Below, piece after piece: positions 1 to 64,000 of a stretch of DNA of 64,000 nucleotides. A program made the translations under genes and the position numbers. Source of the stretch: a virus; IMG/VR virus record IMGVR_UViG_3300036860_000131, positions 1 to 64,000 of that record; one strand, given 5' to 3'. A model generated the notes under the pieces. It worked only from the letters and a program-made list of their open reading frames with translations, made no database searches and was not told where the DNA came from. The first letter of the stretch is position 1, and each line of letters starts with the position of its first letter.

Positions 1-56
1 CCAAGCTGGAACGATCGCCGGGAAGGACCCTGAAGCTTCGCCTGCAACGTGATGGC

Positions 57-224
57 TCACGCCGCCAGCCTGTCCTGCTCCAGCCACCCGGCGACAACCA
101 GCGCGGCCCAGCTCTGCGCGTTGAGGAAGCATTCGAGCGGCGCCTTGGCCGTCCTTGGCTGCGGCTCCTGCTCGCGCTCACGCATCGCGTGCCTACCGCC
201 GGGGCGCGTGGCGGCTGCGGTCAT
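57..224 (-). CDS. hypothetical protein (55 aa); may lie outside the prophage
   Basis: ATG at 224 overlaps the stop of the upstream ORF (ATGA coupling). No recognisable motif, and GC-rich shadow frames surround it. Confidence 0.25.
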   Translation of the reverse strand: MTAAATRPGGRHAMREREQEPQPRTAKAPLECFLNAQSWAALVVAGWLEQDRLAA

Positions 225-592
225 GCGCCGATACTCCGCAGATACTCTGGGGTGGGTGGCAGAGTAGCGGCCTCCGCTGTCCGATAGCAGATTTGGAACA
301 CAGCCGGCGGGCGCGTGTCGAGGCGCCGAATCCATACGACGCGGCGCGCTTCGCCTTTGCCTTTGGTCTTTCCTTCCCAGGTGCCGCTGATGGCGAAAGC
401 GATCGCCGTTTCTGGCGCGATGGACTGTTCGCGTTCACTCTCGCGCAGGCGGATGGGCCTTGAGGTTTTGTGGAGGGCTTCGAGCAGGGCCTGGCTGGAA
501 AGTAATGACACGGAGAGTGGGTGCGGAACGACCGCGCCGACGTAGCGGCTTCTCGAACACTTCTGCCGTCGGGACTCGGCAACTCTACTCAC
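221..592 (-). CDS. hypothetical protein (start uncertain)
   Basis: Open frame with a protein-like C-terminal half (ISGTWEGKTKGKGEARRVVWIRRLD) and ATGA coupling to the next ORF. No family recognised. Confidence 0.25.
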   Translation of the reverse strand: MSRVAESRRQKCSRSRYVGAVVPHPLSVSLLSSQALLEALHKTSRPIRLRESEREQSIAPETAIAFAISGTWEGKTKGKGEARRVVWIRRLDTRPPAVFQICYRTAEAATLPPTPEYLRSIGA

Positions 593-798
593 CTGATGGT
601 GGGTACGCTGGAAACATTATCATACCAAAATGTTGTTCTGTCAATCGCTTGCGGGCGCGGCTGGCCAACTCGCAGCGGTGTTGCAGCGGTTGTTTTGGTG
701 CCTTTCGTATATGCTTTGACTGTTTCGACCGTAACCAATTCAGTCAAAACGCTACGAAAATGAGCAGAGAAAATATTTGGATTGTGGTTCCAGTGGCC

Positions 799-826
799 GT
801 CGGTTCAAGTCCGACTACCCACCCCA
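799..826 (+). other. tRNA 3'-half-like element (T-arm, acceptor 3' strand, CCA); probable integration-site (att) remnant
   Basis: GTCGG-TTCAAGT-CCGAC (5-bp stem with a 7-nt T-loop-like loop) followed by TACCCAC-C-CCA. No D-arm or anticodon arm in the ~75 nt upstream. Confidence 0.45.
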
Positions 827-900
827 AACGGCTCAATGGGTTGCACGTGGAACGTCGGGCGCGGATGGCGGCGGTCGCAGCGGTGTTGCAGCAGTTTTCG

Positions 901-1542
901 TCACCGGACCATGTATTCTGGTATGACGCGCCCGAGTTCCTCGCTGCCACGCTCGTGCTCCGGTATCCAGAAAACGCCCTTGATTCGACCGAACAGGCCG
1001 TTGCCTTTGGTGTAATCGGCAAAGTGGCCCCGTACCCAGTGGCACCTTATCTCGATGGGTCCCTCGGCGTTCATGGCAGCCTGCTCCCTGCTCTGAACTT
1101 TCGGAATCGAACCCACCACGATCTCATGCCAGATGCTCATCGGGACTATCGGCTTCCTGGCACCAGCGCATAATACCGGCCCTACGGTGGGGCGTAGCTC
1201 CACATTTTTGCAATTCATTCGCATCAGTGCGTGGATTGCCACTTCCACGAGCGCTTCCTCCGGGAGAAGGCAGTTTAGTTTTTCGGCAGCTTTTTTCTGG
1301 AAGTGCGGTAGGGATTCATAGACCTCACTGAACCAGTAGGATCTAAGGCTTGCGCCCTTGACGCCGCCAATTGGCACGCTCACCCCGACTTCGTTTAATC
1401 CGACGCCGACATGGAATAAATCCGGGACGAGCATTCCTTCTAGTTCGCCGCCGAATCGGAACCTGAGTAACCACTTTGCGGATGGGAACTGTTGAGCCTG
1501 TTCCGAAGCTGCGTAATTGGATCTATCAACCCTATCGCACAT
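901..1542 (-). CDS. hypothetical protein (213 aa), cargo gene between att remnant and integrase remnants
   Basis: Long ORF. C-terminal motif IRCHWVRGHFADY...GVFWIPEHERG looks conserved but I cannot name the family. The N-terminal half lies in a lower-GC patch. Confidence 0.5.
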   Translation of the reverse strand: MCDRVDRSNYAASEQAQQFPSAKWLLRFRFGGELEGMLVPDLFHVGVGLNEVGVSVPIGGVKGASLRSYWFSEVYESLPHFQKKAAEKLNCLLPEEALVEVAIHALMRMNCKNVELRPTVGPVLCAGARKPIVPMSIWHEIVVGSIPKVQSREQAAMNAEGPIEIRCHWVRGHFADYTKGNGLFGRIKGVFWIPEHERGSEELGRVIPEYMVR

Positions 1543-1608
1543 GACGGCGAATCTCTGGAACGGCTTGCCGGAAGAAAAAAAGGGGATTTATATACTTGAG
1601 TACAGTGC

Positions 1609-1950
1609 TCATCGCCCACTGGAAGCCTCGACCACGCAATAACCGATTGTTGGCGATGATTCACGAGCAAGCTTTCTCTCGTGGAGGATTTCTTCGGTGT
1701 CCCTGGCTAATTGCTCAGGGTCCAGCGTCATGACGGCCCGCTGTGCGCCTTCGCTTGCGCTTACAAACACTTGCACGCGAATCTCGCGGCGTTTGAAGAT
1801 TGCCAGGAAATGATCCCAGCGTGAAATGCTGACTGTTGTGGTGCTATGGATGAACGGATCATGAATCGGCTGGACCTTGATGGTCCTTCCGTCTACTAGC
1901 GTCTCTACCGAAAACTGCTCCGTTCCTTCTTCTCCAAGATGCGCTTCCAT
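1609..1950 (-). CDS. hypothetical protein (113 aa), lower-GC cargo gene
   Basis: ORF in the AT-richer 1.3-2.3 kb patch, preceded by an AT-rich upstream region (1950-2160). No motif recognised. Confidence 0.5.
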   Translation of the reverse strand: MEAHLGEEGTEQFSVETLVDGRTIKVQPIHDPFIHSTTTVSISRWDHFLAIFKRREIRVQVFVSASEGAQRAVMTLDPEQLARDTEEILHERKLARESSPTIGYCVVEASSGR

Positions 1951-2325
1951 TTTTCTAGTTCTCCTTTGTTTTCAGCGGTGCTGTACTCATGTATATAATT
2001 CCCAAAAAAATCCCTCCAACCACATGCTCGGAAACGGTGGCACCATCGGAAGGCTCGTGTGTAGATCCAGCCAGAACCGACCGTCGCTCTCTGGGGTAAT
2101 GACATCGGCGAGGACGGAGTTTATGTTTACTTTTATAAAGATCTTATTTTTTTTCGCGAGCGCGACCAAGCTGCTCACTGCGCGCGCTCCTTCTGCTCCG
2201 CCGCCGTCAGTTCTACCATCATGAGCGATGGTCCGACTGGGCGGAAGGTGCTCAGTCAATAGATTGCATGAATGGCGAGTTCAACGAGGTGGTCGGGCAG
2301 CCTTCCGGCAAAGCCAGCCGCCGAT

Positions 2326-3264
2326 TCAAATGGCCAAGTTCAACGAAGTAGGACGGCCATCATCCGCGACGAACTGATGACCAAGATCGCGGCGATCGTC
2401 CCACCGGCCGACGTTCTCCGTGCCCAATCTGCCGCGAATGATCTCAGCGTGGAACAATTGCGCGGCTTCGTCGCTATGCTCTCCATGGGGATAGATATTA
2501 CGATCTGCGCCGCTCGGCGGTGCGCAACATGGAGCGGGCCGGTATCCCACGCACGACGGCCATGGCGATCTCGGGGCACCGTACGGAGGCCGTGTACCGG
2601 CGCTACGCCATCGTGAGCGAGAGGGACGTGCGGGACGCCGGCCGCAAGCTAGAGACGTACTTGCAGGATCAGTCGAAGCCGAAGGAGCGAGAGCGAAAGG
2701 AAACAGCGCAGTGAGCGACGCTTTTTTCGATAGAATACGCCGGGCCGTCGCTGACTTTATCCTTGCGACCACTGAGGCCACCGCGTCCTGGAACAGCAGG
2801 CCCGGCAGGCCGGCTAGCTTGCAGGCGGTATCCCATGCCTTGCGGAAGCTGTGCATCTGGTGACCGTAGCGGTGGAACACCCATTGGCATTCCGGATACT
2901 TCGCGTCGCGTGTTGCCCCCTGCATCTCCAGCCAGGCGGCCATTTCCCCGTAGATCGGAAGCACGCGCGGACGGCGGTTCTTGGTCTGGTCACCGCGGAG
3001 CTTGATGGTTTTATTCTCCAGGTCAACCTGGTCCCAGCGAATTGAGAGCAATTCGCCGCGCCTGCCCTTGCCGCGCCGCACGGGTGAAAACTCGCCAGCT
3101 GCGACCATTCGGCGCACCTCTGTCGGCGTCATGCCGAGGTAGTCCGCCGCCGCGACCATCGGCAGCAGCCGCTTTCGCGCCATGAACCTGCCGTCCAGTT
3201 CGCGCGCCACGCCCTTGACGATTTCCTTGACCAGCAGCTCGACGCCAGTGGGCGATGCGCTCAT
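2326..3264 (-). pseudogene. excisionase-like HTH fused in frame to an internal tyrosine-integrase fragment; integrase similarity ends near 2790
   Basis: N-terminus LLPMVAAADYLGMTPTEVRRMVAAGEFSPVRRGKG is an Xis/AlpA-type HTH. It runs directly into RRGELLSIRWDQVDLENKTIKLRGDQTKNRRPRVLPIY...AGLPGLLFQD (integrase box I up to just before HxLRR). The core-binding domain is missing, and the rest of the ORF (2326-2789) is Arg/Pro-rich read-through. Confidence 0.7.
2499..2714 (+). pseudogene. tyrosine recombinase C-terminal fragment (box II region with catalytic Tyr), on the opposite strand to the rest of the integrase
   Basis: In-frame translation YDLRRSAVRNMERAGIPRTTAMAISGHRTEAVYRRYAIVSERDV matches the HxLRR...GH...Y end of phage integrases. 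The frame opens only at 2442 and there is no N-terminal domain upstream. Confidence 0.75.
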
Positions 3265-6008
3265 ACCGCGGCTTCCTCCGGAGGCGCGAAGTCGAGCATG
3301 TCGAACAGGCCCAGCGCTTCCATGTCGCGCGCTGCCGCTTCGCAGTAACCGGCGGCATCCGCAGCGTATTGCTCATTGAGTTCGATGCACAAGCCTTTTC
3401 GGCCGAGCTTGATCGCGCGGTATGCCACACTTCCGAGTCCGCCGAACGGATCAAGCACCGTCTCGCCCGGCATCGTGTACTGAGTGATGGCGCGGTCACA
3501 GATATCGAACTGCATCGGGCATAGATGGCCCTGCTTGCCCGCCGCGGCTTGGTGACTGTTCAGGCCGAGCATTCTGGTTACGTCGGTCCAAACATCGTCG
3601 GACCAACTTGAAGGCTGTAACAGCATGAACGTCACTGGGAGCCGGCCGCCGCTTTTTACGCAGCGGCAGTCTCCAGTCGCGCAGCGCCGCTGCCCCACGT
3701 GGATATGCTGGCACTCGGGGCAGCGCTCGAGCGCTTCCGCGAAGGCGACGTGCTGCTCGAAGTCATATACATTCTCGCGCGTGAACTTTCGGAACGCCTG
3801 GAAGATCTGGGCATGGGTCATTGACGCGAGATCTTCGATGGACAGCAGCCTGTTGCCGCTCGATCGCGCGAACCCATGAGCATCAACCTGCCAACGACTG
3901 CGCGAATACTGCCCCTTGTTTTTGATCACAGGCGTATCGGCGTAACTGTTAACGGTGTCAGACGGCGGCTGGCGGAAGATGAGAAGATACTCCGGCATTC
4001 CAACACCCATCTTCGTTCCGTCTTTGCATTGCTCGGTCCAGCCGAGACGATAGGTTTGGTTGTTCTCGCGCACTACATCAGTCACGATGGTTTTCATCCC
4101 GAGGTAGGCGAGCCCGTGCTTTTGAAAGTGCGTGATCGCGTCCGCGTGAAACGGATACACGGTCTGGAATCCTAGTTTGTTGATTCCGCCAGGCACGATT
4201 CGGTCCTTGACATGGATTAACGCTATCCGACCAGGCCGGAGAATTCGCGCCAGCTCCGGCGTGAGGAAATCCATCTGCTGCCAGAAATGCTCGTTGGAAT
4301 CCGTGTGCCCGAAGTCGTTGTAGCTTGGGGTGTATTCGTACTGCGTGCTGAATGGAATCGAGGTGAGGATCAAATCCACGCTGGAATCCGCCATGTCAAT
4401 CGCTTCAAGAACGGAATCATTCTTCACGATCTTCCAGCCGTCGCCGGTAGACTCGGCACGCTCGACCCCAATCGACCGCTGGAGAACGCTGTCGATGCTG
4501 GACCGCGCGAGCCCGTACTCTCGGATGATGGCAGTCATCTCGGCCATCATTTCGACGTGCTGCGCCCATTTCTCTTCGAGAACGCGGCGCACTTCGCGCT
4601 CAGCCTCGGTATAGATCAGATCGATGCGGACGCGACGCTCCTGCAGGAATCTCTGAATGCGGTGGATCGACTGGATGAACTCATGGAATTTGAAGCCGAT
4701 GCCGAGATAGATCGCCCATGCGCAATGCCGCTGGAAGTTAGAACCACTCCCGGAGATCCGCGGTTTCGTTGCCAGTTCTGAAACTTCGCCGTCTGAGAAC
4801 TGGCGGATTGTCTCTTCGCGCTCTTCCAGATCCTGGCTGCCATAAGCGGACGCGACTCCCGGTATCGCCTTCTCAATGGCGTGACGTTCAGCTTCCAGGT
4901 CGTGCCAGAGGATCCGGTGTGCCGCCGGATCGATCGTGCGAATCTCCATCAGCTTCGCAACGCGGCCCGCCAAGCTGTCACGCTTCTCGCGGGCAGCATC
5001 GACGACGCCGATGGCCGTTGACTTCACAAGCCGCGCCTGGCCGCTCGTCTCGTAACTCACGGTCGAGTAGTCAGTCTCGATCTCGTGCCAGTTGACCTCC
5101 ATTTCCGGCAATACGTACCCCTCATCGTCGTAGCCAAGATCACTCGGCCGCTGAAGGAATATTCCCCACCCGGCGCACCAAAGCCAGAACTCGCGGCGCT
5201 TGTGTTCATGGATCGTCAGCTGATCGGCCTTCTCGGAATTGCGCTTGAAGAACCGCGTCTTCGCTTCGGAGATTTCCATGATTTCCAGGAACCCGGCATA
5301 GGCCAGCAATTCAATGAAGTCATTCGGCGCTGGTGTCGCGGTGGCCACGAACCGGAACTTGATATCGCTACCCTCGAAGATCCGCATGAACGCGCGGAAC
5401 GTCTCGGTACCTCCGAACCCGCGGAGGCAAGCTGCTTCGTCGAGCGAGGTTCCAGTGAACTGCCGCGGATCCAGTTTCCCATCGCGCACAGTCTCATAGT
5501 TCGTGAGATAGATCCCGGTGGCCGCACACTCCTCGATGCTGCGAACGAACGTGATCGCAATGCCCAGCTTCCCAGCATCCCGAATAAACTCTTGACGCAC
5601 GCCGAGCGGAGCGACGATCAGAAACCGGCCGCCCGCGCGTTTGCAAATCAGCCTGGCAATTTCCAACTGCATGAAACTCTTGCCGAGACCGAACGCCGCG
5701 AAGATTGCGCGTCGGCCGCCCCTGATGGCCCACAGCACGATGTCCCGCTGGTGCGGCTTAAGCATCGCGTTGATTTCATCTGGCTCGATTGTAGGCCCGA
5801 ACTCCGGTGAGTTGACCATCTTCGCCCGAAGGAATTCTAGATAGGCTCGTTTCTTCGCTTCCCGTGGATCTTCGCTCACAATCATGCACTCCTCGACCAT
5901 CCAATCCTGCAACCCGTCCCACGCACCGCGCTTGTCCGGCCCGTCGCCGCGAAGGTACTCGGCGCACGATGCCTGCTCCGTACGGCAACGCTCGATGCTC
6001 ATACCCAC
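3261..6008 (-). CDS. SNF2/DEAD-like helicase fused to an N6-adenine/N4-cytosine DNA methyltransferase (915 aa)
   Basis: Helicase motifs AAFGLGKS, DEAACL and ATATPAPN. Methyltransferase motif IV-like LILTSIPFSTQYEY and motif I VLDPFGGLGSVAYRAIKLGRKGLCIELN (beta-class order). A Cys-rich insert CPECQH...CATGDCRC is present. Confidence 0.85.
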   Translation of the reverse strand: MGMSIERCRTEQASCAEYLRGDGPDKRGAWDGLQDWMVEECMIVSEDPREAKKRAYLEFLRAKMVNSPEFGPTIEPDEINAMLKPHQRDIVLWAIRGGRRAIFAAFGLGKSFMQLEIARLICKRAGGRFLIVAPLGVRQEFIRDAGKLGIAITFVRSIEECAATGIYLTNYETVRDGKLDPRQFTGTSLDEAACLRGFGGTETFRAFMRIFEGSDIKFRFVATATPAPNDFIELLAYAGFLEIMEISEAKTRFFKRNSEKADQLTIHEHKRREFWLWCAGWGIFLQRPSDLGYDDEGYVLPEMEVNWHEIETDYSTVSYETSGQARLVKSTAIGVVDAAREKRDSLAGRVAKLMEIRTIDPAAHRILWHDLEAERHAIEKAIPGVASAYGSQDLEEREETIRQFSDGEVSELATKPRISGSGSNFQRHCAWAIYLGIGFKFHEFIQSIHRIQRFLQERRVRIDLIYTEAEREVRRVLEEKWAQHVEMMAEMTAIIREYGLARSSIDSVLQRSIGVERAESTGDGWKIVKNDSVLEAIDMADSSVDLILTSIPFSTQYEYTPSYNDFGHTDSNEHFWQQMDFLTPELARILRPGRIALIHVKDRIVPGGINKLGFQTVYPFHADAITHFQKHGLAYLGMKTIVTDVVRENNQTYRLGWTEQCKDGTKMGVGMPEYLLIFRQPPSDTVNSYADTPVIKNKGQYSRSRWQVDAHGFARSSGNRLLSIEDLASMTHAQIFQAFRKFTRENVYDFEQHVAFAEALERCPECQHIHVGQRRCATGDCRCVKSGGRLPVTFMLLQPSSWSDDVWTDVTRMLGLNSHQAAAGKQGHLCPMQFDICDRAITQYTMPGETVLDPFGGLGSVAYRAIKLGRKGLCIELNEQYAADAAGYCEAAARDMEALGLFDMLDFAPPEEAAV

Positions 6009-6280
6009 CCGCAGTTTCGCCAGTACCGCTCCCAGCGCCGCTGCTCCACTGTCGGCCCATCGGCGCCGGCCAGCAGGTAGATGATCGTCGTGTGATGCCG
6101 CCCGCCGAGCGCCTTTCCGATGCGCGGATAACTCCAGCCATGGCGGCGTAACTCGCTGGCGATCTCACGGCGCGCACTGACCAGGTGCCGCTGGCTGCCC
6201 TTGGCCCGGATTGCTTGCGCCGTCGTACTGTACTTCTGGGCAGTGGCGTTCATGATTTGAGTCAACAGCATCATCTCCAT
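5999..6280 (-). CDS. DnaA C-terminal-domain-like HTH protein
   Basis: RHLVSARREIASELRRHGWSYPRIGKALGGRHHTTIIY resembles the Bac_DnaA_C signature (..RDHTTV..). An ATG at 6274 forms ATGA with the upstream stop, and alternative ATGs lie at 6280 and 6304. Confidence 0.6.
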   Translation of the reverse strand: MEMMLLTQIMNATAQKYSTTAQAIRAKGSQRHLVSARREIASELRRHGWSYPRIGKALGGRHHTTIIYLLAGADGPTVEQRRWERYWRNCGWV

Positions 6281-6702
6281 CCGTCGGGGATAGACCCCAG
6301 CCACTCTTCATGCTCCCGCTTGTTTTCCGCGTGCATCTCCACACCTGGCGGGTCTTCGATGGGCACCCGGTTAATTGTTGGAACCAACCACTGCTCGTAT
6401 GATGTCCGGCGAAACAAGTTCGCAATCCGCTCCCGCATTCGCTCCTGCCCGGCGCGGAAGCCTACGGCGTAGGCGGCTACCTCATGATCGTGAATCATGT
6501 CCGCCTCATTGAACCATTTGGCCAACTCGCCAACCTCCGCATAAGTCAAATCGCTGGGAAGCGCGGCTTGTTCTGGGCAATAGCCGATCCGCGCCGAAAG
6601 TGGGATACCTTGGTTCTGCGCTTGTGCCAGCCAGCGCCGAACCTTCACCACGACCAACGGTACTTGGTAAAGGCTGGTCGATTCTTTCCGTTGATTGCTC
6701 AT
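6271..6702 (-). CDS. hypothetical protein
   Basis: ATG at 6702 overlaps the Gp37/Gp68 stop (ATGA). No motif recognised. Confidence 0.5.
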   Translation of the reverse strand: MSNQRKESTSLYQVPLVVVKVRRWLAQAQNQGIPLSARIGYCPEQAALPSDLTYAEVGELAKWFNEADMIHDHEVAAYAVGFRAGQERMRERIANLFRRTSYEQWLVPTINRVPIEDPPGVEMHAENKREHEEWLGSIPDGWR

Positions 6703-7721
6703 ATCGCGCCTCGCTTCGCGCCGTGCTCCGGCATCTGGCGCACGCGAACATCCTCTGGCCACTCGGCGGGATCGCCGCCCTTGAGATCGCGTAATGTGAG
6801 TGGCCTATGGCACCCGCCTTTCGCTGTGCCGGATTCGTGCTGTTCGCAGGCAAAGCTCCCCACCTGTTTCATGAACACACGTACGCCAGCCGCGCGGCAC
6901 TGCGCGATGATGCTCCGGGCCCAGGCGAGATCGAACGGTCGCGCGTTCGATCCGCTTTCGCCGCCGACGATCACCCAGTCGAGGCGGTTGCGCGACGTCC
7001 CCTTGTTTAGGCTGTCAACTCCCTCAAGTGCTGAGAATGTTCTGAACGAGTGCGCCGCGATTTGCTCCCGGATGCAAGTCAGGTCCACCGACCCCAGCAA
7101 CGGCTCGGCCGAGATGAACCTCACTGCCGCCGGTGTCTGCAACAGCAGCGGGATTCGCTCGTCGGCGTACTCCTGATTCTCGACACTGACGCCGAGCCAA
7201 CAATTCGGCAGCGGCCACGGAGTCAGGCCGTAACTCTTGCCGTCCATGCCAACGAACTGAAGCGAGTAGCCCGTGCCGCGCGCTGGCTTTTCAAGAAACG
7301 TAATCGACCGGCCAATCCTGATAGCGCAGTCCCGCATCCGCTCGGCTCGCTTTGTGAGCACCTGAAATACGTGCTGCGGGCACAGAGCCATCACGGCGAA
7401 CACGCGGTCGATCGCCTCATCTGGTAACGATTCGTGGAACAGGTCGGACATCGAGTTCACAAACCACATCGTCGGCTTCTTGCGCCTCAGTGGAACGTCC
7501 AGCATGGACTCAATCAGCTCCACCTTTCCGGTGAAGTGCGGCCGCGGATCGCGTTCGGCGAATAGATGGAACGGCTGTCCTTCGCCGCTGAACCGTGCCG
7601 ATATCTGCTCGGCGTAGCAATTCGCGCAGCCGGGCGAAGCGTGGCAACAGCCGCGCGTTGGGTTCCAGGTCATACCCTGCGCATCGTCTAACTTCACCCA
7701 TTCGATTTTTGTCTTCCCCAT
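6699..7721 (-). CDS. phage Gp37/Gp68 family protein (DUF5131)
   Basis: Canonical N-terminus MGKTKIEWV...WNPTRGCCHASPGCANCYAE and the family-typical length (340 aa). Confidence 0.8.
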   Translation of the reverse strand: MGKTKIEWVKLDDAQGMTWNPTRGCCHASPGCANCYAEQISARFSGEGQPFHLFAERDPRPHFTGKVELIESMLDVPLRRKKPTMWFVNSMSDLFHESLPDEAIDRVFAVMALCPQHVFQVLTKRAERMRDCAIRIGRSITFLEKPARGTGYSLQFVGMDGKSYGLTPWPLPNCWLGVSVENQEYADERIPLLLQTPAAVRFISAEPLLGSVDLTCIREQIAAHSFRTFSALEGVDSLNKGTSRNRLDWVIVGGESGSNARPFDLAWARSIIAQCRAAGVRVFMKQVGSFACEQHESGTAKGGCHRPLTLRDLKGGDPAEWPEDVRVRQMPEHGAKRGAI

Positions 7722-8211
7722 GTTCCTTCTTCATGTGCCTTTGCGCGTGGCACTTACTACACACAACCTGCACTGCGTAATGATGCTCTGCTGCATAACC
7801 GAGGTAGTGATCGTACTCGTGTCGCCGCCCCTTGCCAAAATGCCCACAGTCGAAGCACTGAATCTTATTAGGATTCGGAAGAGTTCCAGATCGCACATTG
7901 AGATTGACGAGGTGTCGAGCTTGCTTCTTGTCGCCATTCCGTGGCTCCCGCCGTGGCGGACCCATCGGCTTGCGCAGTTCTGGTGGTATCGGAACATACG
8001 AGTAAAATGGCTTCCGCCCCGAAGCCGTTCGGCATATTGCCTTGAGTCCATCGCCGCGTGATTGGTCATTGGAAAATTCCGTTCGCAGGTGCCACTCTCC
8101 GCAGGCGAAGCAGTATTTCTCGCCGGCCGAGAGATGCTTCTCATAAGCTCTAACGGAAATCCCGATCCTCCCAGCGGCAACCTTAATCGCGCCTTCTCGG
8201 GTCTGGGCCAT
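7510..8211 (-). CDS. HNH endonuclease-like protein with an out-of-frame C-terminal extension over the next gene
   Basis: CFDCGH...HEYDHYLGY...VVCSKCHAQRH is an HNH/zinc-finger core. The frame stays open for about 70 further codons across the start of 6699-7721. Confidence 0.6.
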   Translation of the reverse strand: MAQTREGAIKVAAGRIGISVRAYEKHLSAGEKYCFACGEWHLRTEFSNDQSRGDGLKAICRTASGRKPFYSYVPIPPELRKPMGPPRREPRNGDKKQARHLVNLNVRSGTLPNPNKIQCFDCGHFGKGRRHEYDHYLGYAAEHHYAVQVVCSKCHAQRHMKKEHGEDKNRMGEVRRCAGYDLEPNARLLPRFARLRELLRRADIGTVQRRRTAVPSIRRTRSAAALHRKGGAD

Positions 8212-8259
8212 GAGCAATCATACAATGGACGAACTAATCTTGTCCACTGGATGGAAGTC

Positions 8260-8502
8260 TTAGCCACGCTTCGCCCTCCGCTTCGGCTTTGGCTTGCACC
8301 ACGCCTCCAGCGCGGCCTTTGCCGCCTGCTCGCTGATGTACTCGCCGATGGATGTACCGCTGCCGTCGCGCTTGTCCTCAGCGCACGCCAGCCAGTGATC
8401 ATCCGGGTATTTCCTGCGCTCCACGCGCCCGAGAATGCGCCCGTCCACGTCGATGAAACGCCACTCGTCCCAGCCCGTTTTCTCCCAGCGCCGTTTAGCC
8501 AC
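8260..8502 (-). CDS. hypothetical protein (80 aa)
   Basis: GTG at 8502 overlaps the upstream TAA (GTGGCTAA junction). Ends KPKPKRRAKRG. Confidence 0.4.
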   Translation of the reverse strand: MAKRRWEKTGWDEWRFIDVDGRILGRVERRKYPDDHWLACAEDKRDGSGTSIGEYISEQAAKAALEAWCKPKPKRRAKRG

Positions 8503-8716
8503 GCTTCGCCTCCATCGCCGCCCCCTTCGCATTTGCCCTCCGCTTCGGTTTCGGCTTCGGCTTGCACTTGGCGAGTGCGAGTTCTATCTTCCGCCGCTCC
8601 CTGGCTAGTGCGCGCTTGTAGGCGCGGATGAACTTCGGATCGCGGTACAGGGCGGCGAGCGGGCTGGGCTTTGAGCTTGTGATGATCTTCGCCGCCGGGG
8701 TGGATGCTTTGCTCAC
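8495..8716 (-). CDS. hypothetical basic protein (73 aa)
   Basis: GTG at 8716 overlaps the upstream TGA (GTGA). Ends KPKPKPKRRANAKGAAMEAKRG. Confidence 0.4.
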   Translation of the reverse strand: MSKASTPAAKIITSSKPSPLAALYRDPKFIRAYKRALARERRKIELALAKCKPKPKPKRRANAKGAAMEAKRG

Positions 8717-8895
8717 GCCGCCCCCTTCGCCCGCCCGTCGCCGCAGGGGCACCGCTGGGCGCCGATGTAACCGTTTTTCACCGAGTGTTGCTCCAGGTCC
8801 TGGCACAAATTTTGCAGGAGCGGCCGCAGATGCGGAGTTTTTTGGAGCGCCCTAAACGCCTCGACTTCCAGGCTGTCCAACTCCTGTTTCGTCAT
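8713..8895 (-). CDS. hypothetical protein (60 aa)
   Basis: ATG overlaps the DnaB stop (ATGA). Confidence 0.45.
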   Translation of the reverse strand: MTKQELDSLEVEAFRALQKTPHLRPLLQNLCQDLEQHSVKNGYIGAQRCPCGDGRAKGAA

Positions 8896-10259
8896 GACGC
8901 CTCCCGCATTTCGCTCTCGTTGACGCGCTCCACCAAGCGGCAGTGGCGGCCGTCCAGGTGCAACGTCACGGCGGTATCGCGCGGCCCGTTGCGCTGCTTG
9001 GCCACGATAACCGTCACCTCGTTCGGGTCGCCGCCGTTGCGGTTGCGCCGCTCGCGCGCTGGCGCGTGCAGTAGCAGCACAACATCGGCGTCCTGCTCAA
9101 GGCTCCCGCTGTCGCGCAAGTCTGCGAGCGTCGGCTTGCGGCTCTCGGTTTCGCTCGATCGGTTCAACTGCGAAAGCGCGATAATCGGAATCTTGTGATC
9201 CACCGCCAGCAACTTCAGGCGCCGCGTGATCGCACTGATTTCCTGGTTGCGGTTCTCATGCCGGCCGTGCTGCTGGATCAGGCCGATGTAGTCCACGATC
9301 GCCAACTCGCACCGCCCCGTTTTCGTCGCCGGTATCCTGGCGCAAATGTCGGTAAGCTCGAACACGTCCGCGAAGATTTCCAGCGGCGCGTTGTCCAGTT
9401 CCGCGAGTATACGCGCGGCCCGGTGACGCTCGGCTGGCTGAAGATTGCCGGCCGCCAGAAACCCGTGCTCGATCAGCGCCTCGGACGAGATGAGGCGCCG
9501 CAATAGATCCTCCGCCGGCATTTCGAGCGAGAACATCCGGGCCCGCCGGTCGCGCCGCGCGTTGTACGCCGCGATGTTCAGCGCCATGGTGCTTTTCCCG
9601 ACGGACGGCCGCGCGGCCACCACGATGAGTTGGCCCGGCCGGAAACCGCCGGCGAGTTCGAAGTTCAGGCGCGGCCACGGCGTCGGTAGCGCATCGTTCG
9701 ATGGCCTAACGAGCAAGCCGTTCACGCCGCCCTCGACGCGCCCCACAAGCTCGCCGATGGTCCCGCGGTCGGTGTCCGTCGAGAGCGATCGCTCGAGCGC
9801 CCGCAGCTTCGTTTGCGCCTCGTGGATCTCATCGACGGCGCCGCTGAATCCCTCGGCTGCGCGTAGGTGAATCAGCGTGCTCAGCCGGTATGCCTGACGG
9901 TCGACGGCCTTGCGCCGCAGCACGCGCAGCCAGGGCCCGAGGTTCACGATCCGCACGGAGTCGAACGCCAACTCGCTCAGCGTCCCGGCGAACGGAGGTC
10001 GCTCCGCGCCGCGGTCCAGCAGCACGCGGTACACGTTGCCGAGTTCCGGTGAGCCGTGCGCGTCGGCAGCCGCGGCCGCAAGTTGAAAAATAGCGCGGTT
10101 GGACTCCACCGCGAAGTCGTCCTCCGCAACGGCCTCCCGAACCTCCGGCCAGACCTCGGCGCCGCGGGAAAGCACGTTCCCGAGCACCCACCGCTCCGTG
10201 TCCGCGTCGATGAGCCGCACGGGTAGATCGTCCACCTTCGCCGGGTTACTTTTCGCCAC
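8892..10259 (-). CDS. dnaB: replicative DNA helicase, DnaB family (455 aa)
   Basis: Walker A AARPSVGKST, DYIGLIQ, ALSQLNR and RDSGSLEQDADVV. The N-terminal domain reads ERWVLGNVL. GTG at 10259 is preceded by GGGAGA and overlaps the end of the initiator gene. The longer track ORF (to 10715) is a shadow extension. Confidence 0.9.
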   Translation of the reverse strand: MAKSNPAKVDDLPVRLIDADTERWVLGNVLSRGAEVWPEVREAVAEDDFAVESNRAIFQLAAAAADAHGSPELGNVYRVLLDRGAERPPFAGTLSELAFDSVRIVNLGPWLRVLRRKAVDRQAYRLSTLIHLRAAEGFSGAVDEIHEAQTKLRALERSLSTDTDRGTIGELVGRVEGGVNGLLVRPSNDALPTPWPRLNFELAGGFRPGQLIVVAARPSVGKSTMALNIAAYNARRDRRARMFSLEMPAEDLLRRLISSEALIEHGFLAAGNLQPAERHRAARILAELDNAPLEIFADVFELTDICARIPATKTGRCELAIVDYIGLIQQHGRHENRNQEISAITRRLKLLAVDHKIPIIALSQLNRSSETESRKPTLADLRDSGSLEQDADVVLLLHAPARERRNRNGGDPNEVTVIVAKQRNGPRDTAVTLHLDGRHCRLVERVNESEMREAS

Positions 10260-11286
10260 GGATTCTCCCTTCCGCAATTTCGCGTTCCCACCTAGCCTGC
10301 GACTCGGCCGTGTTGCGCCGTAGGGTCTCGTCGTAGGGGTCCTCGGAGTCCGCCGGCTCTGGCTCCTCCAGCCAGCGGCGCTCGCGGATGTAGCCGTCCA
10401 AGCCGCAGATAACCCCCCGCGACCAGCGGTCGCTACTCGCCCACGTTCCGCCCGGTCGCAACGGCGCCATGATCCGCTCGAATTCGGCCCCCCGCTCGGC
10501 TTCTGGCAGTGGCTCCAGGTAATCCAGCAGCAACCCCTCCGACATCGCGCGTTTGATACGGCCTTTTTTCGGGTAAGCCTGCCAGAGCTCCTCGAAGGCA
10601 TCGTGGAAACCAAACTCGTTCCCCCGCGGTAGTGAAGGAGAGGGTGAAGGTGATGGTGAAGGTGAAGGAGAAGGAGAGGGTGAAGGAGAAGGGGATGATT
10701 TTCTGAAATGGTCAACCTGTGGTTGACCTGTGGTTGACCTGTGGTTGACCTTTTCCGTAACCTCTTGTCTTTCTATTCGCTTGCGGACAAGTGCTTTTGA
10801 AACACGTTTTTTTCTGCTCAGAATTGAGTTGCGCACTCGCAACGCCTTTTCGTTGATAAATTCCCGCGGATTTTTCGGATTCGGTACGAACTTGTACGCC
10901 ATCTCGGGCCATAATTTCTCAACTTCGGCGACGCTACAGTTGCCGATTCCGGCCTGGAGAATGGGGTCCGCCGGGATAGAACCCTCGGCTATGTGGTAGT
11001 CCAGAAACTCACGGTACAAACCGCGGGCCGCGAGCGACATCTTGAGTCTTGCGATGGAGTTCCGCCAGTCCTGCACATACCACGGGTAGGAATGGACTGG
11101 GAACTTTCGACCTGGTGCCAATTCAACCCCCTTGCTGGGTTCGCCGGCGGCCGGGAGAGCAAGGCCCCCGGCCGTGGAATCCGGCTTCATTTCTGGCACT
11201 GCGGTAGCGAGCCGCAGTGTTACTCCAGAAACTATTATGTAGCCTAACAGCTTTCCGTGCAACAAGTTTGTGCGGAATTGTTTCAT
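10246..11286 (-). CDS. DUF1376 (YdaU-like) phage replication initiator/helicase-loader candidate with an (SP)n linker
   Basis: [31 protein letters not shown] matches the DUF1376 N-terminus. The C-terminal [12 protein letters not shown]...RWLE domain is common in phage replication proteins. It sits directly upstream of DnaB. Confidence 0.7.
   Translation of the reverse strand: [346 protein letters not shown]
10632..10698. repeat. polypurine/polypyrimidine hexamer tract encoding about a dozen Ser-Pro dipeptides
   Basis: GGTGAA/GGAGAA-type hexamers on the plus strand, translating to [24 protein letters not shown] inside the initiator gene. Confidence 0.85.
10710..10750. repeat. iteron-like array: GGTCAACC, then three direct copies of TGTGGTTGACC (11-bp period)
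   Basis: Read directly: GGTCAACC TGT GGTTGACC TGT GGTTGACC TGT GGTTGACC. The first 8-mer is the inverse complement of the others. An AT-richer stretch follows (10751-10880). Confidence 0.8.
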
Positions 11287-12159
11287 TCACGGCCGGGCCT
11301 TTCCGATGGTGGCGCACCCGTTGCGCGCCTCAGCGTAAAACGTGTCAGGCTTAAACACCCGCGCGATGTGCTGGGCCAACGGGAACGGTATCTTCGCGAT
11401 CATCGCGCTGGCGGCTTTGCGGGCCGCGGAGCGCGAGTTGAAGCGCCGCGTTATACAGCCGGTTTCTCGGTAGTCGGGCCGCGTCCCGTCCTCGCGCTCG
11501 TCGCTGAACCACCCGCCACCGTGGCCCTTGCGACCGTTCACCGGATTCTGCCCGTGGCCGCTTCCCGTGTTGTGCGCTTGGGCGAACCAACTGCCGCCGT
11601 TGTTCTTGATCCGCTTCTCGGCTGTCGAATTGAACGCTTCCGCTTTGTACCCAGGTTTATCGGAGCCACTCCAGTTCAGGGCTGGAACCTTCACGGCAGC
11701 CCGAGTAATCGGCATCAGCGCTGGCACGTCGCCCCACAGGTAGAAGCTCCCGTAGTGCCACCGGGCCGAGCCCACCCACGGCTGCGCGCCCTTCACGTTC
11801 TCAACGATCAGCGGAATGTGGCGGCCCGCAGCATCGCTCGCCTCGCGCTGGATGCGGAAACAGGCATCGAACAGCGCGTTATCCGGCGGCGGCAGCGCCT
11901 TGGCCCGCTTCCACGGCATTGCGCGGTAGCTGTACGCCTGACACGGCGGACTCGCCACGATCACTGCGGCGTCGCGGAACTGCGAGCCGTGGAGCGTCAG
12001 CACGTCCTGAAGCACGATTTGTGCTGGATACCGATGCTCGCCGTACACGTGGCGCTCAATGTCGAAGCCCACCACGTCGTAGCCTTCGGCGAGGAAACCT
12101 TCAGCCCAACCGCCGAGGCCGCAGAATAGGTTAATGCAGAGCGGCGTCATGTGAGTCAC
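11287..12159 (-). CDS. dcm: DNA (cytosine-5)-methyltransferase
   Basis: Motif I LFCGLGG, motif IV ASPPCQAYS and motif VI IVENV. GTG at 12159 overlaps the upstream TGA. Confidence 0.9.
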   Translation of the reverse strand: MTHMTPLCINLFCGLGGWAEGFLAEGYDVVGFDIERHVYGEHRYPAQIVLQDVLTLHGSQFRDAAVIVASPPCQAYSYRAMPWKRAKALPPPDNALFDACFRIQREASDAAGRHIPLIVENVKGAQPWVGSARWHYGSFYLWGDVPALMPITRAAVKVPALNWSGSDKPGYKAEAFNSTAEKRIKNNGGSWFAQAHNTGSGHGQNPVNGRKGHGGGWFSDEREDGTRPDYRETGCITRRFNSRSAARKAASAMIAKIPFPLAQHIARVFKPDTFYAEARNGCATIGKARP

Positions 12160-12533
12160 GGCCGGGCCTTTCGAGTGTCCGCAGCGTCTTCCACGTCGCG
12201 CATCAGCCGGGAGGCTTCCTCATCCGTCAGCCAGCGCTCCGGCTCGCATCCGAACGGGCAAGCCATTGAGCGGACGACGCCCCACAACCGGCAGATTACC
12301 GGGCGCTGCTCATAGGAGCGACACAGGCCGGTCTCCTGCGACAACACCGGACAGGAAAGCGTATCTGGGTTGAGAATAAATACGGATGAGTCATCGCGCG
12401 CGATGACCGGCAGCGGGCTGCCCATCCGCCGCCACTCCAGCGGAGTCATGCCGATCGGCCCGCAAGCCTCCTGGCACTTGCGCTGGCAATTCAGCTTCGG
12501 TATGCGGCTGTAGGTCATTGCTAAGTCGCTCAC
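12156..12533 (-). CDS. YkgJ-like cysteine-cluster (putative Zn/Fe-binding) protein
   Basis: CQRKCQEAC ... CPVLSQETGLCRSYEQRPVICRLW resembles the UPF0153/YkgJ pattern. Confidence 0.55.
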   Translation of the reverse strand: MSDLAMTYSRIPKLNCQRKCQEACGPIGMTPLEWRRMGSPLPVIARDDSSVFILNPDTLSCPVLSQETGLCRSYEQRPVICRLWGVVRSMACPFGCEPERWLTDEEASRLMRDVEDAADTRKARP

Positions 12534-12537
12534 AACT

Positions 12538-12675
12538 TCACCGCCTTTCCGTCAGTGGCGGCTTCGTCGGCGGGCGCGCTGGGCGCGGGCGGGTCTTCGA
12601 TGGGTTATAATCTTCAGGGCTTAGCATGTACCGTGCCACCAGAAAATCGCAGATCGCCTTTGCCCGTTCATCCAC
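12538..12675 (-). CDS. small hypothetical protein (45 aa)
   Basis: GTG at 12675 lies close to the upstream stop. Only the C-terminal part of the track ORF looks protein-like. Confidence 0.25.
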   Translation of the reverse strand: MDERAKAICDFLVARYMLSPEDYNPSKTRPRPARPPTKPPLTERR

Positions 12676-12871
12676 GCCGCACCTCCTCCAGCGCCTCTCG
12701 ATAGCGCTCCCTCGACCGCCACAGAGCTGGCACCGCCTCGCGCACCGTCCACCGGCCCACCGCCTGGCAGTGCTGTAGCACGCACACGGCGAGCGCCAGC
12801 GGGCCAAGGCCGGCGCGTAGGCAGAGCAGGCCGTAGGCCAGCAGCGCAGCGGAAGCGAGTGTGGTTTTCAT
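12668..12871 (-). CDS. small membrane protein (67 aa)
   Basis: ATG at 12871 overlaps the RusA stop (ATGA). Hydrophobic stretch MKTTLASAALLAYGLLCLRAGLGPLALAVCVL. Confidence 0.4.
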   Translation of the reverse strand: MKTTLASAALLAYGLLCLRAGLGPLALAVCVLQHCQAVGRWTVREAVPALWRSRERYREALEEVRRG

Positions 12872-13395
12872 CCGATGATCTCCACCGTCACCTCGATCCG
12901 CGGCTTGCTGGCGTCCTTGCGCAGCCGCGAGCCATCCCAACTTATGATCAGTTTGTCGTCCTCGATGATCCCCGCGCCGTCACGCGCCTGACGAGTCCCA
13001 CCCGGCGACATGCGCGGCGCTTGCAGCCAGTCGCCAAGCGCTTGCAGGTGGCCCGCGAGGTCGCCGACCAGCACGCGGCGGTAGAACAGCGCCGTCACCT
13101 GGACCGGCTCCGTGATCGGCAGCGCGACGCCGCGCGCCTCGATGCCGTTGCGGATGGTCGCGGCCTGTATCATGGCGTCCTTGAACCACTGCTCGTGTTC
13201 TGCGGACGGCAGCACCTTGGACCATCCGCCCTTGCCTCGGCACTTCGCACACTTGCCGTTTAGGACCATTCCGGTTGAGCTACACACCTTGCACGGGAAC
13301 CGCACGATGCGCTGCGAAGTTTTCTTCGTGCGCGGGTCGCCGAAGATGGCGAACTTCACCGCCAACTGGGCGCCGTGGTCAAGGGCGAGTGTCAT
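12868..13395 (-). CDS. rusA: RusA-family Holliday-junction resolvase with an inserted CxxCxGxG zinc-finger pair
   Basis: FGDPRTKK...LFYRR...GDL...GIIEDDKLIISWDGSRL fits RusA. The insert is CKVCSSTGMVLNGKCAKCRGKG. Confidence 0.7.
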   Translation of the reverse strand: MTLALDHGAQLAVKFAIFGDPRTKKTSQRIVRFPCKVCSSTGMVLNGKCAKCRGKGGWSKVLPSAEHEQWFKDAMIQAATIRNGIEARGVALPITEPVQVTALFYRRVLVGDLAGHLQALGDWLQAPRMSPGGTRQARDGAGIIEDDKLIISWDGSRLRKDASKPRIEVTVEIIG

Positions 13396-13419
13396 CTACT
13401 CTTCTCGCGCTGGCGCTTT

Positions 13420-13569
13420 TTACCATTCCTCGCCGTCTTCCCGGTCTATGTCCCGTCCACAGGTTTTGCAGCGCGTGAATCCACCGGATTGTGGGTCGAT
13501 AAACTCCTCATCATCGTGGTAGCCGCGTTCGTAACAAATACGCTGCTCTTTGGTAAGTTCGTCGTTCAC
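13420..13569 (-). CDS. small Cys-containing hypothetical protein (49 aa)
   Basis: GTG at 13569 preceded by AAGGA. Contains ..FTRCKTCGRDI.. The upstream part of the track ORF looks non-coding. Confidence 0.3.
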   Translation of the reverse strand: MNDELTKEQRICYERGYHDDEEFIDPQSGGFTRCKTCGRDIDREDGEEW

Positions 13570-13708
13570 GTTGACACCTTTTCCTTTGTCGCTCCGATCA
13601 TCGCGCAGCCCAAAGCCCCGGGTGTGAGTTGGGTCTGCGCCACAGCCACAACCGGAGCGCCAGAGAGCGGCTCGTTCCAGTGGAGGCGTCGCGTCTGCCG
13701 CCAACTAA

Positions 13709-13736
13709 CCCCCGCAATCCCGGCAGGAACCGGGGG
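13709..13736 (-). terminator. weak hairpin (possible attenuator/terminator) downstream of the Gp157 gene
   Basis: CCCCCG-N16-CGGGGG. On the minus strand it is followed by TTAGTTGG, only a poor U-tract. It lies in a ~220-nt non-coding gap. Confidence 0.2.
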
Positions 13737-13793
13737 CGACCCTTCCGTACACCAAGCCGCTCTCTCGCACTCAGCCTTGCTCCTTCGCTTGCA

Positions 13794-14504
13794 CTACTTG
13801 ATCTCCATATGCGAGCCACGGGGTTCCAGCCGCGCGCCGGCCACGCGAGCCTTACCGTCACCATCACATCCGTCGCACCTTACTGGCTCCGTGAAGCTGG
13901 CCCGTAATCCCGAACCGCGGCATTCAGAACATACTCCAGCTAGCGCATCCCGTACCGCTTTCTTAACCACCAGCCGTTCAACGGCGAATTCCGCGGCGCG
14001 CAGATCGGGTGCCGACAACGCCGGGCACGCCCGTAGGATCGCGGCCCACATGCTGCTGGATACTCGAATGTGGTACTCGCACAGTTCATCCGGGACAAGG
14101 CTTTCGTCGTACACCACGAGCGGCGCAAGCCCGCCATTCCCCTTCAGCGCCAGGGCGCCGGTGTTGCCCTCCAGCCGCTTGACCTTGAATGTCTCCATGA
14201 CGGCTTGGCACATCGCCTTGAGCCGGTCCACGCGGTTCGCCCACATGCGCGCTCGAGTGGCTTGGCGCTCGGATTCGTCCTTCGCGGCGGCGGCCATGAC
14301 TTCGCAGTGCCGGAGATAGGACCGGATGCCGTCCACCTTGCGGATCTCCCGCTTCAGGTACTCCGTGATCTGCGCATCGCAGGCATCGCGCTCATCCGGC
14401 GTAAGGTCTTCCGACTCACGGAAGGCCATCAGTTCGACGAGCTCTGTCTCCAGTTGAAACAGGCTCAGCGAGTGGTCGGTGGTGGTGACGGCGACGGTTG
14501 TCAT
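13794..14504 (-). CDS. Siphovirus Gp157-family protein with a C-terminal CxxCxGxG zinc-finger pair
   Basis: Coiled N-terminus LFQLETELVELM..., KVDGIRSYLR and LVVYDESLVPDE fit the Gp157 layout. The C-terminus contains CSECRGSG...CDGCDGDG. Confidence 0.65.
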   Translation of the reverse strand: MTTVAVTTTDHSLSLFQLETELVELMAFRESEDLTPDERDACDAQITEYLKREIRKVDGIRSYLRHCEVMAAAAKDESERQATRARMWANRVDRLKAMCQAVMETFKVKRLEGNTGALALKGNGGLAPLVVYDESLVPDELCEYHIRVSSSMWAAILRACPALSAPDLRAAEFAVERLVVKKAVRDALAGVCSECRGSGLRASFTEPVRCDGCDGDGKARVAGARLEPRGSHMEIK

Positions 14505-14722
14505 GAAACGGCATCCTCCACCGTCACGCCGGGTTGCCGCAACACTTCGCCGACAACTTCACGCCTCTTGGTGAGTTGCTTCACCGCCTGCCGGTGCAAC
14601 TCCTGCATGATCCGCAAGGCGATTCCCTGCTCGCCGACTGACATCGAGGCGAACAAATCGTAAAAAGTCTCGTCAACCGTTTTCGCTCGTCTCCCCATGG
14701 TTCTCCAGTTCAAAACGGACAC
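14501..14722 (-). CDS. hypothetical protein (73 aa)
   Basis: ORF coupled to the Gp157 gene (ATGA at 14501-14504). Confidence 0.45.
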   Translation of the reverse strand: MSVLNWRTMGRRAKTVDETFYDLFASMSVGEQGIALRIMQELHRQAVKQLTKRREVVGEVLRQPGVTVEDAVS

Positions 14723-15135
14723 GTGCAGTTAATCTCTAGCTCGCCGCAATTTTCGCAGCGCTCGGCGGACGATGATTCAATTGCCGGGGCCTCGGCGAGC
14801 TTGATCACCATGAGCGGGCGCCGCTGTGTTGTACGAATGGCTTTCATCGCGGCATCTTCGGTGCAGGGCACGATACGGTAGATCGAACCAGCCCCGACCA
14901 ACACGGTAAAAGGTGGAATCGCGGGAACCTTGACGACGCTGCCAGCCGGGACGCGCTGGTCGCCAATCCACTCCGACTGGTCAAGCGTCTGCTCTTCCTC
15001 CCTAAGGCCGGGACTGTCGATGCGAAACAGCACAGTGCCACCGTAAGCCTCCGTGGTCACGTGGCCGATGTGCGACTGGTGGCCCATCACTTCAACCTTC
15101 GCCCACCCGTTGAAACTCGCTTGGTTCTCATCCAT
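14710..15135 (-). CDS. hypothetical protein (141 aa) with a C-terminal Cys cluster
   Basis: GWAKVEVMGHQSHIGHVTTEAYGG..LFRID recalls a conserved phage early-protein family. The C-terminus reads CENCGELEINCTC. Confidence 0.5.
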   Translation of the reverse strand: MDENQASFNGWAKVEVMGHQSHIGHVTTEAYGGTVLFRIDSPGLREEEQTLDQSEWIGDQRVPAGSVVKVPAIPPFTVLVGAGSIYRIVPCTEDAAMKAIRTTQRRPLMVIKLAEAPAIESSSAERCENCGELEINCTCPF

Positions 15136-15144
15136 GGTTCACCC

Positions 15145-16383
15145 TCAAGACGCCACGGCGGTTTCTATCTTCTGCGCCGCTTCCCACATATCGATAATCA
15201 AGTCCTTAATCTCGCCCTTGGTTTCGTCTCGCTTCGGGTGTTTCTCCCGAAAGGCGCTTACGCAGTCGTTGTAGATATTCAAGCCGCGCTCGCCGCCGCG
15301 ATGCACGAGTTCGTTTTCCATGTGGCGGAATGCTTCCTTGATCCGGCTGCTGTCTGCGTCGATGGCAATGAAGAACTGCACCAGTTCGGCGGGTATGGAT
15401 CGCCCAGACGGATGTACGCTCGCGGCGGCAGACTCCGCACCCAGACGCGGCGACTCAGCCACTCTCCTGGTTTGCGGCGGCGGTTCCTGCTCAGACGGGC
15501 GCCCATTCTGTGGTGGCGGTTCATCCTGGCCCGACGCCGGCGGCGGGCTGTCGTCTCCGCCGAAGTCCTCGACGTCCTGCGTGAAGGCGTCAGAGCAATT
15601 GGTCACCACCAGCACCGCGGCCACCAGCGCACGCTTCTGTGCGATCTTCTGGCACGTGTTGATAACGTCGGCGACGTCGGGGTTGGGAATACGGTAGAGC
15701 GTCGTGTCGACCGTGATCTCCCACCCGCTGAACTCTTTCGTGCCGAGCTTCCGGCCCTCGACGAACTTTGCCGTCTTGGCAGTGATGGCGTCGGTGAATG
15801 CCTGCCAATACTCGGGAGCCTTGCCGTACTTGCCGTCGGTGCGCTTGGCCTCGATGGCGAACAGCGGTTCGAATGTCGTACGCTGTCCGCCGCGTATGGG
15901 CAGGTTCTTAAAGTCTGGCCGCTGCTGCGCGACCGTGGCCTCAACCCATCGATACCGGTACTTCGATTCCCACGAGTTGCACGAGCCGATGGCCTCGCCC
16001 GCCACTCTGCCGCCGCGGGTCAGGATGCAGCGGTACTCGTAATAGAACAGCGGCTCTCCGTGCTCCTTGCCGGTCCAGTCCTCGATGACGGTTTCCTTGA
16101 TGTACTTCGGCGCCAGTCCGAAGATGCTGGACAACTTCTCGGCTCCCGGCTTGAGCAGGACTTTCTTCTTTTCCTTGCGAGTGTCGCCGGGCATCGGGCC
16201 GTAGTCCTCGCCCTCGCGCATCACCTTACTGATGTACTCGTTGATTCTCTCTTTGCGTTGCACGGCCTGCTCGACCGTGAGCAGTGGCAGGAAATCTTCG
16301 GCCCGCACCGGTTCGGCGGACTCCCGCCGCACAAGCGCGCTGCTCGTTACGTCTTCGTAGGTTACTTCTAAATCTTTTGGCAT
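15145..16383 (-). CDS. putative recombination (single-strand annealing?) protein; function uncertain
   Basis: 412-aa ORF next to Gp157 and RusA. Contains LLKPGAEKLSSIFGL and an acidic/Pro-rich linker. The functional call rests on gene context only. Confidence 0.4.
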   Translation of the reverse strand: MPKDLEVTYEDVTSSALVRRESAEPVRAEDFLPLLTVEQAVQRKERINEYISKVMREGEDYGPMPGDTRKEKKKVLLKPGAEKLSSIFGLAPKYIKETVIEDWTGKEHGEPLFYYEYRCILTRGGRVAGEAIGSCNSWESKYRYRWVEATVAQQRPDFKNLPIRGGQRTTFEPLFAIEAKRTDGKYGKAPEYWQAFTDAITAKTAKFVEGRKLGTKEFSGWEITVDTTLYRIPNPDVADVINTCQKIAQKRALVAAVLVVTNCSDAFTQDVEDFGGDDSPPPASGQDEPPPQNGRPSEQEPPPQTRRVAESPRLGAESAAASVHPSGRSIPAELVQFFIAIDADSSRIKEAFRHMENELVHRGGERGLNIYNDCVSAFREKHPKRDETKGEIKDLIIDMWEAAQKIETAVAS

Positions 16384-16430
16384 ATTATTCCTCTATTCGT
16401 CGTCACTGAGGCCGTGGATGAAAATGCGGG

Positions 16431-16855
16431 TTACTCCATCCATGACACACATCCTTGCGTTGAGCAGCGCCCGTGCATGTGGCCGTTGTACGATGCCACA
16501 GAGTACCGGAGCGTGCCAACGGCGCAAGCTGGGCACGGAACCGCACCAGCGCCACCGTGCCCCTTGCCGAAGCCTTTGGCCTTCGCGTCATCCTTCGCAG
16601 CATGCGCGCATTGCTCGTGCGCTCCACGGACAGGATCCGCTCGTCGGCTTCCTTCTCGGCGTCTTCCCGGCTCATGATCTCGAACCGGTCGCAGGCCCAC
16701 GTCTCGCGACCGTTGATAAACTTCGGGATACACGGCATCGTCAGCTCTTTAGAATTCTGATAAGCCACGCCAGCACTGCAGGTCTTGTTCTGGATGCCGT
16801 TAAAATGCCGACAGGATTCAAGCTCGGATTTTATGAATTGTTCACGCAGGGTCAT
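16431..16855 (-). pseudogene. frameshifted Cys-rich early gene (two frames needed)
   Basis: Frame A (from 16855) is protein-like up to ..ERILSVERTSNA, then turns into Arg-rich junk. The -1 frame continues as ..KDDAKAKGFGKGHGGAGAVPCPACAVGTLRYSVASYNGHMHGRCSTQGCVSWME and stops at 16431. Confidence 0.5.
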
Positions 16856-17249
16856 CGCCCGATCTCCTCCAGGGCTTTATCAGCGCCGGACTTAGCGAAT
16901 ACGACGCCGTGTTTGATCGAGTAGAGCATTCGCACGGCTATCGCCAGCTTGTGCTCCGCTCCTTCCGCCCGGCGCCGCAGCCTGTCGCGCTTGTCGATGT
17001 CCAGGAGGCAGGCGGGGCAGCGCTCGTATAACATGCACTTGTCGGCGAGTTCCGTGATGCCAGCGCAGAGCCTTTCCTTTAGGCAGGCTTCACACCAGCG
17101 CTCCTCGCAGCGACCTGTGACGTTGTAATCGCAGAACGTGAGGCGGTCGGGCAGAAGCCACTCGCCGCAGCCGCAACGCACGTAGCCCTTCGCGCGCCAC
17201 TCCTCGTCGGTCGGCACGTCGCGCTCGTCCACGCCGAGGTCGTCAGGCA
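16852..17249 (-). CDS. Cys-rich hypothetical protein (132 aa)
   Basis: ATG at 17249 is close to the upstream stop. Contains CGCGEW, CDYNVTGRCEERWCEACLKERLC and CPACL. Confidence 0.5.
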
Positions 17250-17626
17250 TTTGATCCGCCTTCAACGACAGACGGGTGGTACTGGAGAATAAAGTCCTGC
17301 AAGCTGAAAATTTCCTTGCCATCCTCGGTCTTCGGATAGTGGCAGGCGCGACCGGGCCAACCGCAAGAACCGCAACGCCCTTCGCCATGTTGAAGCCCAT
17401 ACTCGAATCCACCGAGCAACGCAGCCATCATCCCGCCTTGAACCTTGCCGCACTTAAGGCACTTTCCTTCTTCGTTTGGCTCGGCGAACATAGAGAAGTA
17501 TTCACGTAGTGCGATTTGCGCGTCCAGGTCCAATGTCTCAAGGCCATTCAGTAGTTTCTCCGGCGTCATGCGCGGAACGCTGTTGCTCACGCCGAGGTCG
17601 TAGCGCTCGGGGTCAGGGTTGGGCAT
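17243..17626 (-). CDS. Cys-rich hypothetical protein (127 aa)
   Basis: Contains GKCLKCGK...GRCGSCGW. The start codon abuts the upstream TGA. Confidence 0.5.
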   Translation of the reverse strand: MPNPDPERYDLGVSNSVPRMTPEKLLNGLETLDLDAQIALREYFSMFAEPNEEGKCLKCGKVQGGMMAALLGGFEYGLQHGEGRCGSCGWPGRACHYPKTEDGKEIFSLQDFILQYHPSVVEGGSNA

Positions 17627-17991
17627 CACTCTTCCACCACGATCACGCGACCGGGGGCCATCTCCTCGGCTTCCTGAATCGGATCGCGCTTCAGTTGCTC
17701 AGCGAAAGGAATTGGCGAGACTTCGTGCTGCTGGCCAAACTCTTCCGCGTAGAACTCCAGCCGCTCTCGAAAGTTCTGCGGGGTGACCTCAGCGCAATCG
17801 ACCGATCTTTGCTTCAGCCACGGAAGGGACTCCTCAAACCACGCCTGCGAGTCTCTGCAAGCGCGCGGAATCTGATGTGTGAATATCGGCACACCACCAT
17901 GCAGGAATCTGAGTGCCCCGTAGAGATCCTCAAGCGGGCACATCAGCTTGCCGGTATAGACGGACAGGATCTGACCAATCGTGAATGTCAC
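17626..17991 (-). CDS. hypothetical protein
   Basis: GTG at 17991 overlaps the upstream TGA (GTGA). N-terminus VTFTIGQILSVYTGKLMCP...FTHQIPRA resembles a recurrent phage family of unknown function. Confidence 0.5.
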   Translation of the reverse strand: MTFTIGQILSVYTGKLMCPLEDLYGALRFLHGGVPIFTHQIPRACRDSQAWFEESLPWLKQRSVDCAEVTPQNFRERLEFYAEEFGQQHEVSPIPFAEQLKRDPIQEAEEMAPGRVIVVEE

Positions 17992-18176
17992 CGCGCCACC
18001 TCCCGCAGAATCCACAGCGCCGCCATCGTGCACAGCGCGGCAAACTCAATCCACGCCATATTTCGATAGGCGTCGCGCTCGGCGAGTAGGCGCAGGCGGT
18101 TCGCCTCCTCCATGCGACGCGCCTCAAGGAAGGCGTCGGGATCGGTCGGTAGTAGGTTCGCTTTACTCAGCAGCAT
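17988..18176 (-). CDS. small protein with a C-terminal hydrophobic helix (62 aa)
   Basis: ORF whose C-terminus AWIEFAALCTMAALWIL is hydrophobic. Confidence 0.4.
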   Translation of the reverse strand: MLLSKANLLPTDPDAFLEARRMEEANRLRLLAERDAYRNMAWIEFAALCTMAALWILREVAR

Positions 18177-18199
18177 TTACGTCTCTCCCCTTGCCATAG

Positions 18200-18397
18200 T
18201 CATCCGAACTTCAGCCGCGCATCCTCGGCCCGCCAGCCGCAGCGCCAGCGCTCGGCCAGATACCGGCTGTAGCTCCACGGGTTGCGCTCAATCGGCACGC
18301 CGGCACGCCGCGCGAGTTCGCCCTGCTCGTAGGCGTGGTTAGACGCGCCCAACTTGCGGCAGTCGGTGGCTTGGGCGAGGCTGAAGTGGCGTCTCAT
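18200..18397 (-). CDS. Rmf/CrpP-like small protein
   Basis: AYEQGELARRAGVPIERNPW...RWRCGWRAE resembles the ribosome-modulation-factor/CrpP motif. Confidence 0.5.
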   Translation of the reverse strand: MRRHFSLAQATDCRKLGASNHAYEQGELARRAGVPIERNPWSYSRYLAERWRCGWRAEDARLKFG

Positions 18398-18882
18398 ATC
18401 CCGAATACCTGTTGTGGCGCCGCTACAATAGGGTTTGCCTGCCCATCACGGAGCTTTGCGGCCATCTTGTACGCGCGACCGCCAATGTCATTCATCGATG
18501 AGAGCCGGTCCTCGTGCCACTTCCGCCGCCAGAGTTCGCGCTTATCTGGATCGTCGATCAAGTCCAATCCGGCCCGGTAAGTTTCCCGGTCCTCTCCGCG
18601 CCCTATCAGGCATGAATCGAAGCACTCCGCAAGTTCGGCGCGCTTGGCGGCGTCGGTGGTAACGCGGTCTACTACCGACTCGAGCCCCTCGCCCAGGAAT
18701 TGCTGGCACCATTTTTCCGTGCCACCAAACAAGAACATCGGAACCCCTGCGGCATCGTCGCTATTGAGTGGCTTAAAGGAGTACTGGCCTCGCCCGAGAA
18801 AGAGACAGGCTACCAGGGCGACGTCCAGAGATTTCGCCTCGATAGTGTACGGGTCGCTCATGTTGATGATTTCGTAAAGCAC
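18394..18882 (-). CDS. hypothetical protein (162 aa)
   Basis: ORF with ATGA coupling at 18394-18397. Confidence 0.55.
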   Translation of the reverse strand: MLYEIINMSDPYTIEAKSLDVALVACLFLGRGQYSFKPLNSDDAAGVPMFLFGGTEKWCQQFLGEGLESVVDRVTTDAAKRAELAECFDSCLIGRGEDRETYRAGLDLIDDPDKRELWRRKWHEDRLSSMNDIGGRAYKMAAKLRDGQANPIVAAPQQVFGI

Positions 18883-19112
18883 TACATCGACCTCCGCAAC
18901 GTCTCAGCCTGCCCGCGCGAAATGCCGACGGCCACCAACTTGCCGCCAATCCTGATGCTCAGAATGTCGCTCGGCGATACCGCAATCTCGGCAGCCACCC
19001 ACCGCGCCAGGTTGTTCCGCGCCGACTCGCGCAGCAGTGTGCGGGCGCGGATGGCCGACGCGCAGTCGGGCTGGTGGGCGTCGAGTGGGGCGTGGCAGTC
19101 GGTGCAGGTCAT
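18882..19112 (-). CDS. hypothetical protein (76 aa)
   Basis: ORF contiguous with its neighbours. Confidence 0.45.
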   Translation of the reverse strand: MTCTDCHAPLDAHQPDCASAIRARTLLRESARNNLARWVAAEIAVSPSDILSIRIGGKLVAVGISRGQAETLRRSM

Positions 19113-19114
19113 GG

Positions 19115-19306
19115 TCAGCCTCGCACGAGCGGCGCTCTTAGCGTCCGCAATTTCTCATGCCCTGATTCTTCGCCGAGAATCGCGGCGACGTTCTTCCACT
19201 GCGCGCTGAATTCCTTTATGGCAACGCGGCGTCCATGCCCTTGCGGGCGTTCGACAATGCGCGCAATGGCGGAGCGGACAGTTTCTATTTTTTGCTCAAT
19301 GGTCAT
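19115..19306 (-). CDS. hypothetical protein (63 aa)
   Basis: ATG at 19306 preceded by GAGGG. The longer track ORF upstream is Arg-rich and probably non-coding. Confidence 0.4.
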   Translation of the reverse strand: MTIEQKIETVRSAIARIVERPQGHGRRVAIKEFSAQWKNVAAILGEESGHEKLRTLRAPLVRG

Positions 19307-19495
19307 CGGAAAACCCTCAGGTAACTGGCGGCCGGAAAATGTCTCGTAAACCAGCCGCCAGCCTTGCGTGCGAGCGTCGGAGGAGCGCCCACAGTTTGCA
19401 AGATCCCAACTGGTGCCCCGCGTCTCACGTGTGTCGCCCGGAGCACCAGCTCGAATCTCCCGCCGCTCTCCGCAGGGCAGCGGGGTCAAGGAAAA

Positions 19496-20311
19496 TCAGG
19501 CCGCCTTGCCGAGCAGCACAGCCGCGCCAGTTCCAGCGGCGATCGCGGCCACGGCGTCGTTGAATGCCTGCTCGGTCACCTTGTGCGGCCGGAGTAAGTC
19601 GTACCAGAGCACAAGCTTCTGTTCCTGGATGCGATAGCGGAGCCGCGCCGTCACCTCCGCGATCTCAACACCCTGATACGGAACCAGTCGGAGTTTGAAC
19701 TCTTCCGGGACGACGAGCTTATCCTTGCCGACCGTTGCTGCCGACTCTTCCTGGTAGGTCAGCGTGGTCCAGCCGTCGCTCAGTCGCTTGCCGCTAACGA
19801 AGTAGACGCCCTTCGTTGCCTCCAGCCGCAGGGCCAAATCGAGCAGCGCCGCGCTGTTAACGACATCCGGCGCGTTGTCTTCGATGAACTGCGCGAACCC
19901 CTCCTGCGTCTTCCGCTTGCCGTTATCCGCGAGCCACGTCGCCCACTCGACGGTTGGCATCAGCGAGAAAGTCACCGTGTGCTGACGCCACCCGGCATCG
20001 CCACCAGCCTTGTGATAGTCGATAACGGCAATCACGTTTTGCGTCGTCGTGTCGGCGAACATGATGCTGGTGTTTTCGCTCGCGTATCGTTTCCAATAGG
20101 CAACGAACGTGGCCACGTCGTGCGCGTTCACTTGCGCCTTTGCGCGCCGCGGAGCCGGCAGGAATCCGTTGATGATGGGTTCCAGCGGTGCAACCGTCCA
20201 GCCTTGCGGAACAAGCATCACTTCCGTGATTCCAGCAGCCGGCGTCGGAGCGGCCCCCGCAGCGCGTCCAATCTTCAGGATCTCGCTGAGAACCTGGCTA
20301 TCAATTTCCAT
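19496..20311 (-). CDS. DUF2303 (YfdQ-like) protein
   Basis: Length and layout (VPQGW...FVAYWKRY...IAVIDYH...WL....FAQFIEDN...VVPEEF) fit the YfdQ family common in prophage early regions. Confidence 0.7.
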   Translation of the reverse strand: MEIDSQVLSEILKIGRAAGAAPTPAAGITEVMLVPQGWTVAPLEPIINGFLPAPRRAKAQVNAHDVATFVAYWKRYASENTSIMFADTTTQNVIAVIDYHKAGGDAGWRQHTVTFSLMPTVEWATWLADNGKRKTQEGFAQFIEDNAPDVVNSAALLDLALRLEATKGVYFVSGKRLSDGWTTLTYQEESAATVGKDKLVVPEEFKLRLVPYQGVEIAEVTARLRYRIQEQKLVLWYDLLRPHKVTEQAFNDAVAAIAAGTGAAVLLGKAA

Positions 20312-20639
20312 TCTGCTTGTCCTTCTTTCCTGCGTTCTGAACTTCCAACTCCATCGCGATCTGGCGCGGGTCGTCGCGGCTCAACGTCGCGTCATCGAGC
20401 AGGTGGAAGATGGTGGAGTCCGGCGTCTCCGTGGGCTCCAGAATCTTGCACGTGCCGGTGATCTTGACCTGTGTCACCTTGAAATCCTTGATCTTCTGCG
20501 GCTCGATGTCGAGAGTTAGGGTTAGCTTCCCCTTCTTACCGGTGTCCCGCACTGCGGCCAAGACCTTCTCCATGTCGCGGTGAAGGTCATGCGCCACTTG
20601 TCCGTTGCTGAGTTCGATCAATGCTTGAATGAAATCCAT
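20301..20639 (-). CDS. hypothetical protein (112 aa)
   Basis: ATG at 20639 preceded by GAGGAG. Confidence 0.5.
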   Translation of the reverse strand: MDFIQALIELSNGQVAHDLHRDMEKVLAAVRDTGKKGKLTLTLDIEPQKIKDFKVTQVKITGTCKILEPTETPDSTIFHLLDDATLSRDDPRQIAMELEVQNAGKKDKQNGN

Positions 20640-20737
20640 ATTTCTCCTCACCACTCGGAAGGCTCTGGCATCTGGTCGCCCGATTCGAAGGCGCGCTGTT
20701 CTGCGCGATGGCGTGCCGACCGCGCCTCGCGGGCCTC

Positions 20738-20947
20738 CTACTCTTCGCGCTCCTCGCGCCGCCGTTCATCGTCGCGGCGCTCGGCATCGAAGCCGCGCAT
20801 GTAGGCTTCGGCGCAAGCATCAACATTTCTGTCCCAATATTTTTGATGGTCGTAGCCGTAGGAGCCGCGGCGACGAAAATCATCGCGGCCCTCGCGCTCA
20901 TGCTCACGCTCACGCTCGTTGTCGCACCATGATCGCCACATCGCCAT
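20738..20947 (-). CDS. small highly charged protein
   Basis: MAMWRSWCDNEREREHERE...RRREEREE. The internal ATG was chosen just after the upstream stop. Confidence 0.4.
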   Translation of the reverse strand: MAMWRSWCDNEREREHEREGRDDFRRRGSYGYDHQKYWDRNVDACAEAYMRGFDAERRDDERRREEREE

Positions 20948-20952
20948 TATCC

Positions 20953-21378
20953 TCAGAACTTCGCCATGATCCACCCGCCCCCGATCACCAGCGCGGCCAG
21001 CCCGATTACGAACAGCACGAACTCGCACCGCTCGGCCCGCCGCTTCCAGAAGTCCTCACGCTCGCACGCGGCCCTGTGCTGGCGCTCGGAGTCCAGCAGC
21101 GCGTTTTCTACGCACTCCAGTCGGCGCAGGATGCCTGTCGCGTCCGGCACGTCGGCACCACGGATGCCAACCGAGACGCTCTTCACGCCAGGGATGGTTT
21201 CCCATTGACCATCCTTGCCGCGGACTTGCAGCTTCGGCGCGTTCGCCATGATGCCGCCGCCCTCGTCGTGCGCTTCGCCGTCACGCGCGCCTGTCCGCAA
21301 CTCGCCGGTCGCCAGCGAGCGCTCCATGTCGGCGTCAAGGCTGCGGAGCCAACGGTGATCCTGTGCGGAGCGGTCCAT
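20953..21378 (-). CDS. hypothetical protein with a C-terminal transmembrane helix
   Basis: C-terminus FVLFVIGLAALVIGGGWIMAKF. Confidence 0.5.
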   Translation of the reverse strand: MDRSAQDHRWLRSLDADMERSLATGELRTGARDGEAHDEGGGIMANAPKLQVRGKDGQWETIPGVKSVSVGIRGADVPDATGILRRLECVENALLDSERQHRAACEREDFWKRRAERCEFVLFVIGLAALVIGGGWIMAKF

Positions 21379-21388
21379 GGCGTCTCCC

Positions 21389-21754
21389 TTAAAACGGTGG
21401 CACTAGAATCGCGCCCACAGGCGCCGCTGCCGGGTCGTACCGGCTCAGGTGGCCGAAATTGCCCTCCAGCCCCGGCGCGATCTCAATGTTCGGCATCAGC
21501 GCGCTCGGCACCCAGGTGTAGCCATAGGATCGGCGCAGGGCCATCACTTTCGCGGCGTCCTGCTGAGCAACGTCCACCGGGTGGTCGATGATCTGGCCGG
21601 CCTTCGCCAGCGCGATCGCCTTCTCGATGCGGTCGCGGTCGTCGTCATTCGTGCGTAGCGCCAGCACTTCCGCCGTCAGCTCCTGCACAACCGGCCCGGC
21701 CTCAGTCATCACGGCCCGCTGCTTGTACGGGTCAATAGTATTCCAGTCAATCAC
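21389..21754 (-). CDS. hypothetical protein (121 aa)
   Basis: ORF with ATGA coupling at 21751-21754. Confidence 0.5.
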   Translation of the reverse strand: MIDWNTIDPYKQRAVMTEAGPVVQELTAEVLALRTNDDDRDRIEKAIALAKAGQIIDHPVDVAQQDAAKVMALRRSYGYTWVPSALMPNIEIAPGLEGNFGHLSRYDPAAAPVGAILVPPF

Positions 21755-21933
21755 CGGCCACTCTCCTTTCGTTCTCGCTTCGCGAGCAACTCTTCAATGA
21801 ACCGCACCCGCTCCGGGTCGTCCTCGCTGGTCTGCCCGATGCCGGGCTTCTTCTTGCTCTTTCGCATTTCGCCCAAGCGGTAGATGCCTTCCGTCTCACG
21901 ACTGAAAATGTCGCGGTCGATCAGGGCGCTCAT
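21751..21933 (-). CDS. hypothetical protein (60 aa)
   Basis: ATG at 21933 overlaps the stop of the 24-aa ORF. Confidence 0.45.
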   Translation of the reverse strand: MSALIDRDIFSRETEGIYRLGEMRKSKKKPGIGQTSEDDPERVRFIEELLAKRERKESGR

Positions 21934-22007
21934 CACAGCCTCGCCAGCCGTATCGCCGTGATCGCGGACACGGCGGCAAGAATGAACCAGAGCGCGATGG
22001 CGGTCAT
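21933..22007 (-). CDS. 24-aa hydrophobic micro-ORF
   Basis: MTAIALWFILAAVSAITAIRLARL. ATGA overlaps at both ends. Too short for the ORF track. Confidence 0.3.
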   Translation of the reverse strand: MTAIALWFILAAVSAITAIRLARL

Positions 22008-22159
22008 TCCAGCCTCTCTATGAGCAGGTCGATTTCGGCAACTTTCTCGTGATCTTTAACCGTTGCATTTTGTGTCAAGTTGCGAGATAAAAGTAGGCTA
22101 TTGAGGATTAACTCCCGCTCCCGCACGCTCAGCTCGACCTGGTAGGTGACTTCAGCCAC
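22004..22159 (-). CDS. hypothetical protein (51 aa)
   Basis: GTG at 22159 preceded by GGGAGGAGG. Translates to VAEVTYQVELSVRERELILNSLL... Confidence 0.4.
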   Translation of the reverse strand: MAEVTYQVELSVRERELILNSLLLSRNLTQNATVKDHEKVAEIDLLIERLE

Positions 22160-22325
22160 GGGCCTCCTCCCGGATCGCTGGCACTCGCACCCGCTCGCCC
22201 TTCGCGTTTCGCGTCCACGGCATCGTGGTCACGGCCACGTGCGGGCACTCGTCGGTTTCGACGTAGCGCCGGATGGCCGCCTTGGACCGGCGACGCAGAT
22301 CACGGATGCGTGCGTTCGCTTTCAC
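22152..22325 (-). CDS. hypothetical basic protein (57 aa)
   Basis: GTG at 22325 preceded by GGGAGGG and overlapping the upstream TGA. Translates to VKANARIRDLRRRSKAAIRRYVETDECPH... Confidence 0.4.
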   Translation of the reverse strand: MKANARIRDLRRRSKAAIRRYVETDECPHVAVTTMPWTRNAKGERVRVPAIREEARG

Positions 22326-22384
22326 GCCGCACCCTCCCGGAAGTCCTGCTCCACGCTGGCGACGGCCTCGGCCTCGATGCTCAT
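22322..22384 (-). CDS. 20-aa acidic micro-ORF
   Basis: MSIEAEAVASVEQDFREGAA. ATGA and GTGA overlaps at its ends. Confidence 0.2.
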   Translation of the reverse strand: MSIEAEAVASVEQDFREGAA

Positions 22385-22446
22385 AGCCTCACCAAGAGCA
22401 CGGCGACAATCAGAGAGCAGACCGCGAAGACGATGATAATGCTCAT
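22381..22446 (-). CDS. 21-aa hydrophobic micro-ORF
   Basis: MSIIIVFAVCSLIVAVLLVRL. ATG overlaps the Cro-like stop (ATGA). Confidence 0.3.
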   Translation of the reverse strand: MSIIIVFAVCSLIVAVLLVRL

Positions 22447-22652
22447 GCCGCCCTGCCTTCCCGCGCGAGCAATTGCCGCGCGCGCCGTTCCAGTGCCCGG
22501 CGAATTCGCGCCGACTTCGTGCCGCCGCTCAACACCAGCGAGATTGCTGTCTGCGATACGCCTATGTCACGGGCCAGCTTGACACCAGCACCTCGGTTGC
22601 GGCTGAAAACCTCGCGAATCTTCTCCGGCGTCAACGCCTGTTCAGTTTCCAT
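22443..22652 (-). CDS. Cro/Ner-like HTH DNA-binding protein, first gene of the early operon
   Basis: GVKLARDIGVSQTAISLVLSG is a helix-turn-helix. The protein is 69 aa, and the gene sits immediately downstream of the divergent AT-rich control region. Confidence 0.65.
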   Translation of the reverse strand: METEQALTPEKIREVFSRNRGAGVKLARDIGVSQTAISLVLSGGTKSARIRRALERRARQLLAREGRAA

Positions 22653-22659
22653 AAGTAAT

Positions 22660-22768
22660 ACTTTACGTATTGAACTTTACTACAGGGCGGGAGCGAAATC
22701 AAGAGGAAAACTAGGGCGAGGCGGCTGGTGGCGCGTAAACTATAGTAGGGATAGGAAATAAAGTTTAC
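22660..22768. promoter_or_regulatory. four copies of GTAAA(G/C)T: candidate operator half-sites
   Basis: GTAAAGT occurs twice on the minus strand (22660-22666 and 22674-22680, 14 nt apart, over the -10/TSS of the early promoter). GTAAACT on the plus strand (22735-22741) is inverted against GTAAACT on the minus strand (22762-22768). Confidence 0.35.
22674..22702 (-). promoter_or_regulatory. candidate sigma70-type early promoter
   Basis: On the minus strand: TTGATT, a 17-nt spacer, then TAAAGT, ending 21 nt before the ATG at 22652. No Shine-Dalgarno sequence in the short leader. Confidence 0.4.
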
Positions 22769-22777
22769 CGATTTCTC

Positions 22778-22806
22778 TTGACGCTGTTTGTGCAAACTGC
22801 TATAGT
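22778..22806 (+). promoter_or_regulatory. near-consensus sigma70-type promoter for the plus-strand small-gene operon; predicted leaderless transcript
   Basis: TTGACG, a 17-nt spacer, then TATAGT. The ATG of the first plus-strand gene (22813) starts 7 nt after the -10 hexamer. Confidence 0.55.
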
Positions 22807-22812
22807 GGAAGC

Positions 22813-23001
22813 ATGGAAAACGTAATGTACCGGCTGAGATCACTGGTTGATGAATCCCTGAATGTCAACTTCGAGTGCTTTGAGGATATGCTTGCGCACG
22901 TCGGAGCCAACTCCGTTAGCGGTGACGACGCCGTGATGGAAGAGTGGGTTGACGACCGGGAGGCACCGCCGAATTCAGGCTGGCGGGTGATAGAGTCATG
23001 A
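22813..23001 (+). CDS. hypothetical acidic protein (62 aa)
   Basis: First ORF after the strong promoter. Lower-GC start. No HTH recognised. Confidence 0.5.
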   Translation: MENVMYRLRSLVDESLNVNFECFEDMLAHVGANSVSGDDAVMEEWVDDREAPPNSGWRVIES

Positions 23002-23243
23002 CCCGCGCCATTGCCTACGCCGCCGCGACGGACGCGGGGAACCGCACGTATTCGTGGACGGCAACGCAGAACACCGGCGTGCTTTGCGGCGGAGTCCCAG
23101 ACTGGGCCACTGGCACAGTTGCAGCGCCTGACAGAGAGTCGGCGCTGAATGACGTCCGCTGGACCCTCCGCGCCCGCAAGGCTAGCGGACTAGCGCCCCG
23201 CAGCGCGACGTACAGTATCGAAATGCACGAGGTGCGGTCATGA
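22998..23243 (+). CDS. hypothetical protein (81 aa)
   Basis: ATGA overlap with the upstream gene. Confidence 0.5.
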   Translation: MTRAIAYAAATDAGNRTYSWTATQNTGVLCGGVPDWATGTVAAPDRESALNDVRWTLRARKASGLAPRSATYSIEMHEVRS

Positions 23244-23395
23244 CACCCTTCGCCGACGCGACGCAGGCGCGTACATGGATCAACCGCAACGCGGGAGACC
23301 GAGAAGTAACCATACTCCTGCCCAACCGACTTGCGATGAGCACGCATTCCTGGTACAGCACGATGTATTTCCGCGTGCCGGAGGTGCGGTCATGA
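23240..23395 (+). CDS. hypothetical protein (51 aa)
   Basis: ATGA overlaps at both ends. Both junctions share the 15-mer GAGGTGCGGTCATGA. Below the ORF-track length cutoff. Confidence 0.4.
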   Translation: MTPFADATQARTWINRNAGDREVTILLPNRLAMSTHSWYSTMYFRVPEVRS

Positions 23396-23628
23396 GCGAC
23401 TATTGCAACTGCTGCACAACGAACGGCGAGTATATTCGACAGCATTATGATCCCGACGCGCAGACACGGCACGATGAGTGCCCCGAGGACGTGCTAGAAA
23501 TATTCCGCGCGTGTAGCGACCCTGATTTATCCTGCCCGCTCACATTGCGCGATGTTGAGCGGTATCTGGAAGAACTCGCGCTGGAGGCCCGCACTACGCC
23601 CCGCAGCGCAGGCAGGCGGTACTGGTGA
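23392..23628 (+). CDS. hypothetical Cys-containing protein (78 aa)
   Basis: MSDYCNCCTTNGEY... The internal ATG is coupled to the upstream stop. Confidence 0.5.
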   Translation: MSDYCNCCTTNGEYIRQHYDPDAQTRHDECPEDVLEIFRACSDPDLSCPLTLRDVERYLEELALEARTTPRSAGRRYW

Positions 23629-23768
23629 GAAAACTATCGAAACGCACGGCCCGCCGCATGGCCCGCGCACGCAAGACGCACGGCGGCGGCCGGCCGCGTG
23701 TGCCGCGCCCCTGCCCGAAGTGCGGCGTTGCGTGCGCGTCCACGCGGGCGGCACTGGGGCATTGCTAG
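23625..23768 (+). CDS. small basic zinc-ribbon-like protein (47 aa)
   Basis: GTGA overlap at 23625-23628. Contains ..THGGGRPRVPRPCPKCGVACAS..ALGHC. Confidence 0.4.
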   Translation: MRKLSKRTARRMARARKTHGGGRPRVPRPCPKCGVACASTRAALGHC

Positions 23769-24406
23769 GGGATTTGCACGACGAACGGCGTCTTGCTTGG
23801 CCACGCGCCGAGCACCAGGCCACCCGCGCAGCGCCGCGCGCCAGCGGGAGCCAGCACGTACACCGTATCCGGTTCCACCCACGGGCCCAGCGCCGCCGGG
23901 CTTGCGCCGCTGCTATCGAGCCAGTGTGTCGCGCGGTCCACGAATGGCAGTGCTGCCGCGGTCGCGCCTCGTATGGCCACGCTTGCCGTGATGAGGTCGG
24001 CCGCCATGGCCGCGTTCAGCCCGAGTAGCGCGACTTCTAGCCCACGGACGGCCCAGTAGCGCTTTGACTTCTCACGGCTCCGCTGGAACACATACGGCGT
24101 CAACGGTGGCGCGATGAGGTTGAGCTTTCGCCCGACCGCCGCGCGTACTTCAGAGCCGCTGATCTCCCGCGGCGCGGCTGAAGCGTTGCACACGTCTACG
24201 GAGTAGAGCGCGATCCCGCGCAGCTTGGACAGCGCGACGGCGGCGAGAGCTTCGCCGGGCTGGTGGTTGACCACGATTTCAACGGCGGCGGGAGGTGATC
24301 CAGGATCAACAGTTGATCTAGGATCCGTGGCCTGGAATGCGGCTGGCGGTAGGTCGAAGCGCTGGGCGAGGAGTGGGAGGACGAGCGCGAGGAATAAAGA
24401 CTTCAT
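23765..24406 (-). CDS. secreted hypothetical protein (signal-peptide-like N-terminus)
   Basis: N-terminus MKSLFLALVLPLLAQ. Last gene of the long minus-strand late operon. Confidence 0.55.
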   Translation of the reverse strand: MKSLFLALVLPLLAQRFDLPPAAFQATDPRSTVDPGSPPAAVEIVVNHQPGEALAAVALSKLRGIALYSVDVCNASAAPREISGSEVRAAVGRKLNLIAPPLTPYVFQRSREKSKRYWAVRGLEVALLGLNAAMAADLITASVAIRGATAAALPFVDRATHWLDSSGASPAALGPWVEPDTVYVLAPAGARRCAGGLVLGAWPSKTPFVVQIP

Positions 24407-24771
24407 GCGGGCGTCGGATCACCGGGCGGGTTTCTCAAGCGAAATTGCCTTCCGCAGATTTCGCAGACTTCCTGCTGCCAGTGCCAGCGCCTGTTCTCTT
24501 CGGCAAACTGTGCCTTTTGCTGCGGGGTTCTCAGGAAACCGCTAAGTTCCAGCGTGGACACCCAGCGTTTTCTGTGTTCTCTTCCAACGATGCCGCGGCA
24601 CCAGCGTTTCGTGTCTTTGCGCGGACGCGATCGCGGAGTTTCTGGGATGTCTCTGATAATCTTCGGGCCATCCCATCCGCGAATCTCAGTTGATTTTGGT
24701 CCGATAGGCATTGGGAGATTGGTGTTGAGCCTGCGGAGCGGGGCAGCGTGGAACAACAGGCTAGCACCCAT
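24403..24771 (-). CDS. hypothetical basic protein
   Basis: ORF with ATGA coupling to the next gene. The C-terminus contains CEICG. Confidence 0.45.
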   Translation of the reverse strand: MGASLLFHAAPLRRLNTNLPMPIGPKSTEIRGWDGPKIIRDIPETPRSRPRKDTKRWCRGIVGREHRKRWVSTLELSGFLRTPQQKAQFAEENRRWHWQQEVCEICGRQFRLRNPPGDPTPA

Positions 24772-24815
24772 CCATGCTGCCCTTTATCGGCCCGACTGTA
24801 GATTTGAGTATAGGC

Positions 24816-25289
24816 TCAAGCTGCAACCGGCGCAACCGTCGGCGCGCGCTCCTGCACGAGCCACTGGCACGGCTCATCGCCCAGCGTGCGCACAAGCTGC
24901 TCCTGGTCGCCGTCCGCGAGCCGCAGACAGCCATGCGTCGGTCTCAGCTTGCCTTGCGCGTTGAGGGCGCCGCCATGCGCCAGAAGGCCGCGCCGCCCGT
25001 TGCGCTCGGCGATTGCCGCATCCCCGCCGGTCGGGTCGAGCCGCACGACGGGATGCGGGCCGTAGGTATGAAGTGATAGGAGCACGCCGTTGACTCGCCC
25101 GGAATACGTACCCATCGGCAGATCGCCGCCGATGCGCAGCGGGTCGCGCTCCGGGTTGCCGTTCTGCGCGGCGTAGGCGTTGTCAGACTTGCCGTAGCAG
25201 GCACAGGCGAACAGGACGGTATCGTCGCTGAGAACTTCGAGCATACCGAGTTGATGGCGGTCGCGCGGGAGTGTGACGCGGACCAGCAT
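24816..25289 (-). CDS. YkuD-fold L,D-transpeptidase-domain protein (possible peptidoglycan-active enzyme)
   Basis: LLAHGG...LRPTHGCLRL matches the YkuD His / Cys (hGC) catalytic signature. Confidence 0.6.
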   Translation of the reverse strand: MLVRVTLPRDRHQLGMLEVLSDDTVLFACACYGKSDNAYAAQNGNPERDPLRIGGDLPMGTYSGRVNGVLLSLHTYGPHPVVRLDPTGGDAAIAERNGRRGLLAHGGALNAQGKLRPTHGCLRLADGDQEQLVRTLGDEPCQWLVQERAPTVAPVAA

Positions 25290-25672
25290 CAGAAGCTATC
25301 CCGCACGCCTGGGCGTATCTCAAAGTCTCCCGTGGCCAGTAACTCTGGTTCCTCGCCGGCTGCATCGGTGATTGTCAGCTCGTACTTGTAGATGACGGGC
25401 TTCGTCGGCCGCTCGACGGCGGACGTGTCGGCGGCCAGTATGTCGATCGTGCCGATACCCGCGGGCGCGTCGGTCATCTCGATTCCATCCCCGCTGTCAC
25501 TGGTCCGGGTGAACAGGATTTCACTATCAGAGGAACTGTACGATGGCTTGACGGTGAACCAGAGCTTCCCGCCCAGCGCGACCGGATCGAGCGGCGCCCC
25601 GAGCGCGTTCACGAGCGTCATCCCCAACTGCTCATGCCGCTGCCAGTAGATGTAGAGATTCCGTATCAGCAT
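25289..25672 (-). CDS. small beta-rich fibre-associated protein
   Basis: Alternating pattern KLWFTVKPS...ILFTRTS...GTIDILAADT...YKYELTITD typical of Ig-like phage fibre/baseplate accessory domains. Confidence 0.5.
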   Translation of the reverse strand: MLIRNLYIYWQRHEQLGMTLVNALGAPLDPVALGGKLWFTVKPSYSSSDSEILFTRTSDSGDGIEMTDAPAGIGTIDILAADTSAVERPTKPVIYKYELTITDAAGEEPELLATGDFEIRPGVRDSF

Positions 25673-27282
25673 GTGCGCTCAATCTCGGCGTATGGCATTG
25701 TGAACCTGACAGCACTTTCAAGTGGCGAGAGCAGACCGGTAGCGGTGAATAGCGTGAGCCGTGCGCAGCCGCCGCGCCAGCCCGGCTGACCGCCCCGAAG
25801 ATAGGCCGCGAGCGAGTCACTGACCGAGAGGATGGAATTACCTTCAAGGTACGCGAAGGTGAAGTGCGCGACGCTTTCATGTGTACGGGCGTAGGCCGGC
25901 TGCTGTGGCGCCAGCGGTTCGAGGACGTACAGGAAAGCAGCCTTCGCGTCGGTCACAATCTCGGCCGCCATGACGAAAGCTGTCTGGGAGTCGGAGATGG
26001 CCTGGAGCGCTGAAAGGTAGGCTGCCTGGGCGTCGACCAGCGCCTCCTGCGCGGCTGTGGACGCGGATTGAGCGTCCGCCACGGACTCGGATCCGACCAA
26101 GTATCCGGACTGCGCGTCGGCGACCGGCTCGAGCGTGGCGAGGTACGCAGCCTGCGCGTCCGCCACCGCCTCCGCTGCGAGTATTAATGCCGCCTGGGCG
26201 TCGGCGACCGTCTCCAGCGCTGCGGTATACGCCGCCTGCTGATCCAGCGCGCCCTCAACGGCGGCGACAAACCCCGCCTGCTGCAACGCCAGGCTCTCTC
26301 GCGCTCCCAGGAAGGCCGGTTGCGAGTCGGCAATGGACTCGTGGCCGGCGAGGAATCCCGGATGCTGCCGGGTGATTATCTCCAAACCTGCGAGGTATAC
26401 CGCCTGCTGTACAGCCAGGCTCTCGAGCGCGGCCAGGAATCCGAACTGCTGCGCGATGGCGCCCTCGACGGCGGCCAGGTACGCCGGCTGCTGCGCGGCC
26501 AGGGTTTCGAGCGCGTCCAAATACGCCGGGTTGCTGTCGGCCAGTGCTTCGAGCGCCGCCAGGAATCCAGGCTGTTGCTCAATGACGCTCTCAAGGGCTG
26601 CAAGGTATGCAGCTTGCTGTGCCGCCACGGACTGAAGCGCCGCGAGATAAGCCGGTTGCTGGTCGGCGGCACCCTCGATTGCGCTCAGGTAGAGCGGCTG
26701 TTGGGCAGAGAGCGATTCGAGAGCGTCGAGGTACGCTGGCTGATTGTCGGAAAGAGCTTCGAGGGTAGTGAGGTAGGCTGCCTGCTGGAGAGCTAGAGAT
26801 TCAAGCCCGGCAAGATAGGCCGACTGTTGCCGCGCGACGGCTTCCAGCGAAGACAGGAACGCCGCTTGCTGCGCGGCGACGGCTTCATGTGCGACGAGGA
26901 AGCCGGACTGCTGCGCCGCCATCGATTCGAGCGTCGCCAGGAAAGAAGATTGTTGGTCCGCGATGGCTTCCAGCGTCGTGAGGTATGCTGGCTGCTGAGC
27001 CGCAATCGCTTCCAGGGCATCAAGGAACGCCGCGGTCGCGTCCGTGACTGCTTCATGGGCCGCCAGGTAGCTCGGCTGTGCATCGGCGACATTCTCATGC
27101 CCAGCGACAAACAGTGACCGCTGTACTGCGGCGGCTTCCTTGGCGGCAAGAAAGGAAGACTGCGCATCGGCGAGGGATTCCAGTGCATCCACAAATGCAG
27201 CCTGAGCCGCACTAATCGACTCGGCACCGGCGACTGGAATGCCGTGCGCCAGGAACGGACTGCGCCGCTGGAAGAAACTCAT
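25666..27282 (-). CDS. repeat fibre protein: 32 in-register 14-residue repeats plus a ~60-aa C-terminal domain
   Basis: Units such as PAYLAALQSVAAQQ / AAYLAALESVIEQQ / PGFLAALEALADSN read without any indel from residue 28 to 475. Confidence 0.7.
   Translation of the reverse strand: MSFFQRRSPFLAHGIPVAGAESISAAQAAFVDALESLADAQSSFLAAKEAAAVQRSLFVAGHENVADAQPSYLAAHEAVTDATAAFLDALEAIAAQQPAYLTTLEAIADQQSSFLATLESMAAQQSGFLVAHEAVAAQQAAFLSSLEAVARQQSAYLAGLESLALQQAAYLTTLEALSDNQPAYLDALESLSAQQPLYLSAIEGAADQQPAYLAALQSVAAQQAAYLAALESVIEQQPGFLAALEALADSNPAYLDALETLAAQQPAYLAAVEGAIAQQFGFLAALESLAVQQAVYLAGLEIITRQHPGFLAGHESIADSQPAFLGARESLALQQAGFVAAVEGALDQQAAYTAALETVADAQAALILAAEAVADAQAAYLATLEPVADAQSGYLVGSESVADAQSASTAAQEALVDAQAAYLSALQAISDSQTAFVMAAEIVTDAKAAFLYVLEPLAPQQPAYARTHESVAHFTFAYLEGNSILSVSDSLAAYLRGGQPGWRGGCARLTLFTATGLLSPLESAVRFTMPYAEIERTC
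25858..27201. repeat. 42-bp tandem coding repeat (32 units)
   Basis: Periodicity read from the translation. Several other frames on both strands are also stop-free across the array, which explains track ORFs 26320-26796, 26333-26635, 26376-26672, 26793-27227 and 26827-27117. Confidence 0.85.
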
Positions 27283-27283
27283 G

Positions 27284-27967
27284 CTATCTCGCTAGACCGG
27301 GGGCGAATGGACGGGGACGGGTGGCCCTAGAAAGGTAGACGTGAGATCCCGGCCCCCAGGATGCTAAAGCCAATAGATCAAAATTGGACGTTGACCAATC
27401 TACGGCGACAGCTAAGGCAGAGTTAGCACTGGCGAAGTTGTCACTCGCCCCAGTAGCGCTAGATGCTTCAACGTCAGCGTCATAGTTCTCCGTAATACCC
27501 GTCCAAGCCGCCGTAGAAGCGGCGTTTGCTGTGGTCGAGACACCGACCACAAAGCCGCCCGCCGCAACTGCTATTGTGGCAGAAGGATCAGTAACAGAGG
27601 ATGTCTTGGTATCGGTAAGCACTGGCGCGGCATCCGTGCTGTATGCGCCGATGAACGCCCGAAGCATCGTAGTGCTGAATACAACGACGATGTCTCCAGT
27701 GGTACCGGTTGGAACGCTCGCTATCGCCAGCCCTACACAATGAGAGTTAGGGCTATCGTTTCTTGTAACCTGAACCGCGATGCTCGCCGTGACTCCGCCA
27801 ACAGTAACGCTGGTGATCGATGAATCAATTGAGCCAACGCGGCCCATTACAGCTACGATGATGTAACGTCCCGCCGCCGCAGCGCCGAGGTTTTGAGATG
27901 CAAATGTATATGTTTGGAGATCGGATGCGCTGCTAGCTGTTTGAAGAAATGTGACTAAGACCGCCAT
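27284..27967 (-). CDS. Ser/Thr/Ala-rich hypothetical fibre-region protein (lower GC)
   Basis: ORF with beta-rich, S/T/A-rich composition. Confidence 0.55.
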   Translation of the reverse strand: MAVLVTFLQTASSASDLQTYTFASQNLGAAAAGRYIIVAVMGRVGSIDSSITSVTVGGVTASIAVQVTRNDSPNSHCVGLAIASVPTGTTGDIVVVFSTTMLRAFIGAYSTDAAPVLTDTKTSSVTDPSATIAVAAGGFVVGVSTTANAASTAAWTGITENYDADVEASSATGASDNFASANSALAVAVDWSTSNFDLLALASWGPGSHVYLSRATRPRPFAPGLAR

Positions 27968-27971
27968 AAGA

Positions 27972-28688
27972 CTAGCGTATTTTCTCGCCTACCGATTGCC
28001 CGCCACCCGTCGAGAATCCGAGGTAATTGTTAAACTGCTGAAAGTCCCACGTCAATACCACTAATCCAGGAGCCCCCGGACCACCGTTGCGACTGGAGTT
28101 GCTGCGATAACCGCCGCTGCCGCCACCAGCATAGTTGGCGCCAGTCAACCCAACTGCGTTCGCCGTGCCGACGCCTGCGCCACCGTCGCCGCCATTATCT
28201 GCCGTGCCCGTTCCCGCAGTCCCGCCGCTTGCCGATCCGCCATTGCCGCTTGTGCCCGCACCACCCCCACCTCCGCCTGACTTCGTGCTAGTAACGCCGA
28301 CTGCGCCGTCGCCGCCTTTCTGGACGCGATCACCAATACTCGCGCCGCTGGAACCCGCTGCCGGTGTACCGCCGCTGTTCAGTGGACCGCCCGCACCGCC
28401 CTCCGCGAAAACAGTGGAAGAAGTACTGAACCAGGATGGATCACCTTGGGAACCGGCGCCAGCCCCGCCCGCTTTTGCTGCCGCAACCGTGACGGTGTAG
28501 ACCGTTCCGGCCGTGACTGGGATTTGCTTTCTCGCGTAGGTCCCACCCGCACCACCACCACCGCCGTTGTTATTCGTGCTTGCACCGCCGCCTGCTCCGC
28601 CACCGCCCCAGCATTCTGCGAGAACCCAGCGGATACCCGCTGGACATGTCCACGTGCCGGTGACGGTGAATGTTTGCGTTGACGCCAT
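27972..28688 (-). CDS. glycine-rich domain protein (phage fibre-associated type)
   Basis: FTVTGTWTCPAGI..VLAECWGGGGAGGG followed by long Gly-rich tracts, ending GAPGLVVLTW. Confidence 0.6.
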   Translation of the reverse strand: MASTQTFTVTGTWTCPAGIRWVLAECWGGGGAGGGASTNNNGGGGGAGGTYARKQIPVTAGTVYTVTVAAAKAGGAGAGSQGDPSWFSTSSTVFAEGGAGGPLNSGGTPAAGSSGASIGDRVQKGGDGAVGVTSTKSGGGGGGAGTSGNGGSASGGTAGTGTADNGGDGGAGVGTANAVGLTGANYAGGGSGGYRSNSSRNGGPGAPGLVVLTWDFQQFNNYLGFSTGGGQSVGEKIR

Positions 28689-28692
28689 CGCA

Positions 28693-29574
28693 TCAGTTCA
28701 GCGATTCGCCGTTGTAGTTGAGCCCGGTCGCTGTGTTCGACGCATTGCTGGCGCCGTGCTGAATTGTGAGCGAGAGCGCCGTGTCGGCGGTCAAGTCGAG
28801 AGTAGCAATGGCTGGCGTGATCTGCCCGCCTTGGGTCATGGGGGAAATTGCGGGAGCCCCGGTCGCGGAACCGATCGTCGGAGCTGTCGCTCCGAATACC
28901 CTAACTATGCCGTTCCCCATCACGGTCCCAGTCGCACCGTTTGACCGCGTCTGAACGATTACGTCTAGGTCCCAGTAGGCTGCGGTGAGGGAGATAAGTT
29001 GGGTAATCGCTCCAGTGATGCAGATGGCCGTACCGGCTACGCCGCCCCAGCGAAGACGGAAGGTGAGCGTAACCGTACCAGAGCCGAGAGTGGAATGCTG
29101 GCCCGAGGAGCGAATGCGCAGCGTCCGGCCGTCGTTCATGTAATTCGCAGGGATCGTGACGTTCGGGAAGAGTATCGTTTCGGACGCAGTACCACCGACC
29201 GCTGCGCCGCTCGCCGTGGCCCACCAGATCTGCTCCTGCCAATATTGACGGGAACATTTGATATCGAGCAGAGCCTTCAATCGCAGGGCCTCGGGCAGCC
29301 CAGGATCTAGACTCGCCGCCCGCCGCTCAATCGCCGCGATTTCATCCCGGACCTTACTGAGATAGGCTTGTACCTCGGGGAGATCGGTGACACGGGGATC
29401 GATGCCGGTTCCTTTGCACTTCTCGCACGTCCCGCCGCCTTTGATGCGGAGCATGAATCCCCAGCCGTCGCAGACTTTGCAGGGAGGCCCGAGCATTCCG
29501 TCGCGGTTTTTGGGCGGCGGCACCGCAATGCAAGGCGCTGCCATGCCGGAGAACTCAAAGAACCCTGGTCCCAT
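28693..29574 (-). CDS. fibre-like protein with an N-terminal CxxCxGxG zinc-finger pair
   Basis: CKVCDGWGFMLRIKGGGTCEKCKGTG, then a short coiled segment and a beta-rich C-terminal domain. Confidence 0.55.
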   Translation of the reverse strand: MGPGFFEFSGMAAPCIAVPPPKNRDGMLGPPCKVCDGWGFMLRIKGGGTCEKCKGTGIDPRVTDLPEVQAYLSKVRDEIAAIERRAASLDPGLPEALRLKALLDIKCSRQYWQEQIWWATASGAAVGGTASETILFPNVTIPANYMNDGRTLRIRSSGQHSTLGSGTVTLTFRLRWGGVAGTAICITGAITQLISLTAAYWDLDVIVQTRSNGATGTVMGNGIVRVFGATAPTIGSATGAPAISPMTQGGQITPAIATLDLTADTALSLTIQHGASNASNTATGLNYNGESLN

Positions 29575-29604
29575 GCTTATGCTCCTTATGCAACTGATGC
29601 AGAC

Positions 29605-31839
29605 TCAGATTAATGGTACTGTCGCTTCACGCCGCGCCAACACATTTGTGAAATCGTAGTAGCGCGTTTCCGAGAACGCCACCCCGGTCAGGTTCAGCGT
29701 ACAGGCGTTCTCTCCAAGCCATTGCCCGGCCTCGCAGTAAAGCGAGCTGTTCGCCATGTTGCCGATTGTGTCGCTGAAATATACCCGCATCTTCATTGGG
29801 TATGGAAACCCGCTGGTCACGTTTCCGGTGAAGGTCCGCTGGATGCTCGTCGTGGAATCCGTGACGTAGACCGAAGAGTTATCCTGTCGCGCCTGCTGAA
29901 CGAGAGACTCGATCGCCGTCAACTGCGCCGGGGCCATTTGCGGAGGCACATTGTAGAGAGCAATGTCTCCGATCTTTAAGCCGATATTGAAACTAGCGAC
30001 GTTGTCCGTCCAGCAAGCGCCAGTGCAATCCGGCAGGCGGATGTTCATCGCCCCTTCCCAATAAACCCATCGATAGCTTACCGGCGAGAACTTAGCATCG
30101 CCAGCGTTCCTGGGATCGGTAAACGGTATACCGGCCGACAAGGTATCTAGAGTTTCCTGTTCCTGGATAAACAGCGCGTCCGGGAACTCGCCCTGCAACT
30201 GCCGGAATATGTCAGCCGGAAGCGGGGAGCCACCGACCCATACCGCGCTGTCGACGTAGAAGATAGTCGCTCCCCAACGGTTTTTGGCATACGTGATCTT
30301 GCTCCGCAGGAGATCAGTGACTTCCTGAACCTGGGTGTTGTGGAATGACGTTTGTGCGCCGTTGCCGTCGGGGATGATGGACCATTGGACCCCCAAGGGG
30401 TCGTAGCAGGCATAGAAAGCCCCCTGGTATGGGACATCCACCTTGATGAAATAATCCTTGTAATCGTTGCTCACGTCATACTGGCAGGTAGGCGGGAGTA
30501 CGCTTCCCCATTTCAATTGCTGTGGTCGAATCGTCACGCCAACCTTATACCCGGCATCGCGGAATATCGCGAAGAGATCATCCGCCGTCGCCTGCATTTC
30601 TGGAGCGTAGCCGGAGGCAAAGGCTCGCGGGTCGCCGACGTAGGTCGTAGCGTGGATGAACTCCTGCCCCTCCAGATCCCAGACGATGATTCCCTGGGGC
30701 CGGACCGGGCGCGCGTTCATCTGGTCACGGATCTGCGTCGCCTTAGCCAGAGCGAGGCTGCGAAACGTGGGGATGTCCGCCACGTCGATGAGCGGATCTT
30801 GCAAGTAGCCGCGCGGATTGGTCGCGCTCCGCTTGCCCACGTCACCGATGAACCAGCTCATGATAGGACGGCGATCCGGCCAGTTGATGACGGGCGGATA
30901 CGCAGCGCGATAGTGATCGTAGGCTTCCGGTACAACCACCTTCATCGTGGAAGTCATGTCGGCGGTCATCCGCAGGACGGCCAGCATCGACTTGGATTGA
31001 CCGGGACCGATGGGAAGCAATAGCTCCGGTTGATTCTTGAAGTTATAAGTGAATCCTACCAGCATCGGGATGCTTGCGCCTGTAAACGGCGCATCGATCC
31101 AGAGAGCAAATCTACCCGCTCCGAAGTTCGCGTATCCGACCGGCTGCCCACGCCCGACCTTGAGGATTTTAGACGTGGCAGGATCGTATTGTGGTGAGGT
31201 GATCCCCAGAACACTGAAGAGAGCCCGCTCGACCGTGACAGAGGCGGATAAGTTGGCGATAGTCAAGTCGGCGGATACCGCATCGGTTCCGTACATTGAG
31301 AATGTGGCAGTGACCGTCATATTCGCCCCGGCGGCCGAGCACTGATGCGTTACGGTGTTCCCGCTGAAACTTTTCGAGCAGGATGGGGTGACGTTGTTCG
31401 TGAGGGTGCCATCCGCCGCACGAAGGTTAACCGAGGTGAGCATCCCCTCGCCGTAGACATAGTTGTAGTTGGTTCCGTTCCACACCAGCGTGGCGAGGCC
31501 ATTGCTGTTGAGGGTGTATGAGAGCGACGGCGGTGGAGGTGGCGGCGGCAATAGCGTCACCACTGCCGTGTCGGACCTGGGAGGGCTGCTCGTCGCAGCT
31601 TTAACGGTTACGATCTGCTGCGTGGGAATCGTCGCGGGAGCCGTGTATAGACCGGTCGCTGAGATCGTTCCTACCGCTGGCGTCCTGGACCATGTCACCG
31701 GATCGATATGACCAGTTTGCGTCGCCATGAACTGTTGAGTCTGGGACGCCGATAGGCTGACGGTCTTCGGGGAGACAGTGACAGAGTTAGCGGCAGTCAA
31801 CGACAGTTGGCACAAAAATACAAGTCCACGCATTCGCAT
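29605..31839 (-). CDS. secreted Ig-like-domain protein with a possible TIM-barrel glycosidase-like region (744 aa)
   Basis: Signal-like MRMRGLVFLCQLSLTAANS. Ig-like domain VTVSPKTVSLSASQTQQFMA...VTWS...GLYTAP. A Pro7 linker follows. Later IIVWDLEGQEF and WGATIFYVDS. The hydrolase call rests on motifs only. Confidence 0.5.
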   Translation of the reverse strand: MRMRGLVFLCQLSLTAANSVTVSPKTVSLSASQTQQFMATQTGHIDPVTWSRTPAVGTISATGLYTAPATIPTQQIVTVKAATSSPPRSDTAVVTLLPPPPPPPSLSYTLNSNGLATLVWNGTNYNYVYGEGMLTSVNLRAADGTLTNNVTPSCSKSFSGNTVTHQCSAAGANMTVTATFSMYGTDAVSADLTIANLSASVTVERALFSVLGITSPQYDPATSKILKVGRGQPVGYANFGAGRFALWIDAPFTGASIPMLVGFTYNFKNQPELLLPIGPGQSKSMLAVLRMTADMTSTMKVVVPEAYDHYRAAYPPVINWPDRRPIMSWFIGDVGKRSATNPRGYLQDPLIDVADIPTFRSLALAKATQIRDQMNARPVRPQGIIVWDLEGQEFIHATTYVGDPRAFASGYAPEMQATADDLFAIFRDAGYKVGVTIRPQQLKWGSVLPPTCQYDVSNDYKDYFIKVDVPYQGAFYACYDPLGVQWSIIPDGNGAQTSFHNTQVQEVTDLLRSKITYAKNRWGATIFYVDSAVWVGGSPLPADIFRQLQGEFPDALFIQEQETLDTLSAGIPFTDPRNAGDAKFSPVSYRWVYWEGAMNIRLPDCTGACWTDNVASFNIGLKIGDIALYNVPPQMAPAQLTAIESLVQQARQDNSSVYVTDSTTSIQRTFTGNVTSGFPYPMKMRVYFSDTIGNMANSSLYCEAGQWLGENACTLNLTGVAFSETRYYDFTNVLARREATVPLI

Positions 31840-31863
31840 CTTGCCCTTCCTTCAGCCCTTCAT

Positions 31864-32412
31864 TCAGCTCACCATCACGCTTCGGTTGAGAGTGCCTTCG
31901 TCCTTGAACGCCTGCTCAGACTCCGGCGGTCCGATCATGCACGGGAGCCACTGATCGCGCCACCATTCCTCGTAAAGACCGGTGGCGTGAATCTTCAGAA
32001 CCTTGATCCGCATGCGCCCGCTCCGCTCATCGCGTTTCGGCCAGCAGATCGCGAGAGCCTGGATGCCGGAACGCGGCGCTTTGCGATTGCCGACTCCCTT
32101 GTAGGAAACGACCTGAGCCTCAAAGTAGCCGTAGGCACCAGCATCGTCGTCGGCGCGGAACCATCGGCCGTTGCAGAACAAAGCCAGCGCCTTGATGCGC
32201 ACGCGCGTCTCGTTGCACCGCGTCATCAACCGCCGCCAGTCGGACATCGGGTGCGGCTCGTCGTTCGGCAGCATCACGGTCGGGCCGCTGCTGCCCATCC
32301 AGGACGGCCGCCCGACGATTACCGCACCGTCATCGAGACGTGCGACCCAGCGCGGACCGCCGACGCCATCCGGCGGCGCGTCTTGCAAGCCGCCCTTGCT
32401 GATGATCTGCAT
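31864..32412 (-). CDS. hypothetical protein
   Basis: ATG at 32412 abuts the upstream stop. An alternative ATG lies at 32439. Confidence 0.5.
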   Translation of the reverse strand: MQIISKGGLQDAPPDGVGGPRWVARLDDGAVIVGRPSWMGSSGPTVMLPNDEPHPMSDWRRLMTRCNETRVRIKALALFCNGRWFRADDDAGAYGYFEAQVVSYKGVGNRKAPRSGIQALAICWPKRDERSGRMRIKVLKIHATGLYEEWWRDQWLPCMIGPPESEQAFKDEGTLNRSVMVS

Positions 32413-32624
32413 CACGTCTCCGTAGCATGCCAGTTCCAACCGCTTATTTCGATGTGACGAAACTTGGCCATGTTAGATGTCAGGTCCTCATCATCAGTTC
32501 TCGGATCGACCCAGCCAAGGAACTCATCGGTAAATGAGCCTCGGACGCAGCAGTCATCGAAGACCACCCTGTAGATGTTTCCGACAACCAAATCTTTCAG
32601 AGCAATAGCCGTTAGTTCTGCCAT
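32412..32624 (-). CDS. hypothetical protein (70 aa)
   Basis: ORF only. Confidence 0.45.
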   Translation of the reverse strand: MAELTAIALKDLVVGNIYRVVFDDCCVRGSFTDEFLGWVDPRTDDEDLTSNMAKFRHIEISGWNWHATET

Positions 32625-32629
32625 GGACC

Positions 32630-32938
32630 TCAGCTCTGGAGTAGCGCCTTGAGTTTGGCGTCGAGCGCCGCCGCTGGATTCGGCGCCGGCGCGAGGCTCG
32701 CCTTGAACGCGGCCGGATCGAATCCTTCGAGCTTATTCGCCTTGAAAACGGCGATGGCTTCGTCATCCGATAGCGTCTTGCTCAGCAGTTTTGCGAGCAC
32801 TGTCGAGATGTTCTCGGGCGGATCGAGGCTTCTGATTTCTCCCGCCAAATCGTTCCGCTGCGCGTCGCTCATGGACTCGCCGCGGGCAACCGCACGCAAG
32901 ATGCGGTCGCTATAGAATGCGCACTGTTCTGGTGTCAT
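32630..32938 (-). CDS. hypothetical protein (start at 32938 or 32989)
   Basis: ORF only. The ATG at 32938 is back-to-back with the plus-strand ATG at 32937. Confidence 0.45.
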   Translation of the reverse strand: MTPEQCAFYSDRILRAVARGESMSDAQRNDLAGEIRSLDPPENISTVLAKLLSKTLSDDEAIAVFKANKLEGFDPAAFKASLAPAPNPAAALDAKLKALLQS

Positions 32939-33662
32939 GTGTTTTCCTTTACTGAACACATATTTCGATGTAGGATTGATTTTGGCCAATCACAAACGAG
33001 TTATTGGACTGACCCCTGCGGAATGGACGGAGCTTTACGTCGCTAAGGGTATAACCGCGAAGGCTCTCGCGGCGCGATTCGAGACAACGCCGGAGATCAT
33101 TAAACGTCACTTGCAGGAGGCTGGGTTGCAGATCCGCGGGCGCGGCGGGCGGAATGAGGCGCATGCGTTTTTGCATAGACACGAGGATCTGATTCGCCGA
33201 ATGCTGGACGCGGGGAAGCGCTGCCCGGCGATCGCTGCGAAGATCGGCTGTTGCACGTCGGCGGTGCACTTCAAGGCTGCGAAGATGGGTTACATACTGC
33301 CGAGAGGTAATCCGGCGAATCTCAGATTTACGCGGAACCAAGGCTCGATAACCAAGGGGATTGAGACGCGCCGGGCGAAAGGTTATTTCTCCGACCCTCG
33401 CAAGAACTCGAACTGGCGAGGCGGGGTTTCTCCTCAGGCGGCGTACGGTTTCGGATTCACAAGAGAATTGAAGGCGCAAATCCGAAAGAGGGATAATCAG
33501 CGCTGCCGCATTTGCGGTACCACCAAGAACCGGGCGAGGAATGGCGGACTTCTTGACGTTCATCACCGTGACCGCAACAAATTGAACAATGACCCTTCCA
33601 ACCTTATAACTCTTTGCCGCTCTTGCCACACCAGCATCGATCAACGTAAGGCCACGCTGTAA
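32937..33662 (+). CDS. HNH homing-endonuclease-like protein on the opposite strand to the late operon
   Basis: CRICG...LDVHHRDRNKLNNDPSNLITLCRSCH is an HNH core, with HTH-like N-terminal repeats and lower GC. The true start may be an internal TTG. Confidence 0.7.
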   Translation: MCFPLLNTYFDVGLILANHKRVIGLTPAEWTELYVAKGITAKALAARFETTPEIIKRHLQEAGLQIRGRGGRNEAHAFLHRHEDLIRRMLDAGKRCPAIAAKIGCCTSAVHFKAAKMGYILPRGNPANLRFTRNQGSITKGIETRRAKGYFSDPRKNSNWRGGVSPQAAYGFGFTRELKAQIRKRDNQRCRICGTTKNRARNGGLLDVHHRDRNKLNNDPSNLITLCRSCHTSIDQRKATL

Positions 33663-33672
33663 ACTATTGATT

Positions 33673-34293
33673 CTAAAAGAGTTCGAGGGCCACTCCGATA
33701 TCAAATAAATTCTTAGCGCCCGCGCTCTCGCCGCGGGCGCTCATCGCGAAGTACCAAGTGTGATCGGTCGCGCTCGACTTCTCGCCGAGGTCCAGACGCT
33801 CACCGGAGTTATTCCCGCCGATGTTCGCCGAATCATCGTTCACCTGCGTCCACGCCGTCGCTGTGACGCCACGCTCGAAGAGGTGCGCCTCAATGGCGAC
33901 GGCTTCGTTTGTGGTGACCGAGCCGTCGAACGTGTACGCGAAACTGTTCTGCGTTGCGACGGCGCTCCCGTTGACCAAGTGAAAACGGAAAGTGCACTCG
34001 CCTTCCGTCAGGTTCGTATCGTTGAGGTTCTCCGTGCCGCCGCTGTTGATCTGGCAGGTTCCGGACGCGACGAATTTGACGTTGTTGTTGTGGCTCGCGT
34101 TCGGGCCGGTGTCGCATGCGTCCGTGCCTGGATCATCAGTGCCGATATGGGTGCCTTCATTCCACGCGGTTGTCGAGATAGTGGTGGTCAGATCAGTCTG
34201 CGAGCCGCTGAAGACGATGGTGTTGGCCCCGATGTCCGTCCACGACGGCGAGCCGGTCGTATTGTTGTTGAATTCAAATGTTGTCGTGGCCAT
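33673..34293 (-). CDS. Thr/Asn/Ser-rich hypothetical structural protein
   Basis: MATTTFEFNNNTTGSPSW... with beta-rich composition. Confidence 0.55.
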   Translation of the reverse strand: MATTTFEFNNNTTGSPSWTDIGANTIVFSGSQTDLTTTISTTAWNEGTHIGTDDPGTDACDTGPNASHNNNVKFVASGTCQINSGGTENLNDTNLTEGECTFRFHLVNGSAVATQNSFAYTFDGSVTTNEAVAIEAHLFERGVTATAWTQVNDDSANIGGNNSGERLDLGEKSSATDHTWYFAMSARGESAGAKNLFDIGVALELF

Positions 34294-34310
34294 AGGGCCT
34301 CCTTAGAGAT

Positions 34311-34526
34311 TTATCGAGTTCCTGAATCAGTCCGCAGAGCGATGGTGAGGTTTCCAGGTCCGAGCGTGCTTTGCATCGATGTAAAGGCAGCAGGTCCGAC
34401 CATCTCGATGTCGCGGCGCACCGCGCTCCATTTCTCTTCCCATTTGCGGCGCTCAGCGCGCAGCCGACGCTGACAAGCCCGCTGCCGGCATAGGCGGCAC
34501 GTCCGGCACTGGCATACTGGAGCCAT
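34311..34526 (-). CDS. possible small Cys/Arg-rich protein
   Basis: ORF MAPVCQCRTCRLCRQRAC... with no clear Shine-Dalgarno sequence. May be non-coding. Confidence 0.25.
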   Translation of the reverse strand: MAPVCQCRTCRLCRQRACQRRLRAERRKWEEKWSAVRRDIEMVGPAAFTSMQSTLGPGNLTIALRTDSGTR

Positions 34527-34593
34527 GGAAATGGCGCGCTCCCCGAGTGGTGGTTCCAGTTGGGGAGCGCGGAAACTTCAGGCAACCCGCGCC

Positions 34594-34896
34594 CTATACA
34601 ACAGGCGGAGGTAGCGGATTCTCGGGGTCTTGCCCCATCAGGTTGAGTTTGTCGATCTCAGCCTGGAACGCCGCCTTCTCTTCCGCTGACAGGCCGCTCT
34701 TGTCGACCAAGCGCTGGATGCGCGCCGCGACCTTGTCGGTTGCGGAATCGAATCCTAAAATCAGTTCTGCTACTTCTGGACTTACTGGCATTGCTTTCTC
34801 CTCTTCTGTGAGTTCTGAAATTTCAAGGGCCTGATTTACATGCAGCAGGCGCCGTTGAATCTTGTGAGCCACCCTGAGTGCTTCGAGCATTGTCAT
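34594..34896 (-). CDS. hypothetical helical protein (100 aa)
   Basis: ATG at 34896 preceded by GGAGGAG. Confidence 0.5.
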   Translation of the reverse strand: MTMLEALRVAHKIQRRLLHVNQALEISELTEEEKAMPVSPEVAELILGFDSATDKVAARIQRLVDKSGLSAEEKAAFQAEIDKLNLMGQDPENPLPPPVV

Positions 34897-34913
34897 CGCG
34901 CACTCCTCCATTT

Positions 34914-35789
34914 CTATCTCGACAAATAAGCCCGCACGTCTGTGCCAGCAAGCCAAACCGAGGGCTGCTGACCTCCGGTCGGAACGCCGATTACCGGCGC
35001 CGGCCCTGCGTCCCACGTCCACAGAGGCAAGGCGTCGGTTGGGAAGCTGGTGACTCCAGATTGCACAAAGCACGGATCCGCGCAGCTCAGATTCAGCCCG
35101 GTATGACCAACCGTTAGGATGCCGCCCGCCGCGACGTAGACAAAGGCCCTGCCCTGCCCGCCGCTAAGCTGGAGAGGTAGCGGGAAGCTGGCCGCAGAGA
35201 ACTGATAGACCGTCTTGCCAATGCGCACGTTGCAGGGATTCGCGCATTCGAACACCAGCGTTTTCGGTGCGGTCTGCCGCATGCCCAGGATGTTCATCCC
35301 CTGGATGGGATCCGTAGGGGCATTGCCGCCGGGCGAACCCTGAATGCCTTGTGGGCCTTGCGGACCCGGCGGTCCCGCTGGTCCGGGCGGCCCTTGCGGA
35401 CCTGCGGGTCCTGGGATACCGCCGCCCGAGGTACAGGCCCGATAGATGTAATCCTGTGGTGGCTCCCAGCCATTTCGTCGCGTCCACAGACGGACGAACA
35501 ATGCCCGGCCATCGCACGGCAATCCAGCAACGGTCTTCGATGTGCCCGTGAGCACGCCACAGCTTCCATTGTTCGGTGGACAGGCCGGGTAGATGTCGCC
35601 CTGCCCGCTTGAGTTGCCCACGTCGAGCCAGTAGCCGTTCGCGCCAGTGGCTGCGGGCCATGTGAACGTTGCGGTTGGCGGTAGCGTGGAGCCGGGCACG
35701 GGGCTGGTGATCTTCGCCACCGGCTCCGCAGCCGCTACAAGCGCCACGAATGCGAGCATGGCCATGCCCTTCATTGCGTTAAAACTCAT
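34914..35789 (-). CDS. collagen-like triple-helix-repeat protein with a signal-peptide-like N-terminus
   Basis: N-terminus MKGMAMLAFVALVAAA. GIPGPAGPQGPPGPAGPPGPQGPQGIQGSPGG gives about 10 G-X-Y triplets. Confidence 0.7.
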   Translation of the reverse strand: MSFNAMKGMAMLAFVALVAAAEPVAKITSPVPGSTLPPTATFTWPAATGANGYWLDVGNSSGQGDIYPACPPNNGSCGVLTGTSKTVAGLPCDGRALFVRLWTRRNGWEPPQDYIYRACTSGGGIPGPAGPQGPPGPAGPPGPQGPQGIQGSPGGNAPTDPIQGMNILGMRQTAPKTLVFECANPCNVRIGKTVYQFSAASFPLPLQLSGGQGRAFVYVAAGGILTVGHTGLNLSCADPCFVQSGVTSFPTDALPLWTWDAGPAPVIGVPTGGQQPSVWLAGTDVRAYLSR

Positions 35790-35846
35790 TCACTTACGGT
35801 TACCCGCTGGAACGTTTCGCGCGATTCGCCGTATACTGCCAGTAGG

Positions 35847-35957
35847 ATGAACATGCTGCTGATCATCGCCGCGTTTGCCTGCCTGGTGCTCGCTCAGGCT
35901 CGGCGCATCCGCCGACTGCGGCGCTCGGTGATGCTGCGGGACAGGATGGCGGAGTGA
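35847..35957 (+). CDS. 36-aa single-pass membrane micro-protein
   Basis: MNMLLIIAAFACLVLAQARRIRRLRR... A TATACT hexamer lies 9 nt upstream. GTGA overlap with the next plus-strand ORF. Confidence 0.3.
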   Translation: MNMLLIIAAFACLVLAQARRIRRLRRSVMLRDRMAE

Positions 35958-36172
35958 GCGCATTCGTTCCCAGAAACTATCGGCACCGCAAGCCATCTCC
36001 GGTGTGGCTCGCGGCGCTAGAATGCGGCGCGCTTCTGTGGTGGGTTCCATTAGCCATCGTCACACCCTTTGTCCGTGGTTGGCCTGACGGGACGCCTTGG
36101 ATGGTCGTGTGTGTTCTCTCAGGCTCACTGATGGCCGCCCTCTTTTTCTGGCTCTTAAAAAAAGCGGAATAA
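35954..36172 (+). CDS. two-helix membrane protein (72 aa)
   Basis: Hydrophobic helices VWLAALECGALLWWVPLAIV and WMVVCVLSGSLMAALFFWLL. Confidence 0.45.
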   Translation: MSAFVPRNYRHRKPSPVWLAALECGALLWWVPLAIVTPFVRGWPDGTPWMVVCVLSGSLMAALFFWLLKKAE

Positions 36173-36173
36173 G

Positions 36174-36374
36174 TCAAACTCCGTGCAGGTACCCGGCCAG
36201 CCCCTTGCCGAATAGAAGCGCCAGGACGAGATTCAAAAGCATCAGCGCGAGCACCACGATCACGGCAATCCGAATAAACTTCACAATCGTCGCATCGGCT
36301 GGAAACTGAGCAAGCACCCATAGTCCAATGGCCGCGACGACCGCGACTACGATGAACTGAATGAGCAATGGCAT
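36174..36374 (-). CDS. two-helix membrane protein (66 aa), holin-like size
   Basis: Hydrophobic helices LLIQFIVVAVVAAIGLWVLAQF and IRIAVIVVLALMLLNLVLALLF. Confidence 0.5.
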   Translation of the reverse strand: MPLLIQFIVVAVVAAIGLWVLAQFPADATIVKFIRIAVIVVLALMLLNLVLALLFGKGLAGYLHGV

Positions 36375-36377
36375 ATC

Positions 36378-36839
36378 TTACCTCCCTCTGTATTCGTCGG
36401 TCGGTTTCTTTCCAACTCCCCCGATGGCCGCGTGATTAGTCCGTGAGAAATAAAATCCGACTACCAGGAAAAGGGCATTGCTCAACATCGGCGGAACCTC
36501 AGACTTGCCGCCACTGAGCCCTACCTGTACGCCAACGAGGAGATTCGACACGACGACCAGGAGCGCGATGATGGCCTGAGTGTACTCCCAGATCAGATTA
36601 ATTTTCCGCTGCCCATGCGTTACCAGGGCCGTTTCCGCTTCTTGCGCTGGCGACGCTGGATGATGTTCCCCTCCGTTTCCGCCGGAAAATACATTGGCCA
36701 CGATGATCCCGAGTACCACCATGTAAGCGGCGCTGAACAGCGAGTCCAGCGGCGACAAAAAGGTCGGTAGCAATATCCAGGCGGCTATTCCGAATGCGGC
36801 ACAGAGGCACAGTGTTATTGTTTTTGCTCTTGCGGTCAC
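36378..36839 (-). CDS. four-helix membrane protein (153 aa)
   Basis: Four hydrophobic segments read in the translation. Confidence 0.55.
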   Translation of the reverse strand: MTARAKTITLCLCAAFGIAAWILLPTFLSPLDSLFSAAYMVVLGIIVANVFSGGNGGEHHPASPAQEAETALVTHGQRKINLIWEYTQAIIALLVVVSNLLVGVQVGLSGGKSEVPPMLSNALFLVVGFYFSRTNHAAIGGVGKKPTDEYRGR

Positions 36840-37159
36840 GCTTTGGGTGGCTCCTCTACCGGCGGCGCTTGGGTGGTTGGAACTACAATGATTTGGGCAG
36901 GCGGCACTGGCTCCGCGGTCGCCTTCTCCGCCATCTTCTCTACGATTGCCTCAGCGGTGACCGTTCTCCGCTCTTCCTGCTTAGCTAACGAGCGACCCTG
37001 CATATCTAGGCTTTGCGCCCGGATTCCGAATACCTGAGAAGCGGCCATCATGATGAGCATCGCCCAATGACTGTACGGCTCTGGGATCAATCCGGCCGAG
37101 ATTGCCATCGTGGCCACAAGGAAAACAAACTGAATCACGAGATGGATAGAGAAGGTCAT
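36836..37159 (-). CDS. two-helix membrane protein with a charged/Pro-rich tail (107 aa)
   Basis: The internal ATG at 37159 abuts the upstream stop. Contains FSIHLVIQFVFLVATMAISAGLI. Confidence 0.5.
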   Translation of the reverse strand: MTFSIHLVIQFVFLVATMAISAGLIPEPYSHWAMLIMMAASQVFGIRAQSLDMQGRSLAKQEERRTVTAEAIVEKMAEKATAEPVPPAQIIVVPTTQAPPVEEPPKA

Positions 37160-38487
37160 CAGCCAGCCTTCCGCGTATAGAATCCGCCGAGGTGAGAGAA
37201 GTTGCGCACGGCGGCGATAAGTCCGATGAAACAAGCGGTAGCCTGAAAACCAGCGTCCTCAACCTCCGGCACACCGAGTGTGTAACTCCCACTCACCGCA
37301 AACCCGTGCTCATTCGCCGCGCTCGGAATCAGACCGATCGGTAGGAACGCGAAGCCCGGCGTGCTCGCGGATGCCTCTCCGGGCTCCGGTAGCACCGGGT
37401 GCAGCCCATAATTAAAGAATCGAATGTCGTTCGCGTCGATCAGCGTCCGCGTGTCTGGGTCCACGTTGCGATACAGCACGTCGCCGAACGGGTCAATCGA
37501 GTGGTCCTGGCCAGGCACGCCTACGCCGTTGTGCCAAACCATGCGAAGGTTTCCATCCGCGCCGATTACTGTTCCGGTGCCTACCACAGTTCCACCGGCA
37601 GGCGTGTTGCCCGGATCGAACGCAATTGCCAGCGGAGCCGGCCAAGTTGGAGTCTGCTCCTCGGCGTTGGCTATCAGGATGGCCGGGCGCCTTGAGTTTG
37701 TCGACGATGTCGCATAGTACCAGCCGAAACCGAATACGATCGCCGCGGCGGCTGCCCAGTAAACGGGAATGTGGAGGCGCATCGGTGCGAACGAAGGCGT
37801 CGGAGTGTAGATCGTCTGCTCGGAGCCGAGCGTGGTCAGATCTGACAAATTGAGAGCACGATGATAGACACTCTTGGCTCCTGTAAAGCCGACATTCCGC
37901 ACATAGCCGAAGTGAGCGTAGGTCGGATCAAGTAACACTCGGCCGTAGGTGTCGCCGAGATGCGCACCAGAAGAGATGACGTTACCAGAAGACGTGAAGG
38001 CTCCGGAATCGTAAATTCCCCACATGAAAGCGGTGGTTGAGCCTGACGGCACACCGTAGTAAGTGAAGATATATTTCCCCGACTCGATGGTCGCGGCGTG
38101 CGAAATCACCGAGGCGGTCGGCCCACCAGCAATGGCGGTGCTCCAGGTGTCCGTCGCCATGTCGAAGGCAACTTGCAGGACGTCACCTGTTGAATTGCCA
38201 GGCGTATCCTGATAGAAGAAAACGAGCAGTGAGCCGTCCTGCGTGCAGGCCCAGATGGAAACCCCGGATGGCCGACTCGCAACATCCTGGGCGGCCCAGG
38301 TGAGTCCGCCGTCAATGGATTTGTAGACCGTTAATTCAGCATCGAATGGCGGCGTCTCATCGCCCTCCTGCTGGCCATGGGTCGTGAGATAGAGCGCTCC
38401 GCCGTATTCGACGAGTTCTCCGCCCTTCGTGAGCGCCTCGACAGGGTTCAGAACACGATCGACGAAAATGACGCTGGTATCGGACAT
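37159..38487 (-). CDS. BNR/Asp-box beta-propeller-like protein (442 aa)
   Basis: YKSIDGGLTWAA is an Asp-box (S-x-D-x-G-x-T-W). Repeated beta-strand pattern, plus an internal hydrophobic stretch VYWAAAAAIVFGFGWYY. Confidence 0.55.
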   Translation of the reverse strand: MSDTSVIFVDRVLNPVEALTKGGELVEYGGALYLTTHGQQEGDETPPFDAELTVYKSIDGGLTWAAQDVASRPSGVSIWACTQDGSLLVFFYQDTPGNSTGDVLQVAFDMATDTWSTAIAGGPTASVISHAATIESGKYIFTYYGVPSGSTTAFMWGIYDSGAFTSSGNVISSGAHLGDTYGRVLLDPTYAHFGYVRNVGFTGAKSVYHRALNLSDLTTLGSEQTIYTPTPSFAPMRLHIPVYWAAAAAIVFGFGWYYATSSTNSRRPAILIANAEEQTPTWPAPLAIAFDPGNTPAGGTVVGTGTVIGADGNLRMVWHNGVGVPGQDHSIDPFGDVLYRNVDPDTRTLIDANDIRFFNYGLHPVLPEPGEASASTPGFAFLPIGLIPSAANEHGFAVSGSYTLGVPEVEDAGFQATACFIGLIAAVRNFSHLGGFYTRKAG

Positions 38488-38948
38488 TATCCCCGCACCA
38501 GCTCGCCAAGAATTTCCACCGTTACATCCTCGCCGGGTGAGTCCGCACAGACTGACGCCACGTCGACGCGGAACACGCTACCGGAAACGAAATCATTCGC
38601 GTCAAAGGCAGTCGTCACGGCCGGAGGCTCATACTCGCCAGCCACCAGCGTCAACGCTCCGCCGCTTGGGAAGATACTCGCCCACGTCCTGGAACCGGAA
38701 GCCGTGCCGCGGGCGTCACTTGAGTACTGGACATCCACCACTGTTGCCCCGCTGCCAGCCGGCGCCGTTCCCTTGACGATCAGGTCCGCCATCCGCAAGT
38801 GGAGCACGAAGCCGGCCGGGATCGCGTTCTTGATCCACAGCGTTTGATCGTCACCAACGGCCAGCGCACCCTCCAGCCCGAAGGTCAGCACGAGCGCGCT
38901 CAGCCCGCGCCGGCCACCGATCAGGAGTGTTTTGGTTGGCTGTGGCAT
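38487..38948 (-). CDS. hypothetical tail/fibre-region protein
   Basis: ORF only. Confidence 0.5.
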   Translation of the reverse strand: MPQPTKTLLIGGRRGLSALVLTFGLEGALAVGDDQTLWIKNAIPAGFVLHLRMADLIVKGTAPAGSGATVVDVQYSSDARGTASGSRTWASIFPSGGALTLVAGEYEPPAVTTAFDANDFVSGSVFRVDVASVCADSPGEDVTVEILGELVRG

Positions 38949-38951
38949 TGC

Positions 38952-39173
38952 TCACCGAGAACAATCTGCGGGGCGCGACAGCCTTTGTGCGGTCGTCATC
39001 GGTGCGGGTAAAAATAGACGACCCTCCTCATTATCCAGGATCATCCTGTCGATTTGACATTTCGCGCAGGGGCACTTTTCCAGTCCGAGAGATAACCATT
39101 TGCACCCACCGCGAACGTCGAGAAGGTCCCTTGCCTGCCTCACGGCGTGAATTTGCCGCCTAGTCCATTTCAT
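38952..39173 (-). CDS. hypothetical small protein (73 aa)
   Basis: ORF with ATGA coupling to the 1536-aa gene. Contains CPCAKC. Confidence 0.45.
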   Translation of the reverse strand: MKWTRRQIHAVRQARDLLDVRGGCKWLSLGLEKCPCAKCQIDRMILDNEEGRLFLPAPMTTAQRLSRPADCSR

Positions 39174-42100
39174 CGCAGCAATACCACCACGCCCGTCGAT
39201 CCGCCTTCATTCTCAGCGTCTACCGTGACGCGGTCGCCCTCAGCGACTGGGTCCATGGCGAACCCGTGCACATGGTTAGATTTGCTCTCATCGGCCGGCA
39301 AGAATAGGTCGAACCAGTCGCCATCGTTCCGGCGCACCCGGATGGTCAGGACGCCATCAGAGGCCGGCTGGATTGCCCCGCCGTAGGGAGTCTGGAGTGC
39401 CAGTTCGTCCTCCGGGAATTCATCGCTTGCCGAAAGTTCCCCATTCGCCACGCCAGCCACGAGGTAGGCAACCGGGTTCGGCGCTTGCACACTGGCGGGG
39501 TCGTAGCCGTCCGCGAGGGCATAGATTTCGACGGTATCGACGCGCGGATCCGTTGAGGCCGGGATGCCGGAGATCTCGATGCGCGTGGCATCGCCTGTCG
39601 GGCCCGTGGATGGCGACAGCGGGGAAAGCTCGCTCCGGAAGCCAGTCCCGGACCAGGCGATCGCGTACCGGCGGCCGATTCTAACGCCAAGTTGCGATGC
39701 GAATCCACCGGTCGTGGCAGTGAGCGGTCCGTTCGTCTCGCTGACCAGTTGCCCGCCAGTTCCAATACGATCATAAATCAGTACTTTGTTGACCGCCGGG
39801 CTGCCGCCTTCATTCAGCGCTTCAGCGATGAAATAGGATGCAAACGCCGGGTCAGCATTCAGCCAATCCGCGATACTCAAGGCCACCAGATCGAGCTGGA
39901 AATCGCCGAGGCTGTCCTGGGCCTCCGGGTGGTCAAACGCCACCCAGGCGGGGAATATCATGCTGACCGCGCCGTGGTCGGATGTCGTCACCGGCGCATC
40001 CTTGATGGCAGAGACGCGCAGGGAAAGCACTACCGTGGCGTCGCATGTGCCGCTAAGTATAATGCTCCCTTTAGTTTGAAGCACCGTCGTGGCAACCGAG
40101 GATATGGCCGGTGGCGTCGGGATAACGCCAGTCGTCCGCAAGGCATACGCTTCGGCGAAGGTCTGCTGCTCAGTTAGGAGCGAATCCCCAATGTCTGCCG
40201 ATGAGCCGCCGGCAACGTCCGTGAGCAGGAACTGCAACGTCTGCTCCCCAAGAGTGCGGATGCGATGGGGCCAGGCTGTGTCACGTGCGCGGATAGGAGC
40301 CATCTCGCGCGTTGTCAGGGCGTACAGGTCCACCGGTAGGCTTCGAAGGCCGCGGTTGCTCTCCAGAACGCCACGTACTAGCACCACGCCGGCGGAAGGT
40401 AGGTCCACAAGTTGCTCGAACCGCGCCTGGTTCTGAGAACGGAAGAAGCCCGGAGCGAACTCGATCTTTTCGCGACGGACGCGGACCTTCCACAGGCGGA
40501 CGTCCTGGTAGATCGCCTCTCCAACGTCACCGGTCGGCAACGGAGTATTGACGATCAGCTCGCCCGTCGCGATGTCGTAGAAGTTCACCTGTTGCTGGTC
40601 AAACGGCGGCAGCGTCGTATCGTTCACCACCACCGCGGCGCCGGGCCGGAGCTTGAGGCCGGTCTCAACCGTCAGCAAGTTCGGGAAATCGGCATCCTTT
40701 GCCAGGATCGTAGCATTCACGCGCATGTGCGGCCGCGCCTCCGTACCCAGCACGCCGCGGCGAACCTCGACCGTCCCGAAGTTCGACATCGCACTCTCGG
40801 GCGTGACGCGCACCACTTCCATTAGTTCTGCGTCGGCCGCCAGCCACTCGCCCTCGACCGGAGGCATCCCGGAGTAGGTGAACGTCGTCGCTTCTTTCGT
40901 ACAGTCCCCGACGATGGTGCCGTACCTGTTCGTACTCTCGTCGGCGTAGTAGATATCGAAGTAGCCCGTTCGCACGCCGTTCGAGCCGCGGCCCACGGCG
41001 AAGCGATCGAGCTTCAGCCGGCCGTCCTGCTCGGTGCTTGCCCGGAACCGCCATGCTGCCGGCCGGAGGTCTTCCGTCGGGATCGGGTCGGCGAAAACAT
41101 CCGCCGGCTTCGGGCCCACGATGAGATCGTAGATTTCGTTGTGAGTGGAACGGCCCTCGATATCGACCGAGAAATCCTGGTTTAGCCGCCACCGGAGGCA
41201 CCGGAACTCCAGGTATTGGTCGCGGGCGATTTGCGGGTCAACCGAACCGGGGAGTGTTGCCGGGTAGGTCGGGAGATCGATGTTCTCCAAGCTGCAGACC
41301 ATGCCGGGCTCGGTGTTGAGCGCCAGAATGGTCGTCTTGAATCGAATGGTGCGGGCGTATTTCCAGGTTTCCGGCTGAATGCCTCCAAGCTCCTCACGGA
41401 GCCGCGTGGCCACTAGGCGCGCGCATTGGCTCTTTGTCGAAACGCCGGGATAAGCAATGGTGCTCTTCTGAAACTGCGGCGCGCCGGCGCGGCCAACCAT
41501 CACCGCGTGGTCGATATCATAGACCTCGACGGTATTGCCGGCGAACCCATACTCCTCATCCGCGAACGTGCCGGTCAGGTGGTTGAAACTCGGCTTGAGT
41601 GGGGCAAAGCTGAGAGAGCGCCAGAGGGTATTCCCGTCGCTGAAAGCCGCCCGCACCGAGGAATTGACGCGGATTCCGAAACGGATCTTGCCGAAAGCGA
41701 AGGTGTAATAGCCAAGGCAGCAATTCAGAACTTCCTGCAACCAATCGCGCAGCGGCTTCTGCTCAGCCAGCAGACCGTTAAACGTGAACTGCGTTTCGGT
41801 CGTACTTGCCTCACTTCCGATAAGCCGAGTGACTTCCTGATCGCAGACAGCAGCAGCGATCTTCGCCGACTCAATGTCGAGTAGCGCCTCTTGCGTGGCA
41901 GCGTCCGCGAGATGAACGCGCATGGCGCGAAGGATCAGGTTGACGGCGATCCAGATCGGGTTATACAAACCCGGCATCCATTCGCGGCCGCTCTCGGTCC
42001 AGATCCACCCGCCTAGGCCCTGGCGGATGGAGATGACCATGTTGTGCTCTTGGAGGTTGGACGGCTGTAAACCTTTCGCATCGGAGCGCCGGATCTCAGC

Positions 42101-43780
42101 GAACGCCGTCCCTGCTGCCTTCGAAGGACGGTAAACCTGAACCCCGGCTCCGCCTTCCCCGAGCGCCGTATTGTTCTGATCACCGTCGGCGTCCTGGTCC
42201 AGTATCGTGCCGCCGATTCGATCGCTCCCGGTTTCCGGGTCGCCGCCATGACATCCCGGCGTACCCGTGATCGATCCGAGCCGAAGGCCGTAATTATCAT
42301 TCGCCGGGCTATCCCAGCCATGGAAGTTCTGGCCGTCCAGCGTGTGGGGATTGGTCGGTAGCGATATGCTACCGTCCGTGCGGATGAACTCAGTGCGCCG
42401 CGGCGAAGTGAAGTCCGCGATGGGACCTTCGCCGATGATGCCAATCGCGGCGGCGAAGTCGCCCTCATCCCGAAATTCGGCAATCATGGCATTTACGGGG
42501 AACCCGACGGCCTGATCATCGTTCGTGACCCGGCAATAGATCTCCGGGAGAACCCGACCATAGATCGTGTCGTTCACCATTGAGGCCGAGGTAAGCGGCG
42601 ATGGCCGACCCAACTTTAAGAATCCGCTCTGGCTGTAATCCTTCGTAAGCACGCTCTGCGGCTGAACGAACAAGCCGCCGAACCTCTTTTCCATGCCGTG
42701 AGCAACGCAACCGTTCGGGGTAAGAAACCCCTTATCGCAGACCGCAGCGTCTGGCGTGAACTCGTAGGTTCTTGTGCGGATCGAGCCGTCGGAATTCTTA
42801 CCGTCGTTGAAAGTCCGCTCGGTGAAGGTCTGATTGCTCTCGTCCGCCCACGGACAGCCGCTCACCTCAACGTTGAATGCCTTCCAGCACGTCCGCGAGA
42901 TGCGCCGCGGCGGGTAGGGCAGCGTCAACTCGTACAGGCCGTCCTGCGCGCGAAGGTGAAACACCGGGTCGGCGCTGCCGGTCCAGTCCGTAACCAGACC
43001 TTTCCATAAGTTGATTTTCGTTCCAGTCGGAACATGGAAAAGAGCGAACTCAATATCGGCCTGGAGCAAATCAACGTCGTTCGCCAAGTACGTCATGACG
43101 TGGTCGGCGTTACCCAGGTCGAACGATGCCAAGTCCGTCTCGCCGCTCATGCCCTGCTCGATCCCATCCCAGGAGAGGATGCGCGGCTGATAGAGTTGGC
43201 CTCCAACCGTGGCGCGCCGATCGGAAATGTAGATCGCAGGGTAGCCCGCCTCGCGCGGCTGGATCTTAACGAGTATGAATATTTCCTGGGCCTGGCGGGC
43301 GAGGTCGGTCTCTAGAGTACTGATCGTGTCGAACCGTTCTACCGTCGCGCTGATCGAATATGTCGGGGTAGTCTGTGGAATCTCAACGAGCGTGACTCCG
43401 GTGCTCGAAAGACAACCGCAGAAGTAATCGAATTCCAATGCCTGATCTTCGAACCGGCAGATGAAATCAGTGAAACTTCCATCCTCATTCGGGGCAGAGT
43501 AGGTGAATGCCCCGACCGCTCCCTGATTCTGAAGCCACCAGGCTTCGAGCGATTTCCGCTCAGTGGGGTCTAGAACTTCCTTTCTTACCGTAAACCGTTT
43601 AGCACCGCCGCCGAGCAGATACCGTTGCTCGATCTTCGCATTGGCGGCAAGTGGGCCGAAGCGGTGGACCACAATCTTCGGCGCATGCGCGCGCCCGTGC
43701 TCATAATCGGTGACTACTGGAAACCCACCACTCGTCGGGGTGATCTCTGGGATTTCAATGTTGCCTAGGAATTCGGGCAC
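39170..43780 (-). CDS. giant tail-tip/host-specificity protein (1536 aa), apparently a fusion of GTA g12/g13/g15-like modules
   Basis: The N-terminus (..RFTVRKEVLDPTERKSLEAWWLQNQGAVGAFTY..) is DUF2460-like. The next region (YQPRILSWDGI...RRISRTCWKAFNVEVSGCPW) is DUF2163/BR0599-like. A large J-like C-terminal part follows. Confidence 0.75.
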   Translation of the reverse strand: MPEFLGNIEIPEITPTSGGFPVVTDYEHGRAHAPKIVVHRFGPLAANAKIEQRYLLGGGAKRFTVRKEVLDPTERKSLEAWWLQNQGAVGAFTYSAPNEDGSFTDFICRFEDQALEFDYFCGCLSSTGVTLVEIPQTTPTYSISATVERFDTISTLETDLARQAQEIFILVKIQPREAGYPAIYISDRRATVGGQLYQPRILSWDGIEQGMSGETDLASFDLGNADHVMTYLANDVDLLQADIEFALFHVPTGTKINLWKGLVTDWTGSADPVFHLRAQDGLYELTLPYPPRRISRTCWKAFNVEVSGCPWADESNQTFTERTFNDGKNSDGSIRTRTYEFTPDAAVCDKGFLTPNGCVAHGMEKRFGGLFVQPQSVLTKDYSQSGFLKLGRPSPLTSASMVNDTIYGRVLPEIYCRVTNDDQAVGFPVNAMIAEFRDEGDFAAAIGIIGEGPIADFTSPRRTEFIRTDGSISLPTNPHTLDGQNFHGWDSPANDNYGLRLGSITGTPGCHGGDPETGSDRIGGTILDQDADGDQNNTALGEGGAGVQVYRPSKAAGTAFAEIRRSDAKGLQPSNLQEHNMVISIRQGLGGWIWTESGREWMPGLYNPIWIAVNLILRAMRVHLADAATQEALLDIESAKIAAAVCDQEVTRLIGSEASTTETQFTFNGLLAEQKPLRDWLQEVLNCCLGYYTFAFGKIRFGIRVNSSVRAAFSDGNTLWRSLSFAPLKPSFNHLTGTFADEEYGFAGNTVEVYDIDHAVMVGRAGAPQFQKSTIAYPGVSTKSQCARLVATRLREELGGIQPETWKYARTIRFKTTILALNTEPGMVCSLENIDLPTYPATLPGSVDPQIARDQYLEFRCLRWRLNQDFSVDIEGRSTHNEIYDLIVGPKPADVFADPIPTEDLRPAAWRFRASTEQDGRLKLDRFAVGRGSNGVRTGYFDIYYADESTNRYGTIVGDCTKEATTFTYSGMPPVEGEWLAADAELMEVVRVTPESAMSNFGTVEVRRGVLGTEARPHMRVNATILAKDADFPNLLTVETGLKLRPGAAVVVNDTTLPPFDQQQVNFYDIATGELIVNTPLPTGDVGEAIYQDVRLWKVRVRREKIEFAPGFFRSQNQARFEQLVDLPSAGVVLVRGVLESNRGLRSLPVDLYALTTREMAPIRARDTAWPHRIRTLGEQTLQFLLTDVAGGSSADIGDSLLTEQQTFAEAYALRTTGVIPTPPAISSVATTVLQTKGSIILSGTCDATVVLSLRVSAIKDAPVTTSDHGAVSMIFPAWVAFDHPEAQDSLGDFQLDLVALSIADWLNADPAFASYFIAEALNEGGSPAVNKVLIYDRIGTGGQLVSETNGPLTATTGGFASQLGVRIGRRYAIAWSGTGFRSELSPLSPSTGPTGDATRIEISGIPASTDPRVDTVEIYALADGYDPASVQAPNPVAYLVAGVANGELSASDEFPEDELALQTPYGGAIQPASDGVLTIRVRRNDGDWFDLFLPADESKSNHVHGFAMDPVAEGDRVTVDAENEGGSTGVVVLLR

Positions 43781-43798
43781 TGGGAACCGTGGAAAAAT

Positions 43799-45121
43799 TT
43801 ATTTTGCAAGTCCATAACAGCGGATAGTGCCGCTGGTAAGGTTGCCGGTAGATGCGAAAAATTGGACGGCGTTGACCGCCGTGTTCTGCTCGTAGATCCC
43901 GGAGACGATATGGACAATACGCAGGGCAGTGGTATTTCGGAATTGAATTTGTCCATTGACGGCCTTGTGAACAGAGGTGCTGCCGGGAGAATAGAGTTTC
44001 AGTGTACCGACAAGCCCGAAGGAGGCCGCGTTTCCGATCCCGTTGGTTTCGGAGAAGACGATAGCCGTTTGCCCGGTACCGGAACCCGCTGCCGAGCCGC
44101 CATTGAAACGAAATGCTTGGTAGCTATAATCGGTGGCAGTGACCCAGGTAGACCCACCATCCGTAGATACCCGCATGTGAAGAAATGCCCCGTCGGTCGC
44201 CGGCAGGATATTAAGGAGTTCGAATTGGTAGGTGTCGTAGGTGCCAGAGATGCACGTTGTGAAGTCTAAGGAGGCCGAGGTGCTGGCGGTGTGCTGCTCG
44301 ATTAGATTTAACCCCGAGCTACCGGCCGTGGTGGTGGCGCACGGGGAGAGCATCTGCATGTTGGTGCCGTCGTAGGCGACTTCGACAATGGAACCGGACT
44401 CGATGCAACCATCGTCGGGGTCCTGGTCATGCAGGCGTTTGATTGACTTGGCACCGAGGGAATTAAAATTGATCGTCGCCGCCCCCGTGTTGGCCGTGTT
44501 CGCCTTAAAGAAATAATGAGCCCCGGTCACGTAAGCGCTGATAGCTGGGGAGAGCGTAGCAGTATACGTATCATTGGCCCCGGCGTCGGCTGCGTACATG
44601 GCGGACCCGATGTCGTCGGCCACGGCCGGGCGGGAGGTGGTAGAGGAGGTACGGAATACGATGGAGTTGGAGCCAGGGTCGCCAAGTCCGGTGGCCGATG
44701 ATCCGGCGGTGAGCCAGGAGGAACCATCCCACCACTTCAATTTGTTGGCATCGCCGGAGTCACAGGCCAATACGCCGGTGGCAGGGCTGGAGGGTAGGGC
44801 GGAACAGACGATTTTTGCGCCAGCGATGGAAGCGGATGCTTGGAAGGTTTGGAGCGCCCCGGCAGAGAATGTATTCGCCGCGGTCGTAGTAATTGCAGTG
44901 GCGGAGAACGATGTCCAGGTGTTAGTTGACGTGCAGAAGTGGAGGTCTGGGTTTGGTGTACAGCCCGATCCGTTGCACACGAACACGTCGCGATTTGCGA
45001 CACACGAGGTGGGGCGGTTCGCAAAAACATCGACCCTCTTGACGTTCCAGCGGGACGCCCCGAATTGCGCAGCAAGTGGAACCGCGATGGCTAGAATGAA
45101 AAACGTTCGCTTCATTTTCAA
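43799..45121 (-). CDS. tail-region protein with a signal-peptide-like N-terminus (440 aa)
   Basis: N-terminus MKMKRTFFILAIAVPLAAQ. Cys-rich N-terminal part, beta-rich remainder and lower GC. Confidence 0.55.
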   Translation of the reverse strand: MKMKRTFFILAIAVPLAAQFGASRWNVKRVDVFANRPTSCVANRDVFVCNGSGCTPNPDLHFCTSTNTWTSFSATAITTTAANTFSAGALQTFQASASIAGAKIVCSALPSSPATGVLACDSGDANKLKWWDGSSWLTAGSSATGLGDPGSNSIVFRTSSTTSRPAVADDIGSAMYAADAGANDTYTATLSPAISAYVTGAHYFFKANTANTGAATINFNSLGAKSIKRLHDQDPDDGCIESGSIVEVAYDGTNMQMLSPCATTTAGSSGLNLIEQHTASTSASLDFTTCISGTYDTYQFELLNILPATDGAFLHMRVSTDGGSTWVTATDYSYQAFRFNGGSAAGSGTGQTAIVFSETNGIGNAASFGLVGTLKLYSPGSTSVHKAVNGQIQFRNTTALRIVHIVSGIYEQNTAVNAVQFFASTGNLTSGTIRCYGLAK

Positions 45122-46458
45122 TTTTGAATGACGGATATCCGAACCGTCACGTCAGTACCGGCGACATAGGTTGGAGTGCCGCGAGAAACAAGCGCTCCGA
45201 ACAGAGTAGTGCCGCTGGCCAACTTGAAGCCAGAAGCGAGCGTCACCTGTGCAATCGCGTTGTCAGCAAAGTCGGCGTAGTCCGAGAATCGGTATATTCC
45301 GATGATCTTGGTGAGGTCCGCATCCGCGATATCGAGCGCCGCCTGATCCGTAAACGTGGTCCCGGTCGGGTCGGCGTCAAACAGCACAAGATCGATTTCA
45401 GCGTCCTGCTTCGCTTGATCAGCAAGCAAACAATTCAGGATTTCTCCGCCGCCGGCGGATGCTAGGACAGCACTCGTAAAGGAGAGCTTCCCGCCGATCA
45501 GATCGCCACTCGCATAAATCGCTGTGTCCACCGTCGGGGAAGCGGAGAGAGTTGCGTGTGTCCGACCCGTTTTTCCAATGAATGCCGAACCAGCCGCGAG
45601 AATGGTCCCCGTGAGAAGATTCTGAACGGCAGTAAGGATCGAAGATTGATTGGCGGAAGTCGCAGCCCCGGTCGGTAGCGGAAGGGATGCGGCGGAAACG
45701 GGCTGCGTCACTCCGCTGCCGTCGACGGGGAGTCGCCCTGAGGCTGGAGTATACTGTGCGAGGTTTACAGCTCCGATGGTTGCGGACCCGGCTCCAAGCG
45801 TGACATCAATCGGCAGCCCTTCTTGGTCCGCCGGGAACACCGTCGGGATTCCTGGAAGCGTCGGAAGCAGAATGGACTGAAGGCGGAAAGCGCTCTGGCT
45901 CACGCCGCCGTTGATGTAGCGAACGCGGAACCACTTCGCCTCAACAGCGAAGGTGTAATGCCTGGCAACGTCCGCAGCAACGGTGAACGTGTGGGAAAGG
46001 TCCCAGTTGGTGTTGTCGGAGCTGAATTCAATCTTCAGGCCGTCCGCCGCGCTGGCTTCGTCCGCGATCACCGAGACCGCGACGCCCTGATAGTTGCTCA
46101 GGTCCTCGCCGGTGCCCGTGAAGCTGGCGCCGCTGCCCAGCGTGGCCGTGCTGGAGTTGACCGTCGATACCTTGTTCGGTAGCGGGTCGCTGGAAATTAC
46201 GACGGGCAGGGAATCGCTGGCGGCGAGGCGGCCAAGGGCGGCCGGCATGCGCTCGAATGCCCATTTCACCAATCCGCGGAGTTTACCGGACCATGTGCCA
46301 GCGACATCGGTGACTACCGCTGAGTCGGCATTCGCGCCGAAGGGATCGGCGGGCATCAAGTCGACATTGTGGTGCGGCGTCTGGACGCCACCATTGTCGG
46401 TAGTCTTGACGATCTGCTCGTCGCCGTTGTAATCCTTTACGTGGATATTGTTTGCCAC
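45118..46458 (-). CDS. hypothetical tail protein (446 aa)
   Basis: ORF in the tail-tip module with ATGA coupling. Confidence 0.55.
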   Translation of the reverse strand: MANNIHVKDYNGDEQIVKTTDNGGVQTPHHNVDLMPADPFGANADSAVVTDVAGTWSGKLRGLVKWAFERMPAALGRLAASDSLPVVISSDPLPNKVSTVNSSTATLGSGASFTGTGEDLSNYQGVAVSVIADEASAADGLKIEFSSDNTNWDLSHTFTVAADVARHYTFAVEAKWFRVRYINGGVSQSAFRLQSILLPTLPGIPTVFPADQEGLPIDVTLGAGSATIGAVNLAQYTPASGRLPVDGSGVTQPVSAASLPLPTGAATSANQSSILTAVQNLLTGTILAAGSAFIGKTGRTHATLSASPTVDTAIYASGDLIGGKLSFTSAVLASAGGGEILNCLLADQAKQDAEIDLVLFDADPTGTTFTDQAALDIADADLTKIIGIYRFSDYADFADNAIAQVTLASGFKLASGTTLFGALVSRGTPTYVAGTDVTVRISVIQN

Positions 46459-46459
46459 T

Positions 46460-46936
46460 TTAGAGCCCGGCTGTCAGAATTTGTGCAGATGCGTTCTCGG
46501 TATCAAAGAACCAGCCCTCGCCGTCCGCAAAAGCAACCGTCACTTCCGCCAGGCCGATCGTCGCAACCGCCCGCTCAACACCCTTGCTCTGATCCCAGGG
46601 CCCAGCGAAGCGCACGATGAATCGCCCGTTGTCGCTGGCTCCGGTGCCGTCAAAGTTGCCGATCGGCGTCGATTCCTGGTGATCGTAAAACCAAAATGCC
46701 GTGTTTCTATGGGCATCGTAGAAATCGCGCAATTCGGTGAGCAGCGTCGGCGTGAGCCGCTTCGAGATGCGCCATGAGCGCCGCGAGTTGTCCAGGTTCG
46801 TTTCGCCTTCACGTTGCGTCCAGCCGTCAGCATATTCATTGATCCGGTTCTCCCAGACCTGGGACTGCGTGAACGCCGAGCAAAGCGAATTCGGCATAAC
46901 TCCGACGGGGATGGCATGGGGGACCGCACGCGGCAT
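46460..46936 (-). CDS. distal-tail (Dit / lambda gpL-position) -like protein
   Basis: RRSWRISKRLTPTLLTELRDFYDAHRNTAFWFYD resembles the DUF2460-type pattern. The start was chosen after an AT-rich 46937-47004 gap. Confidence 0.5.
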   Translation of the reverse strand: MPRAVPHAIPVGVMPNSLCSAFTQSQVWENRINEYADGWTQREGETNLDNSRRSWRISKRLTPTLLTELRDFYDAHRNTAFWFYDHQESTPIGNFDGTGASDNGRFIVRFAGPWDQSKGVERAVATIGLAEVTVAFADGEGWFFDTENASAQILTAGL

Positions 46937-47004
46937 TGATTTCAGTAAGTTGCGTCGTAGTTTTGCAAAATGTGCTGATAATATAAGCGTTGAATGCAAA
47001 AGCT

Positions 47005-47328
47005 CTACGTCCGGCCCTGCCCACCCGGACGCGCGTTGTCCCGGTCACTCATGCCTTCGACGAACGCGATCTGCCTGTCCGCCTCCCGGATGGTGACCTC
47101 CTGGTCCTGCATGTAGAGGACTTCACGCAGCGAGAGCGTGGTGTCCTTGTACGGAATGCGCACCGTGTCTCCGGCAGCGGCCACAAGCTCGGCGATGCTG
47201 TTCAGCACCGCCTTGATCGGGAGATGTTCGTATTCGCGGACCACGTTCTCCCGGTGCTCGGCGATGTGGCGCTTGACCTCGTGCCGCTCCTCGGCTGCGG
47301 ATTCGGCTGGCGTGATGCGTTTTGGCAT
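47005..47328 (-). CDS. hypothetical minor tail protein (lambda gpM position)
   Basis: Called from its position directly after the tape measure gene. Confidence 0.45.
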   Translation of the reverse strand: MPKRITPAESAAEERHEVKRHIAEHRENVVREYEHLPIKAVLNSIAELVAAAGDTVRIPYKDTTLSLREVLYMQDQEVTIREADRQIAFVEGMSDRDNARPGGQGRT

Positions 47329-47337
47329 AAGCTCTCC

Positions 47338-50300
47338 TTATGAAGTTAGGGAACCCGGCGCGAGTTGCAGGGCGAGGTTGTTCCGGCGGCCGAAGTTCTG
47401 CCGGTTCGCTTCCGTAGCCGCCGCAGCAACCGCCCTCGGATTTTCCATGATGACTCGCACCGTACGGCCCTCGAACACGTCCATGGTCTGTTGCGGGTTC
47501 AGATTCAGCACGGCCTCGACCACGATCGGCGGCGCTGACGGCTGCGTCGTGACGCCACGCGGGTTTGTCGGGATAAGACTCGTGGCACTACCACCGAAAA
47601 CGGGCAGGCTGCCGCCGAATGAAAGCCCGCGGCCGTTCTCAAAGATGGGATTCTGGAACAGGCCGCTGCCGCTTTCGACCAGCGAGACGGCTCGGAGCCG
47701 CGCTTGGGTGCCGAAGTTCTGCCCGCTTGACATCGCGTAGAGTTCCAGCATGTCCTTGATTTGCGGGCTGCGGATGCCGACGTCGATGTTGCCGCCGAAG
47801 TTCTGCTTCACAAGAGCAACGAGTTGCTTCGCGAAGCTCCTATCGATGGTCAGGCTATAGGCCGCCTTCACCTTCTCAACCATCTTGTCTTCAGCGCCCT
47901 TGAAGAAAAGTCGAATGGTGCCGGCAATCGCACCGACTCCCGCCCCAATCAATGCGCCAATCGGACCTCCATATTGCGCACCGAAGATCGCGCCGCCAGC
48001 GATGGTCATGCCGAGACCTGAAAGTCCGCCACGCACGAGGCCAGCGCCGAACAATCCGACACCCGCGCCGCCGAGCGCACCGAGCAGGTGCCCGCCGACG
48101 ATCAACTGCGTGCCCAGGAGCGCGCCGCCGCCGACTGTGGCCGCTGTGCCGCCGAGCGAGTGTGCTCGGGGCAATCCCGCGAGTAGCAAGCCAGCGCCGC
48201 CCGCCACTGCCGCGCCGCCGAGCGCGCTGGTGCCGCCCAGACCAATCCTGCTAAGCGGTCCACCCACGCCGCCGAGGCCAGCCACCGGCCCGGCAAACCC
48301 GCTCGTGCCGCCCGGCCCGCCCACGATGCCGGCCAAGCTCGCGAGTGGCCCGCCGCCCACGCCAGCGCCGAAGCCACCAGTCGCCACGCCGGCGAGTGCT
48401 CCGCCCGAGAATGCCGCTGAGGCCGTCGCAAGCGCGACTGTGTTCTGCTGCGTCGCCATCGTGTTGAGATCGGTTGCCCTCGTCACCGGATTGCTTCCAC
48501 CGAACAGCCCACGGAGCGAGCCAGCGATGCCTCCGGTTCCGCCGCTGCCGAAGATTGTCGACTGGAGCGCGCCCGCAACCCGGTCTGCGAGTCCCTCCAT
48601 AATCGGCCTCAACGTGGCATTACGCACCGTTTCAAGGAACCGCTGCCCGAATTCCCGCGGCCTAGTGAACAGCGTCTCCATGAGCGATTCCGCCGCCCGC
48701 TTGATGCTCTCGAACTGGCCGCGTTCAATCTCGGCCATGCGGAGCCGTAGCTCGGCTTCGTTCTGCATCGAGGATTCGCGGAAGCGCACGATGTCTCCGG
48801 TCAGGCGAAACTCTTCCTGGAGCGCGGTCTGGCGGATTTCGGCGATGCGTTGCGCGGCCCCGAGTTCTCCGCCTGGGCGGGTGCGGAGTTCGATGAGCCG
48901 TGCGGTCAGCTCGGTCTCGGTGCGGAGGCCGGAGAGGCGGATATCGATGGAGCGATTCTGCGACTCGTCCACTGCGGCTGCAAAGCCTTTTAGCCGTTCC
49001 TTGTCTCCTCCCCCACCTATTCGCGCGGATTCCGGGGACACGAACACCTGGCTGATTCCGAAGTTTGCTATACCTTCCGGAAGCGGAAAAGGAATTTGCG
49101 GAGCCTCCGGGTTCAATTCTCCCCGCCGACGGAGCTGTGGCGCCCTGCGAAGCGGCTGATTGACATCGGAAATCTCTTGTCCGGAGACCACGGCCTGGAG
49201 TGCCCCGGAACCAATCTTCAAGAATGTCTGCCCTTCGCGCGCCAGATCCCGCATACGCTCAAGGTTTGAGATCCGCTTCGCTTCGTCCTTCGACAGTTCC
49301 TTGACCAGATCCGAGGCTTGATGGTAAGCCGCAGCAGTGGCCGCTACCGCAGCCTGGAGCCGCTCTGCATCCGACGGCAAAGCTGCCCCTGCGTCCGCTA
49401 ACCGTTCCGCCTCATTACGGGCCTCTTCATATTTCCTCTTCAGCCGGTCCAGGTTAGTCTGCGCAGCCGTCAGTGGATCAACGCGAGTAAGGAATGATCC
49501 AAGTCCGCGCGCCGCGGCTTCGTTGCGCCGCTGAGCTTCGGCTTGAACCTGAAAGCTGTTCTCGGCGAACAGTCCAATGGGCGAGCGCTGTTGTGGTCCA
49601 GCGATGCCAAGTCGTAGCTTGACGAACTCCTCCATTTGCCGACGCATCGCCGCGTCGTTCGTGAGTTCACCAGCAGCCACAGCCCCGCCCTCGCCAGCTT
49701 TCCCCGTACCGCCGCCACTTACGCCGCCGCCCATGGCCCATTTCAGAGCGAACAGCACCGGCACCACGATCGGTTCCTTTAACCGGCGAACTAACTGATC
49801 CCACAGCGACGTAGCTTCGGCGACTTGCTTATGGTAGGCGTCCCACCTTTGGATTTCCTGTTCTGAGGCACCGAAGCTCAACTCACGGGCGCGACGCAAC
49901 CCCTCTCCGAGTTCCAGTAAGTCGGGAAGGACTTCAAGCGCTCCGCGACCCATTATCTTGATCGCCGCCGCGTTTCGCTTCGGCCCTTCTTCGAGCTTGT
50001 TCAACTTGCCCGAGAGTTGCTCCAGGATTTCGGACATCGGCCTAAGCGCCCCGTTAAGACCCACTGCCGTAATCCCAAGATCGCGCAACCCTTCGCGCTG
50101 CTTTTTACCTTCATCACCGAAGTCGCCGAGTCCCTGCGAGAGCTTCCGCATGATGCTCTCGACCTGCGAGATGTCTCCGCCGGCCTGTTGCATCGCGAAG
50201 CTGAACTGACCCACCTCGGTGATGGTCAAGCCTGTTCGAACGGAAATATCCTTGGTCCTGTCCGCGAATTCACCGAGGGATTTAGCCGCCTCGAACCCAG

Positions 50301-50823
50301 CAACGGCGAACCCCACCAAGACCGTTGCGACGCCAGTAATGGCCGTACCGATAGGCCCCAGAGCTGAAAGTAATCCCTGCGCCGCACTGCCAGCCGCCTG
50401 AAGGGGGTGCTCTATCGCCGCCTTTACTTTCTCGCCGAAACCCTCGAAGCCAGAATGTTTTCCAGCCTTCTCTTCGACATCGATCATCTTTCCGTATGCA
50501 GAGCGGACCCGCTCGATGGCCTTCTCCTCGCCCCCGAGACGCGCGATCAGTTGGTCACGCTGCGCAACCAGTCTCTCGATTCCGGTTTTTCCATACGTCA
50601 GCGCGAGTTTCTCAGCGGACGAGGCAAGCCGCTCCACTGAAGTCTTGCTGCGATCCGAGAATCTGACGACGACCTCGCCATGTTTTGCAAACGAATCACT
50701 GGCGCTATCCGTTGCCTTCTTGGCGCGTTTCTCGAACTGCTCAAGCGCTTCGTTCGCCTTACTGGTCGCAGTGACAGCCGGACCTTGGTCGATCTCGATG
50801 ACGACTTGTTCGACCTCAGGCAA
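47338..50823 (-). CDS. tail tape measure protein (1161 aa)
   Basis: Long helical N-terminal part, a Gly-rich hydrophobic region (GGALAGVATGGFGAGVGGG...) and a position upstream of the tail-tip genes. Confidence 0.85.
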   Translation of the reverse strand: MPEVEQVVIEIDQGPAVTATSKANEALEQFEKRAKKATDSASDSFAKHGEVVVRFSDRSKTSVERLASSAEKLALTYGKTGIERLVAQRDQLIARLGGEEKAIERVRSAYGKMIDVEEKAGKHSGFEGFGEKVKAAIEHPLQAAGSAAQGLLSALGPIGTAITGVATVLVGFAVAGFEAAKSLGEFADRTKDISVRTGLTITEVGQFSFAMQQAGGDISQVESIMRKLSQGLGDFGDEGKKQREGLRDLGITAVGLNGALRPMSEILEQLSGKLNKLEEGPKRNAAAIKIMGRGALEVLPDLLELGEGLRRARELSFGASEQEIQRWDAYHKQVAEATSLWDQLVRRLKEPIVVPVLFALKWAMGGGVSGGGTGKAGEGGAVAAGELTNDAAMRRQMEEFVKLRLGIAGPQQRSPIGLFAENSFQVQAEAQRRNEAAARGLGSFLTRVDPLTAAQTNLDRLKRKYEEARNEAERLADAGAALPSDAERLQAAVAATAAAYHQASDLVKELSKDEAKRISNLERMRDLAREGQTFLKIGSGALQAVVSGQEISDVNQPLRRAPQLRRRGELNPEAPQIPFPLPEGIANFGISQVFVSPESARIGGGGDKERLKGFAAAVDESQNRSIDIRLSGLRTETELTARLIELRTRPGGELGAAQRIAEIRQTALQEEFRLTGDIVRFRESSMQNEAELRLRMAEIERGQFESIKRAAESLMETLFTRPREFGQRFLETVRNATLRPIMEGLADRVAGALQSTIFGSGGTGGIAGSLRGLFGGSNPVTRATDLNTMATQQNTVALATASAAFSGGALAGVATGGFGAGVGGGPLASLAGIVGGPGGTSGFAGPVAGLGGVGGPLSRIGLGGTSALGGAAVAGGAGLLLAGLPRAHSLGGTAATVGGGALLGTQLIVGGHLLGALGGAGVGLFGAGLVRGGLSGLGMTIAGGAIFGAQYGGPIGALIGAGVGAIAGTIRLFFKGAEDKMVEKVKAAYSLTIDRSFAKQLVALVKQNFGGNIDVGIRSPQIKDMLELYAMSSGQNFGTQARLRAVSLVESGSGLFQNPIFENGRGLSFGGSLPVFGGSATSLIPTNPRGVTTQPSAPPIVVEAVLNLNPQQTMDVFEGRTVRVIMENPRAVAAAATEANRQNFGRRNNLALQLAPGSLTS

Positions 50824-51241
50824 TCTTGACCACCTTCACCGGAGAAGCCTGATTATGGAGTTCGCGTGAAAACGCCTGACGATTCGTCGGCGACACGCCG
50901 AACTGCCGCCATCGGCGATTATTGAGAGCAGCGCGGAAATTCGATACGGCATCGGTGAATCCGATCACTGCTCGGTTTGGAGCGGCAGACAGAACTTTGA
51001 GAGAGCGGAGCGTGCGGCCTGTCAGAAACCAGTCTCGGATTGGGTTGCCTCCCCGTCGAGCCTTGCGCTTCGCATACGCAGCCTTCAGGCCGGGTGCTAT
51101 GCTGTCGTTCACGTCCTGTCCCCGCATGATGCGCAAGCGCATGTCGTCGGTCAATGCCTGGGCCATCGCGACCATCTGCTGGGGCTGGTAGCCGGGCACG
51201 GAGAACCGCGCCTTCCGAATTACCGTCTGAAACTTAGCCAC
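50816..51241 (-). CDS. hypothetical tail-assembly-associated protein (141 aa)
   Basis: GTG at 51241 overlaps the upstream TAA (GTGGCTAA junction). Confidence 0.5.
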   Translation of the reverse strand: MAKFQTVIRKARFSVPGYQPQQMVAMAQALTDDMRLRIMRGQDVNDSIAPGLKAAYAKRKARRGGNPIRDWFLTGRTLRSLKVLSAAPNRAVIGFTDAVSNFRAALNNRRWRQFGVSPTNRQAFSRELHNQASPVKVVKIA

Positions 51242-51593
51242 GCGGTTTTTCCTGTTGCTCCTGCATCCACTTGCCGCGCTCGTCATCGAGAATTCGCAGC
51301 GCCGTCAACTCATCGGCTGGAATCTCGGCCGGCGTGATGGTGAACCCCTTGCTCAACATGAATTCCAACAGTGAGGCGTTGGCGAGAAGCTGGCCGTAGC
51401 CTTCGGCTATCGCATTCTCCAGCTTGGCGACCGGGCAACCGTCGCATGGCGTGACGTTGTCCTCAGCACCGGGCCAGCCGCACAGCCTTGGCCCCTTGCA
51501 GTTGATCTCCTCACGACGGATTGACCAGCGAATGAGAAAGCGCAGGCTCGGCGATTCTGGCCACTCTTCGCCGAGCGTCAGTCTTCCGGGTCT
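51234..51593 (-). CDS. gpT-position ORF lacking an ATG/GTG/TTG start; -1 frame relative to the upstream chaperone-like gene
   Basis: 119 sense codons with coding-like GC3 (..WPESPSLRFLIRW...CDGCPVAKLENAIAEGYGQLL...). The first canonical start codon is about 75 codons in. A CTG at 51581 overlaps the upstream TGA (CTGA). Confidence 0.5.
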   Translation of the reverse strand, partial: RPGRLTLGEEWPESPSLRFLIRWSIRREEINCKGPRLCGWPGAEDNVTPCDGCPVAKLENAIAEGYGQLLANASLLEFMLSKGFTITPAEIPADELTALRILDDERGKWMQEQQEKPRG

Positions 51594-52183
51594 TCATTGT
51601 CCTCAAGCATCCCCACCTGGGCCATGAGCTCGTAGACGACTGCGTCCTTGTGAATGAGCGGCACGCCATTGGTGTAGTTGACCGTATCAACCTTCACCTG
51701 GTCGTAGAGTGCGCCGCTCGGACGGAGTGAGAAGCGAATCTCGCTACCGCGGCGGCCCTCGATCGGGCTCATCGTTCCGCGTCGTAAATCGAGAACGGCC
51801 TGAGCTGTAGGTATTCCGACAACATGCTCCGTCATGCCTGAAACGGTCTTGGTCTTGATTCGAAAGTTGGCGCCATCGCGGGCGACGTCGGTGACCATGC
51901 AGCGACCGATACGCTCGATCACGAGCTGTGCTTCAGCTGGGTCGAACGCCGGCGGCGCGTCTCCATTCACTCCATCCAACCTGATCTTGGCCAGCAACTC
52001 GGCATCGATCAGTTCGGGGTGCGGGATTTCCGTCTGACTCTTGCCGCGTCCCAGGTCTCGGCGGATGGCCTTCATGCGCGATGTCCGCCATTCCCATTCG
52101 TCATCGTTTGGATAGCGAACGCGACACGACTTCTCCCCTCCAGAAATGATCTTGACTTCGAATTCTTTTGAAGCGTCGAACAT
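51578..52183 (-). CDS. tail assembly chaperone-like protein (lambda gpG position)
   Basis: Positioned between the tube-like gene and the tape measure. Acidic C-terminus MLEDNEDPED. Internal ATG at 52183 chosen just after the upstream stop. Confidence 0.45.
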   Translation of the reverse strand: MFDASKEFEVKIISGGEKSCRVRYPNDDEWEWRTSRMKAIRRDLGRGKSQTEIPHPELIDAELLAKIRLDGVNGDAPPAFDPAEAQLVIERIGRCMVTDVARDGANFRIKTKTVSGMTEHVVGIPTAQAVLDLRRGTMSPIEGRRGSEIRFSLRPSGALYDQVKVDTVNYTNGVPLIHKDAVVYELMAQVGMLEDNEDPED

Positions 52184-52193
52184 AAAATCCCTC

Positions 52194-53219
52194 TTACGCA
52201 CCGATACCTGTAACGTTCGTCTCGGCGACAACCGTGATGATGCCGTTCGATGAATCATAGAGCGGCTTGCACGTGACCTCGACCTTGATCAGCCCTTCGT
52301 CGTCGCCGATCACAACGGCCGAGAACACGACGTCATGCAGCGTCACGGACAGGCTGTGGTTCGCTCCGTTGCTCAGCGTGAAGACCACCGTTCCGGTGGT
52401 CCCGTTGAGCAAGCTCGCTTCCTCTGTGCTGGTCGATTCGAGGAACGCATTGAAACGGAACGAGCAAACCCGCTTTCCGAACCAGTTACGCCCGCGCACC
52501 GCGCCGCTGTCCGCATCGCCCGGAGTCTGGAAATCAGAGCCGGGGAAGTAGCCCTGCCGATCGCGCCAGTTGTTTTCCCATACCAGCTCGGCGTCGATTA
52601 TGCGCTCTGTGGTGACGTAATCCGTTCCCAGTGCCGAGATCGTCACCGACGCAGATGGAAGCAAGAACTCAGGCGTCGCGGTCGGTATGGAAAGAGTCGA
52701 TGGAACAGTGCGCCGGCCGCACCCAATGAAGTCTACGGCCAGCGTCGAGGAAGCGCGCCCCGGGCCGCTGCGGAAGTTGAGTTGCAACCGGTTTACGGAG
52801 CAGCCGATGACGGCGCGGTCGATTACCGCAGAGCCGCCCGGCCGCACCTGCTCGACGTAGGTGAAATAGGGCAACCGGATGCTGTCCGTAACGGGGTCCA
52901 TCGGCGTGATAGTGTAATTCGGTGCCGCCTCGGAAATGCCGCCGAGTGCATGCGCGAACGCCCAGGCCGCCCAAACGGAACTGGTGTATTTCTCCAGCCG
53001 GCCCGCCACATCGTGGCTCGTGAGGAAGTTTTGAGTTGGGAATTCGTGCCCCTTCCCAAGATCGTCGGCGTCATCCTCGGAGACGGGAGTTATGTTGACC
53101 AGCTCCCTGTTGACCTTCAACAGACGCAGCAGGCTGCTCTGCGCCGTCGCAATGTCAACCTGTTGAGGCTTTGAGATGCCGATCAGAAGCTCTTGAATGT
53201 TTGCCGGGTTCACTGGCAT
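52194..53219 (-). CDS. major tail (tube) protein candidate
   Basis: Called from position and size (341 aa). Beta-rich sequence with no named motif. Confidence 0.45.
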   Translation of the reverse strand: MPVNPANIQELLIGISKPQQVDIATAQSSLLRLLKVNRELVNITPVSEDDADDLGKGHEFPTQNFLTSHDVAGRLEKYTSSVWAAWAFAHALGGISEAAPNYTITPMDPVTDSIRLPYFTYVEQVRPGGSAVIDRAVIGCSVNRLQLNFRSGPGRASSTLAVDFIGCGRRTVPSTLSIPTATPEFLLPSASVTISALGTDYVTTERIIDAELVWENNWRDRQGYFPGSDFQTPGDADSGAVRGRNWFGKRVCSFRFNAFLESTSTEEASLLNGTTGTVVFTLSNGANHSLSVTLHDVVFSAVVIGDDEGLIKVEVTCKPLYDSSNGIITVVAETNVTGIGA

Positions 53220-53235
53220 GATGGATTACTCCTTT

Positions 53236-53757
53236 TCAGTTGTCACCGTTCTCGGTGAGGATGAGCTGAAGCTCTGGAATTTCTTCGATGCTGTTGTCGC
53301 CCACGGGAACGACGAGCTGCTGAAACCTGGGTGTGTCAGTCATTGGAAGGCATTGCGGATGGATCGTCAGGAAGCGAAACTTTACGCCGCCTCCGCTGTT
53401 CGGGATTCCGCCGAGAATCAGCTTCGCGACCGAGTGCCCCGACTCCCCGTCCCGCGGCCGGATGTAGATCGATAGCGGATACTTGTTTCGTGGGATGCCG
53501 CGCTCGCCTTCATAGAATCCGCGTGGCACCACCAGAATCGTTGGCGGCTTCGTTTGGCTCACGGCGAGAAAAGAGTTGTTTTCCGTGGGCCATTGACCGT
53601 GATAGGCGCGGATGTTGCCGAGGTCGTCGCCCATCGCTTCCACCACGTCGGGCATGTCGCGGAGCATATCCACGACGGCATCAGCTATTTCGTTCGGGTC
53701 GATCACGGAAGGAAAGCAGGGAGAAAAGAAACTACTACGCAGCGGCTCCGGCGCCAC
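53236..53757 (-). CDS. tail completion/terminator-like protein (lambda gpU/Z position); start uncertain
   Basis: Called from position only. Alternative GTG start at 53706. Confidence 0.4.
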   Translation of the reverse strand: MAPEPLRSSFFSPCFPSVIDPNEIADAVVDMLRDMPDVVEAMGDDLGNIRAYHGQWPTENNSFLAVSQTKPPTILVVPRGFYEGERGIPRNKYPLSIYIRPRDGESGHSVAKLILGGIPNSGGGVKFRFLTIHPQCLPMTDTPRFQQLVVPVGDNSIEEIPELQLILTENGDN

Positions 53758-54454
53758 GAATCCAACTGGCTAAGTTCCGGTACTGCTCGGCGTCTTCACC
53801 GATCCACAGGTCGAGCGTGACAAGATCCTTGTCATTGGCCCAGCCCGCATGCGGTCGATGGCCTGTCCCGATACCGGGCCGACCCGGCATGCCCTTCATG
53901 CCGACGTGGATACCGCTGGGCGGGAACAGCGCCCCGCGATGTCGCCGGAATAGTTCAATGTCCAAGAACTTCGCCCCAGCCTTCAGGATTTCCTCGAACG
54001 CCGGAAGCATCTCGCGACGGAATCCGGTCTGCCCGAGTGATGAATGCTTCAGGTTCGAGTAGATGTGATACTCGCGCGTCCCCACGTTGTAGTACCGGGC
54101 GCGCTGCTCACCGACGAGCGGCGCTTGTTCCAGCCGCGCTGCGAGCGTCTCCAGGTAACTCGGCGAAATCCAGTCATCGTCTTCCAGAATTGCAATCCGG
54201 TCGTGCCGGACGTGAGGCAGCGCCGCCAACAGGTTCCGCGCCTGGGTGTTCTGTCCCGGCTCCCACAGCGGCGTGGGGTAAATCACTTGTACGCCGGGCG
54301 GACACGGCATCGCGGGTGAAACGTCGTCCACGCACAACCATTGAATGGACCCGCGATACGTCTGGCGCGCGACCCAGCGGGCGAGTAGCGCGAATGCCTG
54401 GGGGCGTCCGCCGGTCGGCGTGATGATGGTTATGGACACTATATGTGCGCCCAA
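53735..54454 (-). CDS. GT-A fold glycosyltransferase
   Basis: SITIITPTGGRP and the DxD-type ILEDDDW. A GTG at 54439 abuts the HNH stop as an alternative start. Confidence 0.6.
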   Translation of the reverse strand: MGAHIVSITIITPTGGRPQAFALLARWVARQTYRGSIQWLCVDDVSPAMPCPPGVQVIYPTPLWEPGQNTQARNLLAALPHVRHDRIAILEDDDWISPSYLETLAARLEQAPLVGEQRARYYNVGTREYHIYSNLKHSSLGQTGFRREMLPAFEEILKAGAKFLDIELFRRHRGALFPPSGIHVGMKGMPGRPGIGTGHRPHAGWANDKDLVTLDLWIGEDAEQYRNLASWIRGAGAAA

Positions 54455-54933
54455 CTTCTTCTGTTGACGATTAAGCTCACCAGTGACTGATCAATCGTAA
54501 AGCGTCCCGCAATACTAAGTTGGGTTTCTCCACCAGATGCCCTGCGTCGAATCTCGAAAACATCCTCGTTTTTCAGTTTCCGCTGGCCGTTTCTTTCTCC
54601 GAAGTTCCCCCTACCCTTGCGACTACGGTCGGCCTGATTGTCCTTTGCTGTCCCGACGAACAAATGATCTGGATTGAAGCATGGAGGGTTATCACAACGA
54701 TGGCAAGCGAAAATCTCTGGACGGGAAAGGTCTAGCCCCAACTTCAAATGAGCCACTAAACGGTGCACGGCAATAGGGCTGCGGCGACCCTCCACCCAAA
54801 CCTGTGAGATGTACCCATATCCGCTTTTATCGCGGTTTCCCGTCCACAGCCAACAGCCTGAAATCTTATCGATCTCTCGTTGCGACTCCAGCCGGTCCCA
54901 CAATGGGAGACGTTTTGTCACGGTTGCTTCCAT
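54439..54933 (-). CDS. HNH_3-type homing endonuclease
   Basis: GCWLWTGNRDKSGYGY...AVHRLVA...CHRCDNPPCFNPDHLFVGTAKDN. Clearly lower-GC patch. Confidence 0.75.
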   Translation of the reverse strand: MEATVTKRLPLWDRLESQREIDKISGCWLWTGNRDKSGYGYISQVWVEGRRSPIAVHRLVAHLKLGLDLSRPEIFACHRCDNPPCFNPDHLFVGTAKDNQADRSRKGRGNFGERNGQRKLKNEDVFEIRRRASGGETQLSIAGRFTIDQSLVSLIVNRRSWAHI

Positions 54934-55673
54934 TCCAGCAATTTGTCCGGGTCCCAGCAGAACGAGAACCCCGGCTGGAATTGGTCATAATGGACTCCCC
55001 AGCCTTGATCATGTTCGGCTTTGCACCGTCGCGCCAGCCGCGTTTCGATCTTTAGCCTGGCCTGCTTTGGATTTCTGAACGCATAGTGCTTCATGACGAA
55101 CTTCTCGGGCGCGACGTTCTTGCCGGGGAACTTCACGACGTGGCCGCCGCGATCAACAAGGTTGACGCGCCCGAGGTTTTTCCACGCCTTCTCCTGCGGA
55201 ATGCGACAGATCATGTCCGTCCGGTTGTAGTAGCGGAAGTAATTCTCCGGGTTCCCTCTCCATCCGCCGTCTGTACACCGGAAGTCGAACACGATGTGGT
55301 CAATGACGTTGTAGCCTTGCGCGTCAATGCGCGCGATGCCTTGCGCCAACGTCTCGCCGGGCCGCAGCGTGCGACGGAACTCATCCGCGTCCGAGAGGTA
55401 GCACCAGTCCGCGTCAGATTTGGCAGCAAGATCCTCGATGCGTGCCAGCGTGCGGCGGCAATTCCAGATTCCGTCATCGCGGTCGGCCGGTGAGCGCTCG
55501 ACCGTTACGCCGGTGCCAGCGCATTGCAAGAGTTCATAGCTTCCATCGGTAGACCAGCCATCGAGCGCGTGAACGCGGATTCCCTGCTCGTGCATGTGGG
55601 CGAGTACCCAGGGAAGCACGTCGACTTCGTTGAACACCGGCATGTAGGCGACGATCTTCACTGCACGCACCAC
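54918..55673 (-). CDS. family-2-like glycosyltransferase
   Basis: IVAYMPVFNEVDVLP and the YLSDADEF (DxD) motif. Confidence 0.65.
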   Translation of the reverse strand: MVRAVKIVAYMPVFNEVDVLPWVLAHMHEQGIRVHALDGWSTDGSYELLQCAGTGVTVERSPADRDDGIWNCRRTLARIEDLAAKSDADWCYLSDADEFRRTLRPGETLAQGIARIDAQGYNVIDHIVFDFRCTDGGWRGNPENYFRYYNRTDMICRIPQEKAWKNLGRVNLVDRGGHVVKFPGKNVAPEKFVMKHYAFRNPKQARLKIETRLARRCKAEHDQGWGVHYDQFQPGFSFCWDPDKLLEWKQP

Positions 55674-56227
55674 CAGAAAGCACCAAGCGTCTGATACCGT
55701 CCGCGGAAAGCCTCCTGAACGGCCTGAGCCACGCCGAACCCATCGCGCTCAACGTAGTCATCCCCACAGATCACACGGCGCGCCTTCTCGCGGTAAATCT
55801 CGATGTCGCGCTTGCAGCCATCGTAGGAATGGTCGCCGTCGATGTAGACCAGATCGGCGAACGGCACCTCGCCGTGGACATAACGAGAATGGCCCTTGAC
55901 GGGATGGATCTTGTGCCACAGCCCGGACCGCATTACGTTGTCTCGGAACAGGGGAAAAAAGTCGCGCGGCAAGTCCCAGCGGCGCAAAGTGCCAAGCAGG
56001 TTATTTTCTGACTCGAAAGTCGCCTCTTCGATCCAGCGGTCAACGCAGGTCACCGAGTCCACCCGTTGCGCGAACCATACCGCCGAGAGCCCGAGGAAGC
56101 TGCCGATTTCCACCACGGATTTGATGTCGTGATCAACAATCAACGCGGATAGCACTTCGCGGTTTTCCGCGGCGAACCATCCCGCGATCGGTATGGGGTG
56201 CTCCAAGAGTTCAGCGACACCAAGCAT
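55658..56227 (-). CDS. class I SAM-dependent methyltransferase (Methyltransf_24/CmcI-like)
   Basis: VVEIGSFLGLSAVWFA (motif I) and LVYIDGDHSYDG. Internal ATG at 56227. Confidence 0.6.
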   Translation of the reverse strand: MLGVAELLEHPIPIAGWFAAENREVLSALIVDHDIKSVVEIGSFLGLSAVWFAQRVDSVTCVDRWIEEATFESENNLLGTLRRWDLPRDFFPLFRDNVMRSGLWHKIHPVKGHSRYVHGEVPFADLVYIDGDHSYDGCKRDIEIYREKARRVICGDDYVERDGFGVAQAVQEAFRGRYQTLGAFWWCVQ

Positions 56228-56942
56228 GTGGGTCCACTCCGTGCTTCTCGCGGAACAGCTTCTTGTGCGGCAGAATGTCGGCCGCCTTCCGCTCGCCGGG
56301 CTTGGCGTCACGGAATCCGAACGTACTCGGTAGCTCAGTGTGGGTGACGAAGCAGGAATCAGAGACGCCAAGCTTCAGGCCAGCGGCGCGCACCCGCCAG
56401 CAGTAATCATCATCCTCAACGCCGTAGGCTGGGCAGTCGCTTCCCGCGTTCACGCCAAACCGCTCATCGAGCAGACCGACTTTGTCGATGGTCGAGCGCG
56501 GAATAAAAACGCAGATGAATGCGACCATCGGGTCCGTGGCTTCGCGCAAGCCGGTCTCCCGCTGCCGGTGCTGGCAGGGAGTGCCGCACTTGTCGACGGT
56601 AGAGGCAATCAGGCCGTACTCGGGGTTTTCGATCCACTGTCGCTGCATCGCCCGAAACCCGCCGGGAACTTTCAGAAGCGCATCATCGTTCAGCAGAATC
56701 ACGTCGTTTCCGCCAGCCGCCTTTATCCCTCGGTTGCAATTCCGAGCGAATACGAATGGTTGCTCGCCGTCTATGCGCTGCGGCATCCACTGACCAATGG
56801 GCCATCGGCAGGAACCTTCCCACTCGATTCCATCGTCGATTACGATCACGCTGAGGCTCGATTCAAACGAGCGCACCATCCATAGACACGGCCCGAGGTT
56901 TTCTATCTTCCGGCTTGGAACGATAACGGATAAGGCCGGCAT
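56211..56942 (-). CDS. family-2 glycosyltransferase
   Basis: LSVIVPSRK, VILLNDDAL and VEDDDYCWRVRAAG. Confidence 0.75.
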   Translation of the reverse strand: MPALSVIVPSRKIENLGPCLWMVRSFESSLSVIVIDDGIEWEGSCRWPIGQWMPQRIDGEQPFVFARNCNRGIKAAGGNDVILLNDDALLKVPGGFRAMQRQWIENPEYGLIASTVDKCGTPCQHRQRETGLREATDPMVAFICVFIPRSTIDKVGLLDERFGVNAGSDCPAYGVEDDDYCWRVRAAGLKLGVSDSCFVTHTELPSTFGFRDAKPGERKAADILPHKKLFREKHGVDPHAWCR

Positions 56943-56943
56943 G

Positions 56944-57450
56944 CTACTTCACGGCCTCCAGCACGGCAGTCACGAGCCATACCTCTTCCCAGTGGTGCAT
57001 GTACTTTTCTTCGGTAGGCTTGCCGCCGATGATCCTGAATCGCGCAGTAATACCCGAACTCTTATGGAACCGCTTCCAATCCGGGTGGCCATCCGCGAAG
57101 TAGCCGAACGAATTCATCGTCCATGGACTTTTGTGATCAGGGTCTTGTACGTAGCCCGCTCCGTGCGACGCGCTCGGAACGATCACCGTCGCCCTGCCGC
57201 CGGGCCGGAGCACCCGGTGAAGCTCGTTCATCGTGTGGATTCGGTCCGGCAGGTGCTCAAAGATATGGTGCGCAATCACTTCCAGAACGGATGACGTTTC
57301 CCACGGCCAGCGCTCCCGCAGATCCGCGATCACGTCGGCGGGCGGCGCGATGTCGACGCTCAGATAGCCGGGACGGCGATCATTGTTCGCGCCGAGATTC
57401 AGGCGGACCAACTGAGCCGGCGCGGCCGTGACTGTTCCGGATGGCGTCAC
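56944..57450 (-). CDS. class I SAM-dependent methyltransferase (Methyltransf_11-like)
   Basis: VRLNLGAN..GYLSVD, VIAHHIFEHL and LHRVLRPGGRATVIVP. GTG at 57450 overlaps the upstream TGA. Confidence 0.65.
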   Translation of the reverse strand: MTPSGTVTAAPAQLVRLNLGANNDRRPGYLSVDIAPPADVIADLRERWPWETSSVLEVIAHHIFEHLPDRIHTMNELHRVLRPGGRATVIVPSASHGAGYVQDPDHKSPWTMNSFGYFADGHPDWKRFHKSSGITARFRIIGGKPTEEKYMHHWEEVWLVTAVLEAVK

Positions 57451-57806
57451 GCTGTCACCACTTCGACCCAATCCCGCAACCGAGAAATGTCAATTTCCGA
57501 ATGAAAAGGATAGCCCGGCTTCAAACTCGGCTTGGTTGTCGACACGGCCCATCGCGGAGCACTATTATGCTCCCAATCGGCATAGAGCCAGCAAGGTCCG
57601 GAGACCCAATGCCGACGAGTGGCCTTGACTATTTTTGCGGCTGCGGATATTGTGAATCCCGCTTTCTGGAGATATGCCAGAATCGTCACGGCCAGAATAT
57701 CCCGCGCGGACAACTCCCTCGAAACTGCAAGTTGACCCCGCGTGATCCATTTGCGGATGGTGTCGGCTTCGCATCCGATAACCGCACATAAACGAGACAG
57801 GTTCAC
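57447..57806 (-). CDS. HTH-domain protein
   Basis: LSRLCAVIGCEADTIRKWITRGQL is an HTH. GTG at 57806 overlaps the upstream TGA. Confidence 0.45.
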   Translation of the reverse strand: MNLSRLCAVIGCEADTIRKWITRGQLAVSRELSARDILAVTILAYLQKAGFTISAAAKIVKATRRHWVSGPCWLYADWEHNSAPRWAVSTTKPSLKPGYPFHSEIDISRLRDWVEVVTA

Positions 57807-58456
57807 GCTGCGACTCGCTTTCCTTCCAGCACTTCCGCCACCGAGCACTGCTGCCAGCACTTCAGGGCCGAGCCAGGCGTAGCATTCAACACTTCCACAC
57901 CGGCGACCTTCAGCGGTTCCACCAGCAACTCAAAGTACTTAACCATGCGGGTCAGCTCTCGCGCGAACTGCTCAACCGGCTTCGTATGCCAGTGGCCCTC
58001 ATGCCAGTGAGCGCCGCCACCAACATGCAGATCGTAGCCGAGCAGCACGATTCGCTTCGCGCCGAAGTGATAGGCCACATTCATCGCCTGATAGCCGGAG
58101 TTCGTGCCGTGACGGATTGCCGCCGGATCAGCCGTCTCCAGACCGCGCTGCCCGCTGTTCCGCAGCCGCAGCACGTCATTAACGCCCGTACCGAGACTGA
58201 TCACGCGCCCGCTGAACATCTCCGCGACTTTCTCTCGATGCGTTTTTGTCTCGCCGCGCTTCCACGGCTGGCGCCACCAGCTCAGGTCGCAGAAATACAG
58301 CACGTCGGCCCACGGTGCCAGCAGGTAGCTGTTGTTGACCACAATCACCCGCCGCCCGCGGAGGCATTCGGCGTCGAAGCCGCGAAGGCTCGGACCGCCA
58401 CCCAAGATGAAGCACGTCTCGCCGCGCCACTCTGGCGGAATGGAGTAGAAGCTCAT
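57803..58456 (-). CDS. DUF115/MAF-like (MptE-fold) putative glycosyltransferase
   Basis: CFILGGGPSLRG...VIVVNNSY...FCD and HGTNSGYQAMNVAYHFGAKRIVLLGYDLH resemble motility-associated-factor glycosyltransferases. Confidence 0.5.
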   Translation of the reverse strand: MSFYSIPPEWRGETCFILGGGPSLRGFDAECLRGRRVIVVNNSYLLAPWADVLYFCDLSWWRQPWKRGETKTHREKVAEMFSGRVISLGTGVNDVLRLRNSGQRGLETADPAAIRHGTNSGYQAMNVAYHFGAKRIVLLGYDLHVGGGAHWHEGHWHTKPVEQFARELTRMVKYFELLVEPLKVAGVEVLNATPGSALKCWQQCSVAEVLEGKRVAA

Positions 58457-58478
58457 TAATACTAAACCGGTGCCAGTG

Positions 58479-58613
58479 TCAGAAACCGATGGCGATCATC
58501 ACTTTCGTCATGATCATTTGAAATCTGCCGCAAATCCAGGCTCCCAACTTCGTCCGGTGTTCGTGATGTACGAAATCAGAACAGGTCCAGCGAATTCGGA
58601 CTTTCTTTTTCAT
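58479..58613 (-). CDS. 44-aa ORF at the upstream edge of the enzyme island
   Basis: MKKKVRIRWTCSDFVHHEH... The ATG overlaps the head-tail joining gene stop (ATGA). Lower GC. Confidence 0.3.
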   Translation of the reverse strand: MKKKVRIRWTCSDFVHHEHRTKLGAWICGRFQMIMTKVMIAIGF

Positions 58614-58906
58614 ATCCGCTGCCCTGCCAAGGTCCAGCCACCCTCGGCATCCGGATCAATCTCGTGGATGGTGTAGCGAACGGAATCAATCTCGATCACG
58701 TCGCCGCGCACTGGGTCGGCCTCGAACTCTTCCGTTCGCACGAAGAAATTCCGGCGGGTCTTGTTCTCTTCAAGTTCTGGAACGCCTGAGTCGATCAGCG
58801 TTATCTCGTAAGGGTCTCCGGAACGGGGCGCATAGATCGCCGCCGTCCCGAACGTCTCGATGCAGGTGTCATCGAGAGCCTTGATCGGGCCGGAGAAGTT
58901 GCTCAT
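58610..58906 (-). CDS. head-tail joining (head closure) protein
   Basis: 98 aa. The pattern ..AAIYAPRSGDPYEITLI...RGDVIEIDSVRYTIHEIDPD..GGW fits the Phage_H_T_join type. Located after the capsid genes. Confidence 0.55.
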   Translation of the reverse strand: MSNFSGPIKALDDTCIETFGTAAIYAPRSGDPYEITLIDSGVPELEENKTRRNFFVRTEEFEADPVRGDVIEIDSVRYTIHEIDPDAEGGWTLAGQRI

Positions 58907-58969
58907 TGAAACGGGTGGCTGGGCGCGGACCGGTAGCCCCGCGCCCAGCTTGCGCGTGGTCGCTCAGGT

Positions 58970-59311
58970 TTAACCGAAGCTACCGTTGAGCCGAACGCGG
59001 CCGGCCGCGTCGCTGTCGGCCGGCAGCGGTAGAATGCCGACGCCGATGAGCGTGTTGCCGGTCGAGTGTTCGGTCACGACTTTCGCCGAGTCGTCCCAGT
59101 AGATCAGGGCACCCTCGGTCCAAGCCGAACCAGCGCCGGTCGCGCGCGCGAGGTCGAACACTCCGACCACGGCGAATTCTCCGACGATGGTGCTCAGAAC
59201 ATCGCCACAGGCGACGCCAAAGATGCTCCCGACCTTGGCCCCTTCGCCGGAAAGCCGGTTGTAAGGCGCCGTCAGGCTGATCGTGTTGCCGGGCTGCACA
59301 TAGTTTTGCAT
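58970..59311 (-). CDS. DUF2190 head decoration protein
   Basis: GNTISLTAP...GEGAKVGSIFGVACGDV...GVFDLAR...GALIYWDD fits DUF2190. Sits directly after the capsid gene. Confidence 0.7.
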   Translation of the reverse strand: MQNYVQPGNTISLTAPYNRLSGEGAKVGSIFGVACGDVLSTIVGEFAVVGVFDLARATGAGSAWTEGALIYWDDSAKVVTEHSTGNTLIGVGILPLPADSDAAGRVRLNGSFG

Positions 59312-59341
59312 GATTGTTCTCCTTTTCCTTTCTGCGCCTCT

Positions 59342-61369
59342 TTACGCGCCGGGGTTCTTCACTGCGCCGCGGTAGTCGACTGCGGCCGAAGCGAAGTCAT
59401 GGCGAATCTTGATCTCGACGCCATCGACATCGAAACCATTGCGGGTCTCGGTGTACGGACCTTCCTGGCCTTCCAGATAGGCATACACCAGAACCGTTCC
59501 GTTCGGGGTGTTGGGGTCGCCGAAGAGATACCAGACCGCATCGTCGTCGGCGTCGAGCCGTGAGTCGATGATTGGGGTGAGGCGTCCGGCGAGCGGGTTG
59601 ATGTTGGCAGAGGTCGCCGCCTGGTAATTGGTTGAGGTGTACTGCTCGGCGAGTTGCGCCAATGCAGCCGGCGCCAGCAAGAACCGCGGCGGGATATTAA
59701 GTGGCTTCCCGCCAGGACTTGTCTGAAGCAGCATCAGCGCGCGGCTCGTTCCCAGGGAGTCAACGCTGATTGTGGCTCCGGATGAAACCAGATTCGAATG
59801 GTTCGCGTGGAAAAGCGGGTTACCGTCCGCGAGATTCCCATTCGTCGTGATGATGCCAAAAACCGTATCGGCTTCGAGCATCGCCACTTCCTGGCCCATG
59901 AGTTGGGGCGTCCGGGTAAAAGCGCCGAGGTCGTCGTTGATGATGGCCTGGCGTGTGATCGAAATGATTTTCCCATAGGTCTTGAGAACCCAGGTTTCCT
60001 TTCCTTCGATCAGCTTGCCGCGATGGAACTCGCCGGATTCCCGCACCAGCTCGAGCCGCGAACTGCTGTCGAGCGTCAGTTCCTTTACGGTCTTGAAATC
60101 GGGCGCAGTGCGACGGGCGGCGATCATCCGCCAATCCGCCGGCACCATGTCATACCCCGCTCGGAGTGTTTTGTTGGCGACGTCGGCCAGGATGAAGGGG
60201 AAGTCGCTGGTCGACTGAAACGCGAGCTGCGCGATTTCCGTCCTGCTCTTCGATCTCCAGTTGATCCCTTGGGCCGCGAGCGATTCCTTGGCGATGTCCA
60301 GGAGCGTGCAAGCGGCAAACTGCCGCGCGCCATCGTAAAACCGCTGGCCGCCCTTGAGGTGGAAGCGGAACTCGCGGTCGTGATCGTCATAGGTCCACTT
60401 GCCCGGATCGAAGCGCTCCAACAGTGCGCCGGTCATGCATCGGCGCCGCGTGTCGGACTCGTCCCGGAGAATTTCGGCGTGAGCCGTCCGGACTTCCGGT
60501 CCGCGGGATGCGCGGATGGCCTGCTCGTCGATCGCGATCTTACGAAATGCTTCTATCGACGTGTTTTCAGCGATGTGCTTTTCGGCGAAAGACTGCTCCA
60601 AGCCGCACACCTTTGCGACTCGGAGAATCGCGGTGATGCGGCCCTTTTCGCCGGTGACACCGGTTTCACGAGCAGAGTTGAGTTGCTCGTCCGCAACCAC
60701 CACGGGCGGCGGCTGCTTTGGTTCTTCGCGGGCTTCTTCGCCCGTTGTTTTAACGGTCTCAGGCATTGCCTGCTCCTTTTGGGCGAGTAGCCCTGATTCG
60801 ACTGCTTCGGTCTCCTGCGAGAGTGTGCGCGTGTTGTTGTCGGCTGGTAGGGGAGCCGTCGAGATTTCGAACGGCTGCCACTTCGTGACAACGACAACTC
60901 GCGTCTTTCCCTTCTCCTGCTCCAACTCCTTCTTCGCGAGCAGGTTTACTCCCATGCTGAACTTTTGAACGATCTTGTCGGCGATGTCCCGCCACAGCCC
61001 ATCGACCTCATCGCGCTTGCTGAACCGCAGCGTGGCCTTGAACTCGGAATCGTCGCGCCATGCCCTTTCCACGACGCCTTTCTGACTGGCGGTCCCCATC
61101 CACGTGTCATGGTTGTCAAGGACCGGTGCGCCGGTGTTCAACAGGGACAAGTCGGCGCCGGCGAGGTCGAACCGCAAGATGTAAGGTTCTCCGCGGAAAT
61201 AGTCATAACGCGCAATGTCGATGCCGGTGAACCAGACAACATCGACAGACCGTCGCTCAGCGTCGAGGCTTTCCGGCGTGATGGATGCCGCCAGAAACTC
61301 GCGATTCTCGGTTTCCTGTACCGTTTGCACCTGGCCTGGACGGTCAGGCTGCTTTGTCTTCTTGGCCAT
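59342..61369 (-). CDS. prohead protease (S78/HK97-type) - major capsid protein fusion (675 aa)
   Basis: ATG at 61369 preceded by AAGGAG. The N-terminal GAPVLDNHD...FSMGV...WQPFEISTAPLPAD is protease-like. The C-terminal DFPFILADVANKTLRAGY...ITRQAIINDDLGAF is capsid-like. The longer track ORF is a shadow extension. Confidence 0.8.
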   Translation of the reverse strand: MAKKTKQPDRPGQVQTVQETENREFLAASITPESLDAERRSVDVVWFTGIDIARYDYFRGEPYILRFDLAGADLSLLNTGAPVLDNHDTWMGTASQKGVVERAWRDDSEFKATLRFSKRDEVDGLWRDIADKIVQKFSMGVNLLAKKELEQEKGKTRVVVVTKWQPFEISTAPLPADNNTRTLSQETEAVESGLLAQKEQAMPETVKTTGEEAREEPKQPPPVVVADEQLNSARETGVTGEKGRITAILRVAKVCGLEQSFAEKHIAENTSIEAFRKIAIDEQAIRASRGPEVRTAHAEILRDESDTRRRCMTGALLERFDPGKWTYDDHDREFRFHLKGGQRFYDGARQFAACTLLDIAKESLAAQGINWRSKSRTEIAQLAFQSTSDFPFILADVANKTLRAGYDMVPADWRMIAARRTAPDFKTVKELTLDSSSRLELVRESGEFHRGKLIEGKETWVLKTYGKIISITRQAIINDDLGAFTRTPQLMGQEVAMLEADTVFGIITTNGNLADGNPLFHANHSNLVSSGATISVDSLGTSRALMLLQTSPGGKPLNIPPRFLLAPAALAQLAEQYTSTNYQAATSANINPLAGRLTPIIDSRLDADDDAVWYLFGDPNTPNGTVLVYAYLEGQEGPYTETRNGFDVDGVEIKIRHDFASAAVDYRGAVKNPGA

Positions 61370-62816
61370 CGGTAGTAACTCCTTTGGAACTGAAAGTAAT
61401 TCCAGCGGCTTCGATTTCCGCCTTCCATTTCTTGATTTCGTCGATCTGCTCGCGTGGGTCGTAACCGCATTCGGCGACGACTTGCGGCCATGTGCTGCGG
61501 CCCGTACGCAGATCGATCTCGGCGGCCTCCGCGTCTTTTTTCGGGTCGACGGAACCGAACGCGGGCGGCGTCCATTCGGTCTTGTAGGCAGACGGAACAG
61601 CGAGCCCAATGTTGCCAGAGGATTCCGCGGCGTCGATGAAGCGGCGGCGCACAGGCCGGAGGAACATCGGGGCGAGGCACAGCCACTGGAGGCACTCGAC
61701 TTGCTTCCGGAAACTCAGCAGTCCGGCGCGATAGCTTGAGTAATTCACCTGCGAGAGATCGCCGGTAAGTTGCTCGTAAGTGAGCCCGATACCGCCAGCG
61801 ATGATCTGCTCGTTCTTGCGAACGTATTCTCCGAAACCACCGGAACCAGTCGGCGCGAAGAACTGAGCTTTCTCGCCCGGGCGTCCATACATCACCATGC
61901 CCGGCCGGAATTCCTCGATGCGCTTGCCGGTTCCGCCCTCCGTCTCGGTCTCGCCGAGGGTGTGGCCTTCCTGACCTTCGGGTGGCTCGACGAAGAGCGC
62001 CAGACACGCTTCAATTTTTTTGCGCACCAGCTCAGCGTCCTGGTATTCGTCGAGGTCCCTGAGCTTCAGGATCACCGGTGCCAGCAACGGCACGCCGCGG
62101 ACCTGATGCGCGCGGCGCTTGCGGTAGAGGTGAATGATATTGTCAGCGGGTACGGGCTTGCTCTGCAAATTTCCGAAACGGGACGTGCTGATCACGTCGC
62201 CAGGGTGTTCCGAGAATAACCAGTAGGCGAGGCGCCGGCCGAGCATGTCGAACTGAACACCGTGGATGATGTAGCCCGTGGCGGTCTTCTCGGTCTTCGC
62301 GAGATCGAGGAGATCCGGCTCGATAACCTGAACCTGTAACGGCACCCGGAAGCCGTCATCTGCGAAGCGCGGACGGAGCCGGATAAGGCATTCGCCGGAC
62401 TCCAGCATGGTCCGGGTAACAAGCTCCTGGATGCCGTAGAAGTCAAGCTGGCCGTCCGCGTCGCACTCTTCCATCCAGGCGGACCATGCGTCGTCGATCC
62501 GTTCGTTCTCGCGCTCGCTTGGGGTCTTCGCCTGAGCCTGAATGCCGGTCCCGATGGTCTGTCCGGTGAGTTCGTCCATAGCGCGCGCGGCGTAGGCGTT
62601 GTTGCGGACGAGGTCACGCGAACGCGACCGAAGGTTGACCAGGCCACCGCCGATCTCAGAGTTGGCGGATGTGCCGTTGGTTACCCAGCCATCCGTCCGG
62701 CGGCCGACGATGGCGCCTTCGTAGCTTAGGAGCGCCTTAGTTGCGAGGCGTGCACGGGTGCGCCGCAGCCCTGCTTCCGGGTCCAGGAATGAAATCGCGT
62801 TGTCGAGCCAACTCAT
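61344..62816 (-). CDS. portal protein, lambda family
   Basis: MSWLDNAISFLDPEAGLRRTRAR...YEGA...RRTDGW...LRSRSRDLVRNNAYAARA matches lambda gpB-type portals. 490 aa. Confidence 0.9.
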   Translation of the reverse strand: MSWLDNAISFLDPEAGLRRTRARLATKALLSYEGAIVGRRTDGWVTNGTSANSEIGGGLVNLRSRSRDLVRNNAYAARAMDELTGQTIGTGIQAQAKTPSERENERIDDAWSAWMEECDADGQLDFYGIQELVTRTMLESGECLIRLRPRFADDGFRVPLQVQVIEPDLLDLAKTEKTATGYIIHGVQFDMLGRRLAYWLFSEHPGDVISTSRFGNLQSKPVPADNIIHLYRKRRAHQVRGVPLLAPVILKLRDLDEYQDAELVRKKIEACLALFVEPPEGQEGHTLGETETEGGTGKRIEEFRPGMVMYGRPGEKAQFFAPTGSGGFGEYVRKNEQIIAGGIGLTYEQLTGDLSQVNYSSYRAGLLSFRKQVECLQWLCLAPMFLRPVRRRFIDAAESSGNIGLAVPSAYKTEWTPPAFGSVDPKKDAEAAEIDLRTGRSTWPQVVAECGYDPREQIDEIKKWKAEIEAAGITFSSKGVTTDGQEDKAA

Positions 62817-63013
62817 GCTTTTGAGTACTTCGCGTAGCTCACGCTCGGCGTGGTCGCGGAGTCTCCAAGGACTTCATCCTTCATGACCGCGCGCAGCTTC
62901 AGCATTTCTTCGAGCGAGTGATACTCAACGCGGCGGTCGCGGAATTGCACCACGCGCGCGCCGGCCTTGAGGGCGGTTTCCAGGGCGTCGAGGTCAGATT
63001 GCGTCCAGGCCAC
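62813..63013 (-). CDS. gpW-like head-to-tail joining protein
   Basis: 66 aa. WTQSDLDALETALKAGARVVQFRDRRVEYHSLEEMLKLR fits the gpW family. Located between the terminase and the portal. Confidence 0.65.
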   Translation of the reverse strand: MAWTQSDLDALETALKAGARVVQFRDRRVEYHSLEEMLKLRAVMKDEVLGDSATTPSVSYAKYSKA

Positions 63014-63016
63014 CGG

Positions 63017-63208
63017 TTAATCCTTCCGCCGTTTGAAGTGGTACATCGTTTGGCTCGGGTCATGCGGCAATGGAGTCACGGCCACCAGTTCCCAACCTTC
63101 CTGACCGTATTGTGTGAGATCGGCGTCAAGATCCATGCGCCGGGATTTATACTCCCAGGCCGGCTGCTTCTTCGGCTTCTCAGGTTCGGTCTTGTCCACC
63201 GTCTTCAT
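63017..63208 (-). CDS. DUF4177-like small protein
   Basis: WEYKSRRMDLDADLTQYGQEGWELVAV...MYHFKRR. The ATG overlaps the terminase stop (ATGA). Confidence 0.5.
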   Translation of the reverse strand: MKTVDKTEPEKPKKQPAWEYKSRRMDLDADLTQYGQEGWELVAVTPLPHDPSQTMYHFKRRKD

Positions 63209-64000
63209 CGCGCGAACCAGCTCCCGCTCTGCCGGGGTATCCACGATTCGCGGGCTTTCGGTGGCGGCGGTTCGGCTGGGGCTGGCGGAACTTCCGCCGC
63301 TTTTTGGCTTGGCGCCGGATGCTGGGAAGCCTTGGACTCCCGTGCCAGTTTGTCGGTTAGTATCTGCCAATGTTTCTCCTGGAATCGGTCCATCCCGTAA
63401 TCCCACGCCGCCGCGCGAGCGTATACGCGGCAGTCGAGGGCTTCGTTCCGCGGCCGGAGTTGCTGCCATTCCATCCTGGTCCGCCGTGTCTTGCGGTTGA
63501 CCGTCGCGATGAGCTGCTCCGCCACGATCTGCTTGAAATGCTCGTCGCCGTAATTCTGCCCGTGGGGGAAGTGGCAATAACCGGGTGGGTAGACCCAGCC
63601 TTGGGCGATTTCCTCATCGGTCGGGCGGCGCTTACGGAGATCGGCGTAGAATTCAAACTTGAAGAAACTGGAGTTGACGTGTCGGATGTGCAGCCCGCGA
63701 CGGAGGCGCTTGCCGCCGATCGTGACATCGACAGGGCGACGTTCGCTGACCGGGAGATCGCCGCGACCGTCGCCCTTGATGGCGCACACCTGTGACGCGG
63801 GCTGCTGGCGGCACCAGTTGTAGACATCGTTCGTCGTGGTGCCGTCACCGGAATCGATAAAGAACCGGGCGATGGGCAGTTCACACTTACCACCGCCCGC
63901 AAGAGGGAAGGTTTCCCGCGCCACTTTCTCAAGTTCGGCCCACACGGCAGGCTCAGACGTTTTTCCTTCCAGCACGCGATAATCGACCGACCACGATTCC
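63205..64000 (-). CDS. terL: terminase large subunit, GpA family (C-terminal part; gene continues beyond the window)
   Basis: FFIDSGDGTTTNDVYNWC...VCAIKGDG...GYCHFP...EHFKQIVAEQL...W...RNEALDCRVYARAAA. The frame is open to position 64000. Confidence 0.85.
   Translation of the reverse strand, partial: ESWSVDYRVLEGKTSEPAVWAELEKVARETFPLAGGGKCELPIARFFIDSGDGTTTNDVYNWCRQQPASQVCAIKGDGRGDLPVSERRPVDVTIGGKRLRRGLHIRHVNSSFFKFEFYADLRKRRPTDEEIAQGWVYPPGYCHFPHGQNYGDEHFKQIVAEQLIATVNRKTRRTRMEWQQLRPRNEALDCRVYARAAAWDYGMDRFQEKHWQILTDKLARESKASQHPAPSQKAAEVPPAPAEPPPPKARESWIPRQSGSWFAR

Follow-up and report, generated by a model that had tools for sequence, protein, structure and literature searches.

The window (the whole 64,000-nt stretch analysed, positions 1 to 64,000 of the IMG/VR record IMGVR_UViG_3300036860_000131) belongs to an uncultured tailed phage and encodes a protein of 538 residues that consists almost entirely of a single short repeat; the identical protein is present on three metagenomic contigs. 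A sequence-only reading of this DNA had proposed a fibre gene in a prophage; the prophage state is unproven, and the window looks like an entire phage genome recovered from a metagenome. We give an even chance to the gene encoding the rod, or shaft, of an accessory fibre that serves adhesion at the surface of the virion. The features on which this reading draws are collected in Table 1.

Table 1. Features of the repeat-protein locus (window positions)
Feature	Coordinates	Strand	Basis
Repeat-protein gene, 538 aa	25666..27282	-	ORF list
Core array, aa 28-475, 32 units of 14 residues (42 bp) without gaps	25858..27201	-	14-residue cutting, lag identity, composition
Extended array, aa 14-489, 34 units with the degenerate ones at either end	25816..27243	-	position-matrix chaining
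Non-repeat C-terminal tail, aa 490-538 plus stop	25666..25815	-	sequence
Trace of old three-unit (126-bp) block duplication, units 14-16 vs 17-19	26405..26667	-	TRF period 126, 2.1 copies, 74% matches
Downstream protein, 127 aa, 7-nt overlap with repeat gene	25289..25672	-	weak phrog_1084 match
227-aa protein	27284..27967	-	ORF list
Gly_rich_2 (PF21722) protein, 238 aa, two genes upstream	27972..28688	-	Pfam 6.8e-16; phrog_863 6.5e-20
Second conserved small protein, 191 aa, family shared with the 155-aa L005 protein	31864..32439	-	homology
Conserved partner protein, 206 aa	33673..34293	-	51-77% identity to proteins upstream of repeat genes

Cutting the protein every 14 residues and computing its lag identities both recover the run of consecutive 14-mers, free of indels, that the sequence-only reading had described: residue identity is 0.45, 0.44, 0.44 and 0.44 at lags 14, 28, 42 and 56 and about 0.11 at other lags, and in 1000 shuffles of the protein the maximum over all lags was 0.188. 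The per-position composition of the 32 core units agrees with the consensus proposed then (position 1, A12/P11/S7; 2, A20/G6; 3, Y16/F14; 4, L24; 6, A20/G5/T5; 7, L18/H5; 8, E30/Q2; 10, V12/L10/I5; 11, A22; 12, D16; 13, Q18; 14, Q26), yielding the motif [APS]-A-[YF]-L-x-[AG]-[LH]-E-x-[VLI]-A-D-Q-Q; the count of 11 units opening with Pro likewise matches the earlier estimate of about a third. A degenerate unit (GIPVAGAESISAAQ, aa 14-27) directly precedes the core array and one to two follow it (FAYLEGNSILSVSD, aa 476-489, then an AYL motif at an offset of +2), and the position-matrix chain therefore counts 34 units; coverage by the repeat profile extends over aa 17-502. The protein is thus almost pure repeat, rich in Ala, Leu, Glu and Gln, and carries no globular domain of its own. 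Its C-terminal tail, a candidate docking or oligomerisation end, did not significantly match the C-tails conserved in the repeat family. The array also induces spurious reading frames, as had been pointed out (26320-26796, 26333-26635 and 26827-27117 on the plus strand; 26376-26672 and 26793-27227 on the minus strand).

At the DNA level the units have diverged to a mean pairwise identity of 53% (maximum 79%), and TRF recovers the array only as fragments (period 42, 3.1 copies). Synonymous codons are mixed at conserved residues, with the Glu at position 8 encoded 15 times by GAA and 15 times by GAG, and the Leu at position 4 by four different codons. Because its conserved residues use such scrambled codons, the array is old and has been kept in register by protein-level selection; taken with the DNA identity and the invariant E8 and Y/F3, they exclude recent slippage and indicate purifying selection, which upholds the earlier view that the array is no recent amplification. 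The companion claim, of selection on both length and register, survives for register alone: arrays of the wider family hold anywhere between about 3 and 66 units, and those of phages with one common backbone between 8 and 43. A search for close relatives of the window gene for comparison of unit number found none. Register itself is strict in the window protein and not absolute in the family, in whose arrays the spacing is exactly 14 for 88% of 1869 adjacent units and 15- to 17-mers also occur.

The repeat lies outside the described tail-fibre families, as the sequence-only reading had supposed, with Pfam, PHROGs, NCBIfam, PDB sequences and GenBank phages all negative. The window protein had no Pfam match at E<=0.01, no profile match to the YadA-like head repeat (PF05658) or the phage fibre repeats PF03335 and PF03406, and no PHROG family; its eight top relatives gave spurious sub-threshold or biased Pfam matches only, and the PHROGs matched by relatives are all of unknown function (25148, 30105, 26607, 15581 and 37611). 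An NCBIfam search with the repeat returned nothing, and sequence and profile searches of the PDB with it found no homologue; matches to Protein A (E ~3e-3 to 8e-3) were rejected as spurious, out-of-period matches of QQxAF helix starts. Among GenBank phages, neither megablast of the 24-34 kb region nor tblastn of the repeat protein found a match, and tblastn of the relative P0013 matched by its globular insert alone, in Streptomyces phages. Scans of viral_contigs and genome_contigs with the repeat protein recovered no relatives, a word-indexed search with the tile profile gave no significant match (which we take as a limitation of the tool), Foldseek with a single-helix model found no match, and a literature search turned up no relevant report of a 14-residue fibre repeat in phages.

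Searching 1.84 billion representatives with a profile of the repeat recovered 184 protein clusters at E<=1e-3 (116 at E<=1e-10), all metagenomic, with member proteins of up to 2887 aa. We define this AYL family by tandem units of period 14 with A2, [YFW]3, [LIVM]4, a small residue at position 6, Gln at 14 and an acid at 8, 12 or both, a composition that the window protein shares. Against the profile, which it helped to build, the window ORF reaches 464 bits; as an independent check, phmmer with the window protein retrieves the relatives P0001, P0002 and P0003. It matches P0001 at 1.3e-42 and P0002 at 6.9e-25, and its unit SGYLVGSESVADAQ is similar to the P0002 unit PAFLIGGVISADAQ. Most relatives are of a Gly/Asp/Thr/Ser-rich flavour, P-A-Y-L-x-G-x-D-T-x-x-D-S-Q, in which Gly occupies position 6 in 96% of cases, position 1 is most often Pro, Asp is frequent at 12 and Ser or Asn at 13; sequence similarity argues that this flavour and that of the window are homologous. 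The window protein is the outlier of the family in its composition and near-purity, and its uninterrupted run is the second longest found. Being predicted helical as well, it offers the cleanest experimental handle on the family. The arrays of most relatives are joined to lectin or polysaccharide-lyase-type domains (Laminin_G_3, Polysacc_lyase, and DUF6298 with Collagen_bind_2 in P0161, P0082 and P0023). Phage fibres set host range, and few shaft folds have been described; the repeat is carried by no fewer than 184 clusters of proteins from uncultured phages, none of them annotated, and its profile would mark out very large hypothetical proteins as candidate fibres or adhesins and show where their glycan-binding modules lie. 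By eye, the N-terminal domain of P0003 looks beta-helix-like.

The earlier proposal that each unit comprises two heptads holds for the hydrophobic pattern and fails as a sequence repeat: identity at lag 7 carries no signal (0.107), whereas Fourier power of hydrophobicity is highest at periods 7 and 3.5. Mean hydrophobicity in the window array peaks at positions 3, 4, 7 and 10 and weakly at 11. If a is assigned to positions 7 and 14, d to 3 and 10 and e to 4 and 11 of the heptad pair, the a/d layer is hydrophobic, f takes positions 5 and 12, which are variable or charged, and the Gln at position 14 makes a polar core layer; e/g salt bridges are not possible in an array with 54 acidic and 7 basic residues. 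AF2, run on a 60-row in-register alignment of tiles dominated by the Gly-rich flavour, returned a single helix over residues 2-111 at a pLDDT of 95.4, and the full-length model is all-helical at low confidence (pLDDT 57); both are monomer runs, with pTM values (0.31 and 0.45) that are uninformative on assembly. The fraction of helix formers is 0.60 in the window protein against a family median of 0.34, and Pro plus Gly at positions 7-13 amount to 0.09 per unit, as against about one in its nearest relatives, P0001 and P0003. The AF2 helix and the a/d/e stripe thus lend support to the helical reading of the window protein.

Pro is unusual inside a continuous coiled coil, a caveat raised at the outset that the relatives reinforce. 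The AF2 helix is predicted with high pLDDT, yet stands against Pro1 in a third of the window units and Gly6 throughout most of the family. Because the relatives combine that Gly6 with frequent Pro1 and with length variation confined to positions 7-11, where 15-, 16- and 17-residue units gain residues between Gly6 and Asp12, their sequences speak against an ancestral fold that was a continuous coiled coil. Most family members probably cannot form a continuous helix, and their common fold may be helix-loop or beta; the single AF2 helix may be an artefact of monomer modelling or of low complexity.

Among characterised shafts, the window protein resembles the trimeric α-helical coiled coils of T4 fibritin and the P22 gp26 tail needle in its elongated, predicted-helical rod, its 3.5-residue hydrophobic stripe, its late structural gene setting and its likely spacer or adhesion role. 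It differs from them in a 14-residue repeat lacking 7-residue identity, in the Pro of a third of its units, in placing Tyr/Phe and Gln at core positions with no charged e/g pairs, and in an array that runs without stutters over about 476 residues; PDB searches show no homology to them, and most AYL family members are Gly/Asp/Thr-rich and not helix-like. The YadA-type head repeats of trimeric autotransporter adhesins, reportedly a 14-residue left-handed parallel beta-roll, share the period, the adhesin context and one small-residue or Gly position per unit. However, their motif is NSVAIGxxSxAxxx rather than xAYLxGxDTxxDSQ, the Pfam YadA_head family is not matched, and the window flavour is predicted to be helical instead of beta. 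Like the triple beta-spiral of adenovirus and reovirus, the AYL arrays would build a shaft from numerous short pseudo-repeats in which a Pro/Gly turn is conserved, but that fold has a period of 15-16 and a different hydrophobic pattern, gave no sequence or profile match, and contrasts with the Ala/Leu/Glu/Gln-rich window protein.

The genomic setting supplies further evidence. The ATG of the repeat gene lies 1 nt past the stop of the 227-aa gene, whose position suggests translational coupling, and its 3′ end shares 7 nt with the next gene. No family match to the 227-aa protein was found in Pfam, PHROGs or NCBIfam, and a likeness seen by eye to the central domain or insert of P0002 was dropped (BLASTP E=2.9). 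Homologues of the 206-aa partner lie upstream of repeat genes, on the same strand, in loci L001, L005, L006 and L015-L019, and homologues of the 191-aa protein come after the partner in L001, L006 and L013-L019; partner and ~190-aa protein together precede the repeat genes in nine of ten assessable loci. The repeat gene is part of a portable cassette. Searches with the partner against Pfam, PHROG, NCBIfam, PDB and cultured phages gave no match. Both partner-type and Gly_rich_2-type globular domains are found elsewhere in one polypeptide with arrays: the former directly after the array in P0040 (aa 611-805), the latter (aa 2-247, 1.5e-13) N-terminal to about six units in P0131. An apparent Gly_rich_2 fusion in P0184 and the context of L007 and L008 were discounted, as P0184 and P0169 match P0004 through N-terminal globular domains and not through the repeat. 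Two further neighbours were set aside: a 157-aa downstream protein, likened by eye to YkuD through an H...HGCLR motif, had no Pfam, PHROG, NCBIfam or PDB match, and a 744-aa protein recruits contigs of Bryobacterales MAGs that show neither synteny nor a repeat gene, a weak host hint only.

In the window the late operon runs from portal through protease-MCP, tape measure, J-like protein and collagen-like fibre to the cassette, which ends beside the early region. The cassette directly follows the terminase and portal genes in L005, L006, L016 and L017, and in L005 and L006, whose downstream genes were examined, it precedes the scaffold and major capsid genes. The fibre role ascribed to the gene earlier fits its place at the end of the tail/late operon and the relatives in which the repeat is fused to lectin, lyase or Gly_rich_2 domains. 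Placement on the tail is not established, because these related phages carry the cassette in the head-gene region and not among tail genes.

A fibre shaft of a different fold is a serious contender, if a somewhat unlikely one. Each 14-mer would then be a short helix, N-capped at 13-14, with Pro or Ala at position 1, running through A-Y-L-x and ending at Gly/Ala 6, joined by a linker at 7-12; three chains would form a helix-turn supercoil like the stem of phi29 gp8.5, or another non-canonical trimeric fold, in a rod shorter than a coiled coil. The dominant flavour, with its preferences at positions 1, 6, 12 and 13, speaks for such an arrangement, as do the Pro/Gly content of P0001 and P0003 at positions 7-13, the Pro-initial third of the window units and the extra residues of 15-17-mers, always between Gly6 and Asp12; these loop-like indels are compatible with a three-stranded supercoil of short helices and turns. 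The continuous AF2 helix, obtained despite an alignment dominated by the Gly-rich flavour, argues the other way, as does the near-absence of Pro and Gly at 7-13 in the window protein. With gp8.5 itself, an accessory adhesion fibre, there are likenesses in the short periodic motif, a hydrophobic core (xxFLxx / xxLLxx) followed by a Gly/Asn/Thr/Asp/Ser-rich turn at ~13-14 residues per half unit, and in the cassette's location in the head-gene region of four related phages. But the hydrophobic period of its stem is ~26 (2 x 13), with ~7 half-units, against a period of 14 and 34 units here; its N-terminal beta-tulip capsid-binding base has no counterpart in the window protein; hmmsearch --max with both repeat profiles gave it 0.6 and -0.9 bits, no detectable homology; and it was absent from the PDB profile matches.

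The other alternatives concern where the product acts. That the cassette (partner, small protein and repeat proteins) sits on the capsid as a head fibre or decoration, not on the tail, we hold to be unlikely. Its position between terminase-portal and capsid genes in the related phages would suit this, and there are precedents for head fibres that bear lectins and assist adhesion, among them Hoc, gp8.5 and SPP1 gp12 (PMC7602432). In the window, however, the cassette follows the gene of the J-like protein and a collagen-like tail fibre gene, Gly_rich_2/phrog_863 is annotated as tail-fibre related, and the partner remains 51-77% identical between phages with different capsid PHROG families (phrog_4523 vs phrog_1357), so direct binding to the capsid lattice is hard to reconcile with its conservation. 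Far less probable is an internal, non-adhesive helical protein (scaffold, ejection or ruler-like) or a functionless low-complexity product of slippage. Long Ala/Gln-rich helical phage proteins do include tape-measure and scaffolding proteins, and the repeat protein has no globular domain, but a tape-measure gene (47338-50823) and a protease-capsid fusion are already encoded, and relatives fuse the repeat to extracellular-glycan-type domains; diverged units with scrambled codons and invariant E8 and Y/F3 speak against slippage.

In the rod of an accessory adhesion fibre, the reading that we favour, the 34 in-phase units would be helix-compatible throughout the window protein. A supercoiled helix of 3.5 residues per turn completes four turns in 14 residues, and the hydrophobic residues at d (positions 3/10), a (7/14) and e (4/11) would therefore form one stripe, unbroken over the whole array. 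Through this stripe the chains would bundle, most probably as a parallel trimer like those of other phage fibres. We infer an acidic rod ~65-70 nm long, placed on the virion as a spacer that would hold adhesive binding modules off the particle. A more elaborate proposal, which we regard as speculative and improbable as a whole, is that the 14-residue motif is a fibre fold absent from solved structures, forming a trimeric helix-loop supercoil in most phages, and that in the window protein helix formers have replaced the linker half, giving a stutter-free, Pro-punctuated coiled coil of ~70 nm that keeps the 14-residue phase; with the 206-aa and ~190-aa proteins it would constitute a plug-in adhesin cassette carried on unrelated backbones, in the head- or tail-gene region. 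With the two flavours of one homologous repeat it could be tested how the fold of a fibre changes under a conserved period. The short non-repeat ends of the rod would dock it to other cassette products, candidates being the 206-aa partner and the 191-aa protein as well as the products of the genes in between, Gly-rich ones included, and the conserved partner gene hints at a docking mechanism that is directly testable.

We found that residues 28-475 of the 538-aa window protein, which correspond exactly to positions 25858-27201, divide into 32 successive 14-residue units without any indel, as the sequence-only reading had proposed. Residue identity within this protein is 0.44-0.45 at lags 14, 28, 42 and 56 and ~0.11 at the remaining lags, with no signal at lag 7; the top identity at any lag in 1000 shuffles was 0.188. 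Per-position composition reproduced the earlier consensus as [A/P/S]-A-[Y/F]-L-x-A-L-E-[S/A]-[V/L/I]-A-D-Q-Q, with Glu at position 8 and Tyr/Phe at position 3 each in 30/32 units and Pro at position 1 in 11/32, the third or so that had been claimed. A degenerate unit flanks the core array at each end (aa 14-27 before, aa 476-489 after), which brings the count from a position-matrix chain to 34. Acidic residues prevail in the array (pI 4.05; 54 Asp+Glu vs 7 Lys+Arg). His instead of Leu occupies putative core position 7 in five of the 32 units (3, 4, 8, 21 and 32), always preceding the invariant Glu ('HE'), and recurs in 8/40 units of the metagenomic relatives P0001 and P0003; it may form a metal-binding or pH-sensing layer.

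This repeat is undescribed, and the earlier remark that it was not recognisable among described tail-fibre families was borne out: the window protein has no match in Pfam, PHROGs or NCBIfam, PDB sequence searches with it and two repeat profiles gave only marginal, out-of-period matches to Protein A, no GenBank phage matched the repeat protein or region, and the literature search turned up no phage fibre repeat of 14 residues. A phmmer search of 5.8 billion proteins recovered three relatives (P0001, 1.3e-42; P0002; P0003), all of which carry this 14-mer on the C-terminal side of globular domains. A family profile built from three-unit tiles, searched against 1.84 billion cluster representatives, then yielded 184 proteins at E<=1e-3 (116 at E<=1e-10), up to 2887 aa long; all family members are metagenomic 'hypothetical proteins'. 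Anchor motifs within the family arrays are spaced by exactly 14 residues in 88% of 1869 adjacent pairs (15-17 in ~7.5%, 12-13 in ~3%). Proteins carry about 3 to 66 units, with a median longest uninterrupted run of 8, the longest being those of P0013 (39 units) and the window protein (34), and four phages sharing one backbone (L005, L006, L016, L017) each encode two or three paralogues of 8-43 units apiece. Thus, the period is constrained family-wide and copy number is not; of the proposed selection on length and register, this supports the latter and does not show the former.

The window units are also diverged in DNA (mean identity 53%, maximum 79%), TRF returned only fragments of the array, among them an old 126-bp block of three units at 26405-26667, and invariant residues use mixed synonymous codons (Glu8: GAA 15, GAG 15; Leu4: four codons). 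The array is accordingly ancient, with protein-level selection maintaining it, and the divergence and mixed codons exclude a recent slippage product, in agreement with the original reading, which had also noted the stop-free alternative frames that are present across the array.

The dominant flavour of the repeat is [P/S/A]-A-[Y/F]-[L/I]-x-G-x-D-T-x-x-D-S-Q (Gly6 96%, Ala2 85%, Tyr/Phe3 97%). Where a unit of this flavour runs to 15-17 residues, the additional ones invariably lie between Gly6 and Asp12, a loop-like behaviour. Within a small Glu8 subfamily (with P0001, P0003 and P0038), the window protein lies at the extreme: its helix-former fraction is 0.60 against a median of 0.34 in the rest of the family, Gly at position 6 is 22% against a median of 95.5%, and Pro+Gly per unit at positions 7-13 is 0.09 against typically 0.3-1.5 among members listed. 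The two flavours are bridged by individual window units, e.g., PGFLAGHESIADSQ and SGYLVGSESVADAQ.

The repeat protein is most likely the shaft of a virion-surface adhesion fibre within a portable three-component cassette, and would belong among repeat-built phage fibres, already known as a kind. In the window protein this shaft is probably an alpha-helical bundle. AF2 with a four-row alignment modelled the full protein as helical segments throughout, with low confidence (pLDDT 57), and with a gapless 60-row in-register tile alignment predicted a single helix over residues 2-111 of units 9-16 (pLDDT 95.4). In per-position hydrophobicity, power is greatest at periods of 7 and 3.5 residues, and the heptad assignment a={7,14}, d={3,10}, e={4,11} places the variable/charged positions 5 and 12 at f. 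These features agree with a stutter-free coiled coil of ~66-70 nm (448-476 residues x ~0.148 nm), against which count the regular position-1 Pro and the non-helical character of most homologues. The phi29 head fibre gp8.5 shows no homology to the repeat and has a hydrophobic period of ~26 rather than 14. For the proposed adhesion fibre, the site of attachment (tail or head), the oligomer state and the fold are all inferred.

Typical relatives have an N-terminal globular domain followed by arrays broken by ~200-aa inserts, including Laminin_G_3, Polysacc_lyase, DUF6298 and Collagen_bind_2, and end in a ~28-aa 'LTYFPFTEDFTG..DPW..HW' tail, a basic 'FKGMWRGMRKRM' tail or a ~140-aa domain (49/194 family proteins). 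None of these domains, inserts or endings is present in the window protein, which is almost pure array. The two short endings, the basic one with the pattern F[KR]GMWRGM[RK][RK][RK]M, are shared by otherwise divergent repeat proteins (P0004, P0011, P0013, P0014; P0002, P0016, P0062, P0065, others) and are candidate virion-docking or assembly signals. The ~140-aa domain, without a Pfam match, is mostly C-terminal (e.g., P0006, P0008, P0010, P0131) and sometimes N-terminal (P0013), with the pattern PDGD..W...LY..IDE...D.DY......FEV.L..P....WR....V.L.QG...IA....Y.L...E...ITD...LRLRF.

Some of the modules that are joined to arrays in other proteins have counterparts among the remaining window genes: the 238-aa Gly_rich_2 protein corresponds to the P0131 N-terminus and the 206-aa protein to P0040 aa 611-805, directly after the P0040 array. 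The 206-aa protein is a conserved cassette partner, with homologues (51-77% identical) upstream of repeat genes on the same strand in L001, L005 and L006; seven viral contigs were recruited through it alone, and repeat ORFs occur in 5/6 of those having downstream sequence. Most loci also have a second small protein after the partner, the 191-aa window copy being of the same family as a 155-aa protein of L005. In L005, L006, L016 and L017 the cassette follows the terminase and portal genes, in the first two also preceding scaffold and capsid genes; in the window it follows the tail genes. Adjoining the partner in these four loci is a ~490-aa protein with a glycosyltransferase-like N-terminal and a SAM-methyltransferase-like C-terminal half, with no homologue in the window; in L001 a MetW-like methyltransferase directly precedes the repeat gene. 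With such neighbours, the fibres may undergo post-translational modification.

Features of the window and of compared loci
Feature	Sequence	Position	Strand	Remark
Terminase	window	63205-63975	-	
Portal	window	61344-62816	-	
Protease-major capsid fusion	window	59342-61609	-	phrog_4523, 1.5e-179
Sialyltransferase-like	window	57803-58456	-	phrog_4603, 1.8e-43
Methyltransferase-like	window	55658-56371	-	
Tape measure	window	47338-50823	-	
J-like central fibre	window	39170-43780	-	
Collagen-like fibre	window	34914-35789	-	
Unannotated genes	window	after collagen-like fibre	-	repeat gene last
Cassette partner	window	33673-34293		206 aa
ORF with faint HNH call	window	32937-33662	+	241 aa
Second small protein	window	31864-32439		191 aa
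Cassette protein	window	29605-31839	-	744 aa
Gly_rich_2 protein	window	27972-28688		238 aa
Repeat gene	window	25666..27282	-	538 aa, longest ORF over region
Putative lysis enzyme	window	24816-25289	-	157 aa
Replication genes, integrase-like gene	window	integrase-like 2326-3264	-	after repeat gene
~490-aa protein	L005	7015-8499		
~490-aa protein	L006	3257-4723		
~490-aa protein	L016	10815-12299		
~490-aa protein	L017	3683-5158		
MetW-like methyltransferase	L001	8284-9000		238 aa
ORF with repeated domain	L012	4381-11070		2230 aa, Bryobacteraceae MAG

The window looks like the full genome of a tailed phage, and its exact repeat protein occurs on three metagenomic contigs (e.g., Logan SRR11742948, 61.5 kb). 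The major capsid protein of the window shares no more than 35% identity with its counterparts in cultured phages and is fused to the maturation protease, as in D3/RcKemmy-type phages. The 744-aa cassette protein has full-length relatives (47-64% identical) in two Bryobacterales MAGs, and its N-terminal ~80 residues match a domain present in at least 9 copies in an ORF of a further, Bryobacteraceae MAG. The MAG contigs recruited by this protein show no synteny with the window, so its relatives only hint at an acidobacterial host.

The sialyltransferase-like and methyltransferase-like genes both lie in the head/neck gene block and may be virion-glycosylation genes. Two genes downstream of the repeat gene, a 157-aa protein without a supporting Pfam, PHROG, NCBIfam or PDB match carries the motif H-x14-T-H-G-C-L-R. 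By eye, this motif resembles the active site of the L,D-transpeptidase YkuD, and the protein is a possible lysis enzyme. Finally, an ORF with a faint HNH (PF01844) call between the partner and the subsequent genes has the look of a homing-endonuclease gene inserted into the late operon.
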